64,000 nucleotides of DNA from Candidatus Campbellbacteria bacterium (GTDB lineage Bacteria > Patescibacteriota > Minisyncoccia > Phycocordibacterales > UBA1006). Made by a program: the position numbers and the translations under genes. Position 1 is the stretch's first letter; each line of letters begins with the position of its first letter. The DNA is taken from positions 10,794 through 74,793 of the forward strand of contig NZWR01000003.1 of the NCBI GenBank assembly GCA_002698305.1, in the 5' to 3' direction. This document shows positions 1 to 64,000 of the stretch, piece after piece. The notes under the pieces were generated by a model. That model worked only from the letters and a program-made list of their open reading frames with translations. It was not told where the DNA came from and ran no database searches.

Positions 1-368
1 GCAATAGTTCCAAGAACATCATCAGCCTCATAGCCTTCAGCATCATAAGTTGGAATAGCCAATGCATCACAAATATCACGTGTTGGTGTAAATTGCAGTT
101 TCAAAGCGTCGTCAGTTTCAGAACGACCTCCCTTGTATGCCTCAAAGGCTTCATGGCGGAACGTTTTCCCTGGCAGGTCATAACATGCAACAATATGATC
201 AGGTTGAAACTCATCAATAATTTTCAATACCATTGTTCCAAATCCATAAATGGCACCTGTCGGTCTTCCGTCACTTGTCATAAAATCAGGCATAGCATGA
301 TAAGCGCGGTGAATAATAGCATGAGCATCAAGGAGCACGAGAAGTTCTTTCTTAGGAGTTTTTTTCAT
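1..368 (-). CDS. polA: DNA polymerase I / 5'-3' exonuclease domain, N-terminal part (CDS runs off left edge)
   Basis: Own minus-strand translation from ATG at 368: MKKTPKKELLVLLDAHAIIHRAYHAMPDFMTSDGRPTGAIYGFGTMVLKIIDEFQPDHIVACYDLPGKTFRHEAFEAYKGGR...GYEADDVLGTI. This is the classic FEN-type 5'-3' exonuclease signature. It is absent from the ORF track because the ORF is open-ended. Confidence 0.85.
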   Translation of the reverse strand, partial: MKKTPKKELLVLLDAHAIIHRAYHAMPDFMTSDGRPTGAIYGFGTMVLKIIDEFQPDHIVACYDLPGKTFRHEAFEAYKGGRSETDDALKLQFTPTRDICDALAIPTYDAEGYEADDVLGTI

Positions 369-420
369 ACGCTTATTATAGCACGCAGCATCTTCCCATA
401 TTAAAAGCCACATTACGTGA

Positions 421-864
421 CTATGTTATTTGTATGGCTCTCTCTTTTTGGTTTTCTGATAGCTGAAAAGACAGCGTTCTCGCTGCAGACCCCTGATCAA
501 CTCCCTCTACCATTTCGGGCCATTCGACAAGAATAAGAGTGTGCGGGTCTCTGAGATAGCTGTCCCATTTTAAATACTCAAGCTCGGATTTATTATTTAA
601 GCGATAGGCGTCAATATGCACGAGGCGCTGTATCCATGAATGATTGGTCTCCTGATATTCTTTCATAACAACAAAGGTAGGGCTTGTTACTGTTTCTTGA
701 ATACCTAAAACATGTGCAATTTTTTTTGCGAACGCTGTTTTACCTGAACCCAAGTCCCCCTTCAAAAAAAGCAGCTGTGCTGTAGGAGCCTTTTTCATCG
801 AACTCACACATTCTTTTGCCAATGCTTCTAGCTGATTAAGGTTTGAGATTTTTTTCTCTATCAT
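421..864 (-). CDS. tsaE: tRNA t6A37 biosynthesis ATPase TsaE (YjeE family)
   Basis: P-loop LKGDLGSGKTAFAKKIAHVLGI and the TSPTFVVMKEY motif. Start moved to M17 (ATG 864): the longer ORF overlaps the upstream terminator hairpin, and a TATAGT box (871-876) lies 6 nt upstream of ATG 864. Confidence 0.8.
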   Translation of the reverse strand: MIEKKISNLNQLEALAKECVSSMKKAPTAQLLFLKGDLGSGKTAFAKKIAHVLGIQETVTSPTFVVMKEYQETNHSWIQRLVHIDAYRLNNKSELEYLKWDSYLRDPHTLILVEWPEMVEGVDQGSAARTLSFQLSENQKERAIQIT

Positions 865-880
865 ATAAATACTATACACA

Positions 881-907
881 AAAAAACACCTTCGAGGTGT
901 TTTTTTG
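881..907 (-). terminator. rho-independent terminator of the 1009-aa surface protein gene
   Basis: Hairpin ACACCT-tcg-AGGTGT flanked by an A-run and a T-run, immediately after the stop at 920. Confidence 0.75.
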
Positions 908-919
908 TGCACTTATTTA

Positions 920-3900
920 TTAACGGTTAGGTCGGTATGGTTCATAGTAATTTCCATTTCCTCCACCGTTTTGAGGTGCTGAATTTCCATAATTTTGAGG
1001 TGCTGCGTACGGTTGCGCTGGTGCTGCCGGTTGACCTGGTTGCATCGGCATTCCTGGTGCTGCGTATGGATTATAATTATTTGCATATGCTTGTGCTCGT
1101 AATTCCTCACGCTCTAGGTACAGCCATCGCGCTACCAAGAAGATAATGAAGAGCCCGAGAATAATCACCAACCATCCAAGGAAGGTAATATTTGCTAGTC
1201 CGAATACAGAAGCTGTTTGCCCTGCAATTCGAACACCATATTCATCGGTATCAAAATCAAGAGCATTTTCTTGTGCATCATTAATTGGATTATCGTAGGC
1301 CATTACTGCTTCTGCAGTAAAGAGATCGCCAACGTTTCCACTAACAACAACTGCAGATACTGTCATTTCTCCATTTTCACCTGCATCAAGATCATCAATG
1401 GTATACAGAACCACATTTCGGTCTGCATCAATTCGTCCACGTGAACTTGAAATTACCTGCATGTCGCTTGGGATTGTAATCTTCAAATCAAGATCATCAA
1501 GGTCAATTTGTGAAATATTTTCCCATTCAATAAGATAGGTTACATTTTCTCCTTCGGTAACAACCTCGCGGTTATCATCAATTTCAAGACGTACCAAAGA
1601 AAGCCCAAGACCAAGTGATGCTAGATCAATATCGTCATCATCATCGTCAACAATAATAATTGGTGGCTGTGAGATAACCACCCCTCCACTATTTGTAGTG
1701 AAACATTTTGTTGAACCTCGGTCTGTTCCAAACTGCGTATTAATCACGGCTCGGATACAGTAGTTTTGTCCCGCCGCAAGACTCGTAAAGCTGTGCGTAC
1801 ATGAACCAACTCCTGTTACGCTATAGGCTCTAGTTTGACTTCCTAGACTTGATGTTCGTCCGTATTCAAAGTAACACGATCCTGAACCACCATTAGCAGT
1901 ATAGGTTCCGTTGAGCGTAGCTGAGCTTGTTGTAATATTTGTTGGATTATCTGTAAGAATAAATGGAGATTGTCCGGTAGGAATAGTGCTTCCTTGTGTT
2001 CGGAATGTCCGTGTATTTCCACATTCATCTTCAGCACAGCCGCGGTACACGTAGGTAGTGTTTGGTGTAAGACCGGTTACCCGCGTACAGAACTGTCCTT
2101 CACGTCTGTCACGTGATGGTGTCTGCGTATAGCTTCCACCGTTTGATCGCCTGAATTCAATATATGTTTCAACTGAATCTCCACCGTCCTCAATAAGGTC
2201 AGCACACATTTCAGCTGTTGTTTGTGTAACGTTTCGCGGAAGTAATGTTTCGATTTCTAAATCATCATTATTATTTCCCCCATCATCATCGTCATCGGTT
2301 GTAAATTCCTCTACATTACCACACTCAAGTGTCTCACCATTATCGTCATATTCTACACAAATTCGATAGTAATATGTTTCATCTTCATCAAGACCATAAA
2401 CGTCATACGGGAAGTCATCGTCTCCGTCAAAATTACTTTCAACAATTGCTGCTTGCAGATCTTGTCCGTCTTCTTCAATGTCGGTAAACTCATTTTCATC
2501 CTCAACGTCTTCTACCTTATCTTCATCTTGTCCCCATACATAGAAAACGATTCCGTTATCAAAGTCGTTCATGTCAACACGTCCATTTAATTCTGCAGAA
2601 TCTTCGTCTACATCATCTTCATTAAGTGTTTCTGCATTGGGTTCATCATCTGATGGATCAGGGTTTCCCCCATCATCATCAGTCTCAAAACTTTTTAGGC
2701 TCCCTGAAGCAATTTGTCCCGAGAATCCCATTTCCTGGGCACACGCACGATAATAATAGGTTTGCTCTGAGGCAAGTCCTGTCCGCAGGTTATCAAAACT
2801 ATATTGTGCATTAAACGGTGCTTGACCTCCTGTAAAGAAGATAGGGGCTCCGGTATTACAGTTAGCGTCTGAGGTTGATGTTCCAAACACAAAGAAAAGT
2901 GATTGGGCCGTTCCCTCAATAAGAGTTCCATTCAGTCGTGCTGAATCTTGGTCGATATTTGTTGGGTTATCAGTTCGAACAATAAAATCACCTGGGTCGA
3001 CAATGACAACATCATCATCGGTTGTGAAGGTTCGGACACTTCCGTTAATACCATTATTAAGACATGCTCGGTATCGGTAGGTTGTTTCAGATTGTAATCC
3101 TGTTTCAGTTACGCTGAAATTTTGACCAGCATCATATGAACCTGATACATCAACACGTTGTGATGATGAAGAACAATTTGGATTTGTTCCAGTAGTAAGT
3201 GCGAACCATACTTGCTCATTATTTCCTTCAATCACTTCACCATTCAGTCGTGCTGAATCTTCATCAACATTTGTTGCTCCATTCGTTTGAACTTCTGGGT
3301 CCGGATCTGGATCAATGACAACCTCCGTGTTGGTGATTTTATACTTCACTGCGATTGAACCTTGTGCACACCAGCTTCCTCCTAGGGTCGCAAGATCACC
3401 AAGATACTGCCCTCCACTTGTAAATAAATTGCTGTTGGTATTTACATTGTAGTCGTAGGCTGCGGGACAGGTTACTCCTTGCTGAACGGTTCCTCCATGT
3501 TCATTTTGGATTTCTCCGTCAACGAATTCAATATCATATGAACCCGGTAAACCATTTACTGTCACGGAGTCCGTAATAGGATTTGCATTTTGTGCATTCA
3601 GCTTTGTCGTAAAGGTATAACTTGGATCATTATCAGAATCATCCTCAGTAAAGTAGATTCCTCGCGCATTGATGACATCTTCATTTGAATTTCGAAGTGC
3701 CATAAAGTCAGTAAAGACCGTAACATATCCGACGTCTCCTGGCTGATCAATATCAAGTGATACAGAGGTGTATTGCCCTCCACAATCAACACAGGTTTGC
3801 CCTGCTCCAGACTCAATAATTGAGGTAATCCCGATGTTTGCAGGACTTGGATTAGGGTCAAAACTTGCCGCATCTGCAAAAGCCGCTGTACCAAAAAGTA

Positions 3901-3949
3901 CTGCGAATACCGCAAAAGTTTTAAGTAGTTGTGTAAAAAAGTTTTTCAT
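920..3949 (-). CDS. giant cell-surface protein: signal peptide, five tandem Fn3-like repeats, acidic linkers, DUF11/CARDB-like domain, C-terminal TM anchor and Pro/Gln/Asn-rich cytoplasmic tail
   Basis: N-terminal signal MKNFFTQLLKTFAVFAVLFGTAAFADA. Repeats recur as ..D(E/Q)DSARLNG..(60-80 aa)..TYYYRAC. Poly-D linkers are present. TM segment ITFLGWLVIILGLFIIFLVARWLYL is followed by a low-complexity tail. Confidence 0.8.
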   Translation of the reverse strand: MKNFFTQLLKTFAVFAVLFGTAAFADAASFDPNPSPANIGITSIIESGAGQTCVDCGGQYTSVSLDIDQPGDVGYVTVFTDFMALRNSNEDVINARGIYFTEDDSDNDPSYTFTTKLNAQNANPITDSVTVNGLPGSYDIEFVDGEIQNEHGGTVQQGVTCPAAYDYNVNTNSNLFTSGGQYLGDLATLGGSWCAQGSIAVKYKITNTEVVIDPDPDPEVQTNGATNVDEDSARLNGEVIEGNNEQVWFALTTGTNPNCSSSSQRVDVSGSYDAGQNFSVTETGLQSETTYRYRACLNNGINGSVRTFTTDDDVVIVDPGDFIVRTDNPTNIDQDSARLNGTLIEGTAQSLFFVFGTSTSDANCNTGAPIFFTGGQAPFNAQYSFDNLRTGLASEQTYYYRACAQEMGFSGQIASGSLKSFETDDDGGNPDPSDDEPNAETLNEDDVDEDSAELNGRVDMNDFDNGIVFYVWGQDEDKVEDVEDENEFTDIEEDGQDLQAAIVESNFDGDDDFPYDVYGLDEDETYYYRICVEYDDNGETLECGNVEEFTTDDDDDGGNNNDDLEIETLLPRNVTQTTAEMCADLIEDGGDSVETYIEFRRSNGGSYTQTPSRDRREGQFCTRVTGLTPNTTYVYRGCAEDECGNTRTFRTQGSTIPTGQSPFILTDNPTNITTSSATLNGTYTANGGSGSCYFEYGRTSSLGSQTRAYSVTGVGSCTHSFTSLAAGQNYCIRAVINTQFGTDRGSTKCFTTNSGGVVISQPPIIIVDDDDDDIDLASLGLGLSLVRLEIDDNREVVTEGENVTYLIEWENISQIDLDDLDLKITIPSDMQVISSSRGRIDADRNVVLYTIDDLDAGENGEMTVSAVVVSGNVGDLFTAEAVMAYDNPINDAQENALDFDTDEYGVRIAGQTASVFGLANITFLGWLVIILGLFIIFLVARWLYLEREELRAQAYANNYNPYAAPGMPMQPGQPAAPAQPYAAPQNYGNSAPQNGGGNGNYYEPYRPNR

Positions 3950-4006
3950 AATAATGTAAATGATTTGTGTGAAATAAAAAATAATAATGTTCGACGTTAT
4001 ATATAA

Positions 4007-4034
4007 ATAATATCATATTTAAATATATTGTCAA
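4007..4034 (-). promoter_or_regulatory. sigma70-type promoter of the 920-3949 gene
   Basis: Minus-strand TTGACA (4029-4034), 16 nt, TATTAT (4007-4012), about 50 nt upstream of the ATG. Confidence 0.55.
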
Positions 4035-4166
4035 GTATTTTCATACTTCAGGAATCAATGGTTCGCATTAATTTCTGAATCATAAAAATATGTAATTGTT
4101 GCCCAGAGAGAGTGCAGACCCTCGCTATACAAAGTATAGCGTAGAATCTGCTCTTCTAGGGCTTTT

Positions 4167-5261
4167 TTAGCCTCCGCCAAATAATGATATTCGTATCCCG
4201 CCCGGACTACTGTTGTAATGTAGATTACCAAAACTTGAGCCACCAAAATTCGATGAGTTTTGATTAAGGTTAAAAATTAACCCAACATCATCACCCGGGT
4301 TATAGTCACCTGGACCTGGATCCTCATCCTCTGGAGTATTTGGATCAAAAGGGTCATCTCCTCCATTAGCTAAGGCGTCAATGCCATAGTAGGCTCCTGT
4401 CGATAACGCAGCACCTCCTAAAATAAATGCTCCTACTCTAGCTACAGATGGGCCTTCAAAACATCTTCGTGCTTTTCTTCTGTCAGGCCCATACGGAATG
4501 GTTCTTTCGTTAAAGGCTGTTCTCGAATCAGTTTGCTGCCATAAGCGGTAGGCTTCTGGGTACTTTTGTGCCCACATTGTCTGACAACTGTTTAGAATGT
4601 ACTGAGTGCGGTACTTAGTCGTTTCTACGGGAATATTTTTAGCATCAACTGCCAAATTCCCTGTCATTACCACCGGTTGTGTTCTAGAAACAGTAGGTGT
4701 TCCAAGTTCTGCTGGAGTATAGCGAATACCATTATCAAAATCTTTGTTTCCAGATTCATAGAATAATTGATTATCCTGATTCTGATTGTTTGGATTTTGG
4801 TATTCATATCCTGTTATCAGCGTACCTTCGCAGTTGTCGGTTACCGTAAAAGGTACTTTTCTCTTTATTGGGTTACCACATCCTGCCGGAGCCTCAAATC
4901 CATCGCTTAGCCTGGTTACTATCCAATGACCAAAATTGGTCTCTACAAGGAATGTTCCTTTTTCTCCTAAATAGTCATAGGTTTGGTTTCTCCCTCGTGA
5001 CAGATCCATATCAACCCACATTGCTGCTCCTGGACTACGTACCTGATATCCAGGGACGTTTTTCCAATCACCAACAAATTTGGCATCATATACATCTTCC
5101 ATAAGCGCAACCATAACAGGGTCTGATTTTCTCAGCTCTATATAATTAGCTCGTGAGGTCAAGTTTGCAGTGTTTTGGATTAGCTCGCTGCGGCAAATTT
5201 CCTGCGCTACTGCAGTGCCTGAAAAGACAATAATAAGTAGCAAAAATAGCATTTTTTTCAT
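4167..5261 (-). CDS. secreted/membrane-anchored hypothetical protein (signal peptide, C-proximal TM, Gly/Asn/Asp/Pro-rich tail)
   Basis: Signal MKKMLFLLLIIVFSGTAVAQE, hydrophobic VGAFILGGAALSTGAYYGI, then a low-complexity tail. Has its own promoter. Confidence 0.65.
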   Translation of the reverse strand: MKKMLFLLLIIVFSGTAVAQEICRSELIQNTANLTSRANYIELRKSDPVMVALMEDVYDAKFVGDWKNVPGYQVRSPGAAMWVDMDLSRGRNQTYDYLGEKGTFLVETNFGHWIVTRLSDGFEAPAGCGNPIKRKVPFTVTDNCEGTLITGYEYQNPNNQNQDNQLFYESGNKDFDNGIRYTPAELGTPTVSRTQPVVMTGNLAVDAKNIPVETTKYRTQYILNSCQTMWAQKYPEAYRLWQQTDSRTAFNERTIPYGPDRRKARRCFEGPSVARVGAFILGGAALSTGAYYGIDALANGGDDPFDPNTPEDEDPGPGDYNPGDDVGLIFNLNQNSSNFGGSSFGNLHYNSSPGGIRISLFGGG

Positions 5262-5288
5262 TTTGTTTTGTTTATATGGTTTGTATAA

Positions 5289-5317
5289 AAAATATCAATA
5301 AATTATAGATTTGTCAA
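5289..5317 (-). promoter_or_regulatory. sigma70-type promoter of the 4167-5261 gene
   Basis: Minus-strand TTGACA (5312-5317), 17 nt, TATTTT (5289-5294). Two DnaA-box-like 9-mers (5331-5348) lie just upstream. Confidence 0.5.
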
Positions 5318-5351
5318 TTAATTAGGCTCTTTATCCACAATTTCCACAAGT

Positions 5352-5380
5352 AAAAAACCAGCTTATTTCTAAGCTGGTTT
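5352..5380 (-). terminator. rho-independent terminator of the 5409-6494 gene
   Basis: AACCAGCTT-atttct-AAGCTGGTT hairpin followed by a T-run on the minus strand. Confidence 0.75.
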
Positions 5381-5408
5381 AGGTGTTGCATCAAGCAATC
5401 ATTTAGTT

Positions 5409-6494
5409 TTACATACGACCACGAATTCGACTCGAGAGAATCCCCTGTCGTCGAGTGTTAATCGTTTGTCCACTGTAACTGCGCCCACTATTACCTACTC
5501 CTGGATCTGGACTAGCTGGGGTATTAATTCCTCCGCCAGTGTTACCACTATTGTTATTTCCAGAGCCACCAGTATTTGGATTACCATCCGTGTCTTCTCC
5601 AGCATCATACCCTCCGTCTTCTCCATCATATGGATCTTCATCCACTGGGGTGACAGGGTTATTTCTCGGATTTTCTACTGCATTTTTTACCGCCTGCCTT
5701 TTTGTTAAGAAGTATACACCTCCAACTAAAATAGCAGTTTTCAAGAAATCTTCAGCAAATTCAACACCACATCCGGCACGTTCTGATTTAGAAAGTTCAG
5801 GAATAAAAGCAATTGATTTATATTTTAGCTTGAGTTCTGCAAGGTCTCTATTGAAACCCTTCACTCCGCTAGAAATACCAAAAAGTTTGTTATCACAATT
5901 GTAATACTTTCGTTCAAGACGTCCATAAGCAATCATACCTGCCTCAAAATCCACATTAGGCTTTGATTCAATAATACGAACCTCGGTTTTTTCTATAATC
6001 CTTTCGTTGGTATAGCTTGGTCCACCTGTTCCAGTATTTGCTGGTCCAGGTTGGTAATAACCAGGATTATTGTTGTATGGTGTTGAATTATTGCCATTGT
6101 TTACGTGAGTAATTTGGGCAGTGTTTCCAACAAACTTGATATCAGCACCTCTGTTACCGCACTTAGCGATATACCAGATACTGCTACCTTTAAAGTTCCA
6201 TTTTTTGGCGCCGGGAAGATTAATCCAGTTTCGATTATGATTCGCATACTGACCTTCTGCAAATTTTACAAAAGCAGAAACATCAAGAATCTCTACGATA
6301 ACTGAGTGTGATTGGTTTCCAACAGTAATAGTATAGGTTCCAGCTTCGTGTATGTTTTTGTAAACATATTCAGAAATCTGACCTTCTACACCATTATTCC
6401 AATTTGCACCTTCGACAGGGCTTCCAATGCCATTTTGAGCATTTGAATGTAATGATAGTAACATTGCAGTTACAAAAATTATTAACGTTTTCAT
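5409..6494 (-). CDS. secreted/membrane-anchored hypothetical protein, same architecture as 4167-5261 (possible distant paralogue)
   Basis: Signal MKTLIIFVTAMLLSLHSNAQ, TM AILVGGVYFLT, Gly/Asn/Asp/Pro-rich tail. Shares short motifs with the neighbour (W.N.PG, CGN) by eye only. Confidence 0.65.
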   Translation of the reverse strand: MKTLIIFVTAMLLSLHSNAQNGIGSPVEGANWNNGVEGQISEYVYKNIHEAGTYTITVGNQSHSVIVEILDVSAFVKFAEGQYANHNRNWINLPGAKKWNFKGSSIWYIAKCGNRGADIKFVGNTAQITHVNNGNNSTPYNNNPGYYQPGPANTGTGGPSYTNERIIEKTEVRIIESKPNVDFEAGMIAYGRLERKYYNCDNKLFGISSGVKGFNRDLAELKLKYKSIAFIPELSKSERAGCGVEFAEDFLKTAILVGGVYFLTKRQAVKNAVENPRNNPVTPVDEDPYDGEDGGYDAGEDTDGNPNTGGSGNNNSGNTGGGINTPASPDPGVGNSGRSYSGQTINTRRQGILSSRIRGRM

Positions 6495-6644
6495 TGTGTA
6501 AGAGATTTAAATTTAAATGAGATAGGCTATCTAACTCCACTCATCTCACAATCAATAAATATATAAAATGAGTGGAGCCAGGTAGATTTACGCATTGTAA
6601 ACCTCTTACTGAAAACAAATTGTAAAGAACTTGACTCCATAGTT

Positions 6645-6673
6645 AATATATCATTTAATTAATAATTTGTCAA
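6645..6673 (-). promoter_or_regulatory. sigma70-type promoter of the 5409-6494 gene, with a ~140-nt hairpin-containing leader
   Basis: Minus-strand TTGACA (6668-6673), 17 nt, TATATT (6645-6650). The leader contains a 10-bp stem, 6535-6544 paired with 6568-6577. Confidence 0.6.
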
Positions 6674-6678
6674 GTCAA

Positions 6679-6709
6679 AAAGCCCTCTTCATTTCTGAAT
6701 AAGGGCTTT
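6679..6709 (-). terminator. terminator of the lipoprotein gene 6729-7622
   Basis: AAAGCCCT...AGGGCTTT hairpin just downstream of the stop. Confidence 0.65.
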
Positions 6710-6728
6710 GCTGGGTTTATAAGCATTT

Positions 6729-7622
6729 TTAATATTGATTTTTAGGATCTTTTTTGACCTCTCTGTCTTTCCCGTAGAATTCATCCTTGATCTCTGGGCA
6801 AAACTCAATCTTGTCCAATGCTATTTGTGCAGTTACTTCATCTATTTCACGATACCCATTAGGTGCAGGTGAAATATACGTACCACCAGGGCCTCGTAAT
6901 AATCCAGACTCGTCAGCCCCGTACGTTTGCGCAGCTTCCAGATTATTAACGGTTAATAACCTCATATAATATCGCCCAACGTCACGACCTAATGGGTCGT
7001 TAAATTGGATTTTTTTATATGGTACTATTTGACCATTTTGGTTTCGCATTAAATATCCTGACCCTAAGGGAGCAAAATTAATGCGGGCGTACCCTTCAGG
7101 GTCTGGCCTGATATCATATCCAGATGAAGCACGTTCATTAGGGGTTGTTTCATCAAACATCAGCTTAGTCGGTGAATTTGGGACAGTTACTACTTCCCAA
7201 TCAACCGGTAGCTCTTTGTTATCTCCTGCAATAATCTCCCCGTTACTTCCTCTTACGTATTTAAGTGGGTACGAAACAGTAATAACGCGGGGTACCCCTG
7301 GCGCAATCTCACCGCTCGTTGCGGTAATGCTTCCATCTTGATTAGGTTCAACTGTTTTACGGACAATATCGGGAACAATATCGCCGTTTTCAACGCGTAG
7401 ATTGTCCTTTTGTGTAAACGTAAAGCCGGTGCTGTTACTGACATCGCATTGGGTCAAAATCGGCGCAAGAAATTCTTGTTCGATAGTCGACGTTGTCAAA
7501 ATGTATTCAGTACAGTTATCTTCCTGTGGTAGCTCATTTGAAACAACTACTGATTTTGTAGGGTTACACGAGATACCAACAAGAAGTACTAGTAGGGCGA
7601 AAAAATTACCTATATTTTTCAT
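6729..7622 (-). CDS. putative lipoprotein, function unknown
   Basis: N-terminus MKNIGNFFALLVLLVGISC has a lipobox-like ..VGISC. No recognisable catalytic motif. Confidence 0.6.
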   Translation of the reverse strand: MKNIGNFFALLVLLVGISCNPTKSVVVSNELPQEDNCTEYILTTSTIEQEFLAPILTQCDVSNSTGFTFTQKDNLRVENGDIVPDIVRKTVEPNQDGSITATSGEIAPGVPRVITVSYPLKYVRGSNGEIIAGDNKELPVDWEVVTVPNSPTKLMFDETTPNERASSGYDIRPDPEGYARINFAPLGSGYLMRNQNGQIVPYKKIQFNDPLGRDVGRYYMRLLTVNNLEAAQTYGADESGLLRGPGGTYISPAPNGYREIDEVTAQIALDKIEFCPEIKDEFYGKDREVKKDPKNQY

Positions 7623-7656
7623 TATTTATTGTTTTAAAGTTAATTCTATTTTGTAT

Positions 7657-7686
7657 AGAATATACCAAAAATTATTAACTTGTCAA
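7657..7686 (-). promoter_or_regulatory. sigma70-type promoter of the lipoprotein gene
   Basis: Minus-strand TTGACA (7681-7686), 18 nt, TATTCT (7657-7662). Confidence 0.45.
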
Positions 7687-7755
7687 TATCTTTATTTGTA
7701 ATTTTTGTTCGTTGGGGATTACTAAAACATTCTTGTGAGAAAAGAAAAAACTGCT

Positions 7756-9924
7756 CTATGCAGTTTTTTCTTTACTTAAGATATCATGATACTCAACTCC
7801 CTCTCGAATTCTCCGTAAGCCTTTCTCGGCACTCGCGCTACTATCATCTGATTGTTGTTGGTGTAGTGTCTCTGCATGAGCATGTAAGTCTTTAAAATGT
7901 TTATGGGTTTGAGCGAAGTTGTTATCTTCTTCAAAAACTTCTGGAGCATTCTGGCTTTTTAATAAATGAAGGATAGTGTTCTGAACTTTCCTAATATCAT
8001 TTGTCACGTTATTTTCAGGATTGACTGCCTGGTCATGCTCGAGCCTCTTAAGGTAATCTACCAAGAGTGATATTTCAACGCTTTTAGGCGACATCAAGGC
8101 GTCAGGATTCATTTTTTGTGGCGCTATAATGCTCTCTGGTTGGTCCTGATGCTTGTCATTATTCTGAGTTTCTTTTGCAGAATTCTCCTCAGCAAGTGAG
8201 GCTTCTTTTTTTGCTTGAGTAGACGAAGCCTCTTTAATTTCAAGATCAACTACTTTGGCAACTTCTTCTAGGGTAGTAATTTGATTTACAATTTTAATCA
8301 CTCCATCTTCTGCCATGTTAAGCAGTCCCTGTTTTTCTGCGACGCGACGCACATCTTGTTCTGAAGGGTTTTTATTAAGCAGTTCCTCAATAGATTCATC
8401 GGTAATGATTGCTTCAAAAATTCCCATGCGGCCCTTATACCCTGTCTGATTACACACCTCACAACCAACAGGTTCCGCCAAGGTAATCTCTTGATCAGAA
8501 GAAACACCATATTCATGTAATGGTTTACTGTTGTTTTCAGCTCTTCGCAGAACAGAACGTAGGATCATTTGCTCTTCTTCAGTTGCTGGTCGTTTTTTAT
8601 GACAATTTTCACACACCTTTCGAACCAGTCGCTGCGCGAGGGATACAGTTAAGGCTGCTGCAAGAATTTGTGGTGAGACCCCAAGATCAATCAACCGTGG
8701 AATAACCCCAGCCGCTCCATTGGTATGGAGTGTTGAAAGCACAAGGTGACCAGTCAATGAAGCATTTACTGCAATTGAAGCTGTTTCAGCATCACGAATC
8801 TCTCCCACCATAACAATATCAGGATCCTGCCTGAGTGCGGCACGTAACCCAGAAAGAAAATCATATCCCCGGCTTCTATTTACTTGTGTTTGGCTGATAC
8901 CATCAAGATGGTATTCAATAGGATCTTCAATGGTTAGAATTTTTACTTCGGGGTTATACACCTTATTCATAAATGAATAGAGGGTTGTTGTTTTACCTGA
9001 ACCTGTCGGTCCTGTGGTCAAGATCATCCCGTTTGGTTTTTTAATTTCTTTAAGGAGAATTTCATAGAGCTTTGGCTCAATACCTAACTTTTCAAGACCT
9101 ACCTTGATTCCATCTGGATTCAAAATACGCATTACAAATGATTCACCATACGCGCTTGGAATCACTGATACACGCACCTCAATTTCCTTGCCGTCATAAT
9201 CAATGGTAAATCGTCCATCTTGGGCGTTACTGTTTTGCGTCAGTTTCATATTTGAAATCAGCTTAATTCGCGAAAGAAGTTTTTTATAGTCTTCGTGCGT
9301 CATTGTTGCAATATCTTGCAAAACTCCATCCTGCCGGAACCGTAGGCGCACAACTTCATCCTGAGCTTCAATATGAACGTCAGATGATCCAGTCGCAATT
9401 GCTCCAGCAAAAATAATCTCCATGATTTGCGTTGTTTTCTTCTGGCTATCATCAGCAAAAACCGCATTCATTTCATTTTGGATATCAGTATTTGAATTAA
9501 TATTTTCACTTAGTTTTTTGAGTTCAGCTTCTGAAATATCAAGCATTCCCCCTTCTGACTCAGTGGTTTTAGAAATATCTTGATATCGATCCCATGCTTT
9601 CTCTAAGCTCTTGGTTGATGCCATATGGACACCGAGGTTATATTTCTTTTCAAGCTTTTCAATGACTCGTTTTGTGTCTGGAAGATTAGGTGACTTAACT
9701 GCTACATACAAATCCTTTCCTACAATCTTAAAAGGAGCGATGAGTGCATGACGAGCATCACTTTCATCAATGACCGATAAGGCATCGGTTTCAACAGGGG
9801 TCCCTGACAAATCAATATACGGAAGCTTGAATTTTTCTGCGATTCGCTCAACAAACGATTCCTCTTCTTTGTGGCGAATTTCTGCGATTCTTTTATTTTG
9901 ACCTTTGTTATCAAAGTTTGGCAT
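7756..9924 (-). CDS. pilB: GspE/PilB-family secretion ATPase (type IV pilus assembly ATPase-like) with ~170-aa C-terminal extension
   Basis: N-terminal T2SSE_N-like region, Walker A TGPTGSGKTTTLYS, Asp/His boxes, tetra-Cys CENCHKK...CEVCNQTGYKGR. The conserved core ends near ..TTLEEVAKV and is followed by a low-complexity/helical tail. Confidence 0.85.
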   Translation of the reverse strand: MPNFDNKGQNKRIAEIRHKEEESFVERIAEKFKLPYIDLSGTPVETDALSVIDESDARHALIAPFKIVGKDLYVAVKSPNLPDTKRVIEKLEKKYNLGVHMASTKSLEKAWDRYQDISKTTESEGGMLDISEAELKKLSENINSNTDIQNEMNAVFADDSQKKTTQIMEIIFAGAIATGSSDVHIEAQDEVVRLRFRQDGVLQDIATMTHEDYKKLLSRIKLISNMKLTQNSNAQDGRFTIDYDGKEIEVRVSVIPSAYGESFVMRILNPDGIKVGLEKLGIEPKLYEILLKEIKKPNGMILTTGPTGSGKTTTLYSFMNKVYNPEVKILTIEDPIEYHLDGISQTQVNRSRGYDFLSGLRAALRQDPDIVMVGEIRDAETASIAVNASLTGHLVLSTLHTNGAAGVIPRLIDLGVSPQILAAALTVSLAQRLVRKVCENCHKKRPATEEEQMILRSVLRRAENNSKPLHEYGVSSDQEITLAEPVGCEVCNQTGYKGRMGIFEAIITDESIEELLNKNPSEQDVRRVAEKQGLLNMAEDGVIKIVNQITTLEEVAKVVDLEIKEASSTQAKKEASLAEENSAKETQNNDKHQDQPESIIAPQKMNPDALMSPKSVEISLLVDYLKRLEHDQAVNPENNVTNDIRKVQNTILHLLKSQNAPEVFEEDNNFAQTHKHFKDLHAHAETLHQQQSDDSSASAEKGLRRIREGVEYHDILSKEKTA

Positions 9925-9974
9925 AGATACCCTAGTATACCTTAGGAGGTGTTTAAAATCATCACCTTTATTTT

Positions 9975-10178
9975 TAAAAAAAAGAAACCACGTATTACGT
10001 GGTTTCTTTTACTTAAGTGCATTCACCTCTAAACAGGTCAGATAAAAACTTTAAAAAAGGATGACAAGACTTCAACGAGATCATCAGTATGACTGCTACT
10101 AAGGCAGGTACCAATGAATCCTATCCGCAGTGCCAAATTCGCGAGATCTGATTGTTTAGATGTGAATGAACTTAACCT
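9975..10178 (-). ncRNA. candidate ~200-nt structured sRNA (promoter-to-terminator unit; identity unknown, 6S-like size and closing stem)
   Basis: A consensus promoter lies upstream (next feature). The 5' segment GTTAAGTTCATTCACATCTAAACA..TCAGAT pairs with the 3' segment ATCTGA..TGTTTAGAGGTGAATGCACTTAAG, giving a ~30-bp interrupted closing stem. It ends in an 11-bp terminator hairpin (9983-10007) plus U8. No plausible ORF. Confidence 0.5.
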
Positions 10179-10184
10179 GATATA

Positions 10185-10213
10185 AATATATCACCTTTTT
10201 AATATTTTGTCAA
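10185..10213 (-). promoter_or_regulatory. near-consensus sigma70 promoter driving the sRNA candidate
   Basis: Minus-strand TTGACA (10208-10213), 17 nt, TATATT (10185-10190). Confidence 0.6.
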
Positions 10214-10346
10214 GTGCATTTCATGCACGCGATAAAACAAAGGTATTACGAATATACCAAAGGTATGGTAAATACCCAAGGCACAGCTGTGTATAATATG
10301 TGAATAAATAAATTCGTCAATACCTTAAGAAGAATTATACGCAAAA

Positions 10347-10355
10347 TGGTATACT
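10347..10355 (+). promoter_or_regulatory. extended -10 element (TGGTATACT) 6 nt upstream of the ruvB ATG, leaderless-type promoter
   Basis: TGgTATACT at 10347-10355, ATG at 10362. The same 18-mer, TGGTATACTCT(C/T)TGTATG, recurs at 39235-39252. Confidence 0.55.
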
Positions 10356-10361
10356 CTCTGT

Positions 10362-11348
10362 ATGTCACAGGACACACCAACAACACTTTCTCTTGATCCT
10401 CAGCTGCGCCCAAACTCGTGGGACGAGTATATTGGCCAAGAAAGTATTAAAAAAAATCTTCATATTCTACTTACTGCTGCTGAAGGGCGAGGACAGCAAC
10501 CCGAGCATATTCTCTTTTACGGCCCACCTGGCCTTGGAAAAACTACGCTCTCCCACCTTATCGCAAAAGAAATGAAACGTGATATTAAAATCACCTCTGG
10601 TCCAGCCATCGAAAAAGTTGGGGACCTTGCAAGTATTCTAACTAATCTTGGTAAGGGAGATATTTTGTTTATTGATGAAATTCATAGACTTAACAAAAGT
10701 ATTGAGGAGGTATTGTACCCTGCCATGGAATCAGGCGTGCTTGATATTATTATCGGAAAGGGTCCCTCTGCGAGAACGATTCAACTTGATTTACCTGAGT
10801 TCACCTTAATTGCAGCAACCACAAAAATAGCTATGCTTTCCGCCCCGCTACGTTCTCGTTTCTCCGGTGGTGTATTTAAGCTTGAATTTTATAGTGATCA
10901 AGAAATGGAGCAGATTATTTATCAGTCTGCGGGTAAACTTGGTATTGCTATTACTGACGGGGGTGTTCACACTATTGCGTCGCGCAGCCGGGCAACCCCT
11001 CGAACTGCAAATTATTTTTTAAAGCGCGTTCGTGATTATGCAGAAGTGCATAAAAAAAATATTGATGAGACCGCTGTTCTTGAGGCACTTGCCATGATTG
11101 GCGTTGATGAGCTTGGGCTTCGTCAAACTGACCGAGAAGTTCTTGTTGCCATTATTGATAAATTTGGTGGTGGTCCTGTTGGGGTCAAAACAATTGCAAC
11201 AGCCACCCACGATGAGGTTGACTCTATTGAGTCAGTCATCGAACCTTATCTTATTCAAAAAGGACTTATTGAATTAACACCGCGAGGACGGATTGCAACA
11301 GAACAAGCCTACCTCCATCTTGGAAAAGAAGGGTTTGTGCAAAAATAA
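10362..11348 (+). CDS. ruvB: Holliday junction branch migration helicase RuvB
   Basis: LRPNSWDEYIGQE, Walker A GPPGLGKTTLSHLIA, DEIHRL, sensor ATTKIAMLSAPLRSRF. Confidence 0.95.
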   Translation: MSQDTPTTLSLDPQLRPNSWDEYIGQESIKKNLHILLTAAEGRGQQPEHILFYGPPGLGKTTLSHLIAKEMKRDIKITSGPAIEKVGDLASILTNLGKGDILFIDEIHRLNKSIEEVLYPAMESGVLDIIIGKGPSARTIQLDLPEFTLIAATTKIAMLSAPLRSRFSGGVFKLEFYSDQEMEQIIYQSAGKLGIAITDGGVHTIASRSRATPRTANYFLKRVRDYAEVHKKNIDETAVLEALAMIGVDELGLRQTDREVLVAIIDKFGGGPVGVKTIATATHDEVDSIESVIEPYLIQKGLIELTPRGRIATEQAYLHLGKEGFVQK

Positions 11349-11437
11349 AATCACTTAGGTTTTTTTAATTTGGAGGTACTGTGTTATCCGCACGAAAGAA
11401 CTTGCTCAAAGAGATATCTCTGATTAAAATACATCGT

Positions 11438-11956
11438 ATGGGATCATCACACAAAAAACAAGGAAAAATCGCTGACAATAATGCAAAAAAAGCAAAAGTA
11501 TTTGGAAAGCTTGTTCGCCTTATCCAAGTAGAAGCAAAAAAATCAAACGGCGATGTTAACGCAGCGGGACTCTCTGCAGCCATCAAAAAAGCTTATAAAG
11601 AGAATATGCCCAAAGACACGGTTGAGCGTGCAATCAAAAAAGCCTCTGAAGCTGGTGATACTACCGAGGTTCTGTACGAAGCGTATGGACCAGGAGGTGT
11701 TGGGATTATTATTACCGGACTTACCGATAATACCAATCGCACCAATCAAGAAGTTAAAGCTATTTTGAGTAAAAATGGTGGTAATCTTGGTGCCGCTAAT
11801 TCTGTATCATGGAATTTTACTTTTAACGAAGACAGAGACTGGGTACCAAACACAACAATTGAAGTTTCAAAGGATCATCAAGAAGGATTGGAGACTCTTA
11901 TTGAATTTCTTGAAGAACATGATGATACGCAAAATATTTATCATAATGCACAATAA
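11438..11956 (+). CDS. yebC: YebC/PmpR-family regulator (short, 172 aa)
   Basis: MGSSHKKQGKIADNNAKKAKVFGKL.. matches the YebC N-terminus, plus LYEAYGPGGVGIII. Start moved to ATG 11438, with TAAAAT 7 nt upstream. Shorter than the typical ~240 aa. Confidence 0.75.
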   Translation: MGSSHKKQGKIADNNAKKAKVFGKLVRLIQVEAKKSNGDVNAAGLSAAIKKAYKENMPKDTVERAIKKASEAGDTTEVLYEAYGPGGVGIIITGLTDNTNRTNQEVKAILSKNGGNLGAANSVSWNFTFNEDRDWVPNTTIEVSKDHQEGLETLIEFLEEHDDTQNIYHNAQ

Positions 11957-11978
11957 AAACACCACGTAGGTGTTTTTA
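11955..11978. terminator. bidirectional terminator between yebC and PBP1A
   Basis: AACACC-acgta-GGTGTT with an A-run on the 5' side and a T-run on the 3' side. Confidence 0.75.
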
Positions 11979-14864
11979 TTCTATCTCAAGGAGAAACTCT
12001 ATTTCTTTAGCCACCACTCGATCATCTTCATCGGTAATAATAAACCGAGCAAGGTTTATTTCTTCAAAATAATTAAGATCTTCTGAAACAAACGAAAATA
12101 TAAACGGGGCGCTTCCGTCGTCTTCAACAAAAGCATTATTAATAAACAATTGAGCTTGCTTAATATCATCTTCGTCTATATCGTTAAATACTATTTCAAC
12201 TGTAATTTCTTCATCGCTCCCATATGATGTACCAGACTCAAGACCTTCTATTTCAAAAGTAAACGGTTCATTGAGAACCCCTCCTGAACCATCATCAGAT
12301 TCAGTTGGGATATCGAAATCAATATCAATAATTTCAGAAAGAAATTCCTCTGCATACTCCTGAACACCAAACTCCCAATTGTCATATTGTGGGTCATCTT
12401 GAGAAGTATCGAGTGTTGTTGGGTCATTTTTATCAATCCAGTGAAGAATGGTATGGGGCTCGGGTTGCGGCACCTCAAGAATAAGCTCTTCTGGGGTTGC
12501 ATCGGAAGCCAATAAACCTGACTCCTTATTAATTTTAACTGATGTTCCGCCATACCAATCTCCCTTAATCATATTTGGATAGTTTTCAAACTCTTCAGGT
12601 AAAGAATAGCTATCAAAATCATCAGCATCATATTTATCAAGCATGGCAGTCATATATGCCCGCCATGGTTTTCCAGAAATTGATGATCCTTTTTTCATTG
12701 GGCTATTGTCATTATTCCCAGTCCATACACCAACAGCAACCTCGTCACTGTATCCAATCAACCATGCATCACGGTTATCATTGGTGGTACCAGTCTTTCC
12801 AGCAATATCAGTATCACCAAAATAGAGAAATGATTGCGAACCAAAGAGTGGGGTACGTGCAGCATTATCAGAAAGAATACTATTTACCATGCGTGCTGCA
12901 TTCTTATCAAGTACCCGTTCTTCCTCAGGTTCATATTCATCAATAACACGCCCATCAAGGTCACGTACCTCCATAATAGCTGTAGGGGTGTTATACTCAC
13001 CTTCATTTGAAAGCACGCTGTAGGCACCTGTCATTTCTAGAAGAGAAACCTCTCCCCCTCCGAGTACCAAACCAAGTCCATAAAATTCAGGGGATTGGTT
13101 AAGTGACGTAATTCCCATGTCACGCGCCTTTTGAATAACGTTTCTTACTCCAGCTAAGTAGTTAACTTTAATCGCAGGAATGTTTCGTGACTCTGCTAAT
13201 GCTGCCCTGAAAGTAAGTGGACCTCTAAATTCAAAGTCATAGTTATTTGGAGAGTAACATCCATTTTCACTTGAGCGATCTGTTGGTGCACATCGTGCGT
13301 TAAATTGGGTTTCGGTATCAAAAATTGTGCTTTCTGGTAAATACCCTTTCTCAAAAGCAGTTGCGTACGCAATTGGTTTGAATGATGATCCTGGCTGTCG
13401 TGGTGCAATAGCAACATTAAAGTTTCCATCAAACCCCTCAGTATCAAAATAATCACGTGAACCAACCATAGTAATAATATGACCTGTTCCTGACTCTATT
13501 GCTACCAAGGCAGCATTTGATGCATCGAAATCTTCTTCAACCTCTTCAATATGCTCTTTAATAATTTCTTCTGCTTCTTGCTGCAGCTCATAATCAAGCG
13601 TTGTAATGACTTGAAGCCCACCATTTTGAACAACATCAGCTCCATAAGTTTCCTCAAGTTGCTCTCGCACATACTGAACGAAATGCAGTGATTTACCAAA
13701 ATTATCCTCTTCTGGTAAAAATTCCACAATTTCATTTGCCGCCTCCCTGTATTCTGCATCAGTAATAAATCCATAGCGCTTCATTTCAGTAAGTACTGTC
13801 TGTTGGCGCTGATCAAGTAAATCTTTGTTTTGCCGGTATGGAGAATAAAATGTTGGCCTGTTTGGTATTGCTGCAAGATATGCAGATTGTGCAATAGAAA
13901 GCTCTGAGGCTGGGATTCCAAAAAATCTTCGAGATGCCTCTTGAATTCCGTAGACTGTTCCCCCATATGGTGCTTCATTGAGATAGATCTCAAGAATTTC
14001 ATCTTTAGTTAATCTTCCTTCGATTTTATACGCAAGCACCCATTCTTTTACCTTTCGTGAAATAACTTGATCACGAGTAAGTAATGTATTTTTCACTACC
14101 TGTTGAGTAAGTGTTGACCCTCCAGCAGTACCAGCATCACTAAGACCTAATTTAGACATAAGGGTTTGAATAATAGCTCTAAACGTTGATTTCCACACAA
14201 CCCCATTATGTTCGTAAAATTCATGGTCTTCTATTGCAATAATGGCATCTTTCGCTGATTGAGTAATTTGATCAGTCCCAACTACTGTTCGCCTAATATC
14301 TTCATGAATATCATAGAGAAGTATTTCTCCAGTACGGTCAAAAATCTTTGTTGAATTAGCAATTTTTCTATTTTCAAAATTAGCAACACTTGGAATTTCC
14401 AAAGTAGCAAACCAAATAAAGAATGCAGCCAGACTAAAAACTATGAGCGCTAAAACTACGAGTGCTATTTTTTTGAAAAGTGAAAATCTTTTTTTATTCT
14501 TTTTTGGTGTTCTTTTATCCATAGTATTTTTTTGGTAGGTTTTAGAAACCTCTCTAATCTGGGTATACACCTTATTTTTCATCTGAAAAAAGTTGATATT
14601 TTTTACATATACCTTTTGTATATAATGTACCCCTCTTTCAAACACCTCCTGTGTTGCGCGTAGTAACTCTACACACACATCCCAAAAAAGAAAGAGTAGT
14701 GAGTGCACGGAGTTGTAAATTTTTTTTACCCCCGAAGGTTCTTTCTGAGAAAATTCTTGCGTTCTGCGTTTCTCCATGTACTGCCTATGTTTGCGGGCCA
14801 TTCGTGCCTGTCTTTTTAGGTGCTGCCGCGTGTGGTAGCTTTTCATATCATCACCAAAGTACAT
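11976..14864 (-). CDS. class A penicillin-binding protein (PBP1A-type glycosyltransferase/transpeptidase) with long N- and C-terminal extensions
   Basis: GT51 motifs EDHEFYEHNGV, GGSTLTQQ, RKVKEW. Transpeptidase motifs SSFKP, SRN, KTGTT. TM segment IALVVLALIVFSLAAFFIWF. Start placed at ATG 14864 (TATAAT 7 nt upstream); other in-frame starts are possible. Confidence 0.85.
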   Translation of the reverse strand: MYFGDDMKSYHTRQHLKRQARMARKHRQYMEKRRTQEFSQKEPSGVKKIYNSVHSLLFLFWDVCVELLRATQEVFERGVHYIQKVYVKNINFFQMKNKVYTQIREVSKTYQKNTMDKRTPKKNKKRFSLFKKIALVVLALIVFSLAAFFIWFATLEIPSVANFENRKIANSTKIFDRTGEILLYDIHEDIRRTVVGTDQITQSAKDAIIAIEDHEFYEHNGVVWKSTFRAIIQTLMSKLGLSDAGTAGGSTLTQQVVKNTLLTRDQVISRKVKEWVLAYKIEGRLTKDEILEIYLNEAPYGGTVYGIQEASRRFFGIPASELSIAQSAYLAAIPNRPTFYSPYRQNKDLLDQRQQTVLTEMKRYGFITDAEYREAANEIVEFLPEEDNFGKSLHFVQYVREQLEETYGADVVQNGGLQVITTLDYELQQEAEEIIKEHIEEVEEDFDASNAALVAIESGTGHIITMVGSRDYFDTEGFDGNFNVAIAPRQPGSSFKPIAYATAFEKGYLPESTIFDTETQFNARCAPTDRSSENGCYSPNNYDFEFRGPLTFRAALAESRNIPAIKVNYLAGVRNVIQKARDMGITSLNQSPEFYGLGLVLGGGEVSLLEMTGAYSVLSNEGEYNTPTAIMEVRDLDGRVIDEYEPEEERVLDKNAARMVNSILSDNAARTPLFGSQSFLYFGDTDIAGKTGTTNDNRDAWLIGYSDEVAVGVWTGNNDNSPMKKGSSISGKPWRAYMTAMLDKYDADDFDSYSLPEEFENYPNMIKGDWYGGTSVKINKESGLLASDATPEELILEVPQPEPHTILHWIDKNDPTTLDTSQDDPQYDNWEFGVQEYAEEFLSEIIDIDFDIPTESDDGSGGVLNEPFTFEIEGLESGTSYGSDEEITVEIVFNDIDEDDIKQAQLFINNAFVEDDGSAPFIFSFVSEDLNYFEEINLARFIITDEDDRVVAKEIEFLLEIE

Positions 14865-14892
14865 ACCTTGTATTATACATAGGAAAAAGTAA

Positions 14893-15375
14893 TTACAACG
14901 ATGATGTTCGCGATACAAGGTGAGTCAACGCAACAGCAATTGCATCAATTTCATCATCGAGATATTTCTTTTCAGGAAGTTTGATTAGCTTGGGAATCAT
15001 AGTGTTCATATCTTTTTTTGTGGCTCTTCCATAACTTGTTATTGCTACTTTTATCTGATTAGGTGTGTATTCATATATTTCACACCCAACATCTTGAGCT
15101 AGGTAATTACACACCCCCCGAATCTCTGAAACCTTAAGCGCTGTTGTTGTATTTTTTGCAAAATATAATGTCTCTTGGGCACACTCATCTGGTGAATACT
15201 TTTCTATCACATCTCTCACTTTTTTTCCTATTGTGTAGAGGCGTGTATTGAAATCATTTTTCTTTGAACTCATTAAACAATCAGAAAAAAGAATCGTTTT
15301 ACGATTCTTTTGTGTTTGCTCTACCACAGCAATACCAAGACGGTCATACCCAGGATCAAACGCTAGAACTCTCAT
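14893..15375 (-). CDS. ruvC: crossover junction endodeoxyribonuclease RuvC
   Basis: MRVLAFDPGYDRLGIAVVE... and C-terminal DEIDAIAVALTH. TGATATACT lies 6 nt upstream of the ATG. Confidence 0.9.
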   Translation of the reverse strand: MRVLAFDPGYDRLGIAVVEQTQKNRKTILFSDCLMSSKKNDFNTRLYTIGKKVRDVIEKYSPDECAQETLYFAKNTTTALKVSEIRGVCNYLAQDVGCEIYEYTPNQIKVAITSYGRATKKDMNTMIPKLIKLPEKKYLDDEIDAIAVALTHLVSRTSSL

Positions 15376-15377
15376 AT

Positions 15378-15617
15378 CTAGAGTATATCACGAATGATTA
15401 TATCTTTTTTCTGTGCTTGTTGAATAATGGTGGTTTTATTTTTTTTAAAATAGTGTTTTAAAGAGGGGTGACTTTTAATAATTAACCTTCCTTTTTGGAG
15501 TGTGTAGGTAAATTCTTCATCACCACCATACACCCTCTTTAAAATCACCATAAGCTCATCCTCTCTTTGAGGTGAAATCTTTTTGTTTTTAAGAAATTCT
15601 TTGATATTAAAATCCAT
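15378..15617 (-). CDS. small protein between dnaN and ruvC, possibly DUF721/DciA-like
   Basis: 79 aa. Both the position next to dnaN and the G.L.I...s pattern (QKGRLIIKSHPSLKHYF) are reminiscent of DUF721. Weak, by eye only. Confidence 0.35.
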   Translation of the reverse strand: MDFNIKEFLKNKKISPQREDELMVILKRVYGGDEEFTYTLQKGRLIIKSHPSLKHYFKKNKTTIIQQAQKKDIIIRDIL

Positions 15618-15627
15618 ACAACATGAA

Positions 15628-16728
15628 CTATCTATTCATTGGCATAATTAAATACAAGAAGCTTTCATCACCAACCGCAGATACCACGCAAGGTTTATTT
15701 TTTTCTGTAAATGAAAAGCTAACACTATCAGCTTGCACCACAGACAACACATCACTCACATATCGGTGATTCAAAAACATATCAATATCACCCCCGGTAA
15801 TCGCCGCATCAATAGTGGTTTTATTTTCTCCTACATCTGTATTTCGTGTGTGTAATGAAACTGATCCGCTATCTTTCTGTACCGAAAACGATATCTGATT
15901 GAAAGTATCAGAAAACACATTTACCAAACGTAGCGCATCTACTAAATCTGATTTTAATAAAATTGATTGTATATTTGATTCGGTAGGAATGATTTGTTTG
16001 TAGTCTGGATAATTTCCATCAACAATACGAGAGGTGAAGTAGATATCTTCAGATTGAATTGAGATTTGATTTTTTCCAATAACCACAGACACCCTATCTT
16101 CTATACCTTGGAAAATTTTTACGCACTCTGCAATATTCTTGATAGGTATAATAATACCCTCAAAATCAAGGTCAGTATCCGTAACTATTTTTTTCTCAGC
16201 CAACCTAAACGAATCTGTTGCAACAAAAATAAGGTTTTTACCATCAGGATAGATATATACACTTGCAATCTCAGGTTTAATATCTGACTGAGAAGCTGCA
16301 TAGTGTACTTTTTCAACCCCCTCAATAAACGTTTTCATTGGTAGCTCTATTTCTTGACCATCTTCAATTCGCGGAAGAGTTGGGAAATCTTGATCTGGAA
16401 ATAATTTAATGTCCATGTGTGATGTTTCTGTTTGGATAAGAAGTGTTTGTTCTTCTATCTTCAAAACAATTTTATCTTCACTAGAAAGACTTCCAATAAT
16501 TTTAGAAAAAATATCAAGGTTAACTAAAGCCGTTCCTGCAACCACCTCTTTTACTGCCACAGTCACCTCAACACCAACGTGGAGGTTGGTTGATCTCAAG
16601 GTAAGTGAATTTGACTCTGAGCTTAAAAGGATATTTTCAAGAACGGGAAGACTTAAGTTTTTTGAAGAAACTTTCTGAACACGATTCACAGCATTTTTTA
16701 ATTTTTCTACGGTTGTTTCTATGTGCAT
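15628..16728 (-). CDS. dnaN: DNA polymerase III beta sliding clamp
   Basis: 366 aa, directly downstream of dnaA, with typical three-domain length and N-terminus (MHIETTVEKLKNAVNRVQKVSS..LPVLENILL). Confidence 0.9.
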   Translation of the reverse strand: MHIETTVEKLKNAVNRVQKVSSKNLSLPVLENILLSSESNSLTLRSTNLHVGVEVTVAVKEVVAGTALVNLDIFSKIIGSLSSEDKIVLKIEEQTLLIQTETSHMDIKLFPDQDFPTLPRIEDGQEIELPMKTFIEGVEKVHYAASQSDIKPEIASVYIYPDGKNLIFVATDSFRLAEKKIVTDTDLDFEGIIIPIKNIAECVKIFQGIEDRVSVVIGKNQISIQSEDIYFTSRIVDGNYPDYKQIIPTESNIQSILLKSDLVDALRLVNVFSDTFNQISFSVQKDSGSVSLHTRNTDVGENKTTIDAAITGGDIDMFLNHRYVSDVLSVVQADSVSFSFTEKNKPCVVSAVGDESFLYLIMPMNR

Positions 16729-16955
16729 AGTATTTACTCTTTTATATATTTAAAATTTATTACTATTACTATTAGGGTTGTTGATACTGTGGAATAGTTT
16801 TAAGAGCTTTTAAATATAAGGTTATTTATAATAATTACCGGTGGTTTGTTGTATGGAAAACTTATGAATATGTTAAGGTTATACACCTTACTAAATATAC
16901 AGCTGTTAGTAACTTATATTTATAAACAGACTATACCTACATAATTCACAGGGTT
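16729..16955. other. AT-rich dnaA-dnaN intergenic region with degenerate DnaA boxes (possible oriC part)
   Basis: TGTGGAATA (16788-16796), TTATACACC and TAATTCACA each have 2 mismatches to TTATCCACA. Long A/T tracts at 16740-16775. Confidence 0.35.
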
Positions 16956-18314
16956 TTACACATCCAAAACAGCTTTAATTTGTTCTATTTCCTGAACAAG
17001 ATTAGGATCTTTTACTAAATTTTCTTTGACGCGTTCGTATGAATGAATAACGGTGGTGTGGTCTCTCCCACCTACCTCTCTCCCAATTGCTGGGTATGAG
17101 ATATTGAAATATTCACGAAGGATATACATGGCTATTTGCCGCACATATACAATTTCTTTTTTACGCGTTTTATCATAAATTTTTTCAGGTTCTATAGAGT
17201 AGAAGCCAGCAACAATTTTTATAATTTCATCCAAAGCGAGGTGTTTCTTGGGTTTAATATTGTTTTTAACAAGAGACTTAACCTCTGTGACTGTAAGTTT
17301 CCTGTCTCTGAGTTCTGATTGTATTCCTATTGCGTTGAGCACTCCTTCAAGCTCTCTAATATTTCCTTCCATACTGTGAGCTATAAACTCACACACATCG
17401 TCACTAAGATCAATATCTCCTTGTAATGCTTTGGTTTTAATAAGAGCAGAGCGCGATTCATAGTTTGGCTTGGTTATATCAACAATCATTCCAGCCGAGA
17501 ATCTCGACCTGAGCCTATCCTCTAGTCCAATTATATAATTAGGGTGCTTATCAGAAGAGAAGATAATTTGCTTACCGTTGTCATATAAAATATTAAACAA
17601 GTGAAATAATTCTTCTTGCAACTTCTCTTTCCCTGAAAAGAATTGAATATCGTCCATAATAAGGACATCATATGAACGGTATTTTTTCTTGAAAGAGTTA
17701 ATGGTGTTATTTTTCAGTGCGTTTACATAATCTTGAGAGAATTTCTCAGAGCTTGTGTAGAAAATATTAGTGTGAGGGTTCTCTTTTTGAATTTTGTTAC
17801 CTGTGGCTTGAATAAGGTGGGTCTTCCCGAGTCCTGTTGATCCGTAGATAAACAAAGGGTTATATACCCCAGGCTTCTTTATAATAGCCTGACTCGCTGA
17901 ATACGCTAATTCATTAAAGGGACCAACAACAAAAGAGTTAAATGAATACTTCTCGTTGAGGTGCGAGTTCCTATCAACAGATTTCTTGGCAAGAGGAAGC
18001 GCTTGCTCACTCCGCTCTTTTGCTGTGCTAGACTCCTCTGTTTTACTTTCTTGTTTGGGGGATTTATTTTTTGAAACAATGAATTCAACTGATTTTATCG
18101 AGGGGTCAAATGATCTTAGTTTTTCAAGAATCATGTCGCTGAACTTAGTGTAAAGCCATTCTTTGTTAAATTCATTAGGTACTCCTACTTTATACACCTC
18201 ATTTTCGTGTGAATATGGAAAGGTCTTTTTAAACCAGGTGTTGTAGTTTGGGCGTGATATTTCAAGCTCTATTTGAGCTAGTGTTTTTTTCCAGAGGGTT
18301 TCTTTGGTGTTCAT
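16956..18314 (-). CDS. dnaA: chromosomal replication initiator DnaA
   Basis: Walker A GSTGLGKTHL, DDIQFFSGKE, box VII RSRF, C-terminal DNA-binding HTTVIHSYERV. Start at ATG 18314 (MNTKETLW), 6 nt downstream of a -10-like ATAACT. Confidence 0.95.
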   Translation of the reverse strand: MNTKETLWKKTLAQIELEISRPNYNTWFKKTFPYSHENEVYKVGVPNEFNKEWLYTKFSDMILEKLRSFDPSIKSVEFIVSKNKSPKQESKTEESSTAKERSEQALPLAKKSVDRNSHLNEKYSFNSFVVGPFNELAYSASQAIIKKPGVYNPLFIYGSTGLGKTHLIQATGNKIQKENPHTNIFYTSSEKFSQDYVNALKNNTINSFKKKYRSYDVLIMDDIQFFSGKEKLQEELFHLFNILYDNGKQIIFSSDKHPNYIIGLEDRLRSRFSAGMIVDITKPNYESRSALIKTKALQGDIDLSDDVCEFIAHSMEGNIRELEGVLNAIGIQSELRDRKLTVTEVKSLVKNNIKPKKHLALDEIIKIVAGFYSIEPEKIYDKTRKKEIVYVRQIAMYILREYFNISYPAIGREVGGRDHTTVIHSYERVKENLVKDPNLVQEIEQIKAVLDV

Positions 18315-18496
18315 AGTAGCAGTTATATACAGCATTATAGTATGTTGTGGAAAAAAAGAAAATCTGTGAATAACTATGTTTTTCTGTTAATAAGTATCTC
18401 TAATAACTTTTTGTAAAATAAAAAAGTTCCTATTGAGTTTTTTTTAATAGTGTACTAATATGTGAGTCATTATCTTATTAATCTAATTAACATTGT
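18315..18496. other. dnaA-rpmH divergent intergenic region, candidate oriC / dnaA promoter region
   Basis: Two one-mismatch DnaA boxes in the same orientation, TGTGGAAAA (18346-18354) and TGTGAATAA (18365-18373), followed by very AT-rich sequence. Confidence 0.45.
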
Positions 18497-18643
18497 ATGG
18501 CAGCGAAATCACAAACACTTCGAAAGCGAAAAAATCGAAAAATGAAAAAGGTTCATGGATTTTTAGCACGAATGAAGACAGCTGGTGGACGAAAGACACT
18601 CTTGACAAGACGACGTAAGGGTCGATCAAAACTTTCTGTATAA
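18497..18643 (+). CDS. rpmH: 50S ribosomal protein L34
   Basis: Own translation, below the ORF-track cutoff: [54 protein letters not shown]....GR..L..RR.KGR..L is the L34 signature. Confidence 0.9.
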
Positions 18644-18686
18644 ATAAACACCTGTTACAGGTTTTTTTATTTGCTACACTTTGAGT

Positions 18687-19001
18687 ATGTTCCCTAAAAG
18701 ACATCGACTTAACTCAACTCAGTATGAACTAGTACGGAAAAAAGGAAAAAAGATTTATAACTCCTATTTTCGTGGCCATGTTGTTTATAATGCTGACGAT
18801 AGCAGGTTTGCGGTACTTGTTCCTAAGAAAATTGCTAAAAAAAGATGGAAACGCAACACATTGAAACGCCAGATAAGCCATATACTTAAAGAGCAAATAA
18901 AACATGAAAATATTCACCTGCTTGTGGTTGTGAACAAAGCTATTGATAGCAAAGATGATTTACCCTCCCATATTTCAGATTTCCTTAAAATAATAAACTA
19001 G
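18687..19001 (+). CDS. rnpA: RNase P protein component
   Basis: Follows rpmH. MFPKRHRLNSTQYELVRKKGKK.. is the basic RnpA pattern. TGcTACACT lies 6 nt upstream of ATG 18687. Confidence 0.8.
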   Translation: MFPKRHRLNSTQYELVRKKGKKIYNSYFRGHVVYNADDSRFAVLVPKKIAKKRWKRNTLKRQISHILKEQIKHENIHLLVVVNKAIDSKDDLPSHISDFLKIIN

Positions 19002-19032
19002 TATTGTTGGTTGTTTCTGTTACACTTTTTTT

Positions 19033-19797
19033 ATGATTTATTTATGGAATCTTATTTTTTATAAACCACTTTATAATGCTTTGTTTGGGCTTGTGGAAGT
19101 AGTACCAAATAACTCACTCTTTATTGCGGTTATTATGCTCACGTTGATTGTGCGTATTATTATTTCACCCTTGTCATATAAAGCACTGAAGACCCAGTTA
19201 AAAACAAAAGCTATTCAGCCAGAGTTACGGGCTGTTAAGAAAGAAACTGAGGATAAACAAGAGCAAGCAAAAAAAACCTTGGAAATTTACAAAAAACATG
19301 GGGTTAACCCATTTTCAAGCTTCTTGCTTCTCTTGGTCCAGTTTCCAATTATTATTGCTCTCTATTGGGTGTTTAGGGATGGCGGGCTTGAGGTTGATCC
19401 AGAGCTTCTCTATTATTTTGTTAAAATCCCAGGAGATATTATGCGGGAAAGCCTCGGTATCGATCTTGCAGGTAAAAGCTACATTCTCGCGCTCTTAGCA
19501 GGGTTGACCCAGTATATTCACCTATCTCGTTCTCAGAGTTTTAAAAATCAAACGGCGGATGATGAAAACGCAAGTGAACAGGAAAAGATGATGGCAAAAG
19601 TAGGCTCATCAATGAAATATTTTATGCCAATTATGATTACGGTGTTCGCGTATATTATTGGGGCTGCCGTTGCTTTGTACTGGGTAACATCAAATATTTT
19701 TATGATTATCCAAGAACACTTTATCTACAAGAAGATTAATTCTCAAAAAGATTCTGATGATGGGGTTATTGACGTTCCTTTTGAAAAAACAAGTTAA
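19033..19797 (+). CDS. yidC: membrane protein insertase YidC (short Oxa1-like form)
   Basis: PLSYKALKTQLKTKAIQPELRAVKKE...KHGVNPFSSFLLLLVQFPIIIALYWV. Sits in the conserved rnpA-yidC-jag order. Confidence 0.9.
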   Translation: MIYLWNLIFYKPLYNALFGLVEVVPNNSLFIAVIMLTLIVRIIISPLSYKALKTQLKTKAIQPELRAVKKETEDKQEQAKKTLEIYKKHGVNPFSSFLLLLVQFPIIIALYWVFRDGGLEVDPELLYYFVKIPGDIMRESLGIDLAGKSYILALLAGLTQYIHLSRSQSFKNQTADDENASEQEKMMAKVGSSMKYFMPIMITVFAYIIGAAVALYWVTSNIFMIIQEHFIYKKINSQKDSDDGVIDVPFEKTS

Positions 19798-19843
19798 TGC
19801 TTGTTTTTTATTTGTCACCAAACCCCTGTGCTATAATTGAGAT

Positions 19844-20305
19844 ATGAATCAGGCTGAGATAAACAAGACGATACATACTTTTTTCAGTGCTATGAATCTT
19901 GATACGAAAGAGATTTCATTAATACATGATAATGACTTTAACCATCTTGTTGTAAGTTTGAGAATATCAGGCTCGTTGGAAGAAAGCTTATATGAAATAT
20001 CAACCCTTATACATCGAGATATTGCCCGTATCTTGTCTGAGTTTTTAAAAAAACAACACCATTACCATAAAGATATCGTTGTTGATATTAATAATCAGCA
20101 AATCAAAGCAATTAACCACATAAAATCAATGGCTGAAATTGTAGTTGAACGTGTCCTTTTTTTTGATAAAACATACGAATTTGGATACCTTAATGCTTAT
20201 GAGCGAATGCTTATTCACTCATACTTAAAAAATACAAAAGGCATAGAAACTGAATCGACAGGTGAAGGGAGAGAGCGAAGGCTTTCAATAAAAAAACATT
20301 CTTAA
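19844..20305 (+). CDS. jag: Jag/KhpB-like R3H RNA-binding protein (reduced)
   Basis: C-terminal R3H-type YERMLIHSYLKN..ESTGEGRERRLSIK. Position after yidC. TGcTATAAT lies 6 nt upstream of the ATG. Confidence 0.75.
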   Translation: MNQAEINKTIHTFFSAMNLDTKEISLIHDNDFNHLVVSLRISGSLEESLYEISTLIHRDIARILSEFLKKQHHYHKDIVVDINNQQIKAINHIKSMAEIVVERVLFFDKTYEFGYLNAYERMLIHSYLKNTKGIETESTGEGRERRLSIKKHS

Positions 20306-20307
20306 TA

Positions 20308-21270
20308 TTAAGATTGTTTTTTTATAAAAGTATATACTTTTCCGCTCTGTTGTATATGAGCATGGTGGCAATTACTGTCGTAGATAAAGTGAAAATCATT
20401 ACTCATATCAAAACCTTCTTCTTTTGGGGTAAACAAACCAGAACAGTCCCGCTGCCCCTGCTCATTATATCTAGTAATGATATACGTATTTCCACTTTCT
20501 TTTTCAATATTAAACTGAGCACTGCTCCCGGTACCTCGAAGTAATTGAGTGTTTTTAACGCGAACAATTTCTTTTTCTGTCGTGTGTTTTTTTCTATGTA
20601 GGAACGTAAATAGGTTTTTTCTCCGAGATATTTTTTCTGTTATCTGGATCCCATTCTCGTCTATTGTGTAAATTTTTCCTGAACTTGTTCCTTTTCGGAT
20701 GATACCAAGAGGGCTTGGTGTGATGGTGAGTGTTTTTTCAATTCCTCTGCGTATCTTTTTATTTGTTGTTCCGTGTAGTAGGGTTTCTGCTACAAAGCGA
20801 GCACAGTTACTCCCATTTTTTACAAAGACACCATATTCAACACTTCCTTTGTTATGGAGATTTTCGATATATTGACGTGCTTTTTGGGAATTAATATTTT
20901 GTGAAACAGTTGCTACAAGCTTTCCGTCACCATGAGTTTTTTCTGGGTGATTATAGAGCCATTGAAGAATCTCTTTTATGTTGGTAATAACACCTTTTTC
21001 TATGTGTGCTCGTAGGGGCACGTGAAGTTCGGTATCCGTCTTTTTACTCCGCACTCTTCCTTTTCCTTGGGGAGTAATATAGCGACCAAAATCAAAGTAA
21101 TCAACATTACCGGTTGTATGATTAACAAGACACAGGGCTGCATGACCAGCCTTAATAGCATCTTTTGTTCCTACCCCTAGGTAGGGGAGAATTTTACAAA
21201 TATATTCCGTTGAGGGCCGCACAAAAACATCTGGGTAGGCCATAAGGATAAGTGACGCGTCGTTTTTCAT
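20308..21270 (-). CDS. hypothetical protein with LRAT/NlpC-P60-like His...NCxxF motif
   Basis: 320 aa. KAGHAALCLV and GSNCARFVAE resemble the His/Cys pair of papain-like LRAT/NlpC hydrolases. By eye only. Confidence 0.55.
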   Translation of the reverse strand: MKNDASLILMAYPDVFVRPSTEYICKILPYLGVGTKDAIKAGHAALCLVNHTTGNVDYFDFGRYITPQGKGRVRSKKTDTELHVPLRAHIEKGVITNIKEILQWLYNHPEKTHGDGKLVATVSQNINSQKARQYIENLHNKGSVEYGVFVKNGSNCARFVAETLLHGTTNKKIRRGIEKTLTITPSPLGIIRKGTSSGKIYTIDENGIQITEKISRRKNLFTFLHRKKHTTEKEIVRVKNTQLLRGTGSSAQFNIEKESGNTYIITRYNEQGQRDCSGLFTPKEEGFDMSNDFHFIYDSNCHHAHIQQSGKVYTFIKKQS

Positions 21271-21331
21271 GTTGATATTGTACGTGTTTTAAGTATTCCT
21301 TCAAACTAAAAAGCAGCAATAATGCTCCTTG

Positions 21332-23176
21332 TTAGTTTACAAACTGATTTGTGTCTTTGTTCTTTAGTTCCTCTTTTGCTTTTTTAATCGACAGAACTTG
21401 AGCAGGATCAGAGGTGATAATTTGGTCTTCGGTATATGAGGCGATAATTTTAATTGCAACATGTTTCAGTCCCGCAAAGAAGATTCCTTCTCCAACATTT
21501 GATTCAATTAATAAATACTTCTCTTCATCAGTAAGTCTGAAAATCTCCTGAAGGTTATCGATAGCACTTGGCGATTGTTTTAAGAGTAATTGCATCGATG
21601 AGTTGGTGATAATAGGAACACCGTAACGTGACTTGATAAAGTCACCGACGTCCTGAGTAATAGTTGCAAGCCCAAGGAAGTATTTACGTCCACGCTTAGC
21701 AATCATAAACAAGAATGATGCGGTATCATCTGATTTCATCATCCACCACGCCTCATCCACCACAAGGAGACGTTTCTTAATATCTTTACGGACAGCATTC
21801 CAAATAAACTGCGTGATGATATACATCGCTGCAGGCTTCAGCTCATCCTCCATATCTCGGATAGAGAATACAACAAGCTTTCTGTTAATATCCACGTTTG
21901 AAGGTTTGTTAATAAACCCAGACCAGGTTCCTCGCGTATATTTTGTTAGTCGTGTTAACAAAGATTCACTTCCTTCCATTGAAGAAAGCACCATTTCAAA
22001 GTCTGACATCAAGGGCGGCTCAATGTCTGAGTAATCGCTGTTAGGGGTGATATCTTTCAAGGCATAGGTTTCAGTAATAGCCCTATCAACCACTGAATCT
22101 TCTTCTGGTGTTAGACCTCCAAGCATGATCCTAAAGAGCCCTACGAGGTGAATAATATGGGTCCTAAGAACATCTGCTGGATCCTCGTCATCGAGCGGCT
22201 TTGGTACATCAAAAGGGTTGATGTGGTGCTCGGAAGAGAGGGAGATGTTAAAGTATCGTCCTCCTACGGCCTCGGCAAGGTATTCATATTCACGTTCAGG
22301 GTCAATAACGATAACTTCGGTATCAAACATCATTGTTCGCAGAATCTCAAGCTTTGTAGCATATGATTTTCCGGCTCCAGAAGTCGCAAAGATTACTGAG
22401 TTGTAGTTTGGTAGTGAATAGCGATCAAAAATAACGAGCCCTGAGTTGTGGCGGTTAATTCCGTACAAAATTCCTTTGTTGTCAGTGAGTTCTGATGAGA
22501 TAAAAGGGAAAAATGATGAAACGGGTCCGGTATTCAGTTTAGTGTGCACCTGTAACTGGTCGTTCCCAACAGGGGCAACTGACATAAACCCTTCAACTTG
22601 CTGGAAGAGTGCTGGTTTTAGATAGATAAGCTTTGATTCTAAGAGTGACCTAATTTCATTCTCAGTTTTAAAGAGCTCGTCTTCATCATCAGCATAAATA
22701 GTGATATAGAGACCAACAGAAAAGATTTTTTCCTGAGCTTGTTGCAGGGAGTCACGAAGTTGTTCAAGGTCACGATACGCAGTATCAAGGATTGGATCGC
22801 GAACGAGCCCTTTTGATTCTCGGGTGCTAATCTGTGACTGCACTTCGGCAACCTTTTTTTTGAATTGACTCAGAATTTTTTCAGTAGCAATAGGATGAAT
22901 ATGAATTCCAATATCAAAAACCTTATCAAGGTTAACGATTGGGGCGAGCCACCCGTCAGTAAGGTACCGAGGGTATGACATTACAAAAAAGGTTCGTGAT
23001 GTCTTGCCAGCGATACGGATAGATTTAGAGCTGACTTCAAGGGCTGCAGGAGCAAGAATATCTTGAAGCTGCAATTTCGCCGATTGATAAATTTCTCCTG
23101 GAAGCACAGGAACAGCAGTTGTTTTGATTTCTTCTTTTGGTTTAGAATTACCTAAAAGATCAGATAGTAGTGACAT
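21332..23176 (-). CDS. virB4: VirB4/TraC-type type IV secretion ATPase
   Basis: Walker A FATSGAGKSYATK, Walker B LLVVDEAWWMM, downstream GLATITQD. Start moved to ATG 23176 (MSLLSDLL), with TGGTATACT 6 nt upstream. Confidence 0.85.
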   Translation of the reverse strand: MSLLSDLLGNSKPKEEIKTTAVPVLPGEIYQSAKLQLQDILAPAALEVSSKSIRIAGKTSRTFFVMSYPRYLTDGWLAPIVNLDKVFDIGIHIHPIATEKILSQFKKKVAEVQSQISTRESKGLVRDPILDTAYRDLEQLRDSLQQAQEKIFSVGLYITIYADDEDELFKTENEIRSLLESKLIYLKPALFQQVEGFMSVAPVGNDQLQVHTKLNTGPVSSFFPFISSELTDNKGILYGINRHNSGLVIFDRYSLPNYNSVIFATSGAGKSYATKLEILRTMMFDTEVIVIDPEREYEYLAEAVGGRYFNISLSSEHHINPFDVPKPLDDEDPADVLRTHIIHLVGLFRIMLGGLTPEEDSVVDRAITETYALKDITPNSDYSDIEPPLMSDFEMVLSSMEGSESLLTRLTKYTRGTWSGFINKPSNVDINRKLVVFSIRDMEDELKPAAMYIITQFIWNAVRKDIKKRLLVVDEAWWMMKSDDTASFLFMIAKRGRKYFLGLATITQDVGDFIKSRYGVPIITNSSMQLLLKQSPSAIDNLQEIFRLTDEEKYLLIESNVGEGIFFAGLKHVAIKIIASYTEDQIITSDPAQVLSIKKAKEELKNKDTNQFVN

Positions 23177-23244
23177 GACACTAGTATACCAAGTACCTGC
23201 ATTAAAATAAAACACAAAATCAATGGTCTATAGTGTGGAATTAT

Positions 23245-23266
23245 AAAAAACACTCTAAAGAGTGTT
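23245..23266 (-). terminator. terminator after the 550-aa gene
   Basis: AACACTCT..AGAGTGTT hairpin followed by a T-run on the minus strand. Confidence 0.65.
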
Positions 23267-24919
23267 TTAAACGCTGCTTAGTCTAAGGCTCCAAAGATGT
23301 TCAGTTTCTTTGTCTAGGAAATAGAGGTAATCATCATCCTCATCGATCATAATTTTTTCAATATCTATTCCAGGCGCATAAACATCAGTGATATTGAATT
23401 CATATGTTTCTTCAAAGTTTGGAATACTTATTTTCCAAATACCATCGTTATAGAGTTCTTTTCCAAGATACCAGCTATCAGGATACTCCCCTTCAAAGGC
23501 AAGCGAATTTGGAACACCACAATAAACTTCATTACCGTCTTTAGACCATACGCATTTATCTGCAAAGGTTTGAAGTGTTAGTAGATGTTCGGTGTTATTG
23601 ATTCGATCTCGAATAAAGGTTTCGACCCCATCCCCTGTACTACGGCTTCCTATTGCATATTCTCCGCTTGGACTCACAAGCAGTGTTAACCCGACCGTTG
23701 CATCGGTCTTTTTAAAGTATCTTCCTGTGTCAGGTGTCAGCTCGTAACTATATCCTGAGGCTCCGTAACTTGGCTTGGTGACAAGTTCAATACTATTCTC
23801 ACTGGTGAATTGAGACAGCCATTCTGAGAATGGAGATTGAAAAATAATGGTTGGCTCGTCTGTTTCAAGATTGCGCAGTGTTCCTTGCGAACCATTTTCA
23901 TTTGATACCAAGTAAAACATTTGCTCTGGTAGATTTGGACTCATGCTGATGCTTGCAATATCCTGTGATAGGAATGAACCAGTCAAGGTATATTTTTCAT
24001 CAAGATTGTTATACACCTCAATAGCAGCTTGACGTTGCTGCTCGTCGCAGACCTCAAGCATTTGTTCTTTCGTTGCGTCGCCAATCTGCCCATCAATCTC
24101 TAGCTGATACAGTGATTGAAAGTTTTTAATAGCGGTACGTGTTTCTTCGGTAACCGCTGAGCCCTCATTTCCTGGTGAGTTGGTACCTTCTTGTGAGACA
24201 CGCGTTTGAGGTGATCGGTTCAGGAAGCTGTGAATACCAATAACATCAATATCATCTTCACCGTCTTCAAGAGCTCTAAATTCAAATGGGCATGGTTTAA
24301 TGTCTAGCTCAATAGGTCTGAGTTCTCCAAGATAGGTTTCTGCAGTATGGTCATCACTATTCCAGTACTGGAAGGCCGCATAGGTTCCTGTAGGGCTGAA
24401 ATAGACGTGTTCCGCGTTAGGTACATAGTTGTTAACCAATTTTGTTTCGGTCAGCTCAAAATCAGTTACTGCAGATTCATAGACCGTTCCATCTGAAATA
24501 GCGGTATAGCGAATATAATCATTCTCTACCGGAACTTTCTTTAGAACCTGAACACTTTCACCATCTTCGTCTATTTCAATATCAAGAATCTCTTGCTCCT
24601 CAACCTTGGTAAGTGGAACAAACCCTCCAGTTGGAAATGTAGAGACTTTTCGTAGGCGTGGGACGTTTTGATCCGGGTCAATACCGTCATCGATAATTTC
24701 ATCAGTCTCTATTGGCTCACCGTCATCACCAATAGTGAACTGACCTCCAGAGCTGCTTTGACCACTGTCAGATACTTCTCCAAACGGGAAGAGGTTTCGA
24801 GTATTCTGCCCAACATCATCTCTTCCTGAATCATCAAGAATGAAAAAATACCAAATTCCCCCAAGAACCAGAGCAAGAATTAGCAGCACAATAAAAATTT
24901 TTACTATTTTTTTGAGCAT
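23267..24919 (-). CDS. N-terminally anchored extracytoplasmic protein with a peptidoglycan-binding-like segment and probable beta-propeller region
   Basis: TM IVKIFIVLLILALVLGGIWYFFIL. TRTAIKNFQSLYQLEIDGQIGDATKEQML resembles the PG_binding_1 motif. The remainder is repetitive beta-rich (TolB-like impression). Confidence 0.6.
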   Translation of the reverse strand: MLKKIVKIFIVLLILALVLGGIWYFFILDDSGRDDVGQNTRNLFPFGEVSDSGQSSSGGQFTIGDDGEPIETDEIIDDGIDPDQNVPRLRKVSTFPTGGFVPLTKVEEQEILDIEIDEDGESVQVLKKVPVENDYIRYTAISDGTVYESAVTDFELTETKLVNNYVPNAEHVYFSPTGTYAAFQYWNSDDHTAETYLGELRPIELDIKPCPFEFRALEDGEDDIDVIGIHSFLNRSPQTRVSQEGTNSPGNEGSAVTEETRTAIKNFQSLYQLEIDGQIGDATKEQMLEVCDEQQRQAAIEVYNNLDEKYTLTGSFLSQDIASISMSPNLPEQMFYLVSNENGSQGTLRNLETDEPTIIFQSPFSEWLSQFTSENSIELVTKPSYGASGYSYELTPDTGRYFKKTDATVGLTLLVSPSGEYAIGSRSTGDGVETFIRDRINNTEHLLTLQTFADKCVWSKDGNEVYCGVPNSLAFEGEYPDSWYLGKELYNDGIWKISIPNFEETYEFNITDVYAPGIDIEKIMIDEDDDYLYFLDKETEHLWSLRLSSV

Positions 24920-24982
24920 AGTAGTACCTGTAGTATATCACGATGGAATTTTTGAGGAAAAAGAAAAACCGCATTCGCGATC

Positions 24983-27766
24983 TTATCTTCCTGTGGTTGA
25001 CCAATGCCAGTTTTCGATTGACCTTCCTCCTCTTTTAAGATTAAACAACCCATAGCTATTTGCGTTGTCTACCATCCAGTTGTAGCAATCACGTGTCCAC
25101 TCTTTTTTTGTTCCGTTTGTGTTTCCGTCGTGAACATTAATAGTTCCTGTTTGACCTCCTACTGTACAAGTAAAGTCTATTGCAAGTCCTGAGTTATGTT
25201 CTGATTTTCCAGGGGGGGCTGTTGGAATAGTACATGAGGATGATGGAGCATTATGTATGTCTGGACATCCATTTTTTATTCTAAGATATGCTTGTTGTTC
25301 CATTGTTCTAAAACCTCCACCTCCAAGGGATATTGAGTCGGTGGCTGCATTGGTAAGTAGATTTTGGTACTCCTCTGAAATACTTGAACACAGATATGTG
25401 CTTCCAACCTGCGTGATTCCCTGAGGGCATTTTGGGGTAGTGTATGAACCATCACCAAGATTGGGTGGATACGGCGGATACTGGGAATCATTAGCAATAA
25501 CTTCTTTAATCGCCGCTTCGTCTTCTTGATTAACTCTAACCTCTTCAATATTTGAGCCAAAATTCACTTGTAGAAGCTGTGGGTTAATCGTGTTTAGAAT
25601 GATATAGATGCTGAGGCCAAGGACTAATCCCATTAATGCTTGGGTGATGCGTGTTCGAGCATTACTTTTCCCAGTAAGGCTTTCCTCGGTCATGTACTGC
25701 ACTCCAGCAACGACAATCATAATGACTGACAATACCATCAAGAGACCAAGAGCTACTTGGAACAATGAGTTCACATAGTCTTCAAATTTGAAGGTGGTAA
25801 CATCTACCGCGACCCTTCGTGGATCGTTAGGGTCGGTAATATTACCAAGACCTGGAATAGGTGATAAGAATTCATAACAATTATCTTTGTACCCAGTTAA
25901 ATCCTCATTCGCACACGGTCCACTTGGTATAATACTCGAACCTGGGAAAACTGACTCAGGGAGGCCCGAGTTTGGATCAATTCCTGAGACTGACTCGATG
26001 GTCCAATTGGTACCACCACATAAACCTTCTGCACAATTTGCAAGTACTAACCCTCTCTCATGCGGCTCACCTGACCCTGTGTTGTTAATGGTATTAACAG
26101 TATCCCCAGCAACGTTTTCAATCTCAACACTAAAATTACAATCAGGATCATAATCAGTGTTGCAGTCATCATTGTGGGCCCTAAATGTCATTGTTAGTAG
26201 TTCACCATTTGGGGTTACTTCGAGTGTATCAGTGGTCTCTCCTCCAATATCAAAAGTTACGCCCCCGCTTGTGTTGTTGTCAGGAAATTCAATACTTATG
26301 GGGCTATTAACACAATTTGTTGTGTTCACCTTAAGAACGATAAGTGCATCATCAATTATTTCATTGTGTTGATTAAAGCTAATATCTGAACTTTCAAGAT
26401 TACAAACAGTGTTAGTACCATCTATACCTAAAATAATCTCTTCAAAATCCCAGTTATCTGAATCCCATCCCAGTAAGTTTCCTTCTCCGCAACTACCAGC
26501 ACAATTTGCAAGCCCAACTCCGCGCTCTGCCATAATCTCTTCAATATCTTCAATCATTTCAGCCCCCTGGTCAAAAATAAGGCTTGCTGATAGTTCAGGG
26601 TGCTCTCCCCACGTACTACTTGAATTAAATATTAATTCATCATTTGAGGCATCATAGATTTGAAAGTAATAAACACAATCCCATCCCCATTTCGTTGATC
26701 CCCCTTCACCATCTCTATTTTCCTCGTGACATTCAGCCTCATCTGATTCTACTTCAACAACAATCTGCCCACTATTTGTTGGTTTAATTAGTGGTGGCAT
26801 CTCTTCAATCCTTACAAAGCGAGGAGTAAGATTTTCAAGTCCTGCTGCTTTTATTACGACTCCGTCATTACAACCAGATACACTGATTTCGATATCTGTA
26901 TTTGAATCTACAACATTGCCTAGTGTGTTAATAGTATCTATGGATAAGCTGTTTACAGAACACCCTTCAATCACAGTATTATCTGGTACCTGACTTGTTG
27001 TAAAAGAAACAATTTCTCCTCGAACCTCTGTTCCTCCACCAAGGCTTTTTGCACAGGCTTGATAAAAGTAGTTTGTACTTGGTAACAAGTCTTCTATATT
27101 AGAATTCCTAAAAGAATCTGGATAGTGCTGCTCGTTTCGGTCGTATACACATTCACCCGCAACATTATTTCCATTTTGGTTGGTATTAATGATATATCCA
27201 GATTCACGAATATACGGAGTCACTATTTTTCTCCTCAATGTTGCGGATTGATAGGTAATGTTATTTTGCTGAACAGCAAGCGTCTCTACTTCGATATTTT
27301 CAAGTTGCTGTGTTGTAGGCATGGCAAAAGAAACAATCTCTCCATCTACATTAATTCCAGAATCCAATATCCCACAGGCTTTATAGTAATAGGTCGTTCC
27401 TGGTTGCAATCCAGTAAATTGCTTTTTAAAAGGAGAAGTCTGTCCATGCATAATATATCCTCCATATGCACCAGTACCTGGAATTAACCAAGAACTTTGG
27501 TTGGTGATAATACCACAGCTACTTAGTTCGACATTAGATTGATTTGTACCAACAGCAAAACCAATTTGCTTCATTTTTGAGTTATATTTTTGCTCTAGCG
27601 TTCCTTGGTCAAGGATAAGGTACCCTGATACCTCAACGCTTGTTTGAGAAAGAAACTCGGCTGGGAGAGTTTGAATATCATACTCAAGGTTAACGTTCCC
27701 TCCTTGGGCTTGTGATACTAGAAATCCAGCAAAAAATAAAAGAAAAGTGAAGAAAATTTTTTTCAT
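24983..27766 (-). CDS. composite T4SS-locus protein: secreted Fn3-like/Cys-rich ectodomain + VirB2/TrbC-like two-TM hairpin + C-terminal M15 (VanY-type) peptidoglycan peptidase
   Basis: Signal MKKIFFTFLLFFAGFLVSQAQG. Repeats end in TTYYYKACG / TNYFYQACA. TM pair ALGLLMVLSVIMIVVAGVQYM and ALMGLVLGLSIYIILNTINP. C-terminus has GGGGFRTMEQQ...PGKSEHNSGLAIDF...ENWHW, the M15 His/Asp zinc-site pattern. Confidence 0.75.
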   Translation of the reverse strand: MKKIFFTFLLFFAGFLVSQAQGGNVNLEYDIQTLPAEFLSQTSVEVSGYLILDQGTLEQKYNSKMKQIGFAVGTNQSNVELSSCGIITNQSSWLIPGTGAYGGYIMHGQTSPFKKQFTGLQPGTTYYYKACGILDSGINVDGEIVSFAMPTTQQLENIEVETLAVQQNNITYQSATLRRKIVTPYIRESGYIINTNQNGNNVAGECVYDRNEQHYPDSFRNSNIEDLLPSTNYFYQACAKSLGGGTEVRGEIVSFTTSQVPDNTVIEGCSVNSLSIDTINTLGNVVDSNTDIEISVSGCNDGVVIKAAGLENLTPRFVRIEEMPPLIKPTNSGQIVVEVESDEAECHEENRDGEGGSTKWGWDCVYYFQIYDASNDELIFNSSSTWGEHPELSASLIFDQGAEMIEDIEEIMAERGVGLANCAGSCGEGNLLGWDSDNWDFEEIILGIDGTNTVCNLESSDISFNQHNEIIDDALIVLKVNTTNCVNSPISIEFPDNNTSGGVTFDIGGETTDTLEVTPNGELLTMTFRAHNDDCNTDYDPDCNFSVEIENVAGDTVNTINNTGSGEPHERGLVLANCAEGLCGGTNWTIESVSGIDPNSGLPESVFPGSSIIPSGPCANEDLTGYKDNCYEFLSPIPGLGNITDPNDPRRVAVDVTTFKFEDYVNSLFQVALGLLMVLSVIMIVVAGVQYMTEESLTGKSNARTRITQALMGLVLGLSIYIILNTINPQLLQVNFGSNIEEVRVNQEDEAAIKEVIANDSQYPPYPPNLGDGSYTTPKCPQGITQVGSTYLCSSISEEYQNLLTNAATDSISLGGGGFRTMEQQAYLRIKNGCPDIHNAPSSSCTIPTAPPGKSEHNSGLAIDFTCTVGGQTGTINVHDGNTNGTKKEWTRDCYNWMVDNANSYGLFNLKRGGRSIENWHWSTTGR

Positions 27767-27814
27767 GTTCTGATTATACTATCCTCGCGCTGTTTTGCTA
27801 AGTAAAAACCTTGG

Positions 27815-28834
27815 TTAGGAACCAAGGTTAATATTAAGCGTTGCTCTCCCGACTCCTTTTTGGAGAATTTTTTTAATACCTTCTACAGCTGTTTCTATTT
27901 GCAGGGAGCCAGATTCTCCATTGGTGGTAAGGAAAATTTGATTTTGTTTGGCAAAGTCTTGAGGGGCTTGGTCGCGTCCGTTTACATTCCATCTAACAAA
28001 TACATCAGTAAAATTTCGAGCTGTCGTTGAGAAATATACAGGGTGAAAGGCTAATCTGATGGTGTCTTTAAGAAGATTAGGGAAATTACGCAGCGATTTT
28101 TGAGTCAAGAGCCGTCCGTCAGTGTTCATCTCATAAAAAAGAATTTCCGGGTCGATTGCGGCTGTATCAATATTAATAACATTTTCAGCAAAGGAATTCT
28201 CGCGTCGGTCGTTAGAAGTTACACTAATACGTTCATTGGTAATAATCGGGTCTGCTGTAAATTCAAATGATTGGCGTCCAAACCCCGAAGACCGAACCTG
28301 GCGGTCATAATTTCGGTCCCAATAGTAAATAAGGTTTGGGGCATCGTTTGGTTCAATGAGGAGTGTTTCAGGGATTCCTGTTACGCGGATTTCAGACTGG
28401 CGAATAGGCAATGCTTTTCCTTTATAAAAAGGTGGGGTATAGCTATCAACCGTCTCCCACAACAAATCAATGTTTGATGGAGCAAAACCCAGTTCTTTAC
28501 GTAAAGAACGTCCCTGGTAATCAACGACAATAGTGATGTTGGTCGGTTCACCCGTGTTTCCGTTGGTAAAGCTGTAGTCACGTTCACCAAATCCAGAGAG
28601 GACACGCTGGCCATTTTTAAACCAAGAAATAAATTCATTATTAAGATTAAAACTGTAACTCGTCACCCGAAGATCAACCTGTTCGTTGGGTCCTGGAATT
28701 TCAGGTTTGATATCGACAGAAATATCATCAGCGCTATACAAATCAAATTGCTGAGCTCCCGTATGTTCAGCAAAGGTAAAAAAACAGGCACTGAACAAGA
28801 ACGCAAATATAAAAATGTGAGAAAGCTGTTTCAC
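27815..28834 (-). CDS. secreted hypothetical protein of the T4SS-like locus
   Basis: GTG start. Signal MKQLSHIFIFAFLFSACFFTFA. TATACT lies 6 nt upstream of the start. Confidence 0.6.
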   Translation of the reverse strand: MKQLSHIFIFAFLFSACFFTFAEHTGAQQFDLYSADDISVDIKPEIPGPNEQVDLRVTSYSFNLNNEFISWFKNGQRVLSGFGERDYSFTNGNTGEPTNITIVVDYQGRSLRKELGFAPSNIDLLWETVDSYTPPFYKGKALPIRQSEIRVTGIPETLLIEPNDAPNLIYYWDRNYDRQVRSSGFGRQSFEFTADPIITNERISVTSNDRRENSFAENVINIDTAAIDPEILFYEMNTDGRLLTQKSLRNFPNLLKDTIRLAFHPVYFSTTARNFTDVFVRWNVNGRDQAPQDFAKQNQIFLTTNGESGSLQIETAVEGIKKILQKGVGRATLNINLGS

Positions 28835-28890
28835 GTCATCAGTATACTATTTTTTCTGATTGTTTATAAGCCATATAAAAAGAACAGCTG

Positions 28891-29550
28891 CTACTGTCCT
28901 AGTTGTGGAATATTTCGGTGACTCTCTCCTGGGTTGAACATGTTATAGAACACCTCAATAGCTTGTTCAGTGTTTAATTGTTCTGATCGCACCCCAAAAC
29001 GAGAAAGCCCTCCTTTTACAATAGCAACACGCTGTTCAAGCTGGCTTCGTTGCTCTTCAAATTTCGCAGATTCTTCTTGGAAATTCTTCTTTTTACTACC
29101 CAAGAATAACTGTTGGAAAATATTTTGATCTGGAGCTTTGCTAAAGGCACTTCCAGTATATGGAACAACAACGTAGAATTTCTTAGACATTACATTGACT
29201 GAGTCGTTAAACCATTTAATGAATTCAATGTACTCACGCGTTTGAAGACGAAGCAATTCTTCTTCCTGCTGTTCAATCCGCCTTTCAAGAGTAAGAAGAT
29301 AGGGCTTGATATCATAACGTCGTGATTGCACAGCAATTTCAACTGGGAATTCAATAGAGTTTAAAAAGCCTTGGAACTGCATAATAACCGCCTGCTGCTC
29401 GTCAGGTGATTTTAACGCAATATTAATTGCTGAAGCTAGAAGAATAGCTCGCAAGCTCCCGTCTTCAAGAACGACAATACCATCCCGAATTTCTTTTACT
29501 GGAATAAAATCTTGCGTTCGTGATCCCGAATATTTTTTAGTCTCCGCCAT
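28891..29550 (-). CDS. cytoplasmic hypothetical protein of the T4SS-like locus
   Basis: 219 aa, no TM. DFIPVKEIRDGIVVLEDGSLRAILLASAINIALKSPDEQQAVI resembles N-terminal regions of Gram-positive conjugation ATPase-associated proteins. Weak, by eye. Confidence 0.55.
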   Translation of the reverse strand: MAETKKYSGSRTQDFIPVKEIRDGIVVLEDGSLRAILLASAINIALKSPDEQQAVIMQFQGFLNSIEFPVEIAVQSRRYDIKPYLLTLERRIEQQEEELLRLQTREYIEFIKWFNDSVNVMSKKFYVVVPYTGSAFSKAPDQNIFQQLFLGSKKKNFQEESAKFEEQRSQLEQRVAIVKGGLSRFGVRSEQLNTEQAIEVFYNMFNPGESHRNIPQLGQ

Positions 29551-29990
29551 AAGTATCCCTAGTATACCTTATTTTCAATAAGGTATACTAGGGATACTTC
29601 CCTGAACTTGTTTCAGGGTCCCCCATCATGAAAAAGTATTTTGTCTATATTCTTACTAATAAAAATCACACTGTTTTATATATTGGTATGACGGGTAATT
29701 TAAGGGAAAGAATTCTTAAACACAGAGTTGGAAACGCTGCTCCATTTATGACACAATATAATTACAAAAAACTAGTTTACTTTTGTAGGTGTTTAGACAA
29801 AGTAGAAGCACTGAAAAAAGAAAAACAAATAAAAAACTGGAGACGTGAATGGAAAATTACGCTTATAGAAAAACAAAATCCTCTGTGGGAGGATTTTTTT
29901 GATTACCTTGTTTAAGTTGTGGGTTCAGGCCCTGAAACAAGTTCAGGGCTTGGACTTTGACGAGTAACTAGTTACTCGTCAAAGTCCAAG
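29551..29990. mobile_element. GIY-YIG mini-cassette bracketed by perfect palindromes and inverted 19-nt hairpins
   Basis: Left: a 23-bp perfect inverted repeat, 29551-29573 with 29577-29599. Hairpin CCCTGAACTTGTTTCAGGG at 29600-29618 has its exact reverse complement at 29930-29948. Right: a 42-bp perfect palindrome at 29949-29990. Confidence 0.5.
29628..29915 (+). CDS. GIY-YIG nuclease family protein (YhbQ/UPF0213-like, 95 aa)
   Basis: KYFVYILTNKNHTVLYIGMTGNLRERILKHR...KEKQIKNWRREWK carries the GIY..YIG, Arg and Glu motifs. It is the only plus-strand gene inside the minus-strand T4SS-like block between 21.3 and 34 kb. Confidence 0.85.
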   Translation: MKKYFVYILTNKNHTVLYIGMTGNLRERILKHRVGNAAPFMTQYNYKKLVYFCRCLDKVEALKKEKQIKNWRREWKITLIEKQNPLWEDFFDYLV

Positions 29991-30391
29991 ATATCGAGGC
30001 TCCACGCAAGATCTGAAATTTTTTGATCGTTAGTTTCTTCAGGTAAATCGCCTTCTTTTGGAAAAGGTTTGTGGATTTGCTGTACATTTCGAGCCCCAGG
30101 TTCCGGATCTTTTTGTCGCCACAGATAGAATTTATTTGAAAAGCTGTATAGGATAAATGACTCTACCATTTCAATAAAAGGACGTCCATTTGGTTTGTAA
30201 AAAACCAAGGCAAGCGCAAAGCCCCCAATAGGTGCCCCAAGCAAGATGGCTGCAAATGTCGGCAGTGATTTGTAGAGAATAAAAATAATTCCTGCCCCAC
30301 CGACAAGGTATAAAGTTTCTCTAAACGTAAATGGACCAAATAGTTTGTCGGGTACATTGATAAATTGTGGCACTTCAAACCTCATTAACAT
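29972..30391 (-). CDS. PrgI/TcpE-type (VirB3-like) small membrane protein
   Basis: FEVPQFINVPDKLFGPFTFRETLYLVGGAGIIFILY followed by a second TM PIGGFALALVFY. This pattern is typical of the VirB3 analogues of Gram-positive T4SS. Confidence 0.65.
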   Translation of the reverse strand: MLMRFEVPQFINVPDKLFGPFTFRETLYLVGGAGIIFILYKSLPTFAAILLGAPIGGFALALVFYKPNGRPFIEMVESFILYSFSNKFYLWRQKDPEPGARNVQQIHKPFPKEGDLPEETNDQKISDLAWSLDILDFDE

Positions 30392-30438
30392 AAGTATAGC
30401 AAGTGCAAACTAAAAAGAAACATCGATGCTGATGTTTC

Positions 30439-31281
30439 TTAGTCTTTACTAATATCTTGCAAGCTTGGCTCAGATGATTGCTCTTTTTGGTATATGTGAG
30501 ATTCAACAGCTGGGGCAAACCCTTGTAGATGAATTTTTTTATCATGAGAATGATCAGGGGTATAGTTGCCTTGCCCAAAATCACGCCCTGTCGCTGCGCG
30601 AGTTTCTTCAGGAACAAACGCTGACAATGGATCGCCTTGTTTTAATATTTTCGTATCAGTTCGGTGCCCGCTAATTCCCTCAAGGTCTTTGTGAGTAATT
30701 TCTTCATTATAGCTGGTGGTGCTTTTCTCTAGCGTTGTTTGCGGTTCTTCGATGGTTTCATTATTTGCGACTTCTTTGTGTTCGGTAGCTCCTCCTAGAA
30801 TTGCAGCGACTTCTTTGTGAAGATGCGTATCAACAGAATCACGGGATTCATCTTCATCAACAAGGTGTACGCCAGAACCAGAAAGGTCACCTCGGAAATC
30901 ATCATGATCAATTGGTTCAAGGTATGGGTCAAATTGGACCGTTGTATCTTTTTGTGTGAGATGAGGCTGAACGTTTGTAGAAGTAAAGGATGCTTTTTGT
31001 ATGGGGGAGAGCACAGTGCTGTTAATATCGTTCACCAATGATTTAACTTTTTCTGGAAGGACACCTAAATGTTTCTGAATATGATTTGAGAGTTCATCTG
31101 GCTTACTCATTCCCACAATGACAAGCATAATTTCTCGATAGAGCTCGTCCTCTTGGTCAATACTGAGTTTGTGTGCGCGAGCAATCTCAGTAAGTTTTTT
31201 TGGCCATGGAAAATTTTTGACAGCTGATTTAATATTATCTGGAAGTTCTTCGATTTTCCGTTGAATAATGTCGTGTATCAT
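30439..31281 (-). CDS. hypothetical protein of the T4SS-like locus
   Basis: Start moved to ATG 31281 (MIHDIIQRK), with GGTATACT 6 nt upstream. No recognisable domain. Confidence 0.55.
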   Translation of the reverse strand: MIHDIIQRKIEELPDNIKSAVKNFPWPKKLTEIARAHKLSIDQEDELYREIMLVIVGMSKPDELSNHIQKHLGVLPEKVKSLVNDINSTVLSPIQKASFTSTNVQPHLTQKDTTVQFDPYLEPIDHDDFRGDLSGSGVHLVDEDESRDSVDTHLHKEVAAILGGATEHKEVANNETIEEPQTTLEKSTTSYNEEITHKDLEGISGHRTDTKILKQGDPLSAFVPEETRAATGRDFGQGNYTPDHSHDKKIHLQGFAPAVESHIYQKEQSSEPSLQDISKD

Positions 31282-31315
31282 GACCATAGTATACCTTAGT
31301 ACCTCCAAGGGATAA

Positions 31316-31340
31316 AATAAAAACACCATTAATGGTGTTT
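31316..31340 (-). terminator. hairpin terminator after the 104-aa gene
   Basis: Perfect palindrome AAACACCATTAATGGTGTTT with flanking A/T runs. Confidence 0.7.
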
Positions 31341-31655
31341 TTATTTGTGTTTATATATTTCTGTGTGAATCAGTTTTAGGATTTTTTGTATATCTTCAGT
31401 TTCTCGAGCTCGCAGAGCAATACTTATATTGTCATCGGCAGATTTTAAAGAAATCATATCAAGTAGGTAGCCAATAGCATTTTCTTGCACCTCTCGTGAT
31501 TCATCATTTCCTAGTGCAAATGATGTTTCAATTTTTTGTATATCTTTCGCCATATCTCCTGATTCTAGATATTCCTGAGTTTGGGTTGAACTATTAACAA
31601 AATACTCTGCTAGAAGCTCTGCCTGTTTAGACGTGTTGTTTGGTTCTGTTGTCAT
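31341..31655 (-). CDS. small acidic hypothetical protein of the T4SS-like locus
   Basis: 104-aa ORF 8 nt downstream of the VirB6-like gene, same strand. Confidence 0.5.
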   Translation of the reverse strand: MTTEPNNTSKQAELLAEYFVNSSTQTQEYLESGDMAKDIQKIETSFALGNDESREVQENAIGYLLDMISLKSADDNISIALRARETEDIQKILKLIHTEIYKHK

Positions 31656-31663
31656 AATAATTG

Positions 31664-33973
31664 TTAGTTACCTTTTTTCTCGTTTTTATATCGGGCCTTG
31701 CTGAGATCTCTGTCAAAATCCTTGCCATCGTTGGCAAACATTCCTCCTACTTTAGTTTTACGTTCTTTTCTTAATTCTTGAATACGAGGATTTTTCCCAA
31801 TCCAGCTGGCGAGATATCCAGCAGCAGCTCCACCTAAGGCTGCTCCAACATATGCACCTGCCCCAGGAAGAACGATTGATGTAATTGTTCCTCCTAATAC
31901 TGCACCAACGGTAGAAGCTTTTTTGGTATCACCATATCCACCTTGTTGTTCTCGCGCGTCTAGATACTGTTCTGTTCTTCTTCGACCATCCTGTGCAAAT
32001 GGAGTATTTGTATCCAAGATCTTTTGATCCTTGTCAGTTAGGTCATCTTTCCTGCCTTTAATTTCAACCTTCAGTTGGCCAATTTCAGCCTTGAGGCCAT
32101 CAGCTTTTCCAATCTTCTCATTGTCAATTGGCCTCCCAGCATCTTTATCATCTTGTATAAGTCTTCGTACATCCTTGAGGTCTTCTTGTTTTTTAGTAAC
32201 ATCCTCCTCTTTTTTTAGAATTTCATTTTCAATCTCTTTAACTCGTTTAACCTCAAAGCTAGGTTTTCCATTCTCATCAAGAAGAATATCCCCTGCCTTA
32301 GCTTCGTCATAGTTTCCTGGGCCAGCAAGCATTTCTCTTGTAGCATTTTCACTCTGAGCTTGAGCTTCGGTCATTCGCGTGTATGAACGAACCCCGTATG
32401 CACCATCTCGGTAGTTGTCTTCTTTGGTCGACATCCAGTCATTGAATTTAGTTGCTTTCTCTTCTTTTTCTTTTGCAATTCTTTCTTGTCGCGGCTTGAA
32501 TCCTTCTTTAACATTTAAGGCGTTCGTAGCTGTAATACCTGTTTGTTTTCCTAGGTATTGTGCTGCTTTTGTTTGCCTAAAATCAAAGGTTGATGATTGG
32601 GCGCGATCAGCAAGGTTGTATGCTGAACGACCAAGGCTTCCGCTTTTTGCAGCCAGGTTTTTAAATCGTTCTGATTTCATCGCCCGGCCTGCTACTGCCC
32701 CAACTGTTCCTCGTGCTGCTAATGCCGCTCCTCCAGTTGCAACACCAAGCCCAACAGCAGCTGCACCTCCAACGGCCTTGTTTACGACATGGCTGATAGT
32801 TCCGGCGATTTCTCCTGACATTTTTTGCGCCACTCTTTTTGAAAGCATGATAATGGCAACAATTCCAAGCATCGGAATAATGACGTAGAATATTTGTTTA
32901 ATAAAATCATTCGTTGCTCCTGATTCAGAAACAATATTGATATTCATGAATTTAATAGCAAGGAAGAGGAAAAAGAGAAAGGCTGCCGGCATAAAGGCCA
33001 TCTTAATAAGATCGTTCAGCCATTTTTTAAATCCTACATAAGGCAAGCTCTCCATTCCGGGGACCGTAATAGAGGCGAAAGCAAGGGGGGCAAGCACCAC
33101 GGTGATATATAAACCAATAGTTCTCCCAAGCATGAGTAAGGCTACCGACATAAAGGTGAAAATTATAACAGCGTTTATAATTCCGATAATAAAGACGAGC
33201 ACGAGCCTCACTCCTGTACTTGCATTACTTCCTCCTTCAGCACCAACTTCGTTGAGGATTTTTTGCGGATTGAATTTTGCTGCAATCGCCAATGAGACGG
33301 ACTCTTCTCCAGACAAATCATTAACCAAATCCCCATCATTGATGGCCTGCCCTTCTCCGTCAATAATTGTGGTGTTTTGAGCAGTACCACCAATATTGTT
33401 ATAGAACACAAACCCTAATACATTACCAAGATCAACCAAAAGAAATGAGAAAAATAAACTAAAGTTAATAGTTAGAGCCACCAGTATTGTTTTAACGAGT
33501 CGCTGCTTATCATCTCGTCCCGCCATACCGAGCACCATTTTGAACGCCATTACAAGTAGTGCAAATATAAACAATACATTCGTAAGATCACGTAATATTT
33601 CCCATCCTTCTACAATAAAACCAGCATCACGATAGGAGGAGCTTTGCAGGGTAAATTCCATGAAAAAGTCCAGCACCATTCCTGCAACCAAAACCAAGAA
33701 ACCTCCAACCGTAATAAGAAGCATTTGGAAAAAGTTTACAATTCCACACCCAAAGTCGTACCATGTACAGTCAAGATATCCGACATCCTGCGATCCAGCG
33801 GGTGTTGGTGGGTTGTTCGCGTCAAAACCGCCTCCTTCTACACCGCCGTCACCAGCACTGCCTTGTGCGTACACAACCGCGGGACTTATCCCTGACTCGT
33901 TCTGCGTAACAGGCGGAGTAACAATAGCAGTAAAAAAGACAAAAACTAGTAAAATCTTAATAAAGGTTTTCAT
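31664..33973 (-). CDS. polytopic VirB6/TrbL-like membrane protein with long Lys/Glu-rich coiled-coil region and C-terminal Gly-zipper TM
   Basis: Signal/TM at the N-terminus, at least 6 hydrophobic helices between residues ~70 and 420, then KEEDVTKKQEDLKDVRRLIQDDKD..., then GAVLGGTITSIVLPGAGAYVGAALGGAAAGYL. Confidence 0.6.
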   Translation of the reverse strand: MKTFIKILLVFVFFTAIVTPPVTQNESGISPAVVYAQGSAGDGGVEGGGFDANNPPTPAGSQDVGYLDCTWYDFGCGIVNFFQMLLITVGGFLVLVAGMVLDFFMEFTLQSSSYRDAGFIVEGWEILRDLTNVLFIFALLVMAFKMVLGMAGRDDKQRLVKTILVALTINFSLFFSFLLVDLGNVLGFVFYNNIGGTAQNTTIIDGEGQAINDGDLVNDLSGEESVSLAIAAKFNPQKILNEVGAEGGSNASTGVRLVLVFIIGIINAVIIFTFMSVALLMLGRTIGLYITVVLAPLAFASITVPGMESLPYVGFKKWLNDLIKMAFMPAAFLFFLFLAIKFMNINIVSESGATNDFIKQIFYVIIPMLGIVAIIMLSKRVAQKMSGEIAGTISHVVNKAVGGAAAVGLGVATGGAALAARGTVGAVAGRAMKSERFKNLAAKSGSLGRSAYNLADRAQSSTFDFRQTKAAQYLGKQTGITATNALNVKEGFKPRQERIAKEKEEKATKFNDWMSTKEDNYRDGAYGVRSYTRMTEAQAQSENATREMLAGPGNYDEAKAGDILLDENGKPSFEVKRVKEIENEILKKEEDVTKKQEDLKDVRRLIQDDKDAGRPIDNEKIGKADGLKAEIGQLKVEIKGRKDDLTDKDQKILDTNTPFAQDGRRRTEQYLDAREQQGGYGDTKKASTVGAVLGGTITSIVLPGAGAYVGAALGGAAAGYLASWIGKNPRIQELRKERKTKVGGMFANDGKDFDRDLSKARYKNEKKGN

Positions 33974-34112
33974 AAATATCTTTATTATATGTTATATGTG
34001 CTGGTTAGCATACTCTTTGTTTTCCTTTATTTATCCACAGTTGATAGCAAAAGCATTTACAGAGGTTGAAATTATATGTCATAATAAAGAAAATAATAAA
34101 AATCCATATACT

Positions 34113-34577
34113 ATGAAAAAGCTCATTTTTATTTTAGCTCTATTTGTGACTTTCTTCTCTCAAAATACTTTTGCCCAAAGCAACGCCCCTGAATTACAAC
34201 AAAGAGGTGGAGATATTATGCGTGAGTATTATGATGACTATAGAGAAGCAACACGAACTATTCTCAAGCAATCCTATCCGAATGCCTACGCAGACGGACT
34301 GTGGATTGAGGGAAAGAACTGGCTCGTGCTTAACAACTTTTATAACTGCAAAGATTCCGAGTTTTACTACTGGAGTGTGCTAATACAGCAATACAATTCT
34401 ACAACGGGTAAATATCAAAAAGGTGTGATTTACTATGCCTGCCCTACAAAGTGGCTAAAAAACGGTAAGTTTACCCCAAAGAGCCTTGCTAATACAACTA
34501 TTGTAGGAAAAAAGAAAGCATACACCGGAATGGAAGAGTATCTTACAGACAGCGAAGTAGCTTCAAACACACCGTAA
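34113..34577 (+). CDS. small secreted hypothetical protein
   Basis: Real start at ATG 34113 (MKKLIFILALFVTFFSQNTFAQS). The upstream part of ORF 33660-34577 is antisense to the VirB6-like gene. Confidence 0.6.
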   Translation: MKKLIFILALFVTFFSQNTFAQSNAPELQQRGGDIMREYYDDYREATRTILKQSYPNAYADGLWIEGKNWLVLNNFYNCKDSEFYYWSVLIQQYNSTTGKYQKGVIYYACPTKWLKNGKFTPKSLANTTIVGKKKAYTGMEEYLTDSEVASNTP

Positions 34578-34655
34578 ATATACGGTACAAGTTAAGACCA
34601 AAAGACCTTGTTATATGTTATATACAGGGTCTTTTTTATGTATAAATTTTCTCAA

Positions 34656-34686
34656 AACAAAAACCCTCAGTGCATGAGGGTTTTTT
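34656..34686 (-). terminator. terminator of the 880-aa gene
   Basis: ACCCTCA-gtgca-TGAGGGT with A/T runs. Confidence 0.75.
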
Positions 34687-34705
34687 AATTCAGAGCCAAG
34701 ATACC

Positions 34706-37348
34706 CTAATTATTGATTCCAGAAACAATTAATTGATAATCAAGTTTGCTGGCTGAATAGAAGTCTTTCCAACAATTAGTTCCGTCGGTATCGTTATCTC
34801 CTGCTCGGTTAATAACTTCAAATGATCCGGCATTACGACAGAAAAGATGACCTCGAGAACCTGCTGAGCCTGCTCGATTTGTTTTTGCATAGGCCCTGTC
34901 TACTCGGTACATATCTTTTATGGTAAGTTTGTTTCTATTTTCAGAATAAGGAAAATCATCATCAGGATAAAAGTCGTTAAAATATTGTTCTTTTTCTTGC
35001 GGCGAATTAAAACCAAGGATACTGTTTTCAATAGCTGAAGGTGCTGTCATGGTTCCTGTCTTTAGAACCGTAATAGTATTAGGTTGGTTCTGTAGGGCAG
35101 CTTCTGATTCAAGGAACGTTTTAAGCTGTGCATCATTTCTGACTGAATTATTGTTGTAGAATGCTAGAACATTACCTATTGGTGGAATAGTTGCATATGC
35201 AGGGTCGTATTCATCAATAAACTCAGCAAGCTCAAATATTTTATCATCTTGATCAATACCCTCGTTGTTGACAATACCTGAAATAGTTGCTCGGTCTGTT
35301 CCAACGGCATATGCCTTAAATACCATACAATCTAGAGCAGATCCGTATGATTGCTCGATACTGCTACTTACTTGTTTAAGTCTTGTTTGAGCAATAACAA
35401 TAAATTGTTGGTTTGATAGATTTGGTGTCAGTGCGTGGAAAATTTGACGAAGCTCAAGTTTTCTTGCTGGGTCTGTTTGATTACGCCATAACCACCACCC
35501 AATACTAAACACAGCTTGTTTAACAGCCTCTTCGTCATTTTCCAGTGCAGATGTAAAGAGAATATTTTCACCTTGAATGTATTCAGGGTTATTGTAGTAT
35601 CCGCTATCTATTGCTAGACCTAATAACTCTTGTTTTTGTGTAGCGCTTAATGCATCCCAATCCTCACTAAAGAGTACAAGATTTTCATTAACAGGAATCT
35701 TTTGTACATTAAAGTCTGCTAGAATTTCTGTTTTAAGTAGTCCAAGAGACAAGATGACTCGTTGTAAGTCGTTGTACCTGAACTGGTTTTCATTTGAGAT
35801 AGTCTCAAGGGTATCAAAGATATTATCAAGTTGTCCTTGCATTATTGAACCACCAGGAATAGTAACACTTGGATCTTGAACCATCGTCTTTGTTTCGTTT
35901 AGACCAATTTCGTTTATTTGGTTACCCTCATCATCACCAAATATTGGTAAGACGTCTTGATACCGCTCTTCCCATCCTGTGTCAGGTCCAGGGATACATT
36001 TATCGAATTCAAATAATACATTAGCCGCCGTCGCTACCTCGCTTCGTATTTCTTCGTAAGCTTCACGTTCTTCAACTGCCATTTGAATATTATTTTCGAG
36101 TACTTCTTGGAAGTTAATAATAATTTGAGGTCCATCATTTATTCCATTTCCTATATCTTCTGGTCCACCAATATAGAGATCCTGATTGATTCCCCCACCT
36201 GGAGCACCAGGAGGATTCCCACCTGAAGTTCCAGATCCATTTATATCTATATTTCCAGGATTGATACCAAGTACATCATATTCGGATTGGTATTGGATGT
36301 TTCCGTCAGGGTTAAAAGTACTTACTGCATCAGAGCGACTAAAAAATGCTTTTGTCGCTTCATTTGAAATTTCCCCTAATCCATTTTGTATAAGCCCATC
36401 AGCTACTCGACCCACGCTTTGTATTAAGGCAGAGACAAGCCCGTCGGAAAGGTTGGCAGCAGATGTGGTGTCTACTTTAAGTGCTTCATTTAACTGACTT
36501 GCGATTTGGTCCCCTGGTGTTTCTACGACCTCACGTTTACAGACTTTTTTTCCGTCTGCATTTGTTACCTCTTCCTCACAGGTTTTTTTAGAAAGAACTC
36601 CAGTCGTAACAGAAAGTTCTTTATTTTGAAGGTCAATTGAACTTACTACCCCTTGGCTTAACTCAGAATTAATAACTGAACGGAGACCTGTGGGTGAATT
36701 TGGTAATTCACCCAAAAGAGCGTACGCAGCTAATCCTCCGCTAGCAAGATCATTATTAAAATCATTTCGTGACGATCCTGATTGCGCTAAGTAACTATCA
36801 AGAGTTTGAGCGTTTCCTGAGACAATATTATTAAAATCATTAATCAGAAGGTTCTGACCAGCGTACTGTGCAACGTATTCTGCAGACTGTCGCTGGTTAA
36901 GAAATTGTGCGTTTTGGAAAAGTTCCCAATTGCTTTGTGCCTGACCGCCTGGGTCGTTAGGATCACCCTGATTATTATTTGCTTGGGAGATGGCAAGGCT
37001 GTTGGCATAACTAAATGAGTCAGATAAAAACTCATACTCAGTACCGCGAAGAAGTTCACCATAATTATTGATAAACCCTGCTTCACCATCAAAACCACCA
37101 GTTGCCCAGTTGATTGTGTCCTCCGAGAGTTTTCTAAGCATGCGATCTGCAATTTCAAGAACAAGTGGTTCCAAAACTTGCTTGGACAAACCTTCCCAAA
37201 CTTCTTCACCGGTTGTTAAGAAGTTAATAATAGAGTTGAATATGTTCGCTGCGGCATCGACTTGAGCTTCAGCTTTCTGTGGCTGAGCCATAAAAAGAGA
37301 GAAACTTAATATTGAAGCAGTCAAGAAGGTAGTAAGAAACTTTTTCAT
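34706..37348 (-). CDS. large secreted hypothetical protein (880 aa), first gene of the T4SS-like block
   Basis: Signal MKKFLTTFLTASILSFSLFMAQPQKAEA. No TM afterwards and no recognisable catalytic motif. TGGTATACT lies 9 nt upstream of the ATG. Confidence 0.65.
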   Translation of the reverse strand: MKKFLTTFLTASILSFSLFMAQPQKAEAQVDAAANIFNSIINFLTTGEEVWEGLSKQVLEPLVLEIADRMLRKLSEDTINWATGGFDGEAGFINNYGELLRGTEYEFLSDSFSYANSLAISQANNNQGDPNDPGGQAQSNWELFQNAQFLNQRQSAEYVAQYAGQNLLINDFNNIVSGNAQTLDSYLAQSGSSRNDFNNDLASGGLAAYALLGELPNSPTGLRSVINSELSQGVVSSIDLQNKELSVTTGVLSKKTCEEEVTNADGKKVCKREVVETPGDQIASQLNEALKVDTTSAANLSDGLVSALIQSVGRVADGLIQNGLGEISNEATKAFFSRSDAVSTFNPDGNIQYQSEYDVLGINPGNIDINGSGTSGGNPPGAPGGGINQDLYIGGPEDIGNGINDGPQIIINFQEVLENNIQMAVEEREAYEEIRSEVATAANVLFEFDKCIPGPDTGWEERYQDVLPIFGDDEGNQINEIGLNETKTMVQDPSVTIPGGSIMQGQLDNIFDTLETISNENQFRYNDLQRVILSLGLLKTEILADFNVQKIPVNENLVLFSEDWDALSATQKQELLGLAIDSGYYNNPEYIQGENILFTSALENDEEAVKQAVFSIGWWLWRNQTDPARKLELRQIFHALTPNLSNQQFIVIAQTRLKQVSSSIEQSYGSALDCMVFKAYAVGTDRATISGIVNNEGIDQDDKIFELAEFIDEYDPAYATIPPIGNVLAFYNNNSVRNDAQLKTFLESEAALQNQPNTITVLKTGTMTAPSAIENSILGFNSPQEKEQYFNDFYPDDDFPYSENRNKLTIKDMYRVDRAYAKTNRAGSAGSRGHLFCRNAGSFEVINRAGDNDTDGTNCWKDFYSASKLDYQLIVSGINN

Positions 37349-37465
37349 ATGCCTTAAAGTATACCACCCATTATTCAGGGATAAAACACGCAGGACTCTA
37401 TTGATAGCTTTTGTGATTTGATTATACTTGGAGGTACTTACTTATTTTTAATCTACACTTATATT

Positions 37466-37999
37466 ATGAATCTATGGCATGACGTAACACGTGGGGATAA
37501 CACACCCGAAGAATTAAACTGTATTATAGAAATCCCAAAAGGGTCACCAAATAAATACGAAATTGATAAGGAAACAGGGCTTATTGCTCTTGATCGTGCT
37601 AACTATAGCTCAGCACCCTACCCGTTTGATTACGGGTTTGTACCACAAACTCTGTGGGATGATGGAGACGCGCTGGATATTATTGTTCCATCTACTTTTC
37701 CGTTAGCGACGGGAATCTTGGTGCGTGTGCGGCCAGTGGCTGTAATGGAGATGATTGATGATGGAGAATCTGATTACAAGGTTATTGCGGTTCCTGTTGA
37801 TGATAAACGCTGGGATGATGTAAAAAACCTTGAAGACCTTAACCAACATAATGTTAAGGAGTGGAAGCATTTCTTTGAAACCTATAAAGAATTAAAAGGA
37901 AAAGAAAACATCGTCGAGATTCGCGGTATCAAAGGGCGTGATGCAGCAATTGAAGCAGTAAAAAAATCTATTGCACTCTATGACGAGAAACACGCATAA
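37466..37999 (+). CDS. ppa: inorganic pyrophosphatase (family I)
   Basis: EIPKGSPNKYEIDKETG, YPFDYGFVPQTLWDDGDALD, DYKVIAV. Start at ATG 37466 (MNLWHDV). Confidence 0.92.
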   Translation: MNLWHDVTRGDNTPEELNCIIEIPKGSPNKYEIDKETGLIALDRANYSSAPYPFDYGFVPQTLWDDGDALDIIVPSTFPLATGILVRVRPVAVMEMIDDGESDYKVIAVPVDDKRWDDVKNLEDLNQHNVKEWKHFFETYKELKGKENIVEIRGIKGRDAAIEAVKKSIALYDEKHA

Positions 38000-38000
38000 A

Positions 38001-38026
38001 AAAACAGCAGCTTGATGCTGTTTTTC
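38001..38026 (+). terminator. ppa terminator
   Basis: AAACAGC-agcttgat-GCTGTTT followed by a T-run. Confidence 0.7.
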
Positions 38027-38070
38027 TTATTATCCATAGTCAAAAACAATCTTTTTGTTATAGTGATGCC

Positions 38071-39129
38071 ATGAAAACAGAAGTAACAAAAAAAGAAAAT
38101 GCAGAGGTTGTTATCAGCGTGGTGTTACCCAACAAAGATATCCAGGTATATAGGGATGATGTTGAGGCAGCACTTATCAAGAAAGTAAAAGTTGATGGAT
38201 TCCGAGAAGGCAATGTTCCAAAAGATGTTGCTATGAAGCAAATCAGTGAGATGCAAATTTTAGAAGAAATGGCTCAGCGCGCAATCAGCGCTAAATATGT
38301 CGAGATTCTTGAAAAAGAAGATATTAAGGCGATTGGACATCCACAAATTTCTATTACTAAAATTGCTCCCGACCAAGACCTAGAATTTACGATTACGACT
38401 GCTATTATGCCAGAGGTAACATTGGGTGATTATACAAAGATTGCTAAAGAAGCAATGAATGAGGAATACTCTGAAGATGTTGAGGAAAAAGAGCTTGAAG
38501 AAGCAATTAATAACCTACGGCGAATGCGAGCACAGCAAGAGCTATCTAAAGATCAAAAAGAAGGAGAAGAGCCGGTTTCATGGAGCGATATTAAAGATGA
38601 AGAGCTACCAGAGCTCACTGATGAATGGGTTAAAGAATTGGGGAGCTTTGAAAATGTTGAAGACTTTAAATCAAAGATGAAAGAAAATCTTCAAAAAGAA
38701 AAAGCAGCTAAAAACACAGAAAAACGACGAATTGCTATTCTTGACGGTATTTTGAAAGACTCAACGATTGAGGTGCCGGCAATTATGGTTGACTATGAAA
38801 CTGATAAGATGATGCATGAATTTGAAGGAAATATTGCAATGACCGGTATGAGTTTTGACGATTATCTAAAATCAATCGGAAAAACTCGTGAAGATTATAA
38901 AAAAGAATGGCGAGAACAAGCAGTGAAACGAGCAAAAACGCAGGTTATGCTGAACGAAATAGCCGCTCAAGAAAAGATTGAAGCTGATGACAAGGAGGTA
39001 GATGAAGAAGTAACAAAGATTATGGAACAATATAAAGGACAACAAGGTGTTGATGAAAATAATGCCCGCGCGTATGTTGCAACCGTACTGACACATCAAA
39101 AAGTATTTGAATTTTTAGAGAAACAATAA
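38071..39129 (+). CDS. tig: trigger factor lacking the FKBP/PPIase domain (352 aa)
   Basis: The N-terminal ribosome-binding domain (GFREGNVP..) and the C-terminal arm domain are recognisable. The central GD.V.IDF.G...G..F segment is absent. Followed by clpP, as in many bacteria. Confidence 0.8.
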   Translation: MKTEVTKKENAEVVISVVLPNKDIQVYRDDVEAALIKKVKVDGFREGNVPKDVAMKQISEMQILEEMAQRAISAKYVEILEKEDIKAIGHPQISITKIAPDQDLEFTITTAIMPEVTLGDYTKIAKEAMNEEYSEDVEEKELEEAINNLRRMRAQQELSKDQKEGEEPVSWSDIKDEELPELTDEWVKELGSFENVEDFKSKMKENLQKEKAAKNTEKRRIAILDGILKDSTIEVPAIMVDYETDKMMHEFEGNIAMTGMSFDDYLKSIGKTREDYKKEWREQAVKRAKTQVMLNEIAAQEKIEADDKEVDEEVTKIMEQYKGQQGVDENNARAYVATVLTHQKVFEFLEKQ

Positions 39130-39249
39130 ATCTTTGATTTATATGTTCTCCTTGTGTAAAGACCTTGAATCACAAAAATAAAAAACCGCATAGGTTTTTA
39201 TTTTTTAAATAGCGCCAAAATTTCTCTGTTCAGGTGGTATACTCTTTGT

Positions 39250-39519
39250 ATGAAAAATAAACGAGGACAACGATTTCATGTTCATATTAACAACGAGTTA
39301 AAAGAGATTTTTGTAGGACACCACACACTTTTTTCAGTTATTGGTTTTACTGTTGGTGGTATTTTGGTTGGTGAAACGGTTAAAGAATGGGCCCATGTCC
39401 ACATTGGTCTTCCGGCAACCTTGCTGGCAGGTTTGCTCTTGATTCTGTTAACAGGAATTACTTTGCATAAATTCAGTGACAGGAAATTAGAAAAAGAGCT
39501 TGATGATGAAATAGAATAA
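39250..39519 (+). CDS. small two-TM membrane protein
   Basis: 89 aa with hydrophobic helices FSVIGFTVGGILVG and ATLLAGLLLILLTGITL. TGGTATACT lies 6 nt upstream of the ATG. Confidence 0.55.
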   Translation: MKNKRGQRFHVHINNELKEIFVGHHTLFSVIGFTVGGILVGETVKEWAHVHIGLPATLLAGLLLILLTGITLHKFSDRKLEKELDDEIE

Positions 39520-39549
39520 GGTGAGATATTTGTGATATTCTAGGTATAG

Positions 39550-39864
39550 ATGGAAAGTTACGAATTTTACAAAAAAGTAGACCCAGACAAGCTCATCTTG
39601 CGAGATTATCTTGCCTTTGATAGAACCGTTCTGGCAAATTATAGGACGGCATTGTCTTTCTATCGAACAGCACTCGGTTCTCTGGCGGCTGGTCTTGCTC
39701 TGATACAAATTTATCAAGGAGATGTATTGCTGGTAAGTATTGGCTTTATTGCTCTTGGTCTATCGGTTATGTTCCTGGCGACAGGGGTCTTTAGTTTCTT
39801 TACCACTAAAAAGAGAATGAAGGAGATTTACAACAAGCGCGAGCTCCATAAAAATTATGAGTAA
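39550..39864 (+). CDS. DUF202 (YidH-like) membrane protein
   Basis: [26 protein letters not shown] motif followed by TM helices. Confidence 0.7.
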
Positions 39865-39865
39865 T

Positions 39866-39898
39866 AACGAAAAGACTTGTTAAACAGGTCTTTTCGTT
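39866..39898 (+). terminator. terminator
   Basis: AACGAAAAGAC(T)TG-ttaaa-CAGGTCTTTTCGTT long hairpin. Confidence 0.75.
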
Positions 39899-39911
39899 TA
39901 ATATTTTATAT

Positions 39912-40496
39912 ATGTTAATTCCAACGGTTATAGAAAAAACTCAGGCAGGTGAACGAGCCTATGATATTTATTCACGACTTTTAAAAGAGCGGATTGTTTT
40001 TATTGGTGGTCCAATTAGCGCTGATCTTGCAAATAGCGTGGTGGCGCAGCTTCTGCATCTTGAACAAGAAGATGCGACTAAAGATATTACTTTGTATATC
40101 AATTCACCAGGAGGGTCAGTTGATGCAGGAATGGCAATGATTGATACGATGCATTTTATTAAACCAGACGTTTCAACGGTATGTATTGGAATGGCGGCCT
40201 CGATGGGAGCTATGCTGCTATCTCAGGGAGCAAAAGGAAAGCGCTATGTATTGCCCAACAGTCGCATTATGATTCACCAACCAATGACTGGGGCAGAAGG
40301 TCAGGCATCAGACATCGCAATTACCGCCGAGCAAATTCTTAAAATTAAAAATATTTTGATTGATATGCTTGCCGACGCAACAGGAAATAAAAGAGCAGAA
40401 GTTGAAAAAGATATGGATCGCGACTACTGGCTTGATGCTAAAATGGCAAAAAAATATGGAATCGTCGACGGTATTATTACCAAACGAAAGAAATAA
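39912..40496 (+). CDS. clpP: ATP-dependent Clp protease proteolytic subunit
   Basis: [19 protein letters not shown], catalytic [17 protein letters not shown]. Confidence 0.95.
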
Positions 40497-40655
40497 CCTC
40501 TATGGAGGTTATTTTTTATAATACATATAAAATTATATTTCAAGCCCTAAATACTGCACATTCTTGTAAAAGCGTTATATAATAGGCTCACACATCAAAC
40601 ACATGCTACATGGGTACGATTGTAAAATTACACGTTTTAATTTGAAATAAAAAAT

Positions 40656-40931
40656 ATGAAAAAAACTGATCTTGTAGAAATGGTTCACGACATGGTAGGA
40701 GGAACTAAAACTCAGGCTGAAGCAGTTATCAAAGGTATCTTCGATGCTATGGCAGAAGAAATGGCAAAAGGAGGAACCGTTGATATTGCTGGGTTTGGGA
40801 AATTTGAAGGTAAAATGCGAAATGCTCGAACAGCACGAAACCCACGAACAGGGGAACCAGTTGAAGTTCCAGCACAACGTGTACCAAAATTCAAAGCTGC
40901 TAAAGGTTTGAAAGATACTGTAAAAGGATAA
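40656..40931 (+). CDS. hup: HU-family DNA-binding protein
   Basis: MKKTDLVEMVHDM...GFGKFEGKMRNARTARNPRTGEPVEVPAQRVPKFKAAKGLKD. Confidence 0.93.
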   Translation: MKKTDLVEMVHDMVGGTKTQAEAVIKGIFDAMAEEMAKGGTVDIAGFGKFEGKMRNARTARNPRTGEPVEVPAQRVPKFKAAKGLKDTVKG

Positions 40932-40970
40932 TCGATAAAAAGCGCGCAAGCGTTTTTTGTTTTGCCTATC

Positions 40971-40998
40971 TTGCATTTTGAAATGACTTTGCTAGTAT
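40971..40998 (+). promoter_or_regulatory. promoter upstream of the tRNA-like element / tRNA-Gly
   Basis: TTGCAT (40971-40976), 16 nt, TAGTAT (40993-40998). Confidence 0.45.
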
Positions 40999-41031
40999 TA
41001 TTGATGTTCTTGAAAAAGAATTAAATAATTT

Positions 41032-41147
41032 GCGGGCGTAGTTTATAAAGCTAGAATATTGGTACTCCAACTAGCTGAGGGGTGACTAGATGTCACACCG
41101 AAGAAGAGTTCGATTCGAATTCTCGTATCACTAAACTACGTCTACCA
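41032..41147 (+). ncRNA. tRNA-Gly-derived tRNA-like RNA: 12-bp terminal helix ending in an encoded ACCA, not a canonical cloverleaf
   Basis: The first 14 nt are identical to the adjacent tRNA-Gly. 41034-41045 pairs with 41132-41143 (12 bp, with G:U at helix positions 1 and 3), followed by ACCA. Internal hairpins: GCTAG/CTAGC and GGTGAC/GTCAC. A T-loop-like GAGTTCGATTC is present, but there is no acceptor/T-arm arrangement. Confidence 0.45.
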
Positions 41148-41153
41148 AAATAT

Positions 41154-41224
41154 GCGGGCGTAGTTTAGTGGTAGAATATCTGGCTTCCAACCAGAGGACG
41201 AGAGTTCGATTCTCTCCGCCCGCA
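41154..41224 (+). tRNA. tRNA-Gly (anticodon UCC), no encoded CCA
   Basis: Manual cloverleaf: acceptor GCGGGCG/CGCCCGC, anticodon arm TCTGG-CTTCCAA-CCAGA, T-arm GAGAG-TTCGATT-CTCTC, discriminator A. Confidence 0.9.
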
Positions 41225-41296
41225 CATCAGAAAAAACCCTTATTTTTACGGGTTTTTTCTTGTACACGTGGAGGGAAGTATAGTACAAATCGAAAC
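41225..41296 (+). repeat. junction element copy A (abuts the tRNA-Gly 3' end)
   Basis: CAGAAAAAACCC-hairpin-GGGTTTTTTCTT, then the right arm GTACACGTGGAGGGAAGTATAGTACAAATCGAAAC. Homologous to copies B and C. Confidence 0.6.
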
Positions 41297-41420
41297 ATAT
41301 ATATCTGTAGATGGATAACTTGACAATAGATATTATATATGATATATTTAAATTGAACTACTTTTAGTGAGTTAAAGCAGTAGATAATGTCTTTTGCTTT
41401 AACTCACTAAAAAAAGAAAA

Positions 41421-41624
41421 ATGAGAACAATTCAATTTATGTTTATCGATAAAGTTTCTGGTAAGGTTTATACTAACAAAATAGAAACTGACAAAAAAAT
41501 GACAGAGGATAATATACATCATCCCGAAGAAAGTTACGCTCTAAAAGCAGAACTAACTAAAGACTATGATGAAATAACATTTGCTCGTCAAATAATAATT
41601 ACGTCTTGGAGTATTTTTGAGTAA
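41421..41624 (+). CDS. module 1: 67-aa hypothetical protein
   Basis: Preceded by TTGACA-17-TATATT (41320-41348) and an 18-bp leader hairpin (41362-41412). Followed by terminator AACCCTTTC..GAAAGGGTT. Confidence 0.45.
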   Translation: MRTIQFMFIDKVSGKVYTNKIETDKKMTEDNIHHPEESYALKAELTKDYDEITFARQIIITSWSIFE

Positions 41625-41693
41625 AATATTTGAAATACTACTAACCCTTTCTTCATAGAAAGGGTTTTTTACTTATCATCTACAATTATATCC

Positions 41694-41836
41694 GTTCGAA
41701 CACTGTCCCACATCGTGCACACCAGAAAAAACCCTTACAAAATAAGGGTTTTTTCTTATACGCCAGTAAAATAACGAACTGTATTTTACAAGTACTCTTG
41801 GGGTGCACGTGGAGGGGAATATGGAGTAAATCGAAC
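41694..41836 (+). repeat. junction element copy B (~143-bp imperfect inverted repeat)
   Basis: Left arm GTTCGAACACTGTCCCACATCGTGCAC (41694-41720), central terminator-like hairpin AAAAAACCCTTA..TAAGGGTTTTTT, right arm GTGCACGTGGAGGGGAATATGGAGTAAATCGAAC (41803-41836). Confidence 0.7.
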
Positions 41837-41899
41837 TATAATAAAAAAGTACCTCGAACAGAATGTGTTCGAGGTGTTTTTTGTTTACTTTTTAACTCT

Positions 41900-42229
41900 T
41901 TAAATCTTCGCCACCTGCTTTGATTTATAAAGAATTGTTATTCCTAAAATCAAGAATGATAAGCAATACATAATCAAAACTTTATTTCCTACCAGGCTTC
42001 CGTATTGTGTATATGAGCCAATAATAAAAACTGGCATTATCACAAATATGAAGAGCATAACGAAACCCTTAAAAGTCTTAAATTGATTATATGATTCTAG
42101 AACCTTATCGGTTTGTGTAAGTTTGTTCTTTTCCATCCAAGAAATTTGAATATTAAACATACTTGCAACAAAGGAAGAAAAGATAATAGTACCGACCGCA
42201 GTAACGATGTATAAAATTGTGTAAATCAT
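41900..42229 (-). CDS. module 2: 109-aa three-TM membrane protein
   Basis: Hydrophobic helices throughout. Divergent TTGACA/TTGACT promoters at ~42265-42300. Confidence 0.5.
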   Translation of the reverse strand: MIYTILYIVTAVGTIIFSSFVASMFNIQISWMEKNKLTQTDKVLESYNQFKTFKGFVMLFIFVIMPVFIIGSYTQYGSLVGNKVLIMYCLSFLILGITILYKSKQVAKI

Positions 42230-42352
42230 GATAAATTGAATTTGTTTACTTAAATATTGTCATTTTATATTGACTTTGTCAAATAAATATACTATATTTA
42301 TTTACAAACAAGCCATGAACTAACGATTGGCACGACAAAAAAATAAGAGAAG

Positions 42353-43006
42353 ATGAAAACTTTTAAAATTATTTTATCTTGGACAACCGTCCTGTTACTT
42401 ATTGGTAGTGCCATATGGTACTCCTGGTTAACAATAATTGGAGAGATACGTCCTGTTACAACAACTTTTATTCTTGCTTTTATATACTTCACAATTTCTG
42501 AAGCTGCCTATTGGTCAAAAGCAAAGAAAGACGAGATAAGAACAGGTAACAAAACAAGTATTTGGAATAACATGGCTATGCATGCAGGTTATGTAAATGT
42601 AATCATGGCCATGCTAACTGTGATAGGTGTTAAAATCTATAATGGAAATTTCATTGACGATTTTAATATTTTTCAATACATATGTCTCATTTTAAGCGCA
42701 ATAGTACTTATCATCTGGAAGCTAACTAAAAACGCTCAATTGGGATTTGTACTGGTTCAGCTTGTTGCTGTTATTGCCTACATTCCAATGTTCCAGAGAG
42801 TTCTTGTAACAGAGGTTCAAACAGAATCGAACGTTATGTGGGTAGCAATATTATTTGCCTCATTAACAGCAATTCCAAAAGTATGGGAAGGCTACAAAAA
42901 GAACAAAGACTGGTTAAGTATTGTTTATATAGCGAGGGTAATACCTTCAAATATTGCATTAGTTTGTCTAGTATTCGCAAAAGATATAGGAATATACCCA
43001 TTTTAA
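42353..43006 (+). CDS. module 2: 217-aa polytopic membrane protein
   Basis: 6-7 predicted TM helices. Promoter TTGACT-17-TATATT upstream. Confidence 0.55.
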   Translation: MKTFKIILSWTTVLLLIGSAIWYSWLTIIGEIRPVTTTFILAFIYFTISEAAYWSKAKKDEIRTGNKTSIWNNMAMHAGYVNVIMAMLTVIGVKIYNGNFIDDFNIFQYICLILSAIVLIIWKLTKNAQLGFVLVQLVAVIAYIPMFQRVLVTEVQTESNVMWVAILFASLTAIPKVWEGYKKNKDWLSIVYIARVIPSNIALVCLVFAKDIGIYPF

Positions 43007-43016
43007 AATTAGATCT

Positions 43017-43208
43017 ATGAAAAAATTAAAAATTATTTCAAGTTACTCAGCGGAAATTGCCGAGCAAGATTACAATAGCTGGCGTAGCGAAAAAGGCAAA
43101 AAAATTGAAATCGTAGAAAAAGAACATCACGTAACCTCAGCATATCACGCAGAGAGAAAGAGAATGGTTCAAGAGTATACTGTTTTTATTTACTATACGT
43201 CCAAATAA
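43017..43208 (+). CDS. module 2: 63-aa hypothetical protein
   Basis: ORF 10 nt after the previous stop. Followed by terminator AGCCCA..TGGGCT. Confidence 0.45.
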   Translation: MKKLKIISSYSAEIAEQDYNSWRSEKGKKIEIVEKEHHVTSAYHAERKRMVQEYTVFIYYTSK

Positions 43209-43279
43209 ACCCAAAAGTAAAAACTGGTTTAGCCCACTGCATTATGCATGGGCTTTTTTATTCCATATTTAATATATTT

Positions 43280-43578
43280 GTTCGAACACTGTCCCACATC
43301 GTGCACAAATTTTTAAGAAATAACGCGAAAGCGTTTTTCTTTTTAAATTTTGTATGATTCTAGTCGTCATCCATCGTGGTGACCGATTCTCCGCCCGCAG
43401 GACTTATTTCTAAAGAGCGATAGCGACTATAGAAATAGAACTACCCCTGTGGTGCAACAGAAAAACCCTTTATTTGTAAGGGTTTTTTCTTATACGCCAG
43501 TGAGGTAGAGAGTGATAACGACTATATTCCACAAGTACTCCTGGGGTGCAGGCGGAGGAAATGTATATCAAATGGAAC
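43280..43578 (+). repeat. junction element copy C (expanded, contains a tRNA-Gly 3' remnant)
   Basis: Identical left arm GTTCGAACACTGTCCCACATCGTGCACA (43280-43307). A ~150-bp insert includes 43384-43399. Conserved centre CAGAAAAACCC..GGGTTTTTTCTTATACGCCAGT. Right arm GTGCAGGCGGAGGAAATGTATATCAAATGGAAC (43546-43578). Confidence 0.7.
43384..43399 (+). pseudogene. partial copy of the tRNA-Gly 3' end (att-like remnant)
   Basis: CGATTCTCCGCCCGCA versus tRNA-Gly CGATTCTCTCCGCCCGCA (2-nt deletion). No 5' half is present. Confidence 0.6.
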
Positions 43579-43610
43579 TTTTTATTGACATATAATAATT
43601 TTAATACAAA

Positions 43611-44027
43611 ATGAAGTTAAATCTTAAAAACTCATTTATTATGATAAGTAAAATTTCATCTTACGGTTGGTTCAAATGGACGCTTTTCATCTTGGCTATC
43701 ACTATATTAGTTAATGTTACTAGTGTCTTTGCACAAGTAAATATAAAAATTGCTTCTTTAGCTTGGTTTGCAGTATTAACTGTTCCACATTTATTTCATA
43801 TTTTTTCTTTAATTATTAATAAAAAAAGAAGAGAAGTGTTTATGTATGTTTCAGGAATAGTGATAATTTTTCAAGCTATCACATACATATTTTTCCCTTT
43901 TGAGACTCTTGGATTTTATCCTGTCTTCATAATCTTTTTTATAGGGGCGAGTAATATTGCTGTATACGAAATATTGAAAACGAAACCAGAAGTTAAAGGA
44001 ATTTCCTTTGAAAATAATAATCCTTAA
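43611..44027 (+). CDS. module 3: 138-aa four-TM membrane protein
   Basis: Hydrophobic helices. TTGACA at 43586-43591 upstream. Confidence 0.5.
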   Translation: MKLNLKNSFIMISKISSYGWFKWTLFILAITILVNVTSVFAQVNIKIASLAWFAVLTVPHLFHIFSLIINKKRREVFMYVSGIVIIFQAITYIFFPFETLGFYPVFIIFFIGASNIAVYEILKTKPEVKGISFENNNP

Positions 44028-44037
44028 AATCAAAATA

Positions 44038-44340
44038 ATGACAAAAATAGTTTCATTCATAGACAAAGAAGAACAATTACTCCTTACTTTGAGATGTAGT
44101 TGTTCTGGAACCCAAGGATGTGACACACATACAGAACTGAGCTTTGCTTATCCTCCTCTTCTTGAACCTAATAATTTTGAGAAAGTTGTTGGTCAATTTA
44201 GTACAAGTAAAAGATCCAAAGATGGTGCCCCAACAGGTGGATTAGTACACGGTACTCTCGAAGATTTATCAGAATTTGCTGATAAATTGAAAGAGATGTG
44301 TGATATAGCAAAAGAAAGAAAATCTAATCTTAAAACCTAA
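44038..44340 (+). CDS. module 3: 100-aa hypothetical protein
   Basis: ATG 44038 (MTKIVSFIDKEEQ) lies 10 nt after the previous stop. Terminator AGCCCAT..ATGGGCT downstream. Confidence 0.45.
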   Translation: MTKIVSFIDKEEQLLLTLRCSCSGTQGCDTHTELSFAYPPLLEPNNFEKVVGQFSTSKRSKDGAPTGGLVHGTLEDLSEFADKLKEMCDIAKERKSNLKT

Positions 44341-44399
44341 AATATTACTGAGCCCATTGCAAATATGCATGGGCTTTTTACTAATCTTTTACTATATCT

Positions 44400-44565
44400 G
44401 TTCGAACACTGTCCCACATCGTGACCCCAAGGGCACTACCATTTGTATATTCACTTCGTTCATTATAAATTAGGGCACACAGGCGAAAAAATCTTTACGT
44501 GGGCGACTGAAGGTTTAGCCTAAGGGTTTTTTCTCTGACACAATGCGGGATTGATGCAATCGAAT
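44400..44565 (+). repeat. junction element copy D (left arm intact, remainder diverged)
   Basis: GTTCGAACACTGTCCCACATCGTG (44400-44423), then a diverged centre with ..CCTAAGGGTTTTTTCT.., and a right end ..GCGGGATTGATGCAATCGAAT. Confidence 0.6.
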
Positions 44566-44594
44566 TTTTATTTGTATATTGATATAATGAAGTT

Positions 44595-45314
44595 ATGAAA
44601 CATAGCTATAAAATTATGGGAATGACGTGCGATAGTTGCAAAGAAAAGATTACTCAAGCGTTACAGTCAATTCCAGAAATATCTGATGTGAAAATAAACA
44701 GAGAACAGGAAACAGCAGAGGTTTTTATGAATGAGCATGTTCAAACACCTACTATGCAGAAATCATTAGATAAAATAGGTAATTATCGAATTTCAATGAA
44801 CGCAGAAATATCTATATCTTCTATGAAAAAGAGTAGCAGTCATATAAAAGATTTAATTCCTTTGTTTGTGATTGTTGGAGCTGTTCTCCTTTTCTCTATT
44901 ATTACTACCCTAACTACTGATCAAGATTTTAGTTTTGGAATGAGAATGTTTATGGGAGGATTTTTTGTGGTCTTTGGAACATTGAAAGCTATTAAACTCA
45001 AAGACTTTGCCATTGCCTACAAGGAGTACGACCTTCTTGCAATGCGAAGTACGTCATATGCCTATTCATATCCATTTATTGAACTTTGTTTAGGTATCTT
45101 ATATTTCACAAATCTTGCACCTTTTGTAACAAATATTATAACTATTTTTATTATGGGAATAGGAGCTGTTGGTGTATATAGAAAATTGCGTAAAAAAGAA
45201 GAAATACCTTGTGCCTGTCTTGGAACCGTATTCAAGGTGCCAATGACGTGGGTAACACTAGTAGAAAATTTACTCATGGTTGCTATGGCAATTATTATGA
45301 TAGTATTGATGTAA
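44595..45314 (+). CDS. module 4: heavy-metal-associated (HMA) domain fused to a MauE/DoxX-like membrane domain
   Basis: YKIMGMTCDSCKEKITQAL (GMTCxxC). Four TM helices with a C-terminal IPCACLG motif. TGaTATAAT lies 6 nt upstream of the ATG. Confidence 0.75.
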   Translation: MKHSYKIMGMTCDSCKEKITQALQSIPEISDVKINREQETAEVFMNEHVQTPTMQKSLDKIGNYRISMNAEISISSMKKSSSHIKDLIPLFVIVGAVLLFSIITTLTTDQDFSFGMRMFMGGFFVVFGTLKAIKLKDFAIAYKEYDLLAMRSTSYAYSYPFIELCLGILYFTNLAPFVTNIITIFIMGIGAVGVYRKLRKKEEIPCACLGTVFKVPMTWVTLVENLLMVAMAIIMIVLM

Positions 45315-45318
45315 TTAT

Positions 45319-45660
45319 ATGTTTCAGAAGACATACAAATTCATAGGAATATTTATAATACTACTGGTACTTGTTGGGCACCATTCTTTTCAAGCAGAGG
45401 CGATGGAAGCTCCAAGTCACCATAATCAAGAAATTTCTTGCATAGGCCACGATTGCCATCATCAAGCAGAAATGGAGATTTGTGAGAAACTACAAGGCGA
45501 TGAAATACAGATAGTTACTGAATTTGTAGTCCTTCTTGAAAATTCTCATTGTGATTTTATTCACACAAGCGAAACAAATACTGTTCCAAATGAGGTATAT
45601 GAAAAATACCGACAGCGGATACCCTTATCCCAAAAACAACTCGCACGTCCCCACTTGTAA
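45319..45660 (+). CDS. module 4: small His/Cys-rich exported protein (putative metal binding)
   Basis: N-terminal TM/signal FIGIFIILLVLVG, then HHSFQAEAMEAPSHHNQEISCIGHDCHHQAEMEICE. Confidence 0.5.
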   Translation: MFQKTYKFIGIFIILLVLVGHHSFQAEAMEAPSHHNQEISCIGHDCHHQAEMEICEKLQGDEIQIVTEFVVLLENSHCDFIHTSETNTVPNEVYEKYRQRIPLSQKQLARPHL

Positions 45661-45709
45661 AATCACAATATCTTTTTATTCGTTTATTTATATAAAAACT
45701 AAAAATACT

Positions 45710-46114
45710 ATGAAAACAAATACACTAATTGCAGTAATTATCTCACTTCTTATTGGAGGAGGGATTGGTTATGCAATGAATAACAATAATGCCCCTATAG
45801 CAGAAGCACCAATGATGATGGATCACTCTATGATGAACCACTCAATGAATATGAATGATATAGGTATGGAAGCAATGATGATGGATATGACAGCCCGCAT
45901 GGAAGGAAAAACAGGAGACGAGCTTGATAGAATTTTCCTTGAAGATATGATCGTTCACCACCAAGGAGCTGTTGATATGGCAATTATCATCAAAGAGAAC
46001 ACCGAGCGACCAGAACTCAAAGCATTTGCACAAGAAATCATTGATGTGCAAGATCAAGAAATCAATATGATGAAGTCTTGGTTGACCGAATGGTTTCTAA
46101 TTGAAGAAAACTAA
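45710..46114 (+). CDS. module 4: DUF305-family protein (metal-related four-helix protein)
   Basis: Start at ATG 45710 (MKTNTLIAVIISLL). Met/His-rich MMMDHSMMNHSMNMN. DUF305 motif FLEDMIVHHQGAVDMA. Confidence 0.7.
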   Translation: MKTNTLIAVIISLLIGGGIGYAMNNNNAPIAEAPMMMDHSMMNHSMNMNDIGMEAMMMDMTARMEGKTGDELDRIFLEDMIVHHQGAVDMAIIIKENTERPELKAFAQEIIDVQDQEINMMKSWLTEWFLIEEN

Positions 46115-46144
46115 ACTTAATCGAGGTGTGAAGATAGGATACTT

Positions 46145-46168
46145 GTTCTAATAGTGCCCCGCATCGTG
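46145..46168 (+). repeat. degenerate fourth copy of the 24-nt left-arm motif
   Basis: GTTCTAATAGTGCCCCGCATCGTG matches GTTCGAACACTGTCCCACATCGTG at 18 of 24 positions. Followed by a bidirectional terminator. Confidence 0.45.
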
Positions 46169-46201
46169 AAAACAAAAAACAGCGCACGCTGTTTTTTGTT
46201 T

Positions 46202-47095
46202 TCAATGACGATGATTGCTGTGTTCCTCGTGTTCTTCTTCGGCTTCTTCAGGATGGTCTTGTTCTTCATATTCATCTCCGTGCTCTTCCTCGTGATTAGA
46301 TTCCTCATCTATAACTGTCATACCTTCTTCATGTTCGTGACTATGTCCTAGTGCTGACGCAATTCCCGTCATAACTAATACCCCTAAAACAAGCGCAGCA
46401 AGCATTTGGCCAACATTCTTTCTATCTTTGAGGATTGTTTTTAATGGAAATAGATCAGTAAATACAATTCCTAAGAAAAAGGTTGCAGTGGCCCCAAGAA
46501 GATAGGCTTGGAGAATTGCACTTTGACCGAGTAACAGCCCGATAGCAATACCAATAAAAATTGATAAGGCGGTCCCAAAATTACGATAGCTTGCTTCGGT
46601 GGTGGTGTATCCTGATTTTCTCAGTACCAGAAATTCTGAAATTTCTTGAGGCGTCTCATGCAAAATAATTGAAAGAGCTGTTGAGCTACCCACTAATGGA
46701 CTGACACCAAATGATGCAACCAAGAGCATTCCATCGGCAATATTATGTACCGCATCACCTATGAGTAATTTCCATGCTGATTTTTTTGAACCTTTGCTGT
46801 GGTCATGGTCCACACCTGCATGTCGGTGCGGCGAAAGGATGTTGTGCAGTATAATATATGCAACAAGACCAATCGCAAATGAAATAATTGCGTTACCCGG
46901 GCTTAGTATTTCAAGGGTTTCTCTTCCTAAAAGAAAGCTTGTTACAAGAAATACTCCAGCACTGACAGCAGTGAGCACGGTAAGATTGCTATTAATAAAT
47001 TCTGCAATGCGGCGGTTTGATCTAACCAACGCTACCCCTAAAATTGATACAAAGGAAATAACTAATCCATATAATAAAACAAGTTCTATATTCAT
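46202..47095 (-). CDS. ZIP-family zinc/metal transporter with His/Glu-rich C-terminal tail
   Basis: HNIADGMLLVASF and HETPQEISEFLVL (ZIP signature helices). Tail HSHEHEEG...EEEHEEHSNHRH. Confidence 0.8.
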   Translation of the reverse strand: MNIELVLLYGLVISFVSILGVALVRSNRRIAEFINSNLTVLTAVSAGVFLVTSFLLGRETLEILSPGNAIISFAIGLVAYIILHNILSPHRHAGVDHDHSKGSKKSAWKLLIGDAVHNIADGMLLVASFGVSPLVGSSTALSIILHETPQEISEFLVLRKSGYTTTEASYRNFGTALSIFIGIAIGLLLGQSAILQAYLLGATATFFLGIVFTDLFPLKTILKDRKNVGQMLAALVLGVLVMTGIASALGHSHEHEEGMTVIDEESNHEEEHGDEYEEQDHPEEAEEEHEEHSNHRH

Positions 47096-47105
47096 ATGTC
47101 GTTAT

Positions 47106-47145
47106 CATATATAAATGCAAATTATTTGCAAATTAATTATTGCAA
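47106..47145. promoter_or_regulatory. two Fur/Zur-box-like palindromes in the divergent ZIP/fur promoter region
   Basis: TGCAAAT-T-ATTTGCA (47106-47120, perfect 7-1-7) and TTGCAATTATTTGCAA (47130-47145), between the starts at 47095 and 47174. Confidence 0.65.
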
Positions 47146-47173
47146 TTATTTGCAAAAATGAAATGATTATTAT

Positions 47174-47569
47174 ATGTACCGAGATATTATAAAAAAAAGT
47201 GGTTTGTCGATAACAACTAAAAGAATAGCACTCTTGTCTGCGCTGGATAAAGCACAGAGGCCTGTTACCATTGATGAATTGCGAAATCAAATGACTGATA
47301 CCATGGATACATCAACTATGTATCGGTCACTCAAGAAGCTTGTCGATGCGGGCATTGTCTATCAGACTGATTTTCGTGACGGGGTTTCGTATTTTGAGCT
47401 TCAAGGTGATAACCATCATCACCATGTGGTGTGTACTGAGTGTAAGTCACGCAAAAGTATCGACATGTGTGTTAACAAGAATTTCAACAAGGTCGAAAAA
47501 GACACGGGATACACTATTACCAATCATATTTTTGAACTCTTTGGATTATGCGAAAACTGCTCATCATAA
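47174..47569 (+). CDS. Fur-family metalloregulator (probably Zur)
   Basis: Winged-helix N-terminus (TTKRIALLSALDKAQRPVTIDEL), HHHHVVCTECKS and C-terminal CENC metal sites. Confidence 0.85.
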   Translation: MYRDIIKKSGLSITTKRIALLSALDKAQRPVTIDELRNQMTDTMDTSTMYRSLKKLVDAGIVYQTDFRDGVSYFELQGDNHHHHVVCTECKSRKSIDMCVNKNFNKVEKDTGYTITNHIFELFGLCENCSS

Positions 47570-48636
47570 TATGCCTTCTCTTTTCTTCTATTGGTGTCTA
47601 TGCGCAAGAAGCTGCTAACTCTCAACCAGAAGAAATATATACAACGAGCTATGTATCAGGAACGGTTATTGAAAAAGAAATAAATGAAAACGGTTTTGTT
47701 AATTACCGAACGCGTCTTCGTGATGGAAGAATAATAGACGTTGATACGTATGGAGAAGTTATAGAGGAAGGTGACTCTATTTATTTAGAACACTTAGAAG
47801 ACTTGGGTGAATACAATTTCATCACTGTTAATCGGAGCACCAGTGTTATCCTACTCCTCATTCTTTTTGTGGGAAGTATTATTGTGCTTGCTAAAAAGAA
47901 AGGCCTACGCTCACTTGGAAGTTTGATAATAAGTATGGCGCTCTTATTCTTTGGTTTGGTTCCTTTGCTGCTTTCTGGTGTTGATCCAGTACTGGTTACC
48001 ATATTGTTTGGGCTTGGGGTGTTGTTTGTCAGCATCTTTGTCACCCATGGATTTAATTACCAAAGTTTGGTCTCCTTTTTGGGTTCATTTGGGTCGGTGC
48101 TCTTGGCCATCGTGTTAATTGCGTTGGTAAGCGAGTATTCATCTTTAACGGGACTGATTAATGACGAGATTCAGTTCCTCTCTTTTGAATCGGAAAAAGT
48201 GCTGAATCTTACGAGAATTATCTCAGCATCAATTATTATCGGAGTGCTTGGAGTTCTGGATGATATTACGATAACGCAGGTTGCGGTAGTGCGTGAATTA
48301 TCATCTGATACGACACTGACCCGGTCACATATTTTTACCAAGGCTTTGCGTGTTGGAAGAGATCATATTTCATCACTGGTTAATACCCTCGTTTTTGCGT
48401 ACGTCGGGGCTACACTGCCAATGATTATGTTTATTACCTTGTTAGATATCCCTTTCTATATACTAATCAGCCAGGAATTTATTTTTATTGAAATTATTCG
48501 CTCGCTGATTGGGGCTATTGCATTGACGCTTGCTGTTCCTTTGACGACATGGCTTGCTACTCACGTCTTCTTGGGGCATATCCACCGAGATGCGTGTACT
48601 TTGGATTCAGCATGTGCTCATCATCACCATCATTAA
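47548..48636 (+). CDS. YibE/F-like polytopic membrane protein with C-terminal His tag-like tail
   Basis: Signal plus extracytoplasmic N-domain, about 7 TM helices, GVLGVLDDITITQVAVV motif, ends CAHHHHH. Overlaps the fur stop by 22 nt. Confidence 0.6.
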   Translation: MRKLLIIICLLFSSIGVYAQEAANSQPEEIYTTSYVSGTVIEKEINENGFVNYRTRLRDGRIIDVDTYGEVIEEGDSIYLEHLEDLGEYNFITVNRSTSVILLLILFVGSIIVLAKKKGLRSLGSLIISMALLFFGLVPLLLSGVDPVLVTILFGLGVLFVSIFVTHGFNYQSLVSFLGSFGSVLLAIVLIALVSEYSSLTGLINDEIQFLSFESEKVLNLTRIISASIIIGVLGVLDDITITQVAVVRELSSDTTLTRSHIFTKALRVGRDHISSLVNTLVFAYVGATLPMIMFITLLDIPFYILISQEFIFIEIIRSLIGAIALTLAVPLTTWLATHVFLGHIHRDACTLDSACAHHHHH

Positions 48637-48661
48637 TAAAAACACCGCAGAGGTGTTTTTA
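48637..48661. terminator. bidirectional terminator
   Basis: AACACC-gcaga-GGTGTT with A/T runs. Confidence 0.75.
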
Positions 48662-49081
48662 TTAATTCAGCAAGCTTGATTTAAATATTTCAGGCATATG
48701 AGATGGTATCTCAATAACTTTAAAACCATATTTTTCTTGAACGCTACCAAGAGCTTCTTGCAGTGCCTTTTGGTCATAGCCAACAAAAACAACATCTGGG
48801 CGCTGTTCTTCTAGGGCATTCCATTGACCTAATATCTTATCGCCAGTAACCACGTTTACACTTTTGAAAGTACGGCGAATATCAGTCATCCGCTCTTTTT
48901 GATTTTTTCTAGGTGCTCTTTCTTTAATTTTTTTGATGACACTGTCATCTGCTACTGATACGTATAATGTATCTACTTTTAAAAGCGCTTGAGCAATTAA
49001 AAATCTATGCCCCTCATGAATACCGTCAAATGTTCCAAATAAAAGCCCTACCAATTTTTCTCGCCTCTTTTTTGTGTGCAT
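48662..49081 (-). CDS. cytidylyl/adenylyltransferase-family protein (CTP_transf_like)
   Basis: GLLFGTFDGIHEGHRFLI (the (T/H)xGH nucleotidyltransferase motif). Start at ATG 49081, with TATACT 6 nt upstream. Confidence 0.7.
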   Translation of the reverse strand: MHTKKRREKLVGLLFGTFDGIHEGHRFLIAQALLKVDTLYVSVADDSVIKKIKERAPRKNQKERMTDIRRTFKSVNVVTGDKILGQWNALEEQRPDVVFVGYDQKALQEALGSVQEKYGFKVIEIPSHMPEIFKSSLLN

Positions 49082-49087
49082 GGTGAC

Positions 49088-49126
49088 AGTATAGCGTATT
49101 GGATTCCCGGTGTATTCTCGTATACT
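49088..49126. promoter_or_regulatory. back-to-back divergent TATACT -10 boxes, each 6 nt from its ATG
   Basis: Minus-strand TATACT at 49088-49093 serves ATG 49081. Plus-strand TATACT at 49121-49126 serves ATG 49133. Confidence 0.55.
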
Positions 49127-49132
49127 AATGAT

Positions 49133-50458
49133 ATGGAACATATTTCAAACCAAGAGTCACAACAAGAAAGCAGAGCAGAGTTTTCTCCTGAGCTTAACAA
49201 AAGAATCGTGGATAACATTATTGAAAAAACATCTGAATCAGATTTGAGCCAAGAGCATTTAGATGAGATTCAAAGAGAGCTAGAGAGACCTAATAGTCCT
49301 GTATTCAAAGCTACTCTTGAGGCAGAGTCTCAAAAGATAAATTTAAGAAAATTTGTTGCGCTGGCAATGGTGACCTTGTCGCCATTTTTGGCAAAAGCCA
49401 ACACATCAGAAAGTCCTGAAACCCTTACATCATCTGCTGCTAAAGAGGTTACTCTAGATACTGATGCTAGGGCAGAAGATGGAGAGATCATTTCATACGA
49501 AAAAGCGAGTAGATTATCGTCAGAAACCGAGCCTGAAGAAATTAACCCAACCAGTGAAGAAAAATCTATCAAACGAATGGAATCAAAAATTGATTTTGAA
49601 ATAGCAAAGACAGATATCAACCAAGCTGACCTTGAAGCCCTTAATTACGAGGTGGCGCAATTTATTGAAAGCTTTGATAGTGAAGATCTAGAGAAAATCA
49701 AAAATGGATCAATGATTGTTGTTGTTTCTGCCGGATCAAGCCCGGAGATAATCAAGGCTCCCATCGAAACAAGCATGGGAAGTGTAACAAACAATTATGA
49801 GCTCTCCCAAATGCGTGCAGAAGTGTATGTAGAAAAAGTATTAGCTGCCTTACAAGAAAAGGGTATCAATAACCCTATTACTATTACGGATATTGCAGAG
49901 GTGCCAGGGTTAGAGCCAGGCGTTTCAGAAAATGGTGAGCGTTTTGCCTCAGTGACAGCATTAGAGCTCACTAATGAAAATCTTGTTCAGATGGCTGATA
50001 CCATTATTTTGGATAGATCTGGGTCAATGAAAGATGATGTTGCTGAATTAGAATCAGCAAATCAGCTAGCTGAACAAGGCGCACAACTTGTCACCCTCGA
50101 AACACATAAAGGAAAAAACGGTGAAATTCTCGAGATGTATTTCTCTTCAATGCAAGATCAGGTACATAAGGCCAAACCTGGCGATGTGATTGTGATGATT
50201 GGCGATGAAAAATCTGATGATGGCCACCAATTTAAAACCGCAGAAGAAAGAAGTGAAAATTATCGAAAAATGTTTCTTGATATAAAACAGCAAGCAGAAG
50301 AAAAAGGGCTAACACTACTCGTGAAACGTAATAATCCAGATAACCCTGATGACTCAATTATTGGAGATTTTACAACATCTGGAATGATGATGACCCTAGG
50401 TTCAGATGACCAAGAATCATATAAAAGACACAAGCACTATCTTGATACCAAAGCATAA
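49133..50458 (+). CDS. acidic protein with one TM and a C-terminal von Willebrand A-like domain
   Basis: MIDAS-like IILDRSGSMKDD, later VIVMIGDEKSDDG. Hydrophobic FVALAMVTLSPFLA near residue 70. Confidence 0.6.
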   Translation: MEHISNQESQQESRAEFSPELNKRIVDNIIEKTSESDLSQEHLDEIQRELERPNSPVFKATLEAESQKINLRKFVALAMVTLSPFLAKANTSESPETLTSSAAKEVTLDTDARAEDGEIISYEKASRLSSETEPEEINPTSEEKSIKRMESKIDFEIAKTDINQADLEALNYEVAQFIESFDSEDLEKIKNGSMIVVVSAGSSPEIIKAPIETSMGSVTNNYELSQMRAEVYVEKVLAALQEKGINNPITITDIAEVPGLEPGVSENGERFASVTALELTNENLVQMADTIILDRSGSMKDDVAELESANQLAEQGAQLVTLETHKGKNGEILEMYFSSMQDQVHKAKPGDVIVMIGDEKSDDGHQFKTAEERSENYRKMFLDIKQQAEEKGLTLLVKRNNPDNPDDSIIGDFTTSGMMMTLGSDDQESYKRHKHYLDTKA

Positions 50459-50481
50459 AACCACCCAAAAGGTGGTTTTTT
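50457..50481 (+). terminator. terminator
   Basis: AACCACC-caaaa-GGTGGTT followed by T6. Confidence 0.8.
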
Positions 50482-50485
50482 AAAA

Positions 50486-50568
50486 CAAAAAAGCCCCAGC
50501 GGAACTGGTGCTTGATTGCAGGATGTTAATGGCTATAAAAAATGACCTGTGTCACTCGCCACTCACAT
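50486..50568 (-). ncRNA. candidate ~80-nt sRNA (promoter-to-terminator unit)
   Basis: Minus-strand TTGACA (50596-50601), 16 nt, TATCTT (50574-50579). The transcript ends in GCACCAG-ttccg-CTGGGGC plus T6 (50486-50516). No ORF. Confidence 0.35.
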
Positions 50569-50647
50569 ATACTAAGATACACGATATTTAAACTTTGTCA
50601 AGTGTCTATGGAAAATAACTTGTTATAGTGATAAAAAATTATTACCA

Positions 50648-51184
50648 ATGAAAAATGAATATCCAGACACGCTAGGCGATCTCATATCTAAGGTAAAAGA
50701 GATTGAAGAAATTAGGAACCCGACGCAATATAGTTTGTATGCGGTAAAGAATAATCTTCCAGCCATGCCCCATCTAACATATGCTCAGGAAAAAAAGAGT
50801 CGTGATGATATATGGAAGCTTATGTTTCCATATATTAAAAAAGACAACACATCTCGTCCGTTTACTGGGGTTAATACTCAGGTACATGAACCTTCTAAAC
50901 AAAAAAATCAGCATGAAGACAGTGTACCCAAGAAGCCAGTAACCATTGCCACGCAAAAAACTGATGATTTAGGATATTTAACCCAGTACTGGCTTGTCAC
51001 TAAAATTCGTAATGAGAAGTTTACCAAAAACAGATTGACCTATCTCAAGTTTGCTCCGATGTTTAGTGATTGGCCTAATAACCCAGAACAATACTATGAA
51101 TATTGGATTGGTTGGGACAGTTTTTTCAACTCACCGATAAAAGAACTGAAAAGACTGCTTCTTAATGGTGAATTGGTAGACTAA
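50648..51184 (+). CDS. hypothetical protein
   Basis: 178 aa. C-terminal WPNNPEQYYEYWIGWDSFF resembles a short Trp-rich repeat seen in some DNA-associated proteins. Very tentative. Confidence 0.5.
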   Translation: MKNEYPDTLGDLISKVKEIEEIRNPTQYSLYAVKNNLPAMPHLTYAQEKKSRDDIWKLMFPYIKKDNTSRPFTGVNTQVHEPSKQKNQHEDSVPKKPVTIATQKTDDLGYLTQYWLVTKIRNEKFTKNRLTYLKFAPMFSDWPNNPEQYYEYWIGWDSFFNSPIKELKRLLLNGELVD

Positions 51185-51306
51185 AATAAGTAGGAGTGCT
51201 CTATAGTACACAAATACCCAGACAATAGTTTGGGTATTTTATTGTGTGTTCAGGGAGCGTATAGATTATTGCAAAGATAAACTTAACGCAAAGTTTCTAT
51301 TGTAGA

Positions 51307-51346
51307 AATGTAAAAGATCTAGGCTTTTGCCTAGATCTTTTACATT
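51307..51346 (-). terminator. 18-bp hairpin immediately downstream of tRNA-Pro
   Basis: AATGTAAAAGATCTAGGC-tttt-GCCTAGATCTTTTACATT. Confidence 0.65.
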
Positions 51347-51348
51347 TG

Positions 51349-51421
51349 TCGGGGAGCCGGGATTCGAACCCGGAGTCACTCGTACCCAAAACGAGCATGT
51401 TAGCCGTTACACCACACCCCG
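51349..51421 (-). tRNA. tRNA-Pro (anticodon UGG), no encoded CCA
   Basis: Manual cloverleaf on the minus strand: CGGGGTG acceptor with C1:G72, anticodon arm CTCGT-TTTGGGT-ACGAG, T-arm CCGGG-TTCGAAT-CCCGG. One U:U mismatch in the acceptor stem. Confidence 0.85.
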
Positions 51422-51497
51422 ATAACACAGCTATAGTAGCATAATATTGCTTTTGGGCAATAAATACCGGTCATGTGGTGTGTGCTATGATATCTGT

Positions 51498-51965
51498 ATG
51501 AATGTAAGCCCTCCTTATAAATATACTCCAGGATACATTATGCTTCCGCTAGAGCAGGACATACAAGGCCTTAATGATCAAATTACTCTTTTTGGTGATA
51601 CTTACACTCTGAAAAAAGAGTTTCACGTTACCTTGATCTATGCTGGTTATTTGTGCTCTCAATACTCTAGCATTAATGAGGAGAAGATTCTTCGGGTATT
51701 TAACAAATTTGTGGTACATAATGGGGTAGAAGAAGTGACCTATTTCCCAGAGTATCGTCTCGTAACTCACCCAGATGGAAGGAAAAGTATTATTCAAAAG
51801 GTTGAGATTGAAAACTTTAATGAATTATATGAAATACTTTCAGACAAGCTAGGGATGGTTATTCCAAAGCCCGTGACGCATATAACTATTTACGTCAATA
51901 CAGGCCAGGGGATTGCGGTTGAGACGGAGGATAAGTTCAAAAAAAGCTTTGAACTACGTGTATAA
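51498..51965 (+). CDS. 2H phosphoesterase superfamily protein (LigT / 2'-5' RNA ligase-like)
   Basis: Two H-x-T-x motifs, FHVTLIY and THITIY. Start at ATG 51498, with TGcTATGAT 6 nt upstream. Confidence 0.65.
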   Translation: MNVSPPYKYTPGYIMLPLEQDIQGLNDQITLFGDTYTLKKEFHVTLIYAGYLCSQYSSINEEKILRVFNKFVVHNGVEEVTYFPEYRLVTHPDGRKSIIQKVEIENFNELYEILSDKLGMVIPKPVTHITIYVNTGQGIAVETEDKFKKSFELRV

Positions 51966-52004
51966 TACGTTTCACAGTTTCATGAATATATGCTTAACAG
52001 GCGA

Positions 52005-52579
52005 TGTTTCATATGAAACATCATTTACTGGTTGCATGAATTAAAAAAACAACATTCTTTATCTAGGTTTAGAAATTAGGTAATATTCTCTATTCTTCTG
52101 ATTCTATGTTTTTTGTTTTGCCTGTCGATATATACAACATAAAGATCAATTTGTGTTTCATATGAAACTCCATGCTTTTTGATATAAGCTAGCATAGTTT
52201 TTTTGAATTTCTGGATTTTCTTTGCATTAAAGTTTTCTGCTGGGTTATACAATGTTTCATATGAAACATTCGCATTGGTGCACTGGATGCTTTTAACTTC
52301 TATAAAATGTATACGATCATCTTTTTGAGCAACGATATCGATTTCACCTATTGGAATGGTAAAGTTTCTCTCTATAAGGTAAAATCCTGATTTAGAGAGG
52401 TATTCACAGCAAATTTCCTCACCTTTTTCTCCTATTTTTTGAGTGCGCGACGTGAAAACCTTCATAGTAGTAGTATAACAGAGTATGAGCAGTTTTTAGT
52501 TATATATGTTTCATATGAAACATATATAATTTTATAATAGTGTTTCATAAGTTTTGGTATGTGTATTTCACGTGAAACC
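52005..52579. repeat. cluster of five parS-like 16-bp palindromes
   Basis: TGTTTCATATGAAACA at 52005-52020, 52253-52268 and 52507-52522. TGTTTCATATGAAACT at 52154-52169. TATTTCACGTGAAACC at 52564-52579. Canonical parS is TGTTNCACGTGAAACA. Confidence 0.55.
52076..52465 (-). CDS. yraN: YraN-family (UPF0102) endonuclease-like protein
   Basis: GEKGEEICCEYLSKSGFYLIERNFTIPIGEIDIVAQKDDRIHFIEVKS. TATACT lies 6 nt upstream of the ATG. Confidence 0.8.
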   Translation of the reverse strand: MKVFTSRTQKIGEKGEEICCEYLSKSGFYLIERNFTIPIGEIDIVAQKDDRIHFIEVKSIQCTNANVSYETLYNPAENFNAKKIQKFKKTMLAYIKKHGVSYETQIDLYVVYIDRQNKKHRIRRIENIT

Positions 52580-52854
52580 ATATCGTATATAGCTATTAGG
52601 GACTTTTCTTTAAAAAAGTCTTTTTTAAATTACTTTTTACTGTCCTTTATAAAAAGCCATCTTTTTTGTCTTTTTCCCCGTTATGCCCAAAGTTATCCAC
52701 AGCTTGACTCACTTTAAAGAGTTGTTTCCTGAGACAGCTTATCTTTGTTAGATATTTGATCTGCTACTCTACTGGCCGTAAGACATATATCTTAAAATAA
52801 ATTGCGTCTTTTTTTATTATGTTGTGTGTTTCGTTTCCTGAGTTCAAAAAGTGC

Positions 52855-52882
52855 TTGATATTTGTGTAATTGTGCATATACT
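52855..52882 (+). promoter_or_regulatory. promoter of tRNA-Arg
   Basis: TTGATA (52855-52860), 16 nt, TATACT (52877-52882), about 27 nt before the tRNA 5' end. Confidence 0.5.
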
Positions 52883-52908
52883 TTAGTCAGCTTATATAAA
52901 AAAGCATC

Positions 52909-52980
52909 TCCACCTGTGGTGAAATGGATATCACAACGGTCTTCGGAACCGTTATTCCAGGTTCGAGTCCTGGCGGGTGG
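52909..52980 (+). tRNA. tRNA-Arg (anticodon UCG), no encoded CCA
   Basis: Manual cloverleaf: acceptor CCACCTG/CGGGTGG (one G:U), D-arm GTGA-AATGGATA-TCAC, anticodon arm ACGGT-CTTCGGA-ACCGT, 4-nt variable loop, T-arm CCAGG-TTCGAGT-CCTGG. Confidence 0.8.
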
Positions 52981-53127
52981 ACATATTCGAAAAAGTAACA
53001 AATACAATGTATTTGTTACTTTTTTAGAGCCTAAGACTCTTTACAGAAAAGGCGTTTGAATTAATACCTCGGGCTAGTTATTTTGTTTTTCTCAAAAAAA
53101 GCTATATTAAATAAAAACAAAGACATA

Positions 53128-53688
53128 ATGAATAAAGATGTTATACATTACCAAGAGTTTCAAGCCATCGTTGATGTTTTGAAAAAGGGATATCATTATT
53201 ATGGCATGACCGATGAATTGGTGTCTTTTCTGGAAAAGAATATTCAAGCTCCTCTTTCAGGTATTAATGTGAGCAATCACAACCTGCCGCTACCAAAAGC
53301 GGATAAAAAAAGAACACGAAATGTTGTTGCCAAGGTGCCGCTGGGTCCATATATGTTTCACGTTGTAGTAACTGTTTGGAACGAAACAAGTAGCGGGTCT
53401 CCTATTCATTGCCATCCTAAATTTACGGCATATATTGCGCTTAAAGGTGAAGCTGAAGTTTATCCATGTACCATTGTAGATGGTGCGAGAGGCGTTGCAC
53501 AAAGCAATTCCGAACCAATAAAGATGTGCAAAGGGAAGACCTTTTTCGGAATAGGCACTGCATTAGCAAAGGGTAATTTCCCACATAAAATCGGGAAAGT
53601 TAGTAAAGGTACGATACTCCTACATATATACTCAGCAAATGCAGAGTTGTGTGATCATTATAAAGAGATTAGCCATGCTAAACCATAG
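53128..53688 (+). CDS. cupin-fold protein, cysteine-dioxygenase-type motif
   Basis: GSPIHCHPKFTAYIALKGEAEV resembles the SPIHDH cupin motif of CDO-type proteins. Start at ATG 53128. Confidence 0.45.
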   Translation: MNKDVIHYQEFQAIVDVLKKGYHYYGMTDELVSFLEKNIQAPLSGINVSNHNLPLPKADKKRTRNVVAKVPLGPYMFHVVVTVWNETSSGSPIHCHPKFTAYIALKGEAEVYPCTIVDGARGVAQSNSEPIKMCKGKTFFGIGTALAKGNFPHKIGKVSKGTILLHIYSANAELCDHYKEISHAKP

Positions 53689-53775
53689 AACACAAAGACT
53701 TGTTTAAAAACAGGTCTTTTCTCTTGAGATTAGTACATTTTATTTTATACTAGTAAAAATTCAAAAAACATAATT

Positions 53776-54453
53776 ATGCCTACACTAGTCATGCCCACTC
53801 AGGGTGATATCGATTTTATGCATGCCGAACTCCTTTTTAATGGTTTTCGGCAGCTATCAGACCAGGAACTTGATCGTACACGTGAACGCCTTGGTATTGT
53901 TATTCCATCTGTCCAGCTTCTGCACGAGAGGGTGTATTCTTTTTCTGCCAATAAGCGAGAAGCTTTGGTTATTCTCAAAACCATGACAGATGACGTTCCT
54001 GAGATACAGCGTTATTCATCATGGGTGATGATCCTCGAAGGAGATAGAAGAGTATTTGAACGAGCAAAATTCATACGCACATCTCGCTTTGTTCCCAGGT
54101 TTATGGCGTGGGCTCGCATTGTTAAGTTGATGGTTGAATATTGGCCTTTGTGCCCAGAAGACCGTGACTTTATGTTACTTGCTGAAAAAATGGATGCTGA
54201 TGGTGATAAAACCCAAAAACACTTTTTCATTTGTCCTAAAATTGAAAGACATCCAGAGAACCGTGCTTTGGTGATGGATATGGAGCAAGTGCTCAAAGAG
54301 CATTGGTCAAGAGACGAAGAATGGTTTTATAAAGAGTACTGGAATAAAAGGAAGCACTATCAAAAGAGTCTTGAAAATCAAGGCAGAAAAATAGGGGCTG
54401 CACGCGAATCACGCAAGGTGATAAACGTATTACGACCTGAAAATGTAAAATAA
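53776..54453 (+). CDS. hypothetical protein
   Basis: 225-aa ORF with its own terminator. No recognisable motif. Confidence 0.5.
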   Translation: MPTLVMPTQGDIDFMHAELLFNGFRQLSDQELDRTRERLGIVIPSVQLLHERVYSFSANKREALVILKTMTDDVPEIQRYSSWVMILEGDRRVFERAKFIRTSRFVPRFMAWARIVKLMVEYWPLCPEDRDFMLLAEKMDADGDKTQKHFFICPKIERHPENRALVMDMEQVLKEHWSRDEEWFYKEYWNKRKHYQKSLENQGRKIGAARESRKVINVLRPENVK

Positions 54454-54454
54454 C

Positions 54455-54488
54455 AAAACCCCGACATGATTAATCATGTCGGGGTTTT
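54455..54488 (+). terminator. terminator
   Basis: AAAACCCCGACATGATT/AATCATGTCGGGGTTTT 17-bp hairpin. Confidence 0.8.
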
Positions 54489-54544
54489 CAAATTACTCTT
54501 CGATATTATCTTGCTGAAAAGAAACAAGCTCATATACTACAACT

Positions 54545-56044
54545 ATGAAAAGGATTACTCCAAAAAATATACCAAAGGGGGTGCGCTGGGTTATTGACCA
54601 ACTCCAGAGTGCAGGACATGAGGCTTTTATCGTTGGGGGTTGCGTTCGAGATATGATTATCGGCCGTGAGCCAAACGATTGGGATGTTACAACAAATGCT
54701 GTTCCTGATGAAATTATTAAGGTATTTGAAAAAACTGATAGGCGAGTAGTCTACGAAAATAATTTCGGTACGGTGGGTATCGTAAATAAAGAATTAGAAA
54801 AAGAAGATCCAGCTTATGAAATTGAGATAACCCCGTACCGAACAGAGGGTGACTACTCGGATAACCGTAGGCCTGATCAGGTTTCCTTTAGTACAGAAAT
54901 TACAGAAGACCTGATGAGGCGTGACTTTACCATTAACGCGATGGCCTATGATCCTACTCGTGAGCTCTTGGTTGATGAATACGGAGGAGAGCGTGATATT
55001 GAAAAAGGTGTCATTAGGACAGTTGGAAATCCTGACGAGCGATTTTCCGAGGACGCGCTTCGCATTATGCGTGCTGTCCGCTTTTCAGCGCAGCTTGGTT
55101 TTGTTTGCGGAGAAGAGACAATGCAAGCAATACGAAATCACGCTAAACGATTACAAAATATCTCGGCCGAACGGATTCGTGATGAGTTTATTAAAATTGT
55201 TGATGCTCCGTATGCGATGGATGGCATTACGAGCCTTCATACACTTGGCATGTTAAAGTATATTGTTCCTGAACTTGAAGAGGGTATCGATTGCGAGCAA
55301 GGAGGCATTCACTCATTTGACGTGTGGACCCATAATCTAAAATCACTTGAACATGGAACCCATAAAAACTATCCATTCTATGTGAAACTTGCCGCATTGT
55401 TTCATGATATTGGGAAACCTGCGACTCGCCGCAAGGCAAATGGGCGTGGAAGCAAGGAGTGGACCTTTTATGGTCACGAGGTTGTTGGGGCACGTATGGC
55501 ACGTGACATTATGCAGCGCCTAAAATTTCCGAAAGACACTATTGAAAAAGTATATAAACTTGTCCGGTACCATATGTTTTTTTCTGACCCTGATGCGATT
55601 ACCTTATCAGCAGTACGGCGAATGGTAAAAAATGTCGGTAAGGATATGATTTGGGATTTGATGGATCTTCGTACCTGTGACCGTATTGGAACAGGGAGAC
55701 CTAAAGAAAAACCATATCGCCTGCGTAAATATCATGCCATGATTGAAGAGGTGATACGTGATCCCATTTCCGTTGGTATGCTGAAGATTAATGGTGACAT
55801 TATGATTGGTGAAATGGGGTTACACCCTGGACCAAAAATGGGCTGGGTACTACATGCGTTATTAGAGGAAGTGCTTGATGATCCAACTAGAAATACAAGA
55901 GAGTATCTTGAACAACGTACGCGTGAGCTCTATGAATTACCAGACCAAGAAATAAGGAAGCTTGGCGAAGCAGGGAAGGACAAAAAAGAAGAAGAAGAGT
56001 TTCAGGCAGTGAAAAAGCTGCACCGCAAACACAAGGTAGGTTAA
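54545..56044 (+). CDS. cca: CCA-adding tRNA nucleotidyltransferase with HD domain
   Basis: GGCVRD...DWDVTT head domain, RRDFTINAMA, and HD region LFHDIGKP. TATACT lies 6 nt upstream of the ATG. Confidence 0.88.
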   Translation: MKRITPKNIPKGVRWVIDQLQSAGHEAFIVGGCVRDMIIGREPNDWDVTTNAVPDEIIKVFEKTDRRVVYENNFGTVGIVNKELEKEDPAYEIEITPYRTEGDYSDNRRPDQVSFSTEITEDLMRRDFTINAMAYDPTRELLVDEYGGERDIEKGVIRTVGNPDERFSEDALRIMRAVRFSAQLGFVCGEETMQAIRNHAKRLQNISAERIRDEFIKIVDAPYAMDGITSLHTLGMLKYIVPELEEGIDCEQGGIHSFDVWTHNLKSLEHGTHKNYPFYVKLAALFHDIGKPATRRKANGRGSKEWTFYGHEVVGARMARDIMQRLKFPKDTIEKVYKLVRYHMFFSDPDAITLSAVRRMVKNVGKDMIWDLMDLRTCDRIGTGRPKEKPYRLRKYHAMIEEVIRDPISVGMLKINGDIMIGEMGLHPGPKMGWVLHALLEEVLDDPTRNTREYLEQRTRELYELPDQEIRKLGEAGKDKKEEEEFQAVKKLHRKHKVG

Positions 56045-56068
56045 AGGCAGGATATATATCCTGCCTTT
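56043..56068. terminator. bidirectional terminator
   Basis: AAAGGCAGGATAT/ATATCCTGCCTTT palindrome. Confidence 0.75.
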
Positions 56069-56076
56069 GTGTGTAT

Positions 56077-56361
56077 TTAATTGAGATGTTTTTTATCTTT
56101 TTCTTGAATAAGGTTATTCATTTTATCCAAAAATGGACCCATCATGCTAGAAAATTTTCGTAGCTGTGAATTTTTAATTTTTTGCTGATCGATACTTTTA
56201 TAAATGAGAGTTTCGCCAAATACATCCAGTTTTTGAAAGATTGTTTCAAATTCTGCGAAGCTTACTTTTGATTCATCCATAAGAACTTTTTGTAGCTCGG
56301 AATCAAAGATGGTAATAGATTTCCGCTTCTTGAGCATTATCTTCTTTATCTCATGATGCAT
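56077..56361 (-). CDS. hypothetical protein (94 aa)
   Basis: ORF only. Confidence 0.4.
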   Translation of the reverse strand: MHHEIKKIMLKKRKSITIFDSELQKVLMDESKVSFAEFETIFQKLDVFGETLIYKSIDQQKIKNSQLRKFSSMMGPFLDKMNNLIQEKDKKHLN

Positions 56362-56396
56362 CTTTGTGAAATCAGAAATCGCATTAAATTGATTTT

Positions 56397-56612
56397 TTAA
56401 ATGCTCACGTGGGTGTTCTGCTCGCCATATTTTTTCTTAATATTTTCAAGTATTTCGGGCCAAATATCATCTAATTTTATCTGGGCATGGGTGTAGCCTT
56501 CAGAGATAGGAATAGCCTCTAGTCCAGAAACGATATCAAGTAAAGCATGGTATTCTGCTTCGCTAGCCTCATAGCCTTTTTGATACCATTGGTAAATTTC
56601 ATTATCGTCCAT
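56397..56612 (-). CDS. hypothetical protein (71 aa)
   Basis: ORF only. Confidence 0.4.
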   Translation of the reverse strand: MDDNEIYQWYQKGYEASEAEYHALLDIVSGLEAIPISEGYTHAQIKLDDIWPEILENIKKKYGEQNTHVSI

Positions 56613-56678
56613 GACTGTATGTGTTTTTCTTATTAAACCATAAAATAAATAAAAAGCAGAACAATGTTCCGCTGGTCT

Positions 56679-56864
56679 TTATTTCATTAATTTATGTAGC
56701 CACGCAATAATAAGGAATCCAACCCCAGTTAATGCCGGAGCAGGGAGGCTCATATGGATACCGATTACAATCATACCAATTGCAATCAATATAAGAACGA
56801 CCGTAAGAAGGTTAAAGAGAGTGTGTTTTTTCATAGGATGTTTGTTAGCTGCTAATACTGCCAT
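56679..56864 (-). CDS. small two-TM membrane protein (61 aa)
   Basis: Two hydrophobic helices, LFNLLTVVLILIAIGMIVIGI and ALTGVGFLIIAWL. Confidence 0.45.
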   Translation of the reverse strand: MAVLAANKHPMKKHTLFNLLTVVLILIAIGMIVIGIHMSLPAPALTGVGFLIIAWLHKLMK

Positions 56865-56936
56865 TATACCATTACTAAAAATAAGGTATTAAAAAAGTCC
56901 GAGAAATTCCCGGACTAGTTATAAAAATTTTTAGTG

Positions 56937-57365
56937 TTAACGATCTTCATCGATACCTTTCTCTGTTTTTCGTGAGCAAAGTAAAATTCCACTTATGGCG
57001 ATGAGGCATAGAGATATAAATAAACCAGCAAGACTTAATCCATTTGGGAGCTTATCACCACTAGGGATTCTTATATATGATGGCTCTTTTATGTCAGCAC
57101 CTACGTCGCCACCTTGAAAATTGAAAGTAGAGAATTCATGAAAATTTAATTCCGGTATTTCCACAACCTCTTCCGTATCCACAACACCATCGCCGTCATT
57201 GTTGATATCGTAATAGACAAGTTCACCGTGATGTAGTTTTGGGTTTCCGTTCCCATCAAGTCCGCGTTGATAATGTAAAAGGTTGTCACACTCTTTGCTT
57301 TGAATTTCTTGGGCAAATGTAAAAACTGTAAAAAGACAGCTTAAAAAGAAAAGTAATGTTTTCAT
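56937..57365 (-). CDS. secreted protein with Ca-binding-like DxDxDG motif and C-terminal anchor resembling a sorting signal
   Basis: Signal MKTLLFFLSCLFTVFTFAQE, DINNDGDGVVD, C-terminus KLPNGLSLAGLFISLCLIAISGILLCSRK. Confidence 0.55.
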   Translation of the reverse strand: MKTLLFFLSCLFTVFTFAQEIQSKECDNLLHYQRGLDGNGNPKLHHGELVYYDINNDGDGVVDTEEVVEIPELNFHEFSTFNFQGGDVGADIKEPSYIRIPSGDKLPNGLSLAGLFISLCLIAISGILLCSRKTEKGIDEDR

Positions 57366-57463
57366 GGTATGAAGTTTTTAATAGTGAGTATTATATTTAA
57401 ATAAAATTTAACATATTTAAATATTTTGTCAAACCAAAACACAGCTTACTTTGACTGTGTTTT

Positions 57464-58246
57464 TTACGATAATGTGATTCCGACCGGGCAATGATCTGAT
57501 CCGGTAATGTGATCATAGATTGTCGCATCCTGTATCTTCTTCTTTAGTTTTTGAGATGTAAATACATAATCGATTCTCCATCCAACATTACGTGCTCGGG
57601 CTGCGGCACGGTATGACCACCAGGTGTATCGTATTGTTTTGGGAAAGAGTACTCTAAAGGTGTCAATAAAACCAGCGTTAATAATGTTGGTAATACCTTC
57701 TCGCTCCTGATCGGTAAACCCGGCCGTCCCTGGTTTTTTCTCGGTCGTTCGGTTTGCATCAGGACGTGCGATATCAATATCGTAGTGTGCAGCGTTAAAG
57801 TCTCCACATACTACTATAGGTTTTTTCTTTTCAAGTTTTTTAAGGTGTTTGAGAAAAGCAGTGTCCCATTGTGTATGTCGCAACTCAAGTCGCGCCAAAT
57901 CAGGTTTTGAATTAGGGGTATAGACATTTACAACAATAAGGTCATCAAATTCAGCATTAATGATGCGCCCTTCGTTTTCTATGGGTGAGTCCTTCATTCC
58001 GTACCATACCTTCACTGGCTCTTTTCTTGAAAAAAGAGCGGTAGATGAATATCCTTTTTTTTCTGCACTGTGAAAATATTGATGCGGATAATCTGGAAAC
58101 AATGAACCATCTATTTGTTCAGGTTGAGCTTTTGTTTCCTGCAGACAAAAAACATCTGGTTGCTCTGTTTTATTGATAAATTCAAGTGCGCCTGGTTTTT
58201 TAACCCATGCGCGAAATCCGTTAACGTTCCATGAGATGATTTTCAT
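57464..58246 (-). CDS. xth: exodeoxyribonuclease III (AP endonuclease)
   Basis: MKIISWNVNGFRA, LQETK, GDFN, SDHCP. Confidence 0.93.
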   Translation of the reverse strand: MKIISWNVNGFRAWVKKPGALEFINKTEQPDVFCLQETKAQPEQIDGSLFPDYPHQYFHSAEKKGYSSTALFSRKEPVKVWYGMKDSPIENEGRIINAEFDDLIVVNVYTPNSKPDLARLELRHTQWDTAFLKHLKKLEKKKPIVVCGDFNAAHYDIDIARPDANRTTEKKPGTAGFTDQEREGITNIINAGFIDTFRVLFPKTIRYTWWSYRAAARARNVGWRIDYVFTSQKLKKKIQDATIYDHITGSDHCPVGITLS

Positions 58247-58326
58247 ATGAACTAGTGTAGCAGATTTCTATTCGGTAATGGTGTAAATGTGATAGGATTG
58301 AGTCAAACAAACGTAAAAAAAGAATT

Positions 58327-59409
58327 ATGAAAAATACAAAATCTCCTCCAGAAAGAGGTAAAAGACTACTGCCGATCTTAAGAAAAAGGGTTAATAAGCA
58401 TCTTAAACAGCCTCATATCAAGAAGAATGAATGGCTAGAAAAAACCGAGCTGTACTCAAAAGCGGTTATTATGTTTAGTGTATGGCTCGCTCCATTTATT
58501 TTATTATTTGTATATCAATTCTCAACATTTCAAGAGATAGCTCTTGGGGTAATTTCAGGAATTGGTATGGCGGGTGTTGGAATGAATGTTATGCATGATG
58601 CCAGTCACGGCGCATTTTCAAAAAAACCTTGGGTAAATAAACTGATGTCGTGGAGCATGTACCTGCTTGCAGGAAATGTCTATAACTGGAAAAAGCAGCA
58701 CGTAGAAATACATCATACTCATACTAATATTGATGGTATGGATGATGATATTGATACGAAAGGCTTGTTCCGTTTCAGTAAAAAACAGAAGTGGCGACCG
58801 CACCATAGGTTACAATGGCTCTATGCTGTCCCTGCTTATTGCTGCATGACATTATTATGGGTATTTGCCAAAGACAGAAATCAAATGAAACGCTATTTTA
58901 AACACGACAAGAGCATTCCAAAAAAAGAGCAAAGTAAACAGTTATGGATACTAAGAATAACCAAAGCAATGTATATATCTTTATGGCTCGTATTACCTTT
59001 GTTACTTTGGGAAAATTGGTTAAGCGTTGTTATTTTTTTTCTCAGCATGCATTTTATCTGTGGTTTAATATTGACAGTAGTTTTCCAGTTGGCACATGTG
59101 GTACCAAAGGCGCAGATGTATGATGATGACCACCTAATTGAAGATCAACTCAAACATCAACTGTTAACCAGTGTTAATTTTGGAACACAAAGTCGTCTTT
59201 TAAATTGGTATTTAGGTGGTTTAAATTTACAGAAAGAGCACCATGTATTTCCAAACAAGAATCACATACAATATCGAAAGATAAAATCTGTGGTTGCTGA
59301 TTTTTGCGACGAGATTAAAATTGAGTATACAGAGTATCGAACAATGTTCGCAGCTATCGTTGCTCATTTTAAACTTTTAATTCAGTTAGGGAATAAAAAC
59401 GTTGTTTAG
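58327..59409 (+). CDS. membrane fatty-acid/acyl-lipid desaturase
   Basis: Three His boxes: HDASHG, HVEIHHTH, QKEHHVFP (Q-type third box). Four TM helices. Confidence 0.8.
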   Translation: MKNTKSPPERGKRLLPILRKRVNKHLKQPHIKKNEWLEKTELYSKAVIMFSVWLAPFILLFVYQFSTFQEIALGVISGIGMAGVGMNVMHDASHGAFSKKPWVNKLMSWSMYLLAGNVYNWKKQHVEIHHTHTNIDGMDDDIDTKGLFRFSKKQKWRPHHRLQWLYAVPAYCCMTLLWVFAKDRNQMKRYFKHDKSIPKKEQSKQLWILRITKAMYISLWLVLPLLLWENWLSVVIFFLSMHFICGLILTVVFQLAHVVPKAQMYDDDHLIEDQLKHQLLTSVNFGTQSRLLNWYLGGLNLQKEHHVFPNKNHIQYRKIKSVVADFCDEIKIEYTEYRTMFAAIVAHFKLLIQLGNKNVV

Positions 59410-59532
59410 TATAAGTGAATATTTTAATTAAAACACTATCTTCTTTGAAGACGGTGTTTTTTTTGACAAAGAAAAATCGCAGGTTATGATAAGCATCAAA
59501 CACTATTAATTTAACACTAAAACTTTTTGCAC

Positions 59533-60051
59533 ATGCATAAGAATGAAATTAAAAAGACCATCAACTCACTTTTTCGTAACCCTCAATTTAATGACGAAGA
59601 GCGTATTCAATTTCTAGAAAATATGGAAGAGTCACTGCTTGCCAAGAATCTTCTGAAAAAAGATCTCAAAGAGCTACTTCAACTTACAATTGATAAGATT
59701 CATATACGCACTATCGAGCCAGTAATTGAACGACTAAAGAAAAATATTTCTCTAAGCGAAAGTCAGCGTATAGAAAAGCTAGAAAAAATTTTCTTGAAAC
59801 ATTCAGATATATCCCATGTTTCAGATAAAAAGAAAAAATTTATCGCTAACTTTGAGCATACGATATTAAATTTAAAAATAATATCAATCATTGAAAATGA
59901 AACGTATGATCCGTTTGAGAAAATTGAATACCTTGAAGAAATTCAAGATGAACAGGAGTATGGTGGCAAATTATGGAATGTAATTCAAAAGAAGATAGAT
60001 GCTATCGGTGTTCAATCTGATGCGCTTGATACTGTTGTCTTATTTTCCTGA
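59533..60051 (+). CDS. hypothetical helical protein
   Basis: ORF with a terminator. No motif recognised. Confidence 0.45.
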   Translation: MHKNEIKKTINSLFRNPQFNDEERIQFLENMEESLLAKNLLKKDLKELLQLTIDKIHIRTIEPVIERLKKNISLSESQRIEKLEKIFLKHSDISHVSDKKKKFIANFEHTILNLKIISIIENETYDPFEKIEYLEEIQDEQEYGGKLWNVIQKKIDAIGVQSDALDTVVLFS

Positions 60052-60063
60052 AAAATTGAAATT

Positions 60064-60100
60064 AAAAAAAACGACCGCTCACGCGGTCGTTATTTTTTTT
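60064..60100. terminator. bidirectional terminator
   Basis: ACGACCGC-tcac-GCGGTCGT flanked by A8 and T8. Confidence 0.8.
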
Positions 60101-60755
60101 GCATTAATGTGAAGACGAGGGTTACTTTGTCTTTTGGGTCAGACTGCGATCCGTAGGTTTCAAATCGCTGATCAACAATATCAAAATGATTCGTAAATGT
60201 TCTTTCAATTTCTTCCTCTGTGAAGAAATGATAGTGAACACCAAATTTTACAAAATTACCGTCAGGTGAACGTGCAACATCAAGCCCCATAAAATTTTGT
60301 GTTTTCCGAGAAAGAGAAATTTTTAAAAAATATGATCCAGATTTCAGAACTCGATATACCTCATCAACATAGGCTGACCATTCATTTTGCTTTAGGTGTT
60401 GAAAGGTTCCAATATCAGTAATAAGATCAAATCCATTATCAACGAATGGAATATCTAAAACATTTCCAACCATGAACCGCGCTCGGTCGGCGTAGCCCTC
60501 ATCTTTGATTTGGGTGTTAACTTTCTGAACAATACTTTCCACGTAATCAATTCCTAAAACCCGGTACCCAAGTCCGACAAGTTTTGCTGCCCATAATCCG
60601 CGGCCAGCACCAATATCAAGAACCAATGAATCCCGTTCCATCCGTGGAATCATTTGCTCTGCCGTGTAGCGATACGGAATATGACTCCAGATATCGCTTC
60701 CGGTTTGGTAGGCGAATTGGAAATATTGTTTTTGAATTTCAGGAGTGTGTTCCAT
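60090..60755 (-). CDS. class I SAM-dependent methyltransferase
   Basis: Motif I VLDIGAGRGLWA, then acidic GIDYV. Confidence 0.8.
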   Translation of the reverse strand: MEHTPEIQKQYFQFAYQTGSDIWSHIPYRYTAEQMIPRMERDSLVLDIGAGRGLWAAKLVGLGYRVLGIDYVESIVQKVNTQIKDEGYADRARFMVGNVLDIPFVDNGFDLITDIGTFQHLKQNEWSAYVDEVYRVLKSGSYFLKISLSRKTQNFMGLDVARSPDGNFVKFGVHYHFFTEEEIERTFTNHFDIVDQRFETYGSQSDPKDKVTLVFTLMQKK

Positions 60756-60843
60756 GTAGTGAAAGTATATCCAAAAAAGATGCAGCTGTCAGGATTTTGG
60801 TTATGAGGTTTTAGAGGTATAGTAAAGAAAATATATAATCACA

Positions 60844-61188
60844 ATGAAAAATATAATCGCATATCTGATTGGATTAATTTGGACATTTGGAGTAGCTGTA
60901 TATGTTTTTATAGAAACTCAAGATATTTCACGAAGTCTTATTCAAGGACTGTCTATATCTACTTTTATTATTGTCTTACTCGTTACCCTAGTGACAAGTT
61001 CATTTTCTTTGAAAGCTGAACGAGAGAAAAATAAAATGAGGGCAATGACTTTAGATCAACTATCTTCTTATTTTCAAGATATTCAACATACAGCTGATTC
61101 AAAAATAGTAGATTACGCAGAACAGTTACTGTATCAAAAAATGGAGATAAATTATGATAATGATTCGGACAAAGAAACAAATGCATAA
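60844..61188 (+). CDS. small membrane protein
   Basis: Two TM helices at the N-terminus. Confidence 0.45.
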   Translation: MKNIIAYLIGLIWTFGVAVYVFIETQDISRSLIQGLSISTFIIVLLVTLVTSSFSLKAEREKNKMRAMTLDQLSSYFQDIQHTADSKIVDYAEQLLYQKMEINYDNDSDKETNA

Positions 61189-61283
61189 TTTTAAAAGGAC
61201 GGCTAAATAGCTGTCCTTTTATCTTGTCTTTTATGCCCTAGAACTTCTTAATATTTTTTATGTGTTACCGTGTTTCACTGTTA

Positions 61284-62195
61284 TTATTTATTATGAAACT
61301 TCTTGTGTACTTCACGCAGTTGTTTGTCGGTTATATGTGTATAGATCTGAGTTGTTGCGATATTGCTATGCCCTAGCATCATTTGGACACTGCGTATGTC
61401 AGCACCGTTTCGCAGTAAATCAGTTGCAAATGAATGTCTAATGGTGTGCGGGGTAACCTTTTTAGCGATACCCGCTTCAATTGCAATTCGTTTCACCAGG
61501 CGTTCCACACTTCGCGGTGTAAGGCGGAGTGAAACATTTTGCTCTTCAAGTTTCACGACTCTAGGGCCTTCCTGGATAAACAGGGCTTCGTCCATGTCGG
61601 TGCGGTTATTCAGATACTCACGGACACTTTCTCGTGCTTTTGGACTTAAAAAGACAATTCTTAATTTGTCTCCTTTTCCACGAATCGTCATCTCGTCCTT
61701 TGAAAGATCTATGTCTCTGTTTAACGAGGTAAGTTCAGAAACACGCAGTCCCGTAGAAAAGAGCATGTGCATGATGGCATAGTTTCGTTGATGCTTTTGC
61801 GCGACATCGAGCATGCGCTGTAATTCAGTAACATCAAGATGATCTATGTGACGAGCTTCTGTTTTAGCCAGTTCAATATTTTCTGGTGAGTACACCTTGT
61901 GACCCTGCTTCATTAAATATTTAAGAAACATACGAAGAGCTATCAGGTAATAATTCTGAGTTCTTTTTTTCATGGTTCCTGACTGCTGGCCTTTTGTCTT
62001 TGCTCCAGGCTGTCGGTTAAGGTGGAGGCGGAATTGGCGGATGCTCTCTGCATCAATAACATCTATTTTTTTGATGCCAGAAAATTCAATATATTTTGAA
62101 ATATATTGTTTATAGTTTCGGACGGTTTTGAGTGACCGCCCTTTTTCAATCTCGAGGTATTCAAGGAATCGTTGTAGTGCTTCATTAATATTCAC
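61284..62195 (-). CDS. tyrosine recombinase, XerC/XerD-like
   Basis: SAM-like N-domain. Catalytic RVSE..., HTIRHSFATDLL, LGHSNIATTQIYTHI. Confidence 0.85.
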   Translation of the reverse strand: MNINEALQRFLEYLEIEKGRSLKTVRNYKQYISKYIEFSGIKKIDVIDAESIRQFRLHLNRQPGAKTKGQQSGTMKKRTQNYYLIALRMFLKYLMKQGHKVYSPENIELAKTEARHIDHLDVTELQRMLDVAQKHQRNYAIMHMLFSTGLRVSELTSLNRDIDLSKDEMTIRGKGDKLRIVFLSPKARESVREYLNNRTDMDEALFIQEGPRVVKLEEQNVSLRLTPRSVERLVKRIAIEAGIAKKVTPHTIRHSFATDLLRNGADIRSVQMMLGHSNIATTQIYTHITDKQLREVHKKFHNK

Positions 62196-62245
62196 AGATT
62201 AATTATATCAAAAATAATGTCGGAAAATTTTGGTATGATATTTTT

Positions 62246-62833
62246 ATGCAAAATAATCCCTCCTCAATTTCACTCACACCACCGAAAATACTTTTGGATG
62301 ATATTGTTTCTCTTGATGTGAAATTTTTCGATTTTAATAAAAAAGAGCAGACAGGAATAATAGAAGTTCACAAAAGTATTGAGCAAGACATCCGCGGGCT
62401 TTTTGATTTGATTCATACGATCAAATTTCCTCTAGAATCAGTACAGCTGATGTCAGATTTTCATTTTGACGATGACGCATCAATGGCGATGAATAATACC
62501 AGCGCATTTAATTTTAGAACGGTGACCCTGAAACCTCATTTAGTATCAAATCATGGCTATGGTGTTGCGATTGATATTAATCCAATGCAAAATCCGTATA
62601 TTAAAAAAGAAAATATTTTTCCGCCTGATGCTGCCTATGATACACATCAATCAGGAACACTCGTTGCAGATGATGAGATTGTTAAATTCATGAAAAGCCG
62701 TGGCTACACCTGGGGCGGTGATTGGGAAAAACCGTATCTTGATTACATGCATTTCCATAAGGAATTACCAGAAGAGTATTTGGAAAAATATCAAGCAGAA
62801 ATTTCTAAAGTTTTACTGAAAAGACAGCAGTAA
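62246..62833 (+). CDS. M15-family (DD-/LD-) metallopeptidase
   Basis: SNHGYGVAIDINP and WGGDW..DYMHF. TGgTATGAT lies 6 nt upstream of the ATG. Confidence 0.65.
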   Translation: MQNNPSSISLTPPKILLDDIVSLDVKFFDFNKKEQTGIIEVHKSIEQDIRGLFDLIHTIKFPLESVQLMSDFHFDDDASMAMNNTSAFNFRTVTLKPHLVSNHGYGVAIDINPMQNPYIKKENIFPPDAAYDTHQSGTLVADDEIVKFMKSRGYTWGGDWEKPYLDYMHFHKELPEEYLEKYQAEISKVLLKRQQ

Positions 62834-62881
62834 CACACTGCAAATTAAAAGCCGTGAACTTTTAGTTCACAGCTTTGGTTT

Positions 62882-63529
62882 TTAATAGGTTTTTATTCCA
62901 TACTTATGCAATTTTTCTTCAATCCATTTCCAGGGTTTTGGTAAGAGTAGTCCCAAAAGTGGAACGGGTGAATCCGGAAAAAAATTAAACCATCGAGAAC
63001 CAGTTTTTCTTCGAACTATTTTGTAAAGAAGCTTACCTTTTTTTGGATTTAGAAGTAAGGCACTTCTCAAGAAAACCTGCCGTGAGCATTTTGAGTTCAA
63101 ATATTTTTTATGAAGCCTTTCATCAAAAAACCATTTGATGTCTCTCTGCTTTCTTATGGTTCTGTATTTTTTCAACATCTTTCTGAAATCATGTCCAAAA
63201 AAATACATACCACCTAATCCTATAGATACGAGCATGCCATGGTGGATCCACCATCCTGGTGCAAGATAGGCAATCAAGAGAATAAAACCGACTGACATGG
63301 TTAAAAGTTTTCTAAAAATAGAAATAGGCTTCCTGCTTGTGAATGGCGTGCCAAACAAGAGTATAAGAGCAAAGATAGTTACTATATGGGTATATGTGGA
63401 TGTGCCGACAATTCCAGCTACAACCATTAAGGCTCCAACTGAAACTAGAAAAACTGGTAAATGGTTTATCCAAAAGATAAACAAAAGCCATTCCTGTATG
63501 TCCATAGGTGGAATATTTTCTTTTTTCAT
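62882..63529 (-). CDS. polytopic membrane protein, unknown function
   Basis: 4-5 TM helices followed by a basic C-terminal region. Confidence 0.5.
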   Translation of the reverse strand: MKKENIPPMDIQEWLLFIFWINHLPVFLVSVGALMVVAGIVGTSTYTHIVTIFALILLFGTPFTSRKPISIFRKLLTMSVGFILLIAYLAPGWWIHHGMLVSIGLGGMYFFGHDFRKMLKKYRTIRKQRDIKWFFDERLHKKYLNSKCSRQVFLRSALLLNPKKGKLLYKIVRRKTGSRWFNFFPDSPVPLLGLLLPKPWKWIEEKLHKYGIKTY

Positions 63530-63637
63530 ATTAATTATTTGTTTTTATTTACATTAAAAGAAATAAGTAATTAGTCAATATTATCTATTAATAATCTTGT
63601 AATAAATGTACATTTTATGTAGCATTACTATAAAGAC

Positions 63638-63689
63638 CTCGATGTGAGTTTACAGCCTATTGCTTTATAGTTTGTAAACTCACATCGAG
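63638..63689 (+). promoter_or_regulatory. 17-bp stem hairpin in the leader of the last gene
   Basis: CTCGATGTGAGTTTACA - 18 nt - TGTAAACTCACATCGAG, about 60 nt upstream of ATG 63751. Confidence 0.45.
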
Positions 63690-63750
63690 AACCTTTGTGG
63701 GTTGGAACGAGCCCCCAAGGTGGCTTACAATTTAATTTAAATTTTTTATT

Positions 63751-64000
63751 ATGAAAAATTATTTTTTTTCTTTTGTAATGGTTGCACTATTCATTGGCGT
63801 AACCTCATTTGTTTCATCTGATAGTGTAGATAAAACAACCGCAACAGTACTAACGTTCAATGTAGAAGCAGGCACTGTTGATTGTGAAACTCACGAACAT
63901 ACCGGTAGGTGTATTCATAATGGGGGTGGCGGAATTTGTGCATATGGTTGTGAATATGGACACATAGAGTACGTAAAATATGCCATACTTGATTTTTTAG
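63751..64000 (+). CDS. exported Cys/His/Gly-rich protein, 5' part (runs off right edge)
   Basis: Own translation: MKNYFFSFVMVALFIGVTSFVSSDSVDKTTATVLTFNVEAGTVDCETHEHTGRCIHNGGGGICAYGCEYGHIEY... No stop before the window end. Confidence 0.55.
   Translation, partial: MKNYFFSFVMVALFIGVTSFVSSDSVDKTTATVLTFNVEAGTVDCETHEHTGRCIHNGGGGICAYGCEYGHIEYVKYAILDFL

Follow-up and report, generated by a model that had tools for sequence, protein, structure and literature searches.

Directly upstream of a functional tRNA-Gly(UCC) gene on the chromosome of a marine bacterium from the uncultured Patescibacteria (Candidatus Campbellbacteria) lies an element (41032–41147) whose first 14 nucleotides (GCGGGCGTAGTTTA) are identical to those of the tRNA (41154–41167). 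The stretch of this chromosome that we analysed, 64,000 nucleotides in all, is called the window below. Is the element a decaying duplicate of the tRNA, a mimic that can be aminoacylated, or an RNA of another kind? An earlier note on this DNA had described it as a tRNA-Gly-derived RNA with a 12-bp minihelix and a genomically encoded ACCA end. The comparisons reported here place the element in an undescribed family of units from related uncultured Patescibacteria (Paceibacteria clade), a finding of greater interest than a pseudogene would be, though of less than a mimic that can be aminoacylated.

Architecture of the element and its transcription unit

The derivation from tRNA-Gly that the note had claimed is borne out. 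In addition to the exact 14-nt block at the 5' end, the interior contains a 12-nt block, AGAGTTCGATTC (41105–41116), that matches the T arm of the tRNA at 12 of 12 positions, so that the T-loop likeness noticed earlier is real. With its first 14 nt removed, the element still aligns collinearly with the tRNA, at a score of 49.4 compared with 24.2 ± 4.3 (maximum 38.6) for 1000 shuffles (z about 6). The direct repeat shared by the element and tRNA-Gly is 19 nt long when 5 nt of the upstream leader are included (AATTTGCGGGCGTAGTTTA, 18/19 matching with one mismatch).

The helix between 41034–41045 and 41132–41143, with G:U pairs at helix positions 1 and 3 and followed by ACCA, was found as the note had described it, as were the CTCCAA sequence and the hairpins GCTAG/CTAGC and GGTGAC/GTCAC. 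The helix had been likened to a stacked acceptor plus T stem; it is, however, one continuous duplex of the two ends of the element, and no T loop caps it. Together with the three inner hairpins it forms a predicted four-way junction (Table 1). The minimum free energy (MFE) of the element is −41 kcal/mol, compared with −24.5 ± 3.2 kcal/mol in 200 shuffles (z = −5.09), none of which was as stable. The region is identical in nine independent marine metagenome assemblies; the element is therefore not an assembly artefact. ARAGORN called no tRNA or tmRNA on it, as expected of an RNA that is not an ordinary tRNA, and a search of 41032–41147 against Rfam 15, including the models for tRNA (RF00005), tmRNA and Y RNA/YrlA, gave no hit at the gathering thresholds or at E ≤ 10. 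No further copy was found within the window by sequence search or with a single-sequence covariance model, and the element carries no detectable terminal-repeat or target-duplication signature, which speaks against an origin as a mobile element.

Table 1. Features of the element and of the transcription unit around it (window positions).
Feature	Position	Strand	Description
Putative promoter of the element and tRNA-Gly unit	40971–40998	+	−35 TTGCAT 40971–40976, 16-nt spacer, extended −10 TGcTAGTAT 40990–40998
Leader hairpin	41006–41021	+	GUUCUU-GAAA-AAGAAU; between promoter and element; predicted in the full-transcript fold
Element	41032–41147	+	one unit of the tRNA-Gly-derived repeat family; predicted four-way junction whose closing helix is made by the two ends of the unit
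5' arm	41032–41045	+	equals tRNA-Gly positions 1–14; 41034–41045 is the 5' strand of the closing helix
Hairpin 1	41049–41076	+	GCUAG..UUGG-UACU-CCAA-CUAGC; remodelled D-loop and anticodon arm; 7-nt anticodon loop gone
Variable-arm hairpin	41080–41099	+	GGGGUGAC-UAGAU-GUCACACC; insert at the position of the tRNA variable region
Conserved purine-rich junction	41100–41105	+	GAAGAA; just 5' of the T-arm-derived hairpin
T-arm-derived hairpin	41105–41123	+	AGAGUUCG-AUU-CGAAUUCU; foot pairs and motif GAAGAAGAGTTCG kept in the family
3' arm	41126–41146	+	41132–41143 is the 3' strand of the closing helix
ACCA	41144–41147	+	strain-specific
Spacer	41148–41153	+	6 nt, G-free, ending in U(−1); abuts G+1 of tRNA-Gly
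tRNA-Gly(UCC)	41154–41225	+	functional, no encoded CCA; ARAGORN; Rfam tRNA model 74.1 bits
Terminator-like hairpin and T run	41229–41260	+	end of the unit; from sequence and predicted fold

The order of features is Ppa, Tig, ClpP, HU, a terminator, the putative promoter, a 33-nt leader with a hairpin, the element, 6 nt, tRNA-Gly and a terminator. An HU-like gene, tRNAs and a CCA-adding enzyme had raised the possibility of a large phage, but the neighbours Ppa, Tig, ClpP and HU are those of a Patescibacteria chromosome; in a BLAST search of 50,697 phage records the tRNA-Gly was the sole match. We confirmed that the three tRNAs of the window have no encoded CCA and that the gene assigned to a CCA-adding enzyme (ORF 54545–56044) has the corresponding Pfam domains (PolyA_pol head, RNA-binding, HD and tRNA_NucTran2_2).

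Sequences of the form cTTGCAT-N16/17-TGCTAnTAT were present upstream of tRNA-Gly or of the units in the related loci L040, L043, L044, L045, L046 and L057, and the window copy probably acts as the promoter of both the element and tRNA-Gly. The tRNA-Gly of the window is identical to those of L036, L040, L044 and L057, and in L040/L041 and L044 a promoter and leader of the same type run straight into the identical tRNA-Gly, with no element between them. The 70 nt upstream of the element aligned with the 70 nt upstream of the L040 tRNA with 50 of 68 positions matching (score 25 versus −3 ± 4 for shuffles), whereas the 70 nt upstream of the window's own tRNA-Gly gave no alignment with that region (score −16). 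The element thus sits in the ancestral slot of the tRNA. It lies exactly where its relatives have the tRNA, 33 nt past a conserved promoter, and no terminator was found between the element and tRNA-Gly. We therefore consider that transcription most likely yields the element as the leading portion of the tRNA-Gly(UCC) precursor, and the working tRNA-Gly would depend on transcription through it. Another promoter-like sequence, TTGATG-17-AATAAT (41001–41029), would place the start inside the 5' arm, and was taken as a chance match because its counterpart in L040 would truncate the tRNA. The leader hairpin has a counterpart in L040 (TTCCC/GGGAA) that differs by two T-A to C-G double changes, and hairpins of a similar kind are found in L044, L045 and L057.

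Units and conserved structure in related Patescibacteria

At least four other lineages have homologous units of about 108–123 nt at the same site, singly or as tandem arrays of two or three. In L045 a tandem pair precedes tRNA-Gly, the L056–L064 population has one unit, and the unit of L043 is degenerate. In the L046–L054 population two 123-nt units, c1 and c2, occur in the arrangements c1+tRNA, c2+tRNA, c1+c2+tRNA and c2+c2+..., with one to three copies, and the copy number thus varies inside one population. Every contig of three populations that was read far enough has at least one unit.

These units were found through further HU-based look-ups and a covariance model (L043, L045, L046–L054 and L056–L064). 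Neither blastn nor the first, single-sequence covariance model had detected the element in the first 36 related loci (L001–L036), and it was not found in 15 GTDB relatives and the four closest HU relatives. A metagenome scan for a 5' arm, an inverted arm and a tRNA in succession gave two chance hits only; its pattern required TAGTTTA/TAAACTA, which made it overly specific. Family patterns were also sought in viral contigs, in two scans, with no result beyond chance hits. A covariance model built from seven units (R2) recovers all of the units named here and gives the window unit 119.3 bits; in the other loci searched its matches were weak and fell on the tRNA-Gly genes themselves. Beyond these, the covariance models detected no unit in the rest of the window or in the remaining related loci that were retrieved.

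The family has its site between the TTGCAT...TGCTAnTAT promoter and leader and tRNA-Gly(UCC), downstream of hup (HU), which is also the site of the window element. The latter shares all sequence marks of the family. Its 5' end (GCG...) copies the tRNA, the motifs CTAGCTGAG and GAAGAAGAGTTCG are present, UGA/UCA forms the inner part of the variable-arm hairpin, the 3' arm pairs with positions about 6–14, and the G-free spacer has U as its last base. After every unit, GCG is preceded by an A/T/C-rich tail with a terminal T, which extends 8–11 nt past the closing helix in the other lineages and 6 nt past the ACCA in the window. Some units have stayed closer to the tRNA than others. Those of L046 equal their own tRNA over the first 38 nt, and both L045 and L046 units still have the tRNA D arm and the anticodon loop (UCC), whereas the window shares with L056/L057 the version with a GCTAG...CTAGC hairpin. 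The comparison shows a unit to derive from a tandem tRNA-Gly duplicate, with an inserted variable-arm hairpin, an altered T arm and a new 3' arm. Because the new 3' arm pairs with tRNA positions about 6–14, the ends of the unit form a long closing helix rather than a 7-bp acceptor stem.

Conservation was assessed on a MAFFT alignment made without reference to structure. RNAalifold placed the closing helix at columns 1–3/113–115 and 6–12/104–110, the variable-arm hairpin at columns 44–55/61–72 and the foot of the T-derived hairpin at columns 75–77/92–94, with standard pairs in 93.2% of the cells; the D/anticodon part had no common fold, being tRNA-identical in L045 and L046 and the GCTAG...CTAGC hairpin in the window and L056/L057. 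Seven of 23 pairs had changed on both sides, compared with 3.4 ± 1.0 in shuffles (0/500) and 0–2 when partners were slid, in a sample of about five independent lineages whose relatedness can inflate the shuffle control. A second alignment, fitted to the model and extended to nine units, gave 12 double-changed pairs, a figure that is unreliable because the 5' arm of L045 copy 1 is misplaced there.

The changes themselves are compensatory. In the closing helix, column pair 6/110 reads C-G (window), U-A (L045 and L056/L057) or U.G (L046), and column pair 10/106 is G-C, G.U or A-U. The variable-arm hairpin is present in all units, with a constant inner UGA/UCA and covarying outer pairs (double changes in 5 of 10 pairs). 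The L046 units c1 (AGAGTGAT/ATCACTCT) and c2 (GGGGTGAC/GTCACGCC) have wholly different, compensatory outer pairs in this hairpin and are otherwise identical. The 5' and 3' arms of the L057 unit have changed together (U6-A, A10-U), which has taken the 5' arm away from the tRNA sequence. The foot pairs of the T-derived hairpin (G-C, A-U, G-C), the single-stranded motifs CTAGCTGAG and GAAGAAGAGTTCG and the G-free spacer ending in U before the next GCG are also conserved, the two motifs across lineages with ClpP and HU only about 80% identical. Covariation across these homologous loci thus shows the closing helix and the variable-arm hairpin to be under structural constraint in the family.

The earlier note had held that compensatory remodelling of the 3' strand argues against a simple decaying pseudogene, and the helix, kept in relatives with covariation, supports this argument and so passes the check that the note had set. 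The remodelling had also been taken as a change of this genome, which does not hold, the 3' strand being ancestral to the family. Conservation extends past the host species, and the units in four other lineages, with their covariation, contradict a species-specific relic. We therefore practically discard a decaying tRNA-Gly pseudogene or the scar of a mobile-element insertion, even though the anticodon loop is missing and the first 36 loci had yielded no homolog; the lack of other copies in the window and of a terminal-repeat or target-duplication signature also argues against a scar.

Template-switch mutations can create or repair stems without selection and give perfect stems in one event (PMC8794818). 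A recent inverted duplication of the tRNA 5' end by this route was rejected as the source of the 3' arm, which is ancient and has a non-palindromic centre in other lineages. In the closely related strain L026 the palindrome reaches its centre (GCAAA-A-TTTGC). Template switching may still, plausibly, have produced the stem extensions in the common ancestor.

In a tree of ClpP and HU the lineages with and without the element are interleaved, which indicates that the element is old and has been lost repeatedly. Recombination between the tRNA-identical 5' end of a unit and the tRNA would allow loss without a scar. The absence of the element from L040/L041 and L044, and its decay in L043, imply that it is dispensable in some lineages.

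The ACCA end and predicted pairing with the downstream tRNA

A G3:U70 pair together with A73 is the identity set of AlaRS. In the window strain G41036:U41141 is the third pair of the 12-bp helix, which is followed by A-CCA, and the earlier note had linked these features to AlaRS identity; an AlaRS-aminoacylated, minihelix-like RNA would follow from them. In relatives, however, they are not kept. Strain L026, which has 52 differences from the window in 3,533 nt (1.5% divergent), differs at 41129, 41139, 41144 and 41145 in the 3' arm and at 41152 in the spacer, and reads GGCA in place of ACCA; despite the four changes in the 3' arm its fold energy is −41.5 kcal/mol compared with −41.0 kcal/mol for the window. 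In L045, L046 and L057 the top of the helix is G1:C/U, C2:G and G3:C, followed by a GG/AA (or G/A) internal loop. CCA is absent after the closing helix in L045, L046, L056 and L057, and the next base is U rather than A73 in the three lineages compared (L045, L046 and L057). Position 41144 is G in every other lineage, where it pairs with C2, so the A of the window, which C2 faces, is a recent G to A change that broke the C2:G pair. For a minihelix of this kind the RNA would also have to begin at 41034, which is 2 nt into the conserved GCG start. It follows that charging by AlaRS is extremely improbable. In the window the family helix is locally elaborated into a continuous 12-bp duplex, and G3:U70, A73 and CCA are coincidental to one strain. 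The case is a warning that an encoded 'ACCA' beside a helix can come from a single transition.

The terminal pairs common to most lineages raise another possibility, namely a non-translational amino-acid carrier or a tRNA decoy. After RNase Z cleavage and CCA addition, a unit would show an acceptor-stem top of G1, C2:G71, G3:C70 and U73, to be charged or bound by a factor specific for tRNA-Gly. The terminal pairs GCG/CG(U/C) and the following U are kept in L045, L046 and L057, the UCC anticodon loop is kept in the L045 and L046 units, and the genome adds CCA post-transcriptionally. The window unit, however, has lost the anticodon loop and has A opposite C2 and U opposite G3, and even the most tRNA-like units of the family score 27.1 and 20.0 bits with the Rfam tRNA model, below its 29-bit threshold. 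We consider this explanation very improbable. A broader form of it, in which the units are dedicated tRNA mimics, cut out by RNase P and RNase Z and CCA-tailed, that act in trans as a glycine carrier or as a decoy or sponge, is unlikely but deserves more weight; the target of such a sponge would be a factor or toxin that binds tRNA-Gly, and its dose would be set by the tandem copy number.

The 3' arm of the element could also act on the tRNA directly. Its nucleotides 41126–41145 are complementary to the first 20 nt of the tRNA at 16 of 20 positions, every difference being a transition, and there is further complementarity between the tRNA's T-arm strand and the T-derived hairpin, in its 3' strand. 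For the element and tRNA together, the predicted MFE structure is cross-paired, at −83.3 kcal/mol (41 cross pairs) compared with −65.4 to −65.6 kcal/mol for a closed element plus cloverleaf. The MFE fold is predicted to turn cross-paired after 17 nt of the tRNA have emerged, and the refolding barrier was estimated at no more than about 15 kcal/mol. The L046 unit behaves in the same way (cross-paired −71.7 versus native-like −58.6 kcal/mol). Such values could be expected of a cis-acting conformational switch that gates the maturation of tRNA-Gly(UCC): bound to the 5' arm of the element, the 3' arm would leave the tRNA free, and bound to the first 20 nt of the tRNA and its T-arm strand, it would trap the tRNA. 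In L057, however, the energies are −52.5 versus −49.1 kcal/mol with one cross pair, and the MFE fold keeps unit and tRNA apart. Cross-pairing is therefore not conserved, and a conserved switch through anti-tRNA pairing was rejected. It also arises automatically from the 5' strands common to unit and tRNA, the covariation in L057 follows the unit's own helix and not the tRNA, and no ligand or sensor is evident. A switch is thus quite improbable, and we conclude that the predicted cross-pairing is a by-product of the shared 5' strands. It may add selection for the closed fold. The cross-paired MFE structure that traps the tRNA in the window and in L046 suits a tolerated nuisance as well as a function.

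Candidate role of the units and known systems

The question that remains is whether the units are kept for an RNA function. A neutral or selfish tRNA-linked tandem repeat without such a function, regenerated by unequal crossing-over, is a possible though rather doubtful explanation. Concerted evolution and template-switch repair would maintain its stems, and selection would act only against disturbing the folding of the adjacent essential tRNA. Copy-number variation inside one population, the precise absence of the element in L040 and L044 and its decay in L043 all fit this explanation, as does the ability of template switching to give perfect stems in one event (PMC8794818). The 3' third of the unit is antisense to the tRNA, and the cross-paired fold is 13–18 kcal/mol more stable than the native-like fold in the window and L046, so the closing helix could serve merely to sequester that arm. 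On the other hand, the variable-arm hairpin, which is unrelated to the tRNA, has been maintained through double changes in five of its pairs, and the single-stranded motifs CTAGCTGAG and GAAGAAGAGTTCG are conserved at only about 80% identity of ClpP and HU. The L057 unit, which does not cross-pair with the tRNA, still keeps its own helix, and each far-enough-read contig of three populations has at least one unit despite a one-step path to deletion.

Because the variable-arm hairpin and the junction motifs are kept though unrelated to the tRNA, because the L057 helix has outlasted the divergence of that unit from the tRNA, and because of the retention of units in three populations, we favour a passenger RNA over a selfish repeat. 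We consider it reasonably probable that the element is a unit of a conserved, lineage-restricted, tRNA-Gly-derived repeat family, selected for its closed fold and variable-arm hairpin and made as a tRNA-mimicking passenger of the tRNA transcript. In this explanation, units would expand, contract and be lost precisely by recombination between tRNA-identical 5' ends. Transcription from the tRNA promoter would place a unit at the head of the tRNA-Gly precursor, and the unit would fold on itself during synthesis. RNase P would then cut at the U/G junction 41153/41154 and part the unit from the tRNA; the unit's own 5' U/G junction (41031/41032) might be cut too, which would give a compact RNA with its ends locked in a helix. 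Processing by RNase P and RNase Z is suggested by the geometry of U(−1)/G(+1) next to a helix of the two ends. Selection would act on the closed fold and the variable-arm hairpin and not on an aminoacylatable end, and the dose of the unit would be tied to tRNA-Gly transcription. Judged by its sequence, the unit is neither a decoding tRNA nor an AlaRS substrate.

If functional, the family would be a new tRNA-derived non-coding RNA in the extremely reduced genomes of the Candidate Phyla Radiation, in which every retained 120 nt calls for an explanation. To our knowledge, few regulatory RNAs are known in this group, and our literature search found no description of such an element there. The units are also a natural example of a tRNA duplicate rebuilt into another stable fold, with its arms zipped longer and a variable-arm hairpin inserted, and intermediates of the rebuilding remain visible in sister lineages. 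A covariance model is now at hand for all Patescibacteria genomes.

The family is new within the tRNA-derived or tRNA-linked structured RNAs. Bacterial Y RNA (YrlA) and tmRNA, with their tRNA-like modules, and species 1 and 2, the stable RNAs encoded in the tRNA cluster of phage T4, may be compared as well. They are likewise non-decoding and have paired 5' and 3' ends and tRNA-like parts; some of these RNAs are encoded in tRNA clusters and processed by tRNA enzymes. The non-proteinogenic tRNA-Gly of staphylococci are encoded by extra genes beside the proteinogenic ones and have an altered T arm, but they are canonical chargeable cloverleaves, unlike the units. Allo-tRNAs (8/4 or 9/3), which are also known from metagenomes, resemble the element in a 12-bp acceptor-side helix and a long variable arm (PMC5389517). 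They are, however, true cloverleaves with a normal anticodon arm, in which the 12 bp are the acceptor plus T stem with a T loop (PMC5389517), whereas the element has a single continuous duplex of its ends and, in the window, a UACU tetraloop hairpin in place of the anticodon arm with its 7-nt loop. CCACCA tagging by the CCA-adding enzyme marks unstable tRNAs and tRNA-like RNAs (PMC4307339). If the RNA began at G41034, it would have the marking features, namely a 5' GG, a helix end weakened by G:U and CCA (PMC4307339), a likeness that depends on this hypothetical 5' end and is as strain-specific as the ACCA.

The tRNAOther of Bacillus cereus is, like the units, a tRNA-derived pseudo-tRNA that is non-translational and yet retained (PMC3399842). 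It is a stand-alone, cloverleaf-like gene beside a genomic island (PMC3399842), whereas the unit has lost the cloverleaf, lies in the leader of its parent tRNA and is tandemly repeated. The nearest bacterial analogue appears to be the family of tRNA-linked repeats (TLRs) in the tRNA and rRNA operons of E. coli (Egan & Landy 1978, reviewed in PMC8144298). Like the units, TLRs are short repeats inside stable-RNA operons, in one to five copies per locus, and each has an exact 18–19-nt block of the adjacent tRNA or rRNA gene, with which it is co-transcribed; most have no known function, and three are processed sRNAs (PMC8144298). TLRs lie downstream and copy the 3' end of the gene, whereas the units of Patescibacteria lie upstream and copy the 5' end (14–38 nt), which makes them an analogue of the TLRs and not members of that family. 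The two have no sequence in common and belong to different host phyla, and in the units, unlike in TLRs, the entire body of a tRNA survives in remodelled form, with covariation in its closing helix and variable-arm hairpin. The units mirror the E. coli repeats, which have long gone unexplained.

Array turnover and clustered substitutions

Among the loci L046-L054, which belong to the HU P0028 population, the number and order of the two 123-nt unit variants, c1 and c2, differ from contig to contig (c1, c2, c1+c2 or c2+c2), and several of the assemblies end within the repeat. These sequence comparisons indicate that the array is undergoing unequal recombination at present. Linked changes also occur in the population of the window strain and L026, a strain otherwise 1.5% divergent from it: five substitutions lie within 13 nt of tig (window 38415-38427), which makes this the second such group, the other being the 3' arm of the element. 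Such clusters suggest multi-nucleotide mutation or recombination events.

Sequences flanking the element and tRNA-Gly

In L031, the closest relative by HU (87% identity), hup is followed by ~450 nt of non-coding sequence with no tRNA (L031:4277-4723), as it is in L032-L034 and L039; in the window, this place is occupied by the element and tRNA-Gly. Downstream of the tRNA, a module consisting of a terminator-like hairpin (AAAAAACCC...GGGTTTTTT) and then CTTrTACrC...GTGCACGTGGAGGGrAATAT.GAGTAAATCGAAC is present in three copies, which bracket small hypothetical membrane-protein ORFs. No match to the module was found in Rfam. The copies may represent direct repeats belonging to islets that inserted beside the tRNA gene, or else a repeated terminator or sRNA module. 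An inverted repeat in the same region has a strong promoter-like site just 5' of it and, just 3', an ORF of 67 aa that had no match in Pfam.

Features around tRNA-Gly
Feature	Location	Description
Leader hairpin	window 41006-41021; L040 ~4365-4380	small; between promoter and first unit or tRNA
tRNA-Gly(UCC)	window 41154-41227; L040:4395-4468	
Module, three copies	window 41226-41299, 41721-41840, 43455-43560	sequence repeat
Further coordinates given with the module	window 41687-41721 / 43273-43307	
Promoter-like site	window 41320-41348	TTGACA-17-TATATT
Inverted repeat	window 41362-41412	23 nt, 5-nt loop, 91% complementary
67-aa ORF	window 41421-41624	

Leader hairpin and 3' end of tRNA-Gly

Comparison of the loci showed that the leader hairpin is kept with compensatory changes (TTCTT/AAGAA versus TTCCC/GGGAA) and that its conservation is independent of the element, as it is seen both with and without it; counterparts are also found in the leaders of L044, L045 and L057. 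The tRNA-Gly(UCC) genes of the window and of L040, a locus without the element, are identical apart from their 3' ends: CCA is encoded in L040 (…CGCCCGCACCA), whereas the window gene lacks it (…CGCCCGCACAT). Whether the gene includes CCA thus switches from one close relative to another.

Follow-up and report, generated by a model that had tools for sequence, protein, structure and literature searches.

A recombinase-less array of small gene cassettes at the 3′ end of tRNA-Gly in a marine Patescibacteria genome

Organization of the array

In a marine Patescibacteria (CPR) genome, the tRNA-Gly(TCC) gene is followed by four small cassettes that are self-contained, each closing in a common site of 24-28 bases, in what looks like an integron-like gene-capture site. 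The window, i.e. the whole 64-kb stretch of DNA analysed, contains this array as a segment of 32-35% GC between flanks of 37-42% (Table 1). The 3′ end of the tRNA, ...CCGCCCG^CACA, is the insertion point of the array, and every unit starts directly after ...G^CACA and ends in ...G^CACA. The internal order is the same throughout: a terminator-type hairpin, a right arm (RA), the unit's own promoter, one to three ORFs, a terminator and a left arm (LEFT). Promoter-like sites follow the right arms at 41320, 42270/42282, 43585 and 44551, and a terminator stands ahead of each LEFT, in line with a preliminary description of this DNA that gave the modules promoters and terminators of their own; the four-module array itself and its ORF content were also as described there. 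Low GC, together with a separate promoter and terminator in each unit, marks a foreign composition and counts in favour of the accretion model discussed below.

Unit 1 encodes a single 67-aa protein (41421-41624, between a promoter-like site at 41320-41348 and a terminator at 41643-41666) for which no family was found. Unit 2 specifies a 109-aa membrane protein on the minus strand (41900-42229) and, on the plus strand, a 217-aa protein with a weak DUF1304 match (42353-43006) and a 63-aa protein (43017-43208). Unit 3 combines a 138-aa membrane protein (43611-44027) with a Cys-rich protein of 100 aa (44038-44340), and unit 4 an HMA-MauE fusion (44595-45314), a His/Cys-rich protein of 113 aa (45319-45660) and a DUF305 protein (45710-46114).

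Upstream of the tRNA gene lies a tRNA-like element that neither ARAGORN nor Rfam calls. Its 5′ portion, a diverged copy of the 5′ half of tRNA-Gly, extends through the TCC anticodon loop; then comes a hairpin that is long and variable, and after it a 3′ tail that pairs with the 5′ end. The element is kept in L001, L003 (two tandem copies) and L033, and of the 31 pairs in the RNAalifold structure, 5 show compensatory double changes. It is context and may lie outside the cassette system.

Table 1. Features of the tRNA-Gly locus and its cassette array (window coordinates)
Feature	Position	Strand	Evidence
tRNA-Gly-derived tRNA-like element	41032..41146	+	conservation in relatives, RNAalifold
tRNA-Gly(TCC), array anchor	41154..41225	+	ARAGORN; Rfam 74 bits
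Unit 1 terminator-type hairpin, AAAAAACCC...GGGTTTTTT	41231..41258	+	
Unit 1 RA, TGTACACGTGGAGGGAAGTATAGTACAAATCGAAAC	41261..41296	+	nhmmer RA model 41.9 bits
Unit 1 cargo	41297..41693	+	
Unit 1 LEFT, 24-mer + CACA	41694..41721	+	exact repeat, nhmmer
Unit 2 terminator-type hairpin	41726..41755	+	
Unit 2 RA	41803..41836	+	nhmmer 35.1 bits
Unit 2 cargo, three ORFs	41837..43279	both	
Unit 2 LEFT, 24-mer + CACA	43280..43307	+	exact repeat, nhmmer 48.4 bits
Two cargo-less mini-units	43308..43457	+	homologous junctions in L003, L004, L027
Unit 3 terminator-type hairpin	43461..43488	+	
Unit 3 RA, degenerate	43546..43578	+	nhmmer 26.1 bits
Unit 3 cargo, two ORFs	43579..44399	+	
Unit 3 LEFT, CACA displaced by mini-insertion	44400..44423	+	exact repeat
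Cargo-less mini-unit ACCCCAAGGGCAC...TTAGGGCACACA, inserted at G^CACA	44424..44481	+	
Unit 4 RA, GACACAATGCGGGATTGATGCAATCGAA	44537..44564	+	nhmmer 27.5 bits
Unit 4 cargo, three ORFs	44565..46144	+	
Terminal degenerate LEFT (19/24), array end	46145..46168	+	nhmmer 34.5 bits

Arms and junctions

The 24-nt LEFT sequence GTTCGAACACTGTCCCACATCGTG occurs in exact copies at 41694, 43280 and 44400, where chance would give 0 (100 shuffles), and no further copy with up to three mismatches was found in the 64-kb window. The copy at 46145 matches at 19 of 24 positions, rather than the 18 first reported. After it come just a bidirectional terminator (46167-46204) and the ZIP gene. The arms of the composite element said to bound every module were recovered, except that no RA follows this last LEFT. 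Profile models of both arms, built from all copies and searched with nhmmer, matched at 41687, 43273, 44393 and 46138 for LEFT and at 41250, 41795, 43539 and 44524 for RA; outside the array, neither had a match at E<1 in the 64-kb window. Because both arms are confined to the array in this window, they are not a dispersed REP or MITE, an objection raised earlier.

The hairpin segment and the right arm were both found as repeat families. The junctions, initially described as a constant element of ~140 bp, measure 71 nt after the tRNA and then 143, 299 and 165 nt, and the longer ones hold extra cargo-less mini-insertions. Ahead of the unit 2 RA there is a ~45-nt extension at 41756-41802. Of the two mini-units that precede unit 3, the first is X-type, with its own terminator (43322-43335) and an end formed by the previously noted tRNA-Gly 3′ remnant (43384-43399), which carries a 2-nt deletion; the second is of the GGACTTATTT...GTGGTGCA type. 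The type found ahead of unit 4 is also present in L009 and L027.

The claim that RA is an imperfect inverted copy of LEFT is weakly borne out in the window, where local alignment gives scores of 11-17.5 against a null of 10.5 +/- 2.3; only relatives show it plainly, with scores of 22.5-23.5 at about the 99.9th percentile. Both arms of unit 4 show a matched change, ATGCGGG in its RA answering the CCCGCAT variant of its own LEFT; RA changes are not generally compensated in LEFT. When the junctions are folded as ssDNA, LEFT pairs with RA around the terminator, with z-scores of -3.5 to -7.1 in six of seven sequences that are driven mostly by the terminator hairpin. The two arms lie 45-150 nt apart, unlike a simple core site.

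Comparison with related genomes

Arrays of this kind were recovered from 12 metagenome contigs, one GTDB MAG and 2 further loci. In 16 loci RA and LEFT alternate strictly, in that order, on the tRNA strand, and the relatives' cargo is almost entirely different from that of the window, the arms being alike. All six of the relatives' array loci that include the tRNA (L001, L003, L008, L011, L012 and L031) have the array directly downstream of the same tRNA-Gly, on the same strand. Cargo and number of units differ between relatives at this gene: the single unit of L001 encodes a TrmB-like regulator and a PLP enzyme, at least three units are present in L003, and L011 has two that share an identical ~250-nt leader. 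Four relatives (L030, L032, L033 and L034) have the tRNA-Gly and no LEFT/RA arms, and the region downstream of the tRNA is variable also in such relatives. tRNA-Gly is not the sole possible anchor, since the arrays of L007 and L027 open with a free-standing LEFT and no tRNA.

Unit boundaries are nucleotide-exact at G^CACA for five different unit types, and the right end YG^CACA is common to all types, cargo-bearing and cargo-less. The L011 leader starts exactly at GCACA, both after the tRNA and after LEFT. The flank CCGAGGGAAACG provides boundary proof: in L014 it lies directly after LEFT-GCACA, and in L008 a 118-nt X unit, closed by a tRNA 3′ copy-GCACA, stands between LEFT-GCACA and this flank.

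Unit 3 as a whole (RA, promoter, ORF2, pre-LEFT sequence and LEFT) has a homolog in L012 (68% aa, 74% nt), where that homolog is the first module after the tRNA; in the window unit 3 is the third. The last two genes of unit 4 have homologs beside tRNA-Gly in L034. As some modules look vertically inherited, turnover is probably slow. In five of seven multi-unit arrays the terminal LEFT is the most degenerate copy, and this decay fits older units lying distal to the tRNA. LEFT is conserved far above its surroundings: between L008 and L027 LEFT matches at 23 of 24 positions, the DNA of the cargo gene shows 85% identity and the spacer ahead of LEFT cannot be aligned, and the HU proteins of array-bearing genomes share only 62-89% identity. 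That LEFT is more conserved than the leader or the pre-LEFT sequence points to sequence-specific recognition.

Contigs of the window's own population are all 100% identical and showed neither an excised or reshuffled form nor an empty site. Identity of module order, which had been considered as a counterargument, thus holds only at the strain level; because of this uniformity, current mobility is something we can only infer.

Search for a recombinase

None of about 17 arrays contains a recombinase, nor do the viral contigs carrying the site, and no transposase is encoded in the window. The earlier observation that no integrase lies nearby is upheld: the sole recombinase of the window is a Xer-type tyrosine recombinase 15 kb from the array. 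It had been proposed as a possible cognate enzyme and is the only candidate seen here; its syntenic copy is also present in array-free relatives. It scores below the cut-offs of two integron-integrase models (139 bits against 265, and 89 against 435) and passes only the NCBI model 'site-specific tyrosine recombinase/integron integrase' (XerA-type), at 229.5 against a cut-off of 220 bits. The genome also encodes a type IV pilus ATPase, RuvABC components and T4SS-like genes.

Probable serial accretion and its alternatives

Repeated site-specific insertion at the tRNA-Gly 3′ end, as first proposed, is supported by the six tRNA-bearing relatives with the same arms and different cargo, the relatives with the tRNA and no arms, the common G^CACA boundaries and the shift in module position between L012 and the window. 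The exact LEFT repeats, the confinement and strict alternation of the arms, the conservation of LEFT above its surroundings, the pairing of the arms in ssDNA folds, the matched change in unit 4 and the decay of terminal LEFT copies also count in its favour. With a probability of roughly 0.55, the array arose as cassettes lacking a recombinase and mobilised in trans were added one after another by site-specific recombination; by analogy, this would resemble CIME, pseudo-SCC or integron arrays. The mobile unit would comprise CACA, terminator hairpin, right arm, promoter, cargo, terminator and a left arm ending in ...YG. In a circular form, left arm, CACA, hairpin and right arm would be brought side by side and would together form an attP-like site of about 100-140 bp, in which two inverted arms that bind protein would flank the crossover. 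Its recombination partner would be a chromosomal ...G^CACA, either at the end of the tRNA or in the left arm of a cassette already in place, which mimics that end (GTTCGA...GCACA). Insertion would regenerate the target, and cassettes could therefore pile up. The enzyme would act in trans, supplied from elsewhere in the genome, possibly by the Xer-type gene, or by an unseen element. Against this model, identity between the tRNA end and LEFT is limited to GTTCGA and GCACA. Typical tRNA-targeting tyrosine integrases use a 6-8-bp overlap plus core sites, and the identity here is shorter than that. The model is also opposed by the lack of a recombinase in the arrays and in the viral contigs with the site, the uniformity of the window's own population, the distance between the two arms, RA changes that LEFT does not generally compensate, fold z-scores owed mostly to the terminator hairpin, the apparent vertical inheritance of some modules, and the arrays of L007 and L027 that open with LEFT and no tRNA.

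Possible, if unlikely, is a hypervariable island kept by homologous recombination, with no dedicated site-specific recombinase. The conserved junction (terminator, promoter leader and LEFT) would be an insulator or regulatory module, and after DNA uptake the conserved ends would offer short stretches of homology through which cassettes are gained, lost or exchanged. The recombinase-free arrays and the pilus, RuvABC and T4SS-like genes agree with this, as do the stability of arrays within the population, the seemingly vertical inheritance of some modules, the variability downstream of tRNA-Gly even in relatives lacking LEFT/RA, and the identical ~250-nt leaders of L011, expected if the second unit was placed via the leader. 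However, an arm of 24-28 nt is very short for a RecA-dependent route, LEFT is conserved much above leader and pre-LEFT sequence, the exact G^CACA boundaries extend to cargo-less units, and the inverted-arm geometry is left without a role.

A quite improbable source of the array is a set of non-autonomous MIC/MITE-like cassettes with terminal inverted repeats, each spanning RA to LEFT. A DDE transposase whose gene lies elsewhere would move them, strongly preferring the tRNA-Gly terminator region as its target. The inverted likeness of the arms (in L001, CACAATGTGGGA faces CACGATGTGGGA, with TCGAAC common to both), the TG...CA pattern of the outer ends (5'-TGTRCAC...GTGCACA-3') and the matched change in unit 4 suit such elements. 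The comparative boundaries, by contrast, coincide with the CACA upstream of the hairpin rather than with the RA start (L011 leader; L008 versus L014), and the inverted repeats are therefore not terminal. No target-site duplications flank RA and LEFT, no copy lies outside the array within 64 kb, L007 and L027 open with LEFT rather than RA, and the window has no transposase.

The attC/integron label of the preliminary description is abandoned: a true integron remnant (CALIN), its attC sites recombined by an IntI-type integrase sited elsewhere, is exceedingly improbable, since attC boxes, IntI and promoterless cassettes all fail, even though the small cassettes form an ordered, integrase-free array and the junctions can fold into imperfect hairpins in which two boxes pair and the spacer stays unpaired. 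The terminal boxes depart from RYYYAAC / GTTRRRY, conservation of the site extends to its sequence and is not one of structure alone, the cassettes bring their own promoters and terminators and have genes on either strand, the site of the last cassette is incomplete, and the only tyrosine recombinase in the window is below both integron-integrase cut-offs and syntenic in array-free relatives.

Relation to known systems

Serial accretion as proposed here shares features with several known systems. As in integron arrays and CALINs, a fixed platform gathers ordered small cassettes that lack a recombinase of their own, with an end site that can form an imperfect hairpin. Unlike integrons, the array has no IntI, attI or Pc, its site sequence is conserved, its cassettes bring promoters and terminators with genes on both strands, and the crossover appears to fall between the arms, not at the hairpin base. 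MICs (mobile insertion cassettes) and MITEs likewise hold passenger genes between inverted repeats with no transposase inside; in the array the inverted repeats are not terminal, target-site duplications are missing, and one locus replaces dispersal.

Cis-mobilizable elements (CIMEs), as in the ICESt1/CIME model, undergo tandem accretion of integrated elements (PMC5704250). Like the array units, they have lost or never had integration genes, keep both att ends and follow one another at the 3′ end of their target gene, newcomers entering the regenerated att site (PMC5704250). The array differs in its tiny (0.4-1.6 kb), uniformly laid-out units, in having no related recombinase-bearing parent element seen anywhere, in a repeated end that is a distinct 24-28-nt sequence only resembling the target gene end and not its copy, and in the inverted second arm of each unit beyond the terminator.

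The ssrA islands of Dehalococcoides (SCC-type, with a CcrB-like serine recombinase) also occur several in tandem downstream of a small RNA gene, are bounded by a repeat with a conserved, element-specific motif next to it, and have low GC; some lack an integration module and were proposed to be cis-mobilizable (PMC3146451). They are larger (10-30 kb), 16 of those identified have a six-gene integration module, and their repeat truly duplicates 20 bp of the ssrA 3′ end, the insertion point lying in the T-loop (PMC3146451). In the array the insertion point is the extreme 3′ end (G^CACA), and no serine recombinase turned up.

Tycheposons of Prochlorococcus encode tyrosine recombinases and replication modules and use partial tRNA copies as separators (bioRxiv 10.1101/2020.12.28.424599), of which the array units have neither, except for the cargo-less X units. 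Like the array, they are tRNA-linked islands in a marine streamlined genome, in which successive integrations push older elements further in, the adaptive cargo includes metal and nutrient genes, and degenerate remnants persist (bioRxiv 10.1101/2020.12.28.424599).

Probable serial accretion at the 3′ end of tRNA-Gly

The four cassettes 3′ of tRNA-Gly(TCC) in the window probably arose by serial site-specific accretion of recombinase-less cassettes at ...G^CACA of the tRNA gene or of a resident left arm (probability roughly 0.55). The tRNA was called by both ARAGORN and Rfam, and sequence reading with a repeat search gives the units one common layout. Each starts with CACA and 2-4 nt, followed by a terminator-type hairpin (AAAAAACCC...GGGTTTTTT) and then by the right arm, RA, with the consensus ...CAC(G/A)(A)TG(G/T)(A/G)GGGAAATATG.....AAATCGAAC. 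A sigma-70-like promoter lies ~20-25 nt beyond RA and precedes 1-3 ORFs and a terminator, which ~22 nt of loosely conserved sequence separate from the left arm. This arm, LEFT, is a 24-mer (GTTCGAACACTGTCCCACATCGTG) with three exact copies, where shuffles predict none, and a fourth copy matching at 19/24 positions. The modules had been credited with promoters and terminators of their own, and promoter-like sites and terminators are indeed present in every unit; ORFs lie on both strands in unit 2. RA and LEFT each occur four times in the window. Before the first hairpin the position of LEFT is taken by the tRNA 3′ end, and no RA comes after the last LEFT. GC content is 32-35% in the array and 37-42% in its flanks.

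Coordinates of features in the window and in compared loci (L numbers, relative or metagenome loci)
Feature	Locus	Position	Strand	Remark
tRNA-like element	window	41032-41146	+	
tRNA-like element	L001	4560-4678	-	
tRNA-like element	L003	711-833, 834-956		
tRNA-Gly(TCC)	window	41154-41225		
LEFT, exact copies	window	41694-41721, 43280-43307, 44400-44423		
LEFT, variant copy	window	46145-46168		
Mini-unit, X-core type	L008			ends YG^CACA
Mini-unit, ACCCCAAGGGCAC...TTAGGGCGCACA type	window	44424-44481		ends YG^CACA; also in L009, L027
Mini-unit, GGACTTATTT...GTGGTGCA type	window	about 43400-43457		ends YG^CACA; also in L027
Cargo-less mini-insertion	L009	~430-510		
Cargo-less mini-insertions	L027	5340-5400, 8225-8330, 10370-10473		
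~450 nt of structured-looking non-coding sequence after HU	L027	1806-2250		replaces tRNA-like element and tRNA-Gly
Contig end	L019	window 41189		
Contig end	L022	window 41796		
Contig end	L020	window 43369		
Contig end	L040	about window 43557		
ZIP transporter, Fur, YibE/F	window	46202-48636	- (ZIP)	between last LEFT and first gene common to L001, L003
FAD-synthetase-like cytidylyltransferase	window	48662-49141		first gene in common with L001, L003
dnaN, dnaA	window	15628-18335 and 21332-23215		~23 kb upstream of array
Xer-type tyrosine recombinase, 303 aa	window	61284-62195		sole candidate in the 64-kb window

Unit boundaries and cargo-less mini-units

Three sequence comparisons place the outer unit boundary at G^CACA. 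In the related locus L011, the tRNA and the first LEFT are each followed by an identical leader of ~250 nt, with identity beginning at GCACA both times. The flank CCGAGGGAAACG... lies directly 3′ of LEFT-GCACA in L014, and in L008 a 118-nt X sequence, closing with a tRNA 3′-end copy and GCACA, stands between LEFT-GCACA and this flank. Finally, several types of cargo-less mini-unit occupy one point, all ending YG^CACA. The X units are flanked by tRNA 3′-end copies (GATTCTCTCCRCCCGCACA), while cargo units end in LEFT instead; LEFT and the tRNA end have only GTTCGA and GCACA in common. A second copy of the X-core unit is found in L008 between the tRNA and the first hairpin. Because of these comparisons, the unit is defined as CACA-hairpin-RA-cargo-LEFT, and neither as RA-to-LEFT nor as cargo plus a whole junction; this definition accounts for the missing LEFT of the first junction and the missing RA of the last. 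A crossover in the T-loop (GTTCGA) at the tRNA-proximal junction was rejected, the tRNA retaining its own 3′ end.

Cargo-less mini-insertions of several families, 45-190 nt long, are inserted at the G^CACA point of the cassettes. One family has the hairpin ATTTGTA-TATTCACTTCGTTCAT-TATAAAT, whose loop sequence recurs in L001 (about 130-320), in a structured-looking non-coding stretch beside tRNA-Pro.

Similarity, folding and conservation of the arms

RA is an imperfect inverted copy of LEFT carrying an insertion of ~9 nt. The match is clear in L001 and L003 (CACAATGTGGGA vs CACGATGTGGGA + TCGAAC), with scores of 22.5-23.5 at about the 99.9th percentile of random windows, and weak in the window, where scores are 11-17.5 and the null is 10.5 +/- 2.3. 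Both arms resemble the tRNA-Gly 3′ end (GTTCGA...GCAC), and the RA-like arm of the X units is an inverted copy of the actual tRNA end. When folded as single-stranded DNA, GTTCGA pairs with TCGAAC and CCCAC..CGTG with CACG..GGG, enclosing the terminator, which supplies most of the energy behind z-scores of -3.5 to -7.1 in 6/7 sequences (five junctions, two on both strands). LEFT shows hardly any variation. The sole variant LEFT (CCCGCAT, at 46145) has a matching ATGCGGG in the RA of its own unit, unit 4, the partner that it would meet in an excised circle.

LEFT is the best-conserved part and is nearly invariant in sequence between genomes. Within the window three of its copies are 100% identical; the pre-LEFT segment, hairpin and RA reach only 61-85% when compared with the reference copy. 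HU proteins, the marker used to fetch relatives, are just 62-89% identical among array-bearing genomes. A deaminase gene shared by L008 and L027 has 85% DNA identity; the 30 nt 5′ of LEFT are unalignable there, and LEFT matches at 23/24 positions. Recent transfer of this deaminase module is unsupported: its nucleotide identity of 85% compares with 78% for HU, a pattern that vertical descent could produce. In five of seven multi-unit arrays no copy of LEFT is as degenerate as the most distal one, which suggests that older units are distal.

Read on the minus strand, LEFT gives ...C-A-R-C-G-T-(V/L)-F-E-(Q/R)-(I/V), often followed by a stop. In this frame the differences between copies at all loci are mostly synonymous or conservative (CTG/CTA, TGT/TGC, TTC/TTT, ACA/ACG) and fall mostly at third codon positions. 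No long or conserved ORF covers minus-strand LEFT in 30 copies; the open frame is only 9-78 codons with no conservation upstream, and the idea that a gene ends in LEFT is thus not supported.

In the mechanism proposed for site-specific accretion, the LEFT-CACA-hairpin-RA junction would be the attP-like site of a circular intermediate, and the enzyme would act in trans. The main rival is homologous recombination via the conserved junctions after DNA uptake. It would leave unexplained the nucleotide-exact boundaries, the cargo-less units and the outstanding conservation of the 24-nt arm, and is considered unlikely.

Distribution and cargo

Tara Oceans contigs match the window at 100% identity, and NCBI labels their HU protein Candidatus Campbellbacteria (Patescibacteria/Paceibacteria group). 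Among GTDB representatives, one has the exact 24-mer: L001, a Ca. Pacebacteria MAG. A degenerate pattern retrieved 12 genuine metagenome contigs plus two chance matches, and nothing in viral contigs. Loci with HU homologs added one full array (L027) and one degenerate array (L031); L030, L032, L033 and L034, also reached through HU homologs, have the tRNA and no arms. RA and LEFT alternate (RA>LEFT>RA>LEFT) on a single strand in every array. In 6/6 array loci containing tRNA-Gly, the array lies directly downstream on the tRNA strand; arrays so placed at the tRNA-Gly 3′ end are those of the window, L001, L003, L008, L011, L012 and L031.

Arrays in L007, after a clpB fragment, and L027 open with a free-standing LEFT and have no tRNA within reach, so LEFT itself may be sufficient as a target. 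Alternatively, these two contigs may have undergone rearrangement or been joined across the repeat during assembly. The L027 array is oppositely oriented, with 11.8 kb free of tRNA.

Cargo in the window includes, in unit 4, an HMA-MauE fusion, a His/Cys-rich 113-aa protein and DUF305, and a weak DUF1304 match in unit 2; the remainder matched no known family. In L001, sequence reading suggests a TrmB-like regulator and a PLP-dependent enzyme resembling cysteine synthase. L003 has a TauE-like permease, kinases, a histidine phosphatase, an HTH-phosphoribosyltransferase and a deaminase; L005 and L011 have methyltransferases, L027 has ZnuABC, and MOSC and HAD proteins also occur in arrays of relatives. 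Only a few cargo genes recur. Unit 3 of the window is among these: from RA through promoter, ORF2 and pre-LEFT to LEFT, the entire module has its homolog in the tRNA-adjoining first unit of L012.

The preliminary description had set an identical module order in related genomes against its own reading. Contigs of the window's own population do agree in order, but between genomes cargo is almost wholly different. Two exact-protein look-ups for strain polymorphism (HU and the unit-1 ORF) gave only contigs of one module order, 100% identical where they cover the array, and at this locus the window population is clonal. Another two contigs, near-identical variants (98.6% and 99.2%), stop at or before the tRNA. 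Many contigs of the population break inside junction elements or the tRNA, the pattern expected from repeat-induced assembly breaks; L019, from the 98.6%-identical strain, breaks within tRNA-Gly. No excised or rearranged form was seen among the population contigs.

Candidate recombinase

No array encodes a recombinase, in line with the preliminary remark that no integrase was to be seen nearby. Pfam and NCBIfam scans of most large window ORFs and of related-locus cargo returned the Xer-type gene as the only recombinase. Its product passes only the XerA-type NCBIfam model (229.5 vs a 220-bit cut-off); it falls under the XerC and XerD cut-offs and well under both integron-integrase cut-offs (139 vs 265 and 89 vs 435). 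This gene had been singled out as a place to look for the cognate enzyme. It does encode a tyrosine recombinase of XerA type, but syntenic copies are also carried by the array-free L030 and L034; because of this, the enzyme is regarded as one of housekeeping type, with a presence that does not track arrays. The other large window ORFs that were scanned, the majority, are ordinary (dnaA, dnaN, RuvB, RuvC, PBP, PilB-like ATPase, TraG-like and others).

Comparison with known systems

Genomic islands that integrate at tRNA or tmRNA genes, and their CIME derivatives, lie at the 3′ end on the same strand, flanked by direct repeats of the tRNA 3′ end (the att core). The array resembles them in position and strand, with L007 and L027 as exceptions. 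Its X units end in a tRNA 3′-end copy, whereas cargo units share only GTTCGA and GCACA. CIMEs have no internal integrase, keep both att ends and are mobilised by the integrase of a related element; the array units are without integrase and keep both ends. Array growth would follow the pattern of CIME or pseudo-SCC accretion. Searches of metagenome and viral contigs and of contigs of the window population turned up neither an autonomous relative of the units nor an excision product.

Integrons combine an IntI-type tyrosine recombinase, bearing the IntI-specific insertion, with an adjoining attI and Pc. Their attC sites (R'' RYYYAAC ... R' GTTRRRY) are conserved in structure and variable in sequence, and most of their cassettes consist of one promoterless ORF, with a shared orientation. 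On the proposed reading the array would be functionally alike, and its junction does have a hairpin fold. In contrast to attC, however, the sequence of LEFT is nearly invariant, and the units have 1-3 ORFs with promoters and terminators, those of unit 2 on both strands. The junction begins GTTCGAAC and ends ATCGAAC, with GTTRRRY absent at the 3′ end on either strand. The attC/integron label of the preliminary description is therefore unsupported: IntI, attC boxes and promoterless one-orientation cassettes, the three features tested for integron or CALIN membership, all failed. As a tentative and rather doubtful extension of site-specific accretion, this Paceibacteria (CPR) lineage might have an undescribed integron-like gene capture acting at a ~28-nt LEFT site (...YG^CACA), with a chromosomal enzyme that is possibly the single Xer-type recombinase. 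The tRNA-Gly 3′ end would be the primary dock, each cassette would be a full expression unit on arrival (with insulating terminator, promoter, genes and terminator), and the inverted RA would let an excised circle or single strand fold, the arms forming the site.

The site used by Xer/dif elements (IMEX, pdif modules) is related to the host dif and 28 bp long; its two 11-bp arms are partly palindromic and enclose a 6-bp centre. LEFT plus CACA is also 28 nt, but its 11-nt halves are by inspection without dyad symmetry, and this candidate was rejected; the array is ~23 kb from dnaA and not at the terminus. MITEs and MICs, non-autonomous DDE elements, have terminal inverted repeats and flanking target-site duplications; the inverted repeat here is real, but it lies inside the comparative unit boundary and target-site duplication is absent. 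REP-type dispersed repeats occur in many copies over a genome's intergenic regions. A scattered, generic REP/MITE origin, raised earlier as a possible refutation, does not hold: profile HMMs from all known copies match LEFT and RA only at 41.2-46.2 kb of the 64-kb window, and at other loci the arms always stand in ordered arrays. Rfam gave no family in the junctions at the gathering threshold or at E<=1. Phage or plasmid origin was rejected, as three viral-contig scans were empty bar one chance match in a high-GC phage, and junction blastn gave no match in annotated phages and only the terminator hairpin, matching Spiroplasma plasmids, in plasmids.

Significance

CPR/Patescibacteria have very small genomes, and to our knowledge their gain and loss of accessory genes is little understood. 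Tandem tRNA-linked islands and integrase-less derivatives are already known. A literature search found no account of such arrays in CPR/Patescibacteria, nor of the combination, in CPR bacteria, of very small, uniformly built, self-expressing cassettes, a conserved end other than a tRNA copy, an inverted second arm past the terminator and a family of cargo-less mini-units at the same G^CACA point. If true, a docking site that stacks ready-to-express mini-cassettes would offer CPR symbionts a compact route of adaptive gene turnover, with cargo spanning metal homeostasis, transporters, kinases, methyltransferases, deaminases and regulators. The near-invariant 24-28-nt site is a handle for finding the responsible recombinase and for cataloguing the metagenomic cassette pool, and possibly a site-specific integration tool for organisms without genetic tools. 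Arrays that turned out to be fossil would nonetheless point to a recombination hot spot specific to the lineage, and to a source of assembly breaks there.

Neighboring elements

A tRNA-like element stands directly 5′ of tRNA-Gly and is called by neither tRNA finders nor Rfam. Its first ~38 nt copy the 5′ half of tRNA-Gly through the TCC anticodon loop, followed by a long variable hairpin and a 3′ tail that pairs with the 5′ end; L003 has two tandem copies. RNAalifold on five copies gave 31 pairs, five of them with compensatory double changes. The element may be a functional tRNA-derived RNA, or may represent 5′ halves displaced by integrations on the tRNA's other side.

The ZIP/Fur/YibE/F metal-homeostasis cluster is missing from L001 and L003; it may represent an older segment of the island, one in which no arms can be recognised. 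Given the position of dnaN and dnaA, the array lies near the likely replication origin. Genes for a TseH-like protein and a TraG-like P-loop ATPase are close by; both belong to a T4SS-like cluster, which L032 has as well (TraC-like, PrgI).

Follow-up and report, generated by a model that had tools for sequence, protein, structure and literature searches.

Introduction

The chromosomal parS sites of the ParABS system, as represented by Bacillus subtilis and Caulobacter, are 16-bp palindromes with the consensus TGTTNCACGTGAAACA. The element is known, and so are its dense clusters and its occurrence inside coding sequences; one of the B. subtilis sites is located within spo0J. Dense origin-proximal clusters of parS comprise 22 sites in Myxococcus, 21 in Streptomyces, 10 in Corynebacterium and the sites parS1-4 in Pseudomonas, and nearly all published chromosomal consensus sequences have a CACGTG centre (PMC7022226 Table 1). 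Noc-binding sites (NBS), which are bound by a paralogue of ParB, have a related palindromic architecture: G at position 1 and A at position 6 of the half-site distinguish parS from the Noc site, the half-site of which has A1 and C6 (PMC7383237). Plasmid centromeres built of tandem repeats, such as sopC and the parS of P1, carry multiple sites for a partition protein in a short stretch.

Here we describe an array of five palindromes of this kind in a 64-kb stretch (the window) of the genome of a marine Candidatus Campbellbacteria bacterium, a member of CPR/Patescibacteria. The array shares with chromosomal parS the 16-bp palindrome with identical arms and the bases G1 and A6, an apparently origin-proximal location with rarity elsewhere (within 83 kb), and the presence of copies inside a coding sequence. 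It differs in that the centre is TA in four of the five copies, and generally pyrimidine-purine (YR) in CPR and Clostridia, rather than CG; in that, unlike the arrays of many Firmicutes, it is not located beside parAB; and in being fixed inside one particular gene across a whole radiation. Like the dense clusters, and like a cluster that we found in a Christensenella genome bin, it would provide several ParB loading sites near oriC, and with the Christensenella cluster it also shares the mixture of cores. Unlike the dense clusters, it is small and tight (575 bp for the five sites) and has at its centre a coding gene that contains some of the copies in frame; the clusters of the organisms named above adjoin parAB or lie a few kb off, which this array does not. 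The array resembles the NBS in its architecture, but G1 and A6 in nine of its ten half-sites make it parS-type. With plasmid centromeres it has in common the multiplicity of putative partition-protein sites in a short stretch, but its spacing is irregular, the similarity does not reach past a core of 16-18 bp, no partition operon is adjacent and the context is one of chromosomal housekeeping genes.

Results

Five palindromic sites in and around yraN

Pattern searches and a reading of positions 51600-53000 confirm the five 16-bp sites that the initial annotation of the window had located; four have a TA core and one a CG core, and none is assigned a strand. They surround and enter the yraN/UPF0102 gene (52076..52465, minus strand), which encodes a protein of 129 amino acids with a PD-(D/E)xK nuclease fold (Pfam PF02021). 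Site 1 (TGTTTCATATGAAACA, 52005..52020), a perfect TA-core copy in the middle of an 18-bp palindrome, lies within the 110-bp gap separating the stop codons of a plus-strand open reading frame (51447-51965) and of yraN. Two TA-core copies are inside yraN: site 2 (TGTTTCATATGAAACT, 52154..52169), which matches at 15 of 16 positions, and site 3 (52253..52268), which is perfect. Site 4 (52507..52522), again perfect and with a TA core, is 42 bp upstream of the yraN start codon and forms the middle of a perfect palindrome, which measures 30 bp (52500-52529) and not the 28 bp first reported. Site 5 (TATTTCACGTGAAACC, 52564..52579) has the canonical CACGTG core and agrees with TGTTTCACGTGAAACA at 14 of 16 positions. 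Half-sites on the plus strand accompany the full sites. Those given earlier as lying at 51969-51983 proved to be two direct copies of GTTTCA, starting at 51969 and 51977 (51969-51974 and 51977-51982), and an isolated TGTTTCA between sites 4 and 5 is present as claimed, one base away from the coordinates 52542-52548 first assigned to it, at 52541-52547. The first codons of yraN (MKVFTSR) contain at 52449-52459 the sequence GACGTGAAAAC, which, apart from an additional A, is like a half-site of parS; YraN homologues keep MK[VQ]FTS as their N-terminus.

The distances between successive sites are irregular (149, 99, 254 and 57 bp), and similarity between the five copies is confined to the 16-18 bp core, with flanks that are unalike. 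With up to three mismatches allowed, the 64-kb window contains five matches against 1.06 expected, and none of 100 dinucleotide-preserving shuffles attains five. The sole match outside the cluster, with three mismatches at 14575, is at chance level, in keeping with the earlier statement that the window has no further full copy. The 10-kb flanks to the left and right of the window contain no YR-core site with up to two mismatches, and no comparable group of sites was found elsewhere in the 83 kb of window and flanks. Nine independent metagenome assemblies agree in every base of the 801-bp array region.

Several classes of repeated or structured element were considered and rejected. The copies have no common flanks, which rules out a mobile repeat or MITE, and the Rfam matches are only the three tRNAs, which rules out an RNA element. 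A plasmid-type iterated centromere is ruled out by the irregular spacing, the unalike flanks and the lack of par genes within 10 kb on either side of the array. A dif/Xer site, a single 28-bp element of the terminus, is ruled out by the presence of five copies beside a skew minimum that marks the origin.

The arms are those of parS and the centre is pyrimidine-purine

Compared with the arms TGTTNCA and TGAAACA, three of the sites match at 14 of 14 positions, one at 13 and one at 12. The parS-type bases G1 and A6 are found in nine of the ten half-sites: both halves of every TA-core copy (eight half-sites) and one half of site 5. The left half of site 5 shows A1 with A6. The motif had been described as parS-like, and the identity of its arms with those of canonical parS and its G1 and A6 bear this out; a Noc-binding site is ruled out, as C6 occurs in no half-site and A1 in one half-site only. 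The CG centre of the published parS consensus is present at 52564-52579 alone, the other four sites having TA.

The distribution of the TA core in other genomes was assessed by a scan of 185,579 reference genomes, one per species, with the 18-mer ATGTTTCATATGAAACAT. The 18-mer occurs at no fewer than 120 loci, against roughly 10-20 by our own estimate of chance, and the lineages in which the listed matches accumulate are users of parS, among them Clostridia, Bacilli, Helicobacter and CPR. A ParB HMM was built from the fetched 8-kb loci and applied to them at a threshold of E <=1e-30; of the 120 loci among the matches listed, 35 contain a gene for ParB or Noc, and all 35 are non-CPR. In these 35 loci the distance between a TA-core site and the gene ranges from tens of bp to several kb, and sites with CG, TG and CA cores lie alongside. 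The co-occurrence of TA, TG and CA cores with CG cores at parB genes suggests that the natural motif is TGTTTCAYRTGAAACA. The view that the TA core belongs to a parS variant, put forward from this one locus, is thus substantiated in 35 others: judged by the company it keeps, the TA core is a natural variant of parS, and the YR cores of natural sites show that the centre would need only to be pyrimidine-purine.

Three of the reference loci merit separate mention. The Christensenella genome bin (L132:5981-7430) has 13 sites with CG, TA, TG and CA cores in about 1.4 kb, 2.5-4 kb from parB. A Spirochaetia genome bin (L035:7710-7913) has three copies of the TA-core 18-mer exactly 93 bp apart, a spacing that suggests a tandem repeat carrying the site. 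In Dethiothermospora halolimnae (L059), a 4.4-kb contig with about 220x coverage contains a parB gene and three TA-core sites; its short length and very high coverage would suit either a plasmid or a repeat that has collapsed.

The array is centred on yraN across CPR lineages

Among the matches listed in the reference scan, the motif is on the yraN gene in nine loci, namely eight of the ten labelled CPR and one titled 'bacterium' (L094). The lineages with an array on yraN in these genome loci are Saccharibacteria, Sungbacteria, Paceibacteria and Zambryskibacteria. Their arrays consist of one to nine sites with mixed cores, some of them perfect copies of the canonical TGTTTCACGTGAAACA; one locus (L133) has a single site, beside yraN. 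No YraN match was found in the non-CPR loci among the listed matches of the TA-core 18-mer. Four relatives were viewed in 20 kb of context. Three of them have four or five YR-core sites on yraN and elsewhere just a few non-YR matches with two mismatches, and in the fourth (L140) there are two sites, both degenerate and upstream of yraN.

An independent sample was assembled from 80 metagenome loci (L145-L224, 686 kb) picked by the YraN peptide [IL]HF[IF]EVKS alone. The density of sites with up to two mismatches is 4.0/kb within yraN and falls with distance from the gene, to 1.18/kb at 0-0.5 kb, 0.60/kb at 0.5-1 kb, 0.38/kb at 1-2 kb, 0.14/kb at 2-3 kb and 0.00-0.016/kb beyond 3 kb; shuffled sequence gives 0.009/kb. 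At least one site is found within 500 bp of yraN in 70 of the 80 loci, and at least three in 44. The cores in this sample are TA (58), CA (56), CG (52) and TG (29), and 87% of all cores are YR. The genes next to yraN, in the 31 loci of at least 10 kb, include the CCA-adding enzyme in 25, exonuclease III in 20 and dnaA in two. The array is kept on yraN in almost every CPR locus examined, and this comparison of sequences shows a position that would have been inherited across Patescibacteria.

The number of sites within the gene varies. Close YraN homologues contain one to four V-S-[Y/R/H]-E-T pentapeptides, mostly at two homologous positions, and some homologues start with MFHMK, which corresponds to a parS site placed over the start codon. 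In one yraN of Saccharibacteria (L037:1214-1675) the series VSYET...VSRET...VSYET is found within a 30-residue in-frame insert, and another (L025:2587-3141) encodes four pentapeptides of the V-S-x-E-T type, the extra copies having been gained as in-frame insertions. Such extra in-frame copies show that the number of sites turns over inside yraN. In Nomurabacteria (L067:892-2168), a parS-like cluster is located beside the genes of the CCA-adding enzyme and exonuclease III, with no yraN open reading frame in the fetched 5 kb; this array may have outlived its host gene.

Intragenic sites constrain codons, and the protein seems to tolerate them

As first noted, the two intragenic copies of the window both read V-S-Y-E-T, and they correspond to residues 100-104 (site 2) and 67-71 (site 3) of the 129-residue protein. 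The initial annotation had also proposed that the DNA motif was imposed on the coding sequence, or tolerated in it, and codon usage confirms the imposition. In the YraN genes of the 80 metagenome loci we compared the codons of 59 V-S-x-E-T motifs with those elsewhere in the same genes. Valine is encoded by GTT in 59 of 59 motifs (35% elsewhere) and glutamate by GAA, likewise in 59 of 59 (69% elsewhere). Serine is encoded by TCA in 42 of 59 motifs and never by AGY, which accounts for 32% elsewhere. The x codon ends with T in 53 of 59 cases, and the codon preceding the motif in 39 of 58. The fixed codon bases are exactly the positions of parS, which shows conservation of the nucleotide sequence and not of the peptide; the intragenic copies are accordingly kept at the level of DNA. 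One of the three reading frames of the palindrome contains TGA, and the V-S-x-E-T frame is the one used in yraN. Read in the orientation of yraN, the loci have 56 CA cores against 29 TG cores, a twofold difference. In frame, CA gives His and TG gives Cys, so the excess of CA fits a filter at the protein level on the middle residue, by which the protein appears to select the versions of the core that are retained.

The YraN protein of the window (MAQ77003.1, from a marine "Candidatus Campbellbacteria bacterium") matches Pfam PF02021 with 60.7 bits against a cut-off of 23.6. By exact-sequence look-up, the sequence is present as well in the genome bin GCA_002291735.1 and among contigs from Tara Oceans. 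In an alignment of 28 YraN sequences, G40-E-I-D43 and E56-V-K58, which contain the D...E-x-K catalytic residues, are invariant. The AF2 model has a pLDDT of 85.5, and its best match among solved structures is 3FOV, a protein of unknown function that we take to be a member of the UPF0102 family, followed by Hjc resolvases. In the model, the peptide of site 2 (V100-S-Y-E-T104) is at a junction of loop and strand and that of site 3 (V67-S-Y-E-T71) is inside a low-confidence loop (residues 63-74); related YraN proteins have V-S-x-E-T at the position homologous to site 3. Given the loop placement, the YraN fold and the invariant catalytic residues, the modelled peptides look tolerated rather than functional. 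In Southlakia epibionticum, the only annotated UPF0102 domain is part of a non-essential fusion with RNase HII (SEML1_0521; PMC10633639 Tables S1/S2).

Genomic neighbourhood and the replication origin

The genes for tRNA-Pro and tRNA-Arg flank the yraN locus with its array, and the window also encodes the CCA-adding enzyme, exonuclease III and a Xer-like recombinase. The gene annotation of the window places dnaA at 16956-18335; dnaN and dnaA occupy 15.6-18.3 kb and are followed by rnpA, yidC and jag. Other genes of the window are ppa, tig and clpP, a T4SS-like cluster and a metal-homeostasis group. The T4SS-like block (20308-37348, minus strand) encodes a TseH-like effector, a TraG/VirB4-type P-loop ATPase, a PrgI-family protein and peptidoglycan hydrolases, together with several large proteins without any Pfam match. 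The metal-homeostasis group (44595-48636) consists of an HMA/MauE protein, DUF305, a ZIP transporter, Fur and YibE/F.

An origin-proximal placement, about 34 kb from dnaA, had been proposed for the array. The first site is 33.7 kb from dnaA, and the GC skew agrees with the proposal: cumulative skew over the stitched 83 kb is V-shaped with a minimum at about 35.4 kb, and the genes change from the minus to the plus strand at 37349-37417. The skew minimum and the strand switch together put the array about 15 kb from the presumed origin, and by these compositional signs the array is shown to be probably origin-proximal. The likely replication origin (35400-37420) is about 19 kb from dnaA and does not adjoin it; no cluster of DnaA boxes was found at 35400-37420. 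Three DnaA boxes of the window are perfect (5331, 34031 and 52693), and the last of these (TTATCCACA, 52693-52701) is located in the intergenic region of yraN and tRNA-Arg. The window has 26 DnaA boxes against 21.8 expected, which is no enrichment, and with a single perfect box at 52693 the possibility of oriC at the cluster itself was rejected.

ParA and ParB

No parA or parB gene had been seen in the window, and every search upheld this. A regular expression and the home-built ParB HMM revealed no ParB-like open reading frame in the window and its 10-kb flanks (83 kb), no Pfam family of the ParA or ParB type is present among the annotated genes of the window, and no par genes lie within 10 kb of the array on either side. 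The relatives gave the same outcome, with no ParBc Pfam match in the 20-kb yraN neighbourhoods of the four relatives, no ParB gene in the 686 kb around yraN of the 80 related metagenome loci, and no ParB detected by the regular expression or the HMM in any fetched CPR locus. This consistent absence from the window, its flanks and the fetched CPR loci indicates that the array is unlinked to parAB. When a database of 5.8 billion proteins was searched with the ParB profile, every named source among the best 120 matches was one of the Clostridia.

Both proteins are recorded in Southlakia epibionticum, a member of Saccharibacteria: ParA (SEML1_0183, K03496; Wang et al. 2023, PMC10633639 Table S1) and ParB (SEML1_0184, K03497, with PF02195 and PF17762; PMC10633639). 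In Tn-seq, they were classed first as causing a growth defect and then as essential (PMC10633639). Our literature searches found no paper containing the TA-core 16-mer and no paper joining parS and ParB with Patescibacteria; those on Saccharibacteria or Parcubacteria with ParB returned only irrelevant matches. No link of UPF0102/YraN to parS was found in the literature either, the one match being an unrelated B. subtilis regulator named YraN.

Discussion

The five palindromes most probably constitute a parS array, that is, the ParB-loading chromosomal centromere of this Campbellbacteria genome. This reading is favoured because the comparison with other genomes supports parS, and not because of a ParB gene. 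In the proposed mechanism, ParB dimers would recognise the GTTTCA arms, form a CTP-dependent clamp at every site and then slide onto the flanking DNA. A partition complex would form about 15 kb from the replication origin, and it would be moved by ParA, or load SMC, or both; the ParB itself would be encoded elsewhere in this genome. The TA and TG/CA cores may be what CpG decay leaves in an AT-rich genome, and ParB would tolerate them. The intragenic copies occupy the single frame in which the palindrome is read as V-S-[Y/R/H]-E-T, a loop peptide that looks harmless.

A stronger version, which we regard as unlikely, makes the yraN-embedded array the ancestral centromere of Patescibacteria, unlinked from parAB and functionally coupled to YraN. 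The occupancy by ParB might, for example, gate the expression of yraN, or YraN might act on the DNA of replication intermediates or of the centromere; in lineages without ParB, YraN itself might read the sites.

That YraN alone recognises the palindromes, binding or cutting them either for autoregulation or as a site-specific nuclease, is very improbable. Such a role would suit the centring of the array on yraN in almost every CPR locus examined, the lack of a visible ParB gene near the array, and a protein of unknown function with the fold of DNA-cutting enzymes. Yet the TA-core sequence clusters by parB or noc in 35 non-CPR loci, all of them without a YraN match, the arms equal the parS consensus at the positions that determine specificity, and a nuclease with targets inside its own gene would be self-destructive. 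There is similarly little likelihood that the sites are operators of an ordinary transcription factor controlling yraN and its neighbours. Site 4 does overlap a promoter-like match, on the plus strand, opposite to yraN, but promoter-like sites in the region are fewer than in shuffled sequence (5 vs 7.7). Moreover, two to four copies are inside or downstream of the coding sequence, the flanking genes vary between lineages as the motif stays constant, the density profile extends 3 kb to either side of yraN, and the motif equals parS.

It is highly improbable that the array serves the partition of an integrated mobile element of the plasmid or ICE type rather than being the centromere of the chromosome itself. 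The flanking tRNA-Pro and tRNA-Arg genes, the T4SS-like cluster at 20-37 kb and a tyrosine recombinase gene 9 kb away would suit this explanation, but the array is set in a housekeeping gene order (S15, xer, exoIII, cca, yraN ... HU, rny, clpP, tig, ppa) that is kept in distant Paceibacteria and partly in Saccharibacteria, no parAB operon adjoins it, and its spacing is irregular, without iteron-like flanks. Palindromes that arose by chance in AT-rich DNA, hairpins or terminators, and a recombination site of the Xer/dif type, to which the AT-rich genome (38% GC), a 30-bp palindrome of about dif size and a nearby xer-like gene might point, are effectively refuted by the comparative data, as the sequence is kept across classes, 0 of 100 shuffles attain the observed count, no Rfam family matches the array region, its single terminator-like match is over the tRNA-Arg gene, and there are five copies rather than one, near the origin rather than the terminus. 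All these rivals fit poorly because the motif adjoins parB genes in loci without a YraN match, because the flanking genes vary and the motif does not, and because the housekeeping gene order is conserved and chance is excluded statistically.

For the parS array, three features appear to be new, and our literature searches turned up no paper on any of them: a centre that is degenerate to pyrimidine-purine, an array set apart from parAB, and its radiation-wide conservation inside one gene and in one frame. Natural parS sites would accept every pyrimidine-purine centre where the textbook consensus gives CG alone, so that searches based on the consensus would miss sites in AT-rich genomes. The array also presents a case of dual coding, in which a putative DNA-binding site is kept in a protein-coding frame and the protein is held to V-S-x-E-T loops. 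CPR, or Patescibacteria, make up a large share of bacterial diversity, and chromosome organisation and segregation in these organisms are almost unknown. The yraN parS array can be located by sequence alone and may therefore provide a marker of the centromere and the origin domain for thousands of uncultured genomes. Saccharibacteria are genetically tractable, and the function of ParB and parS would be testable there.
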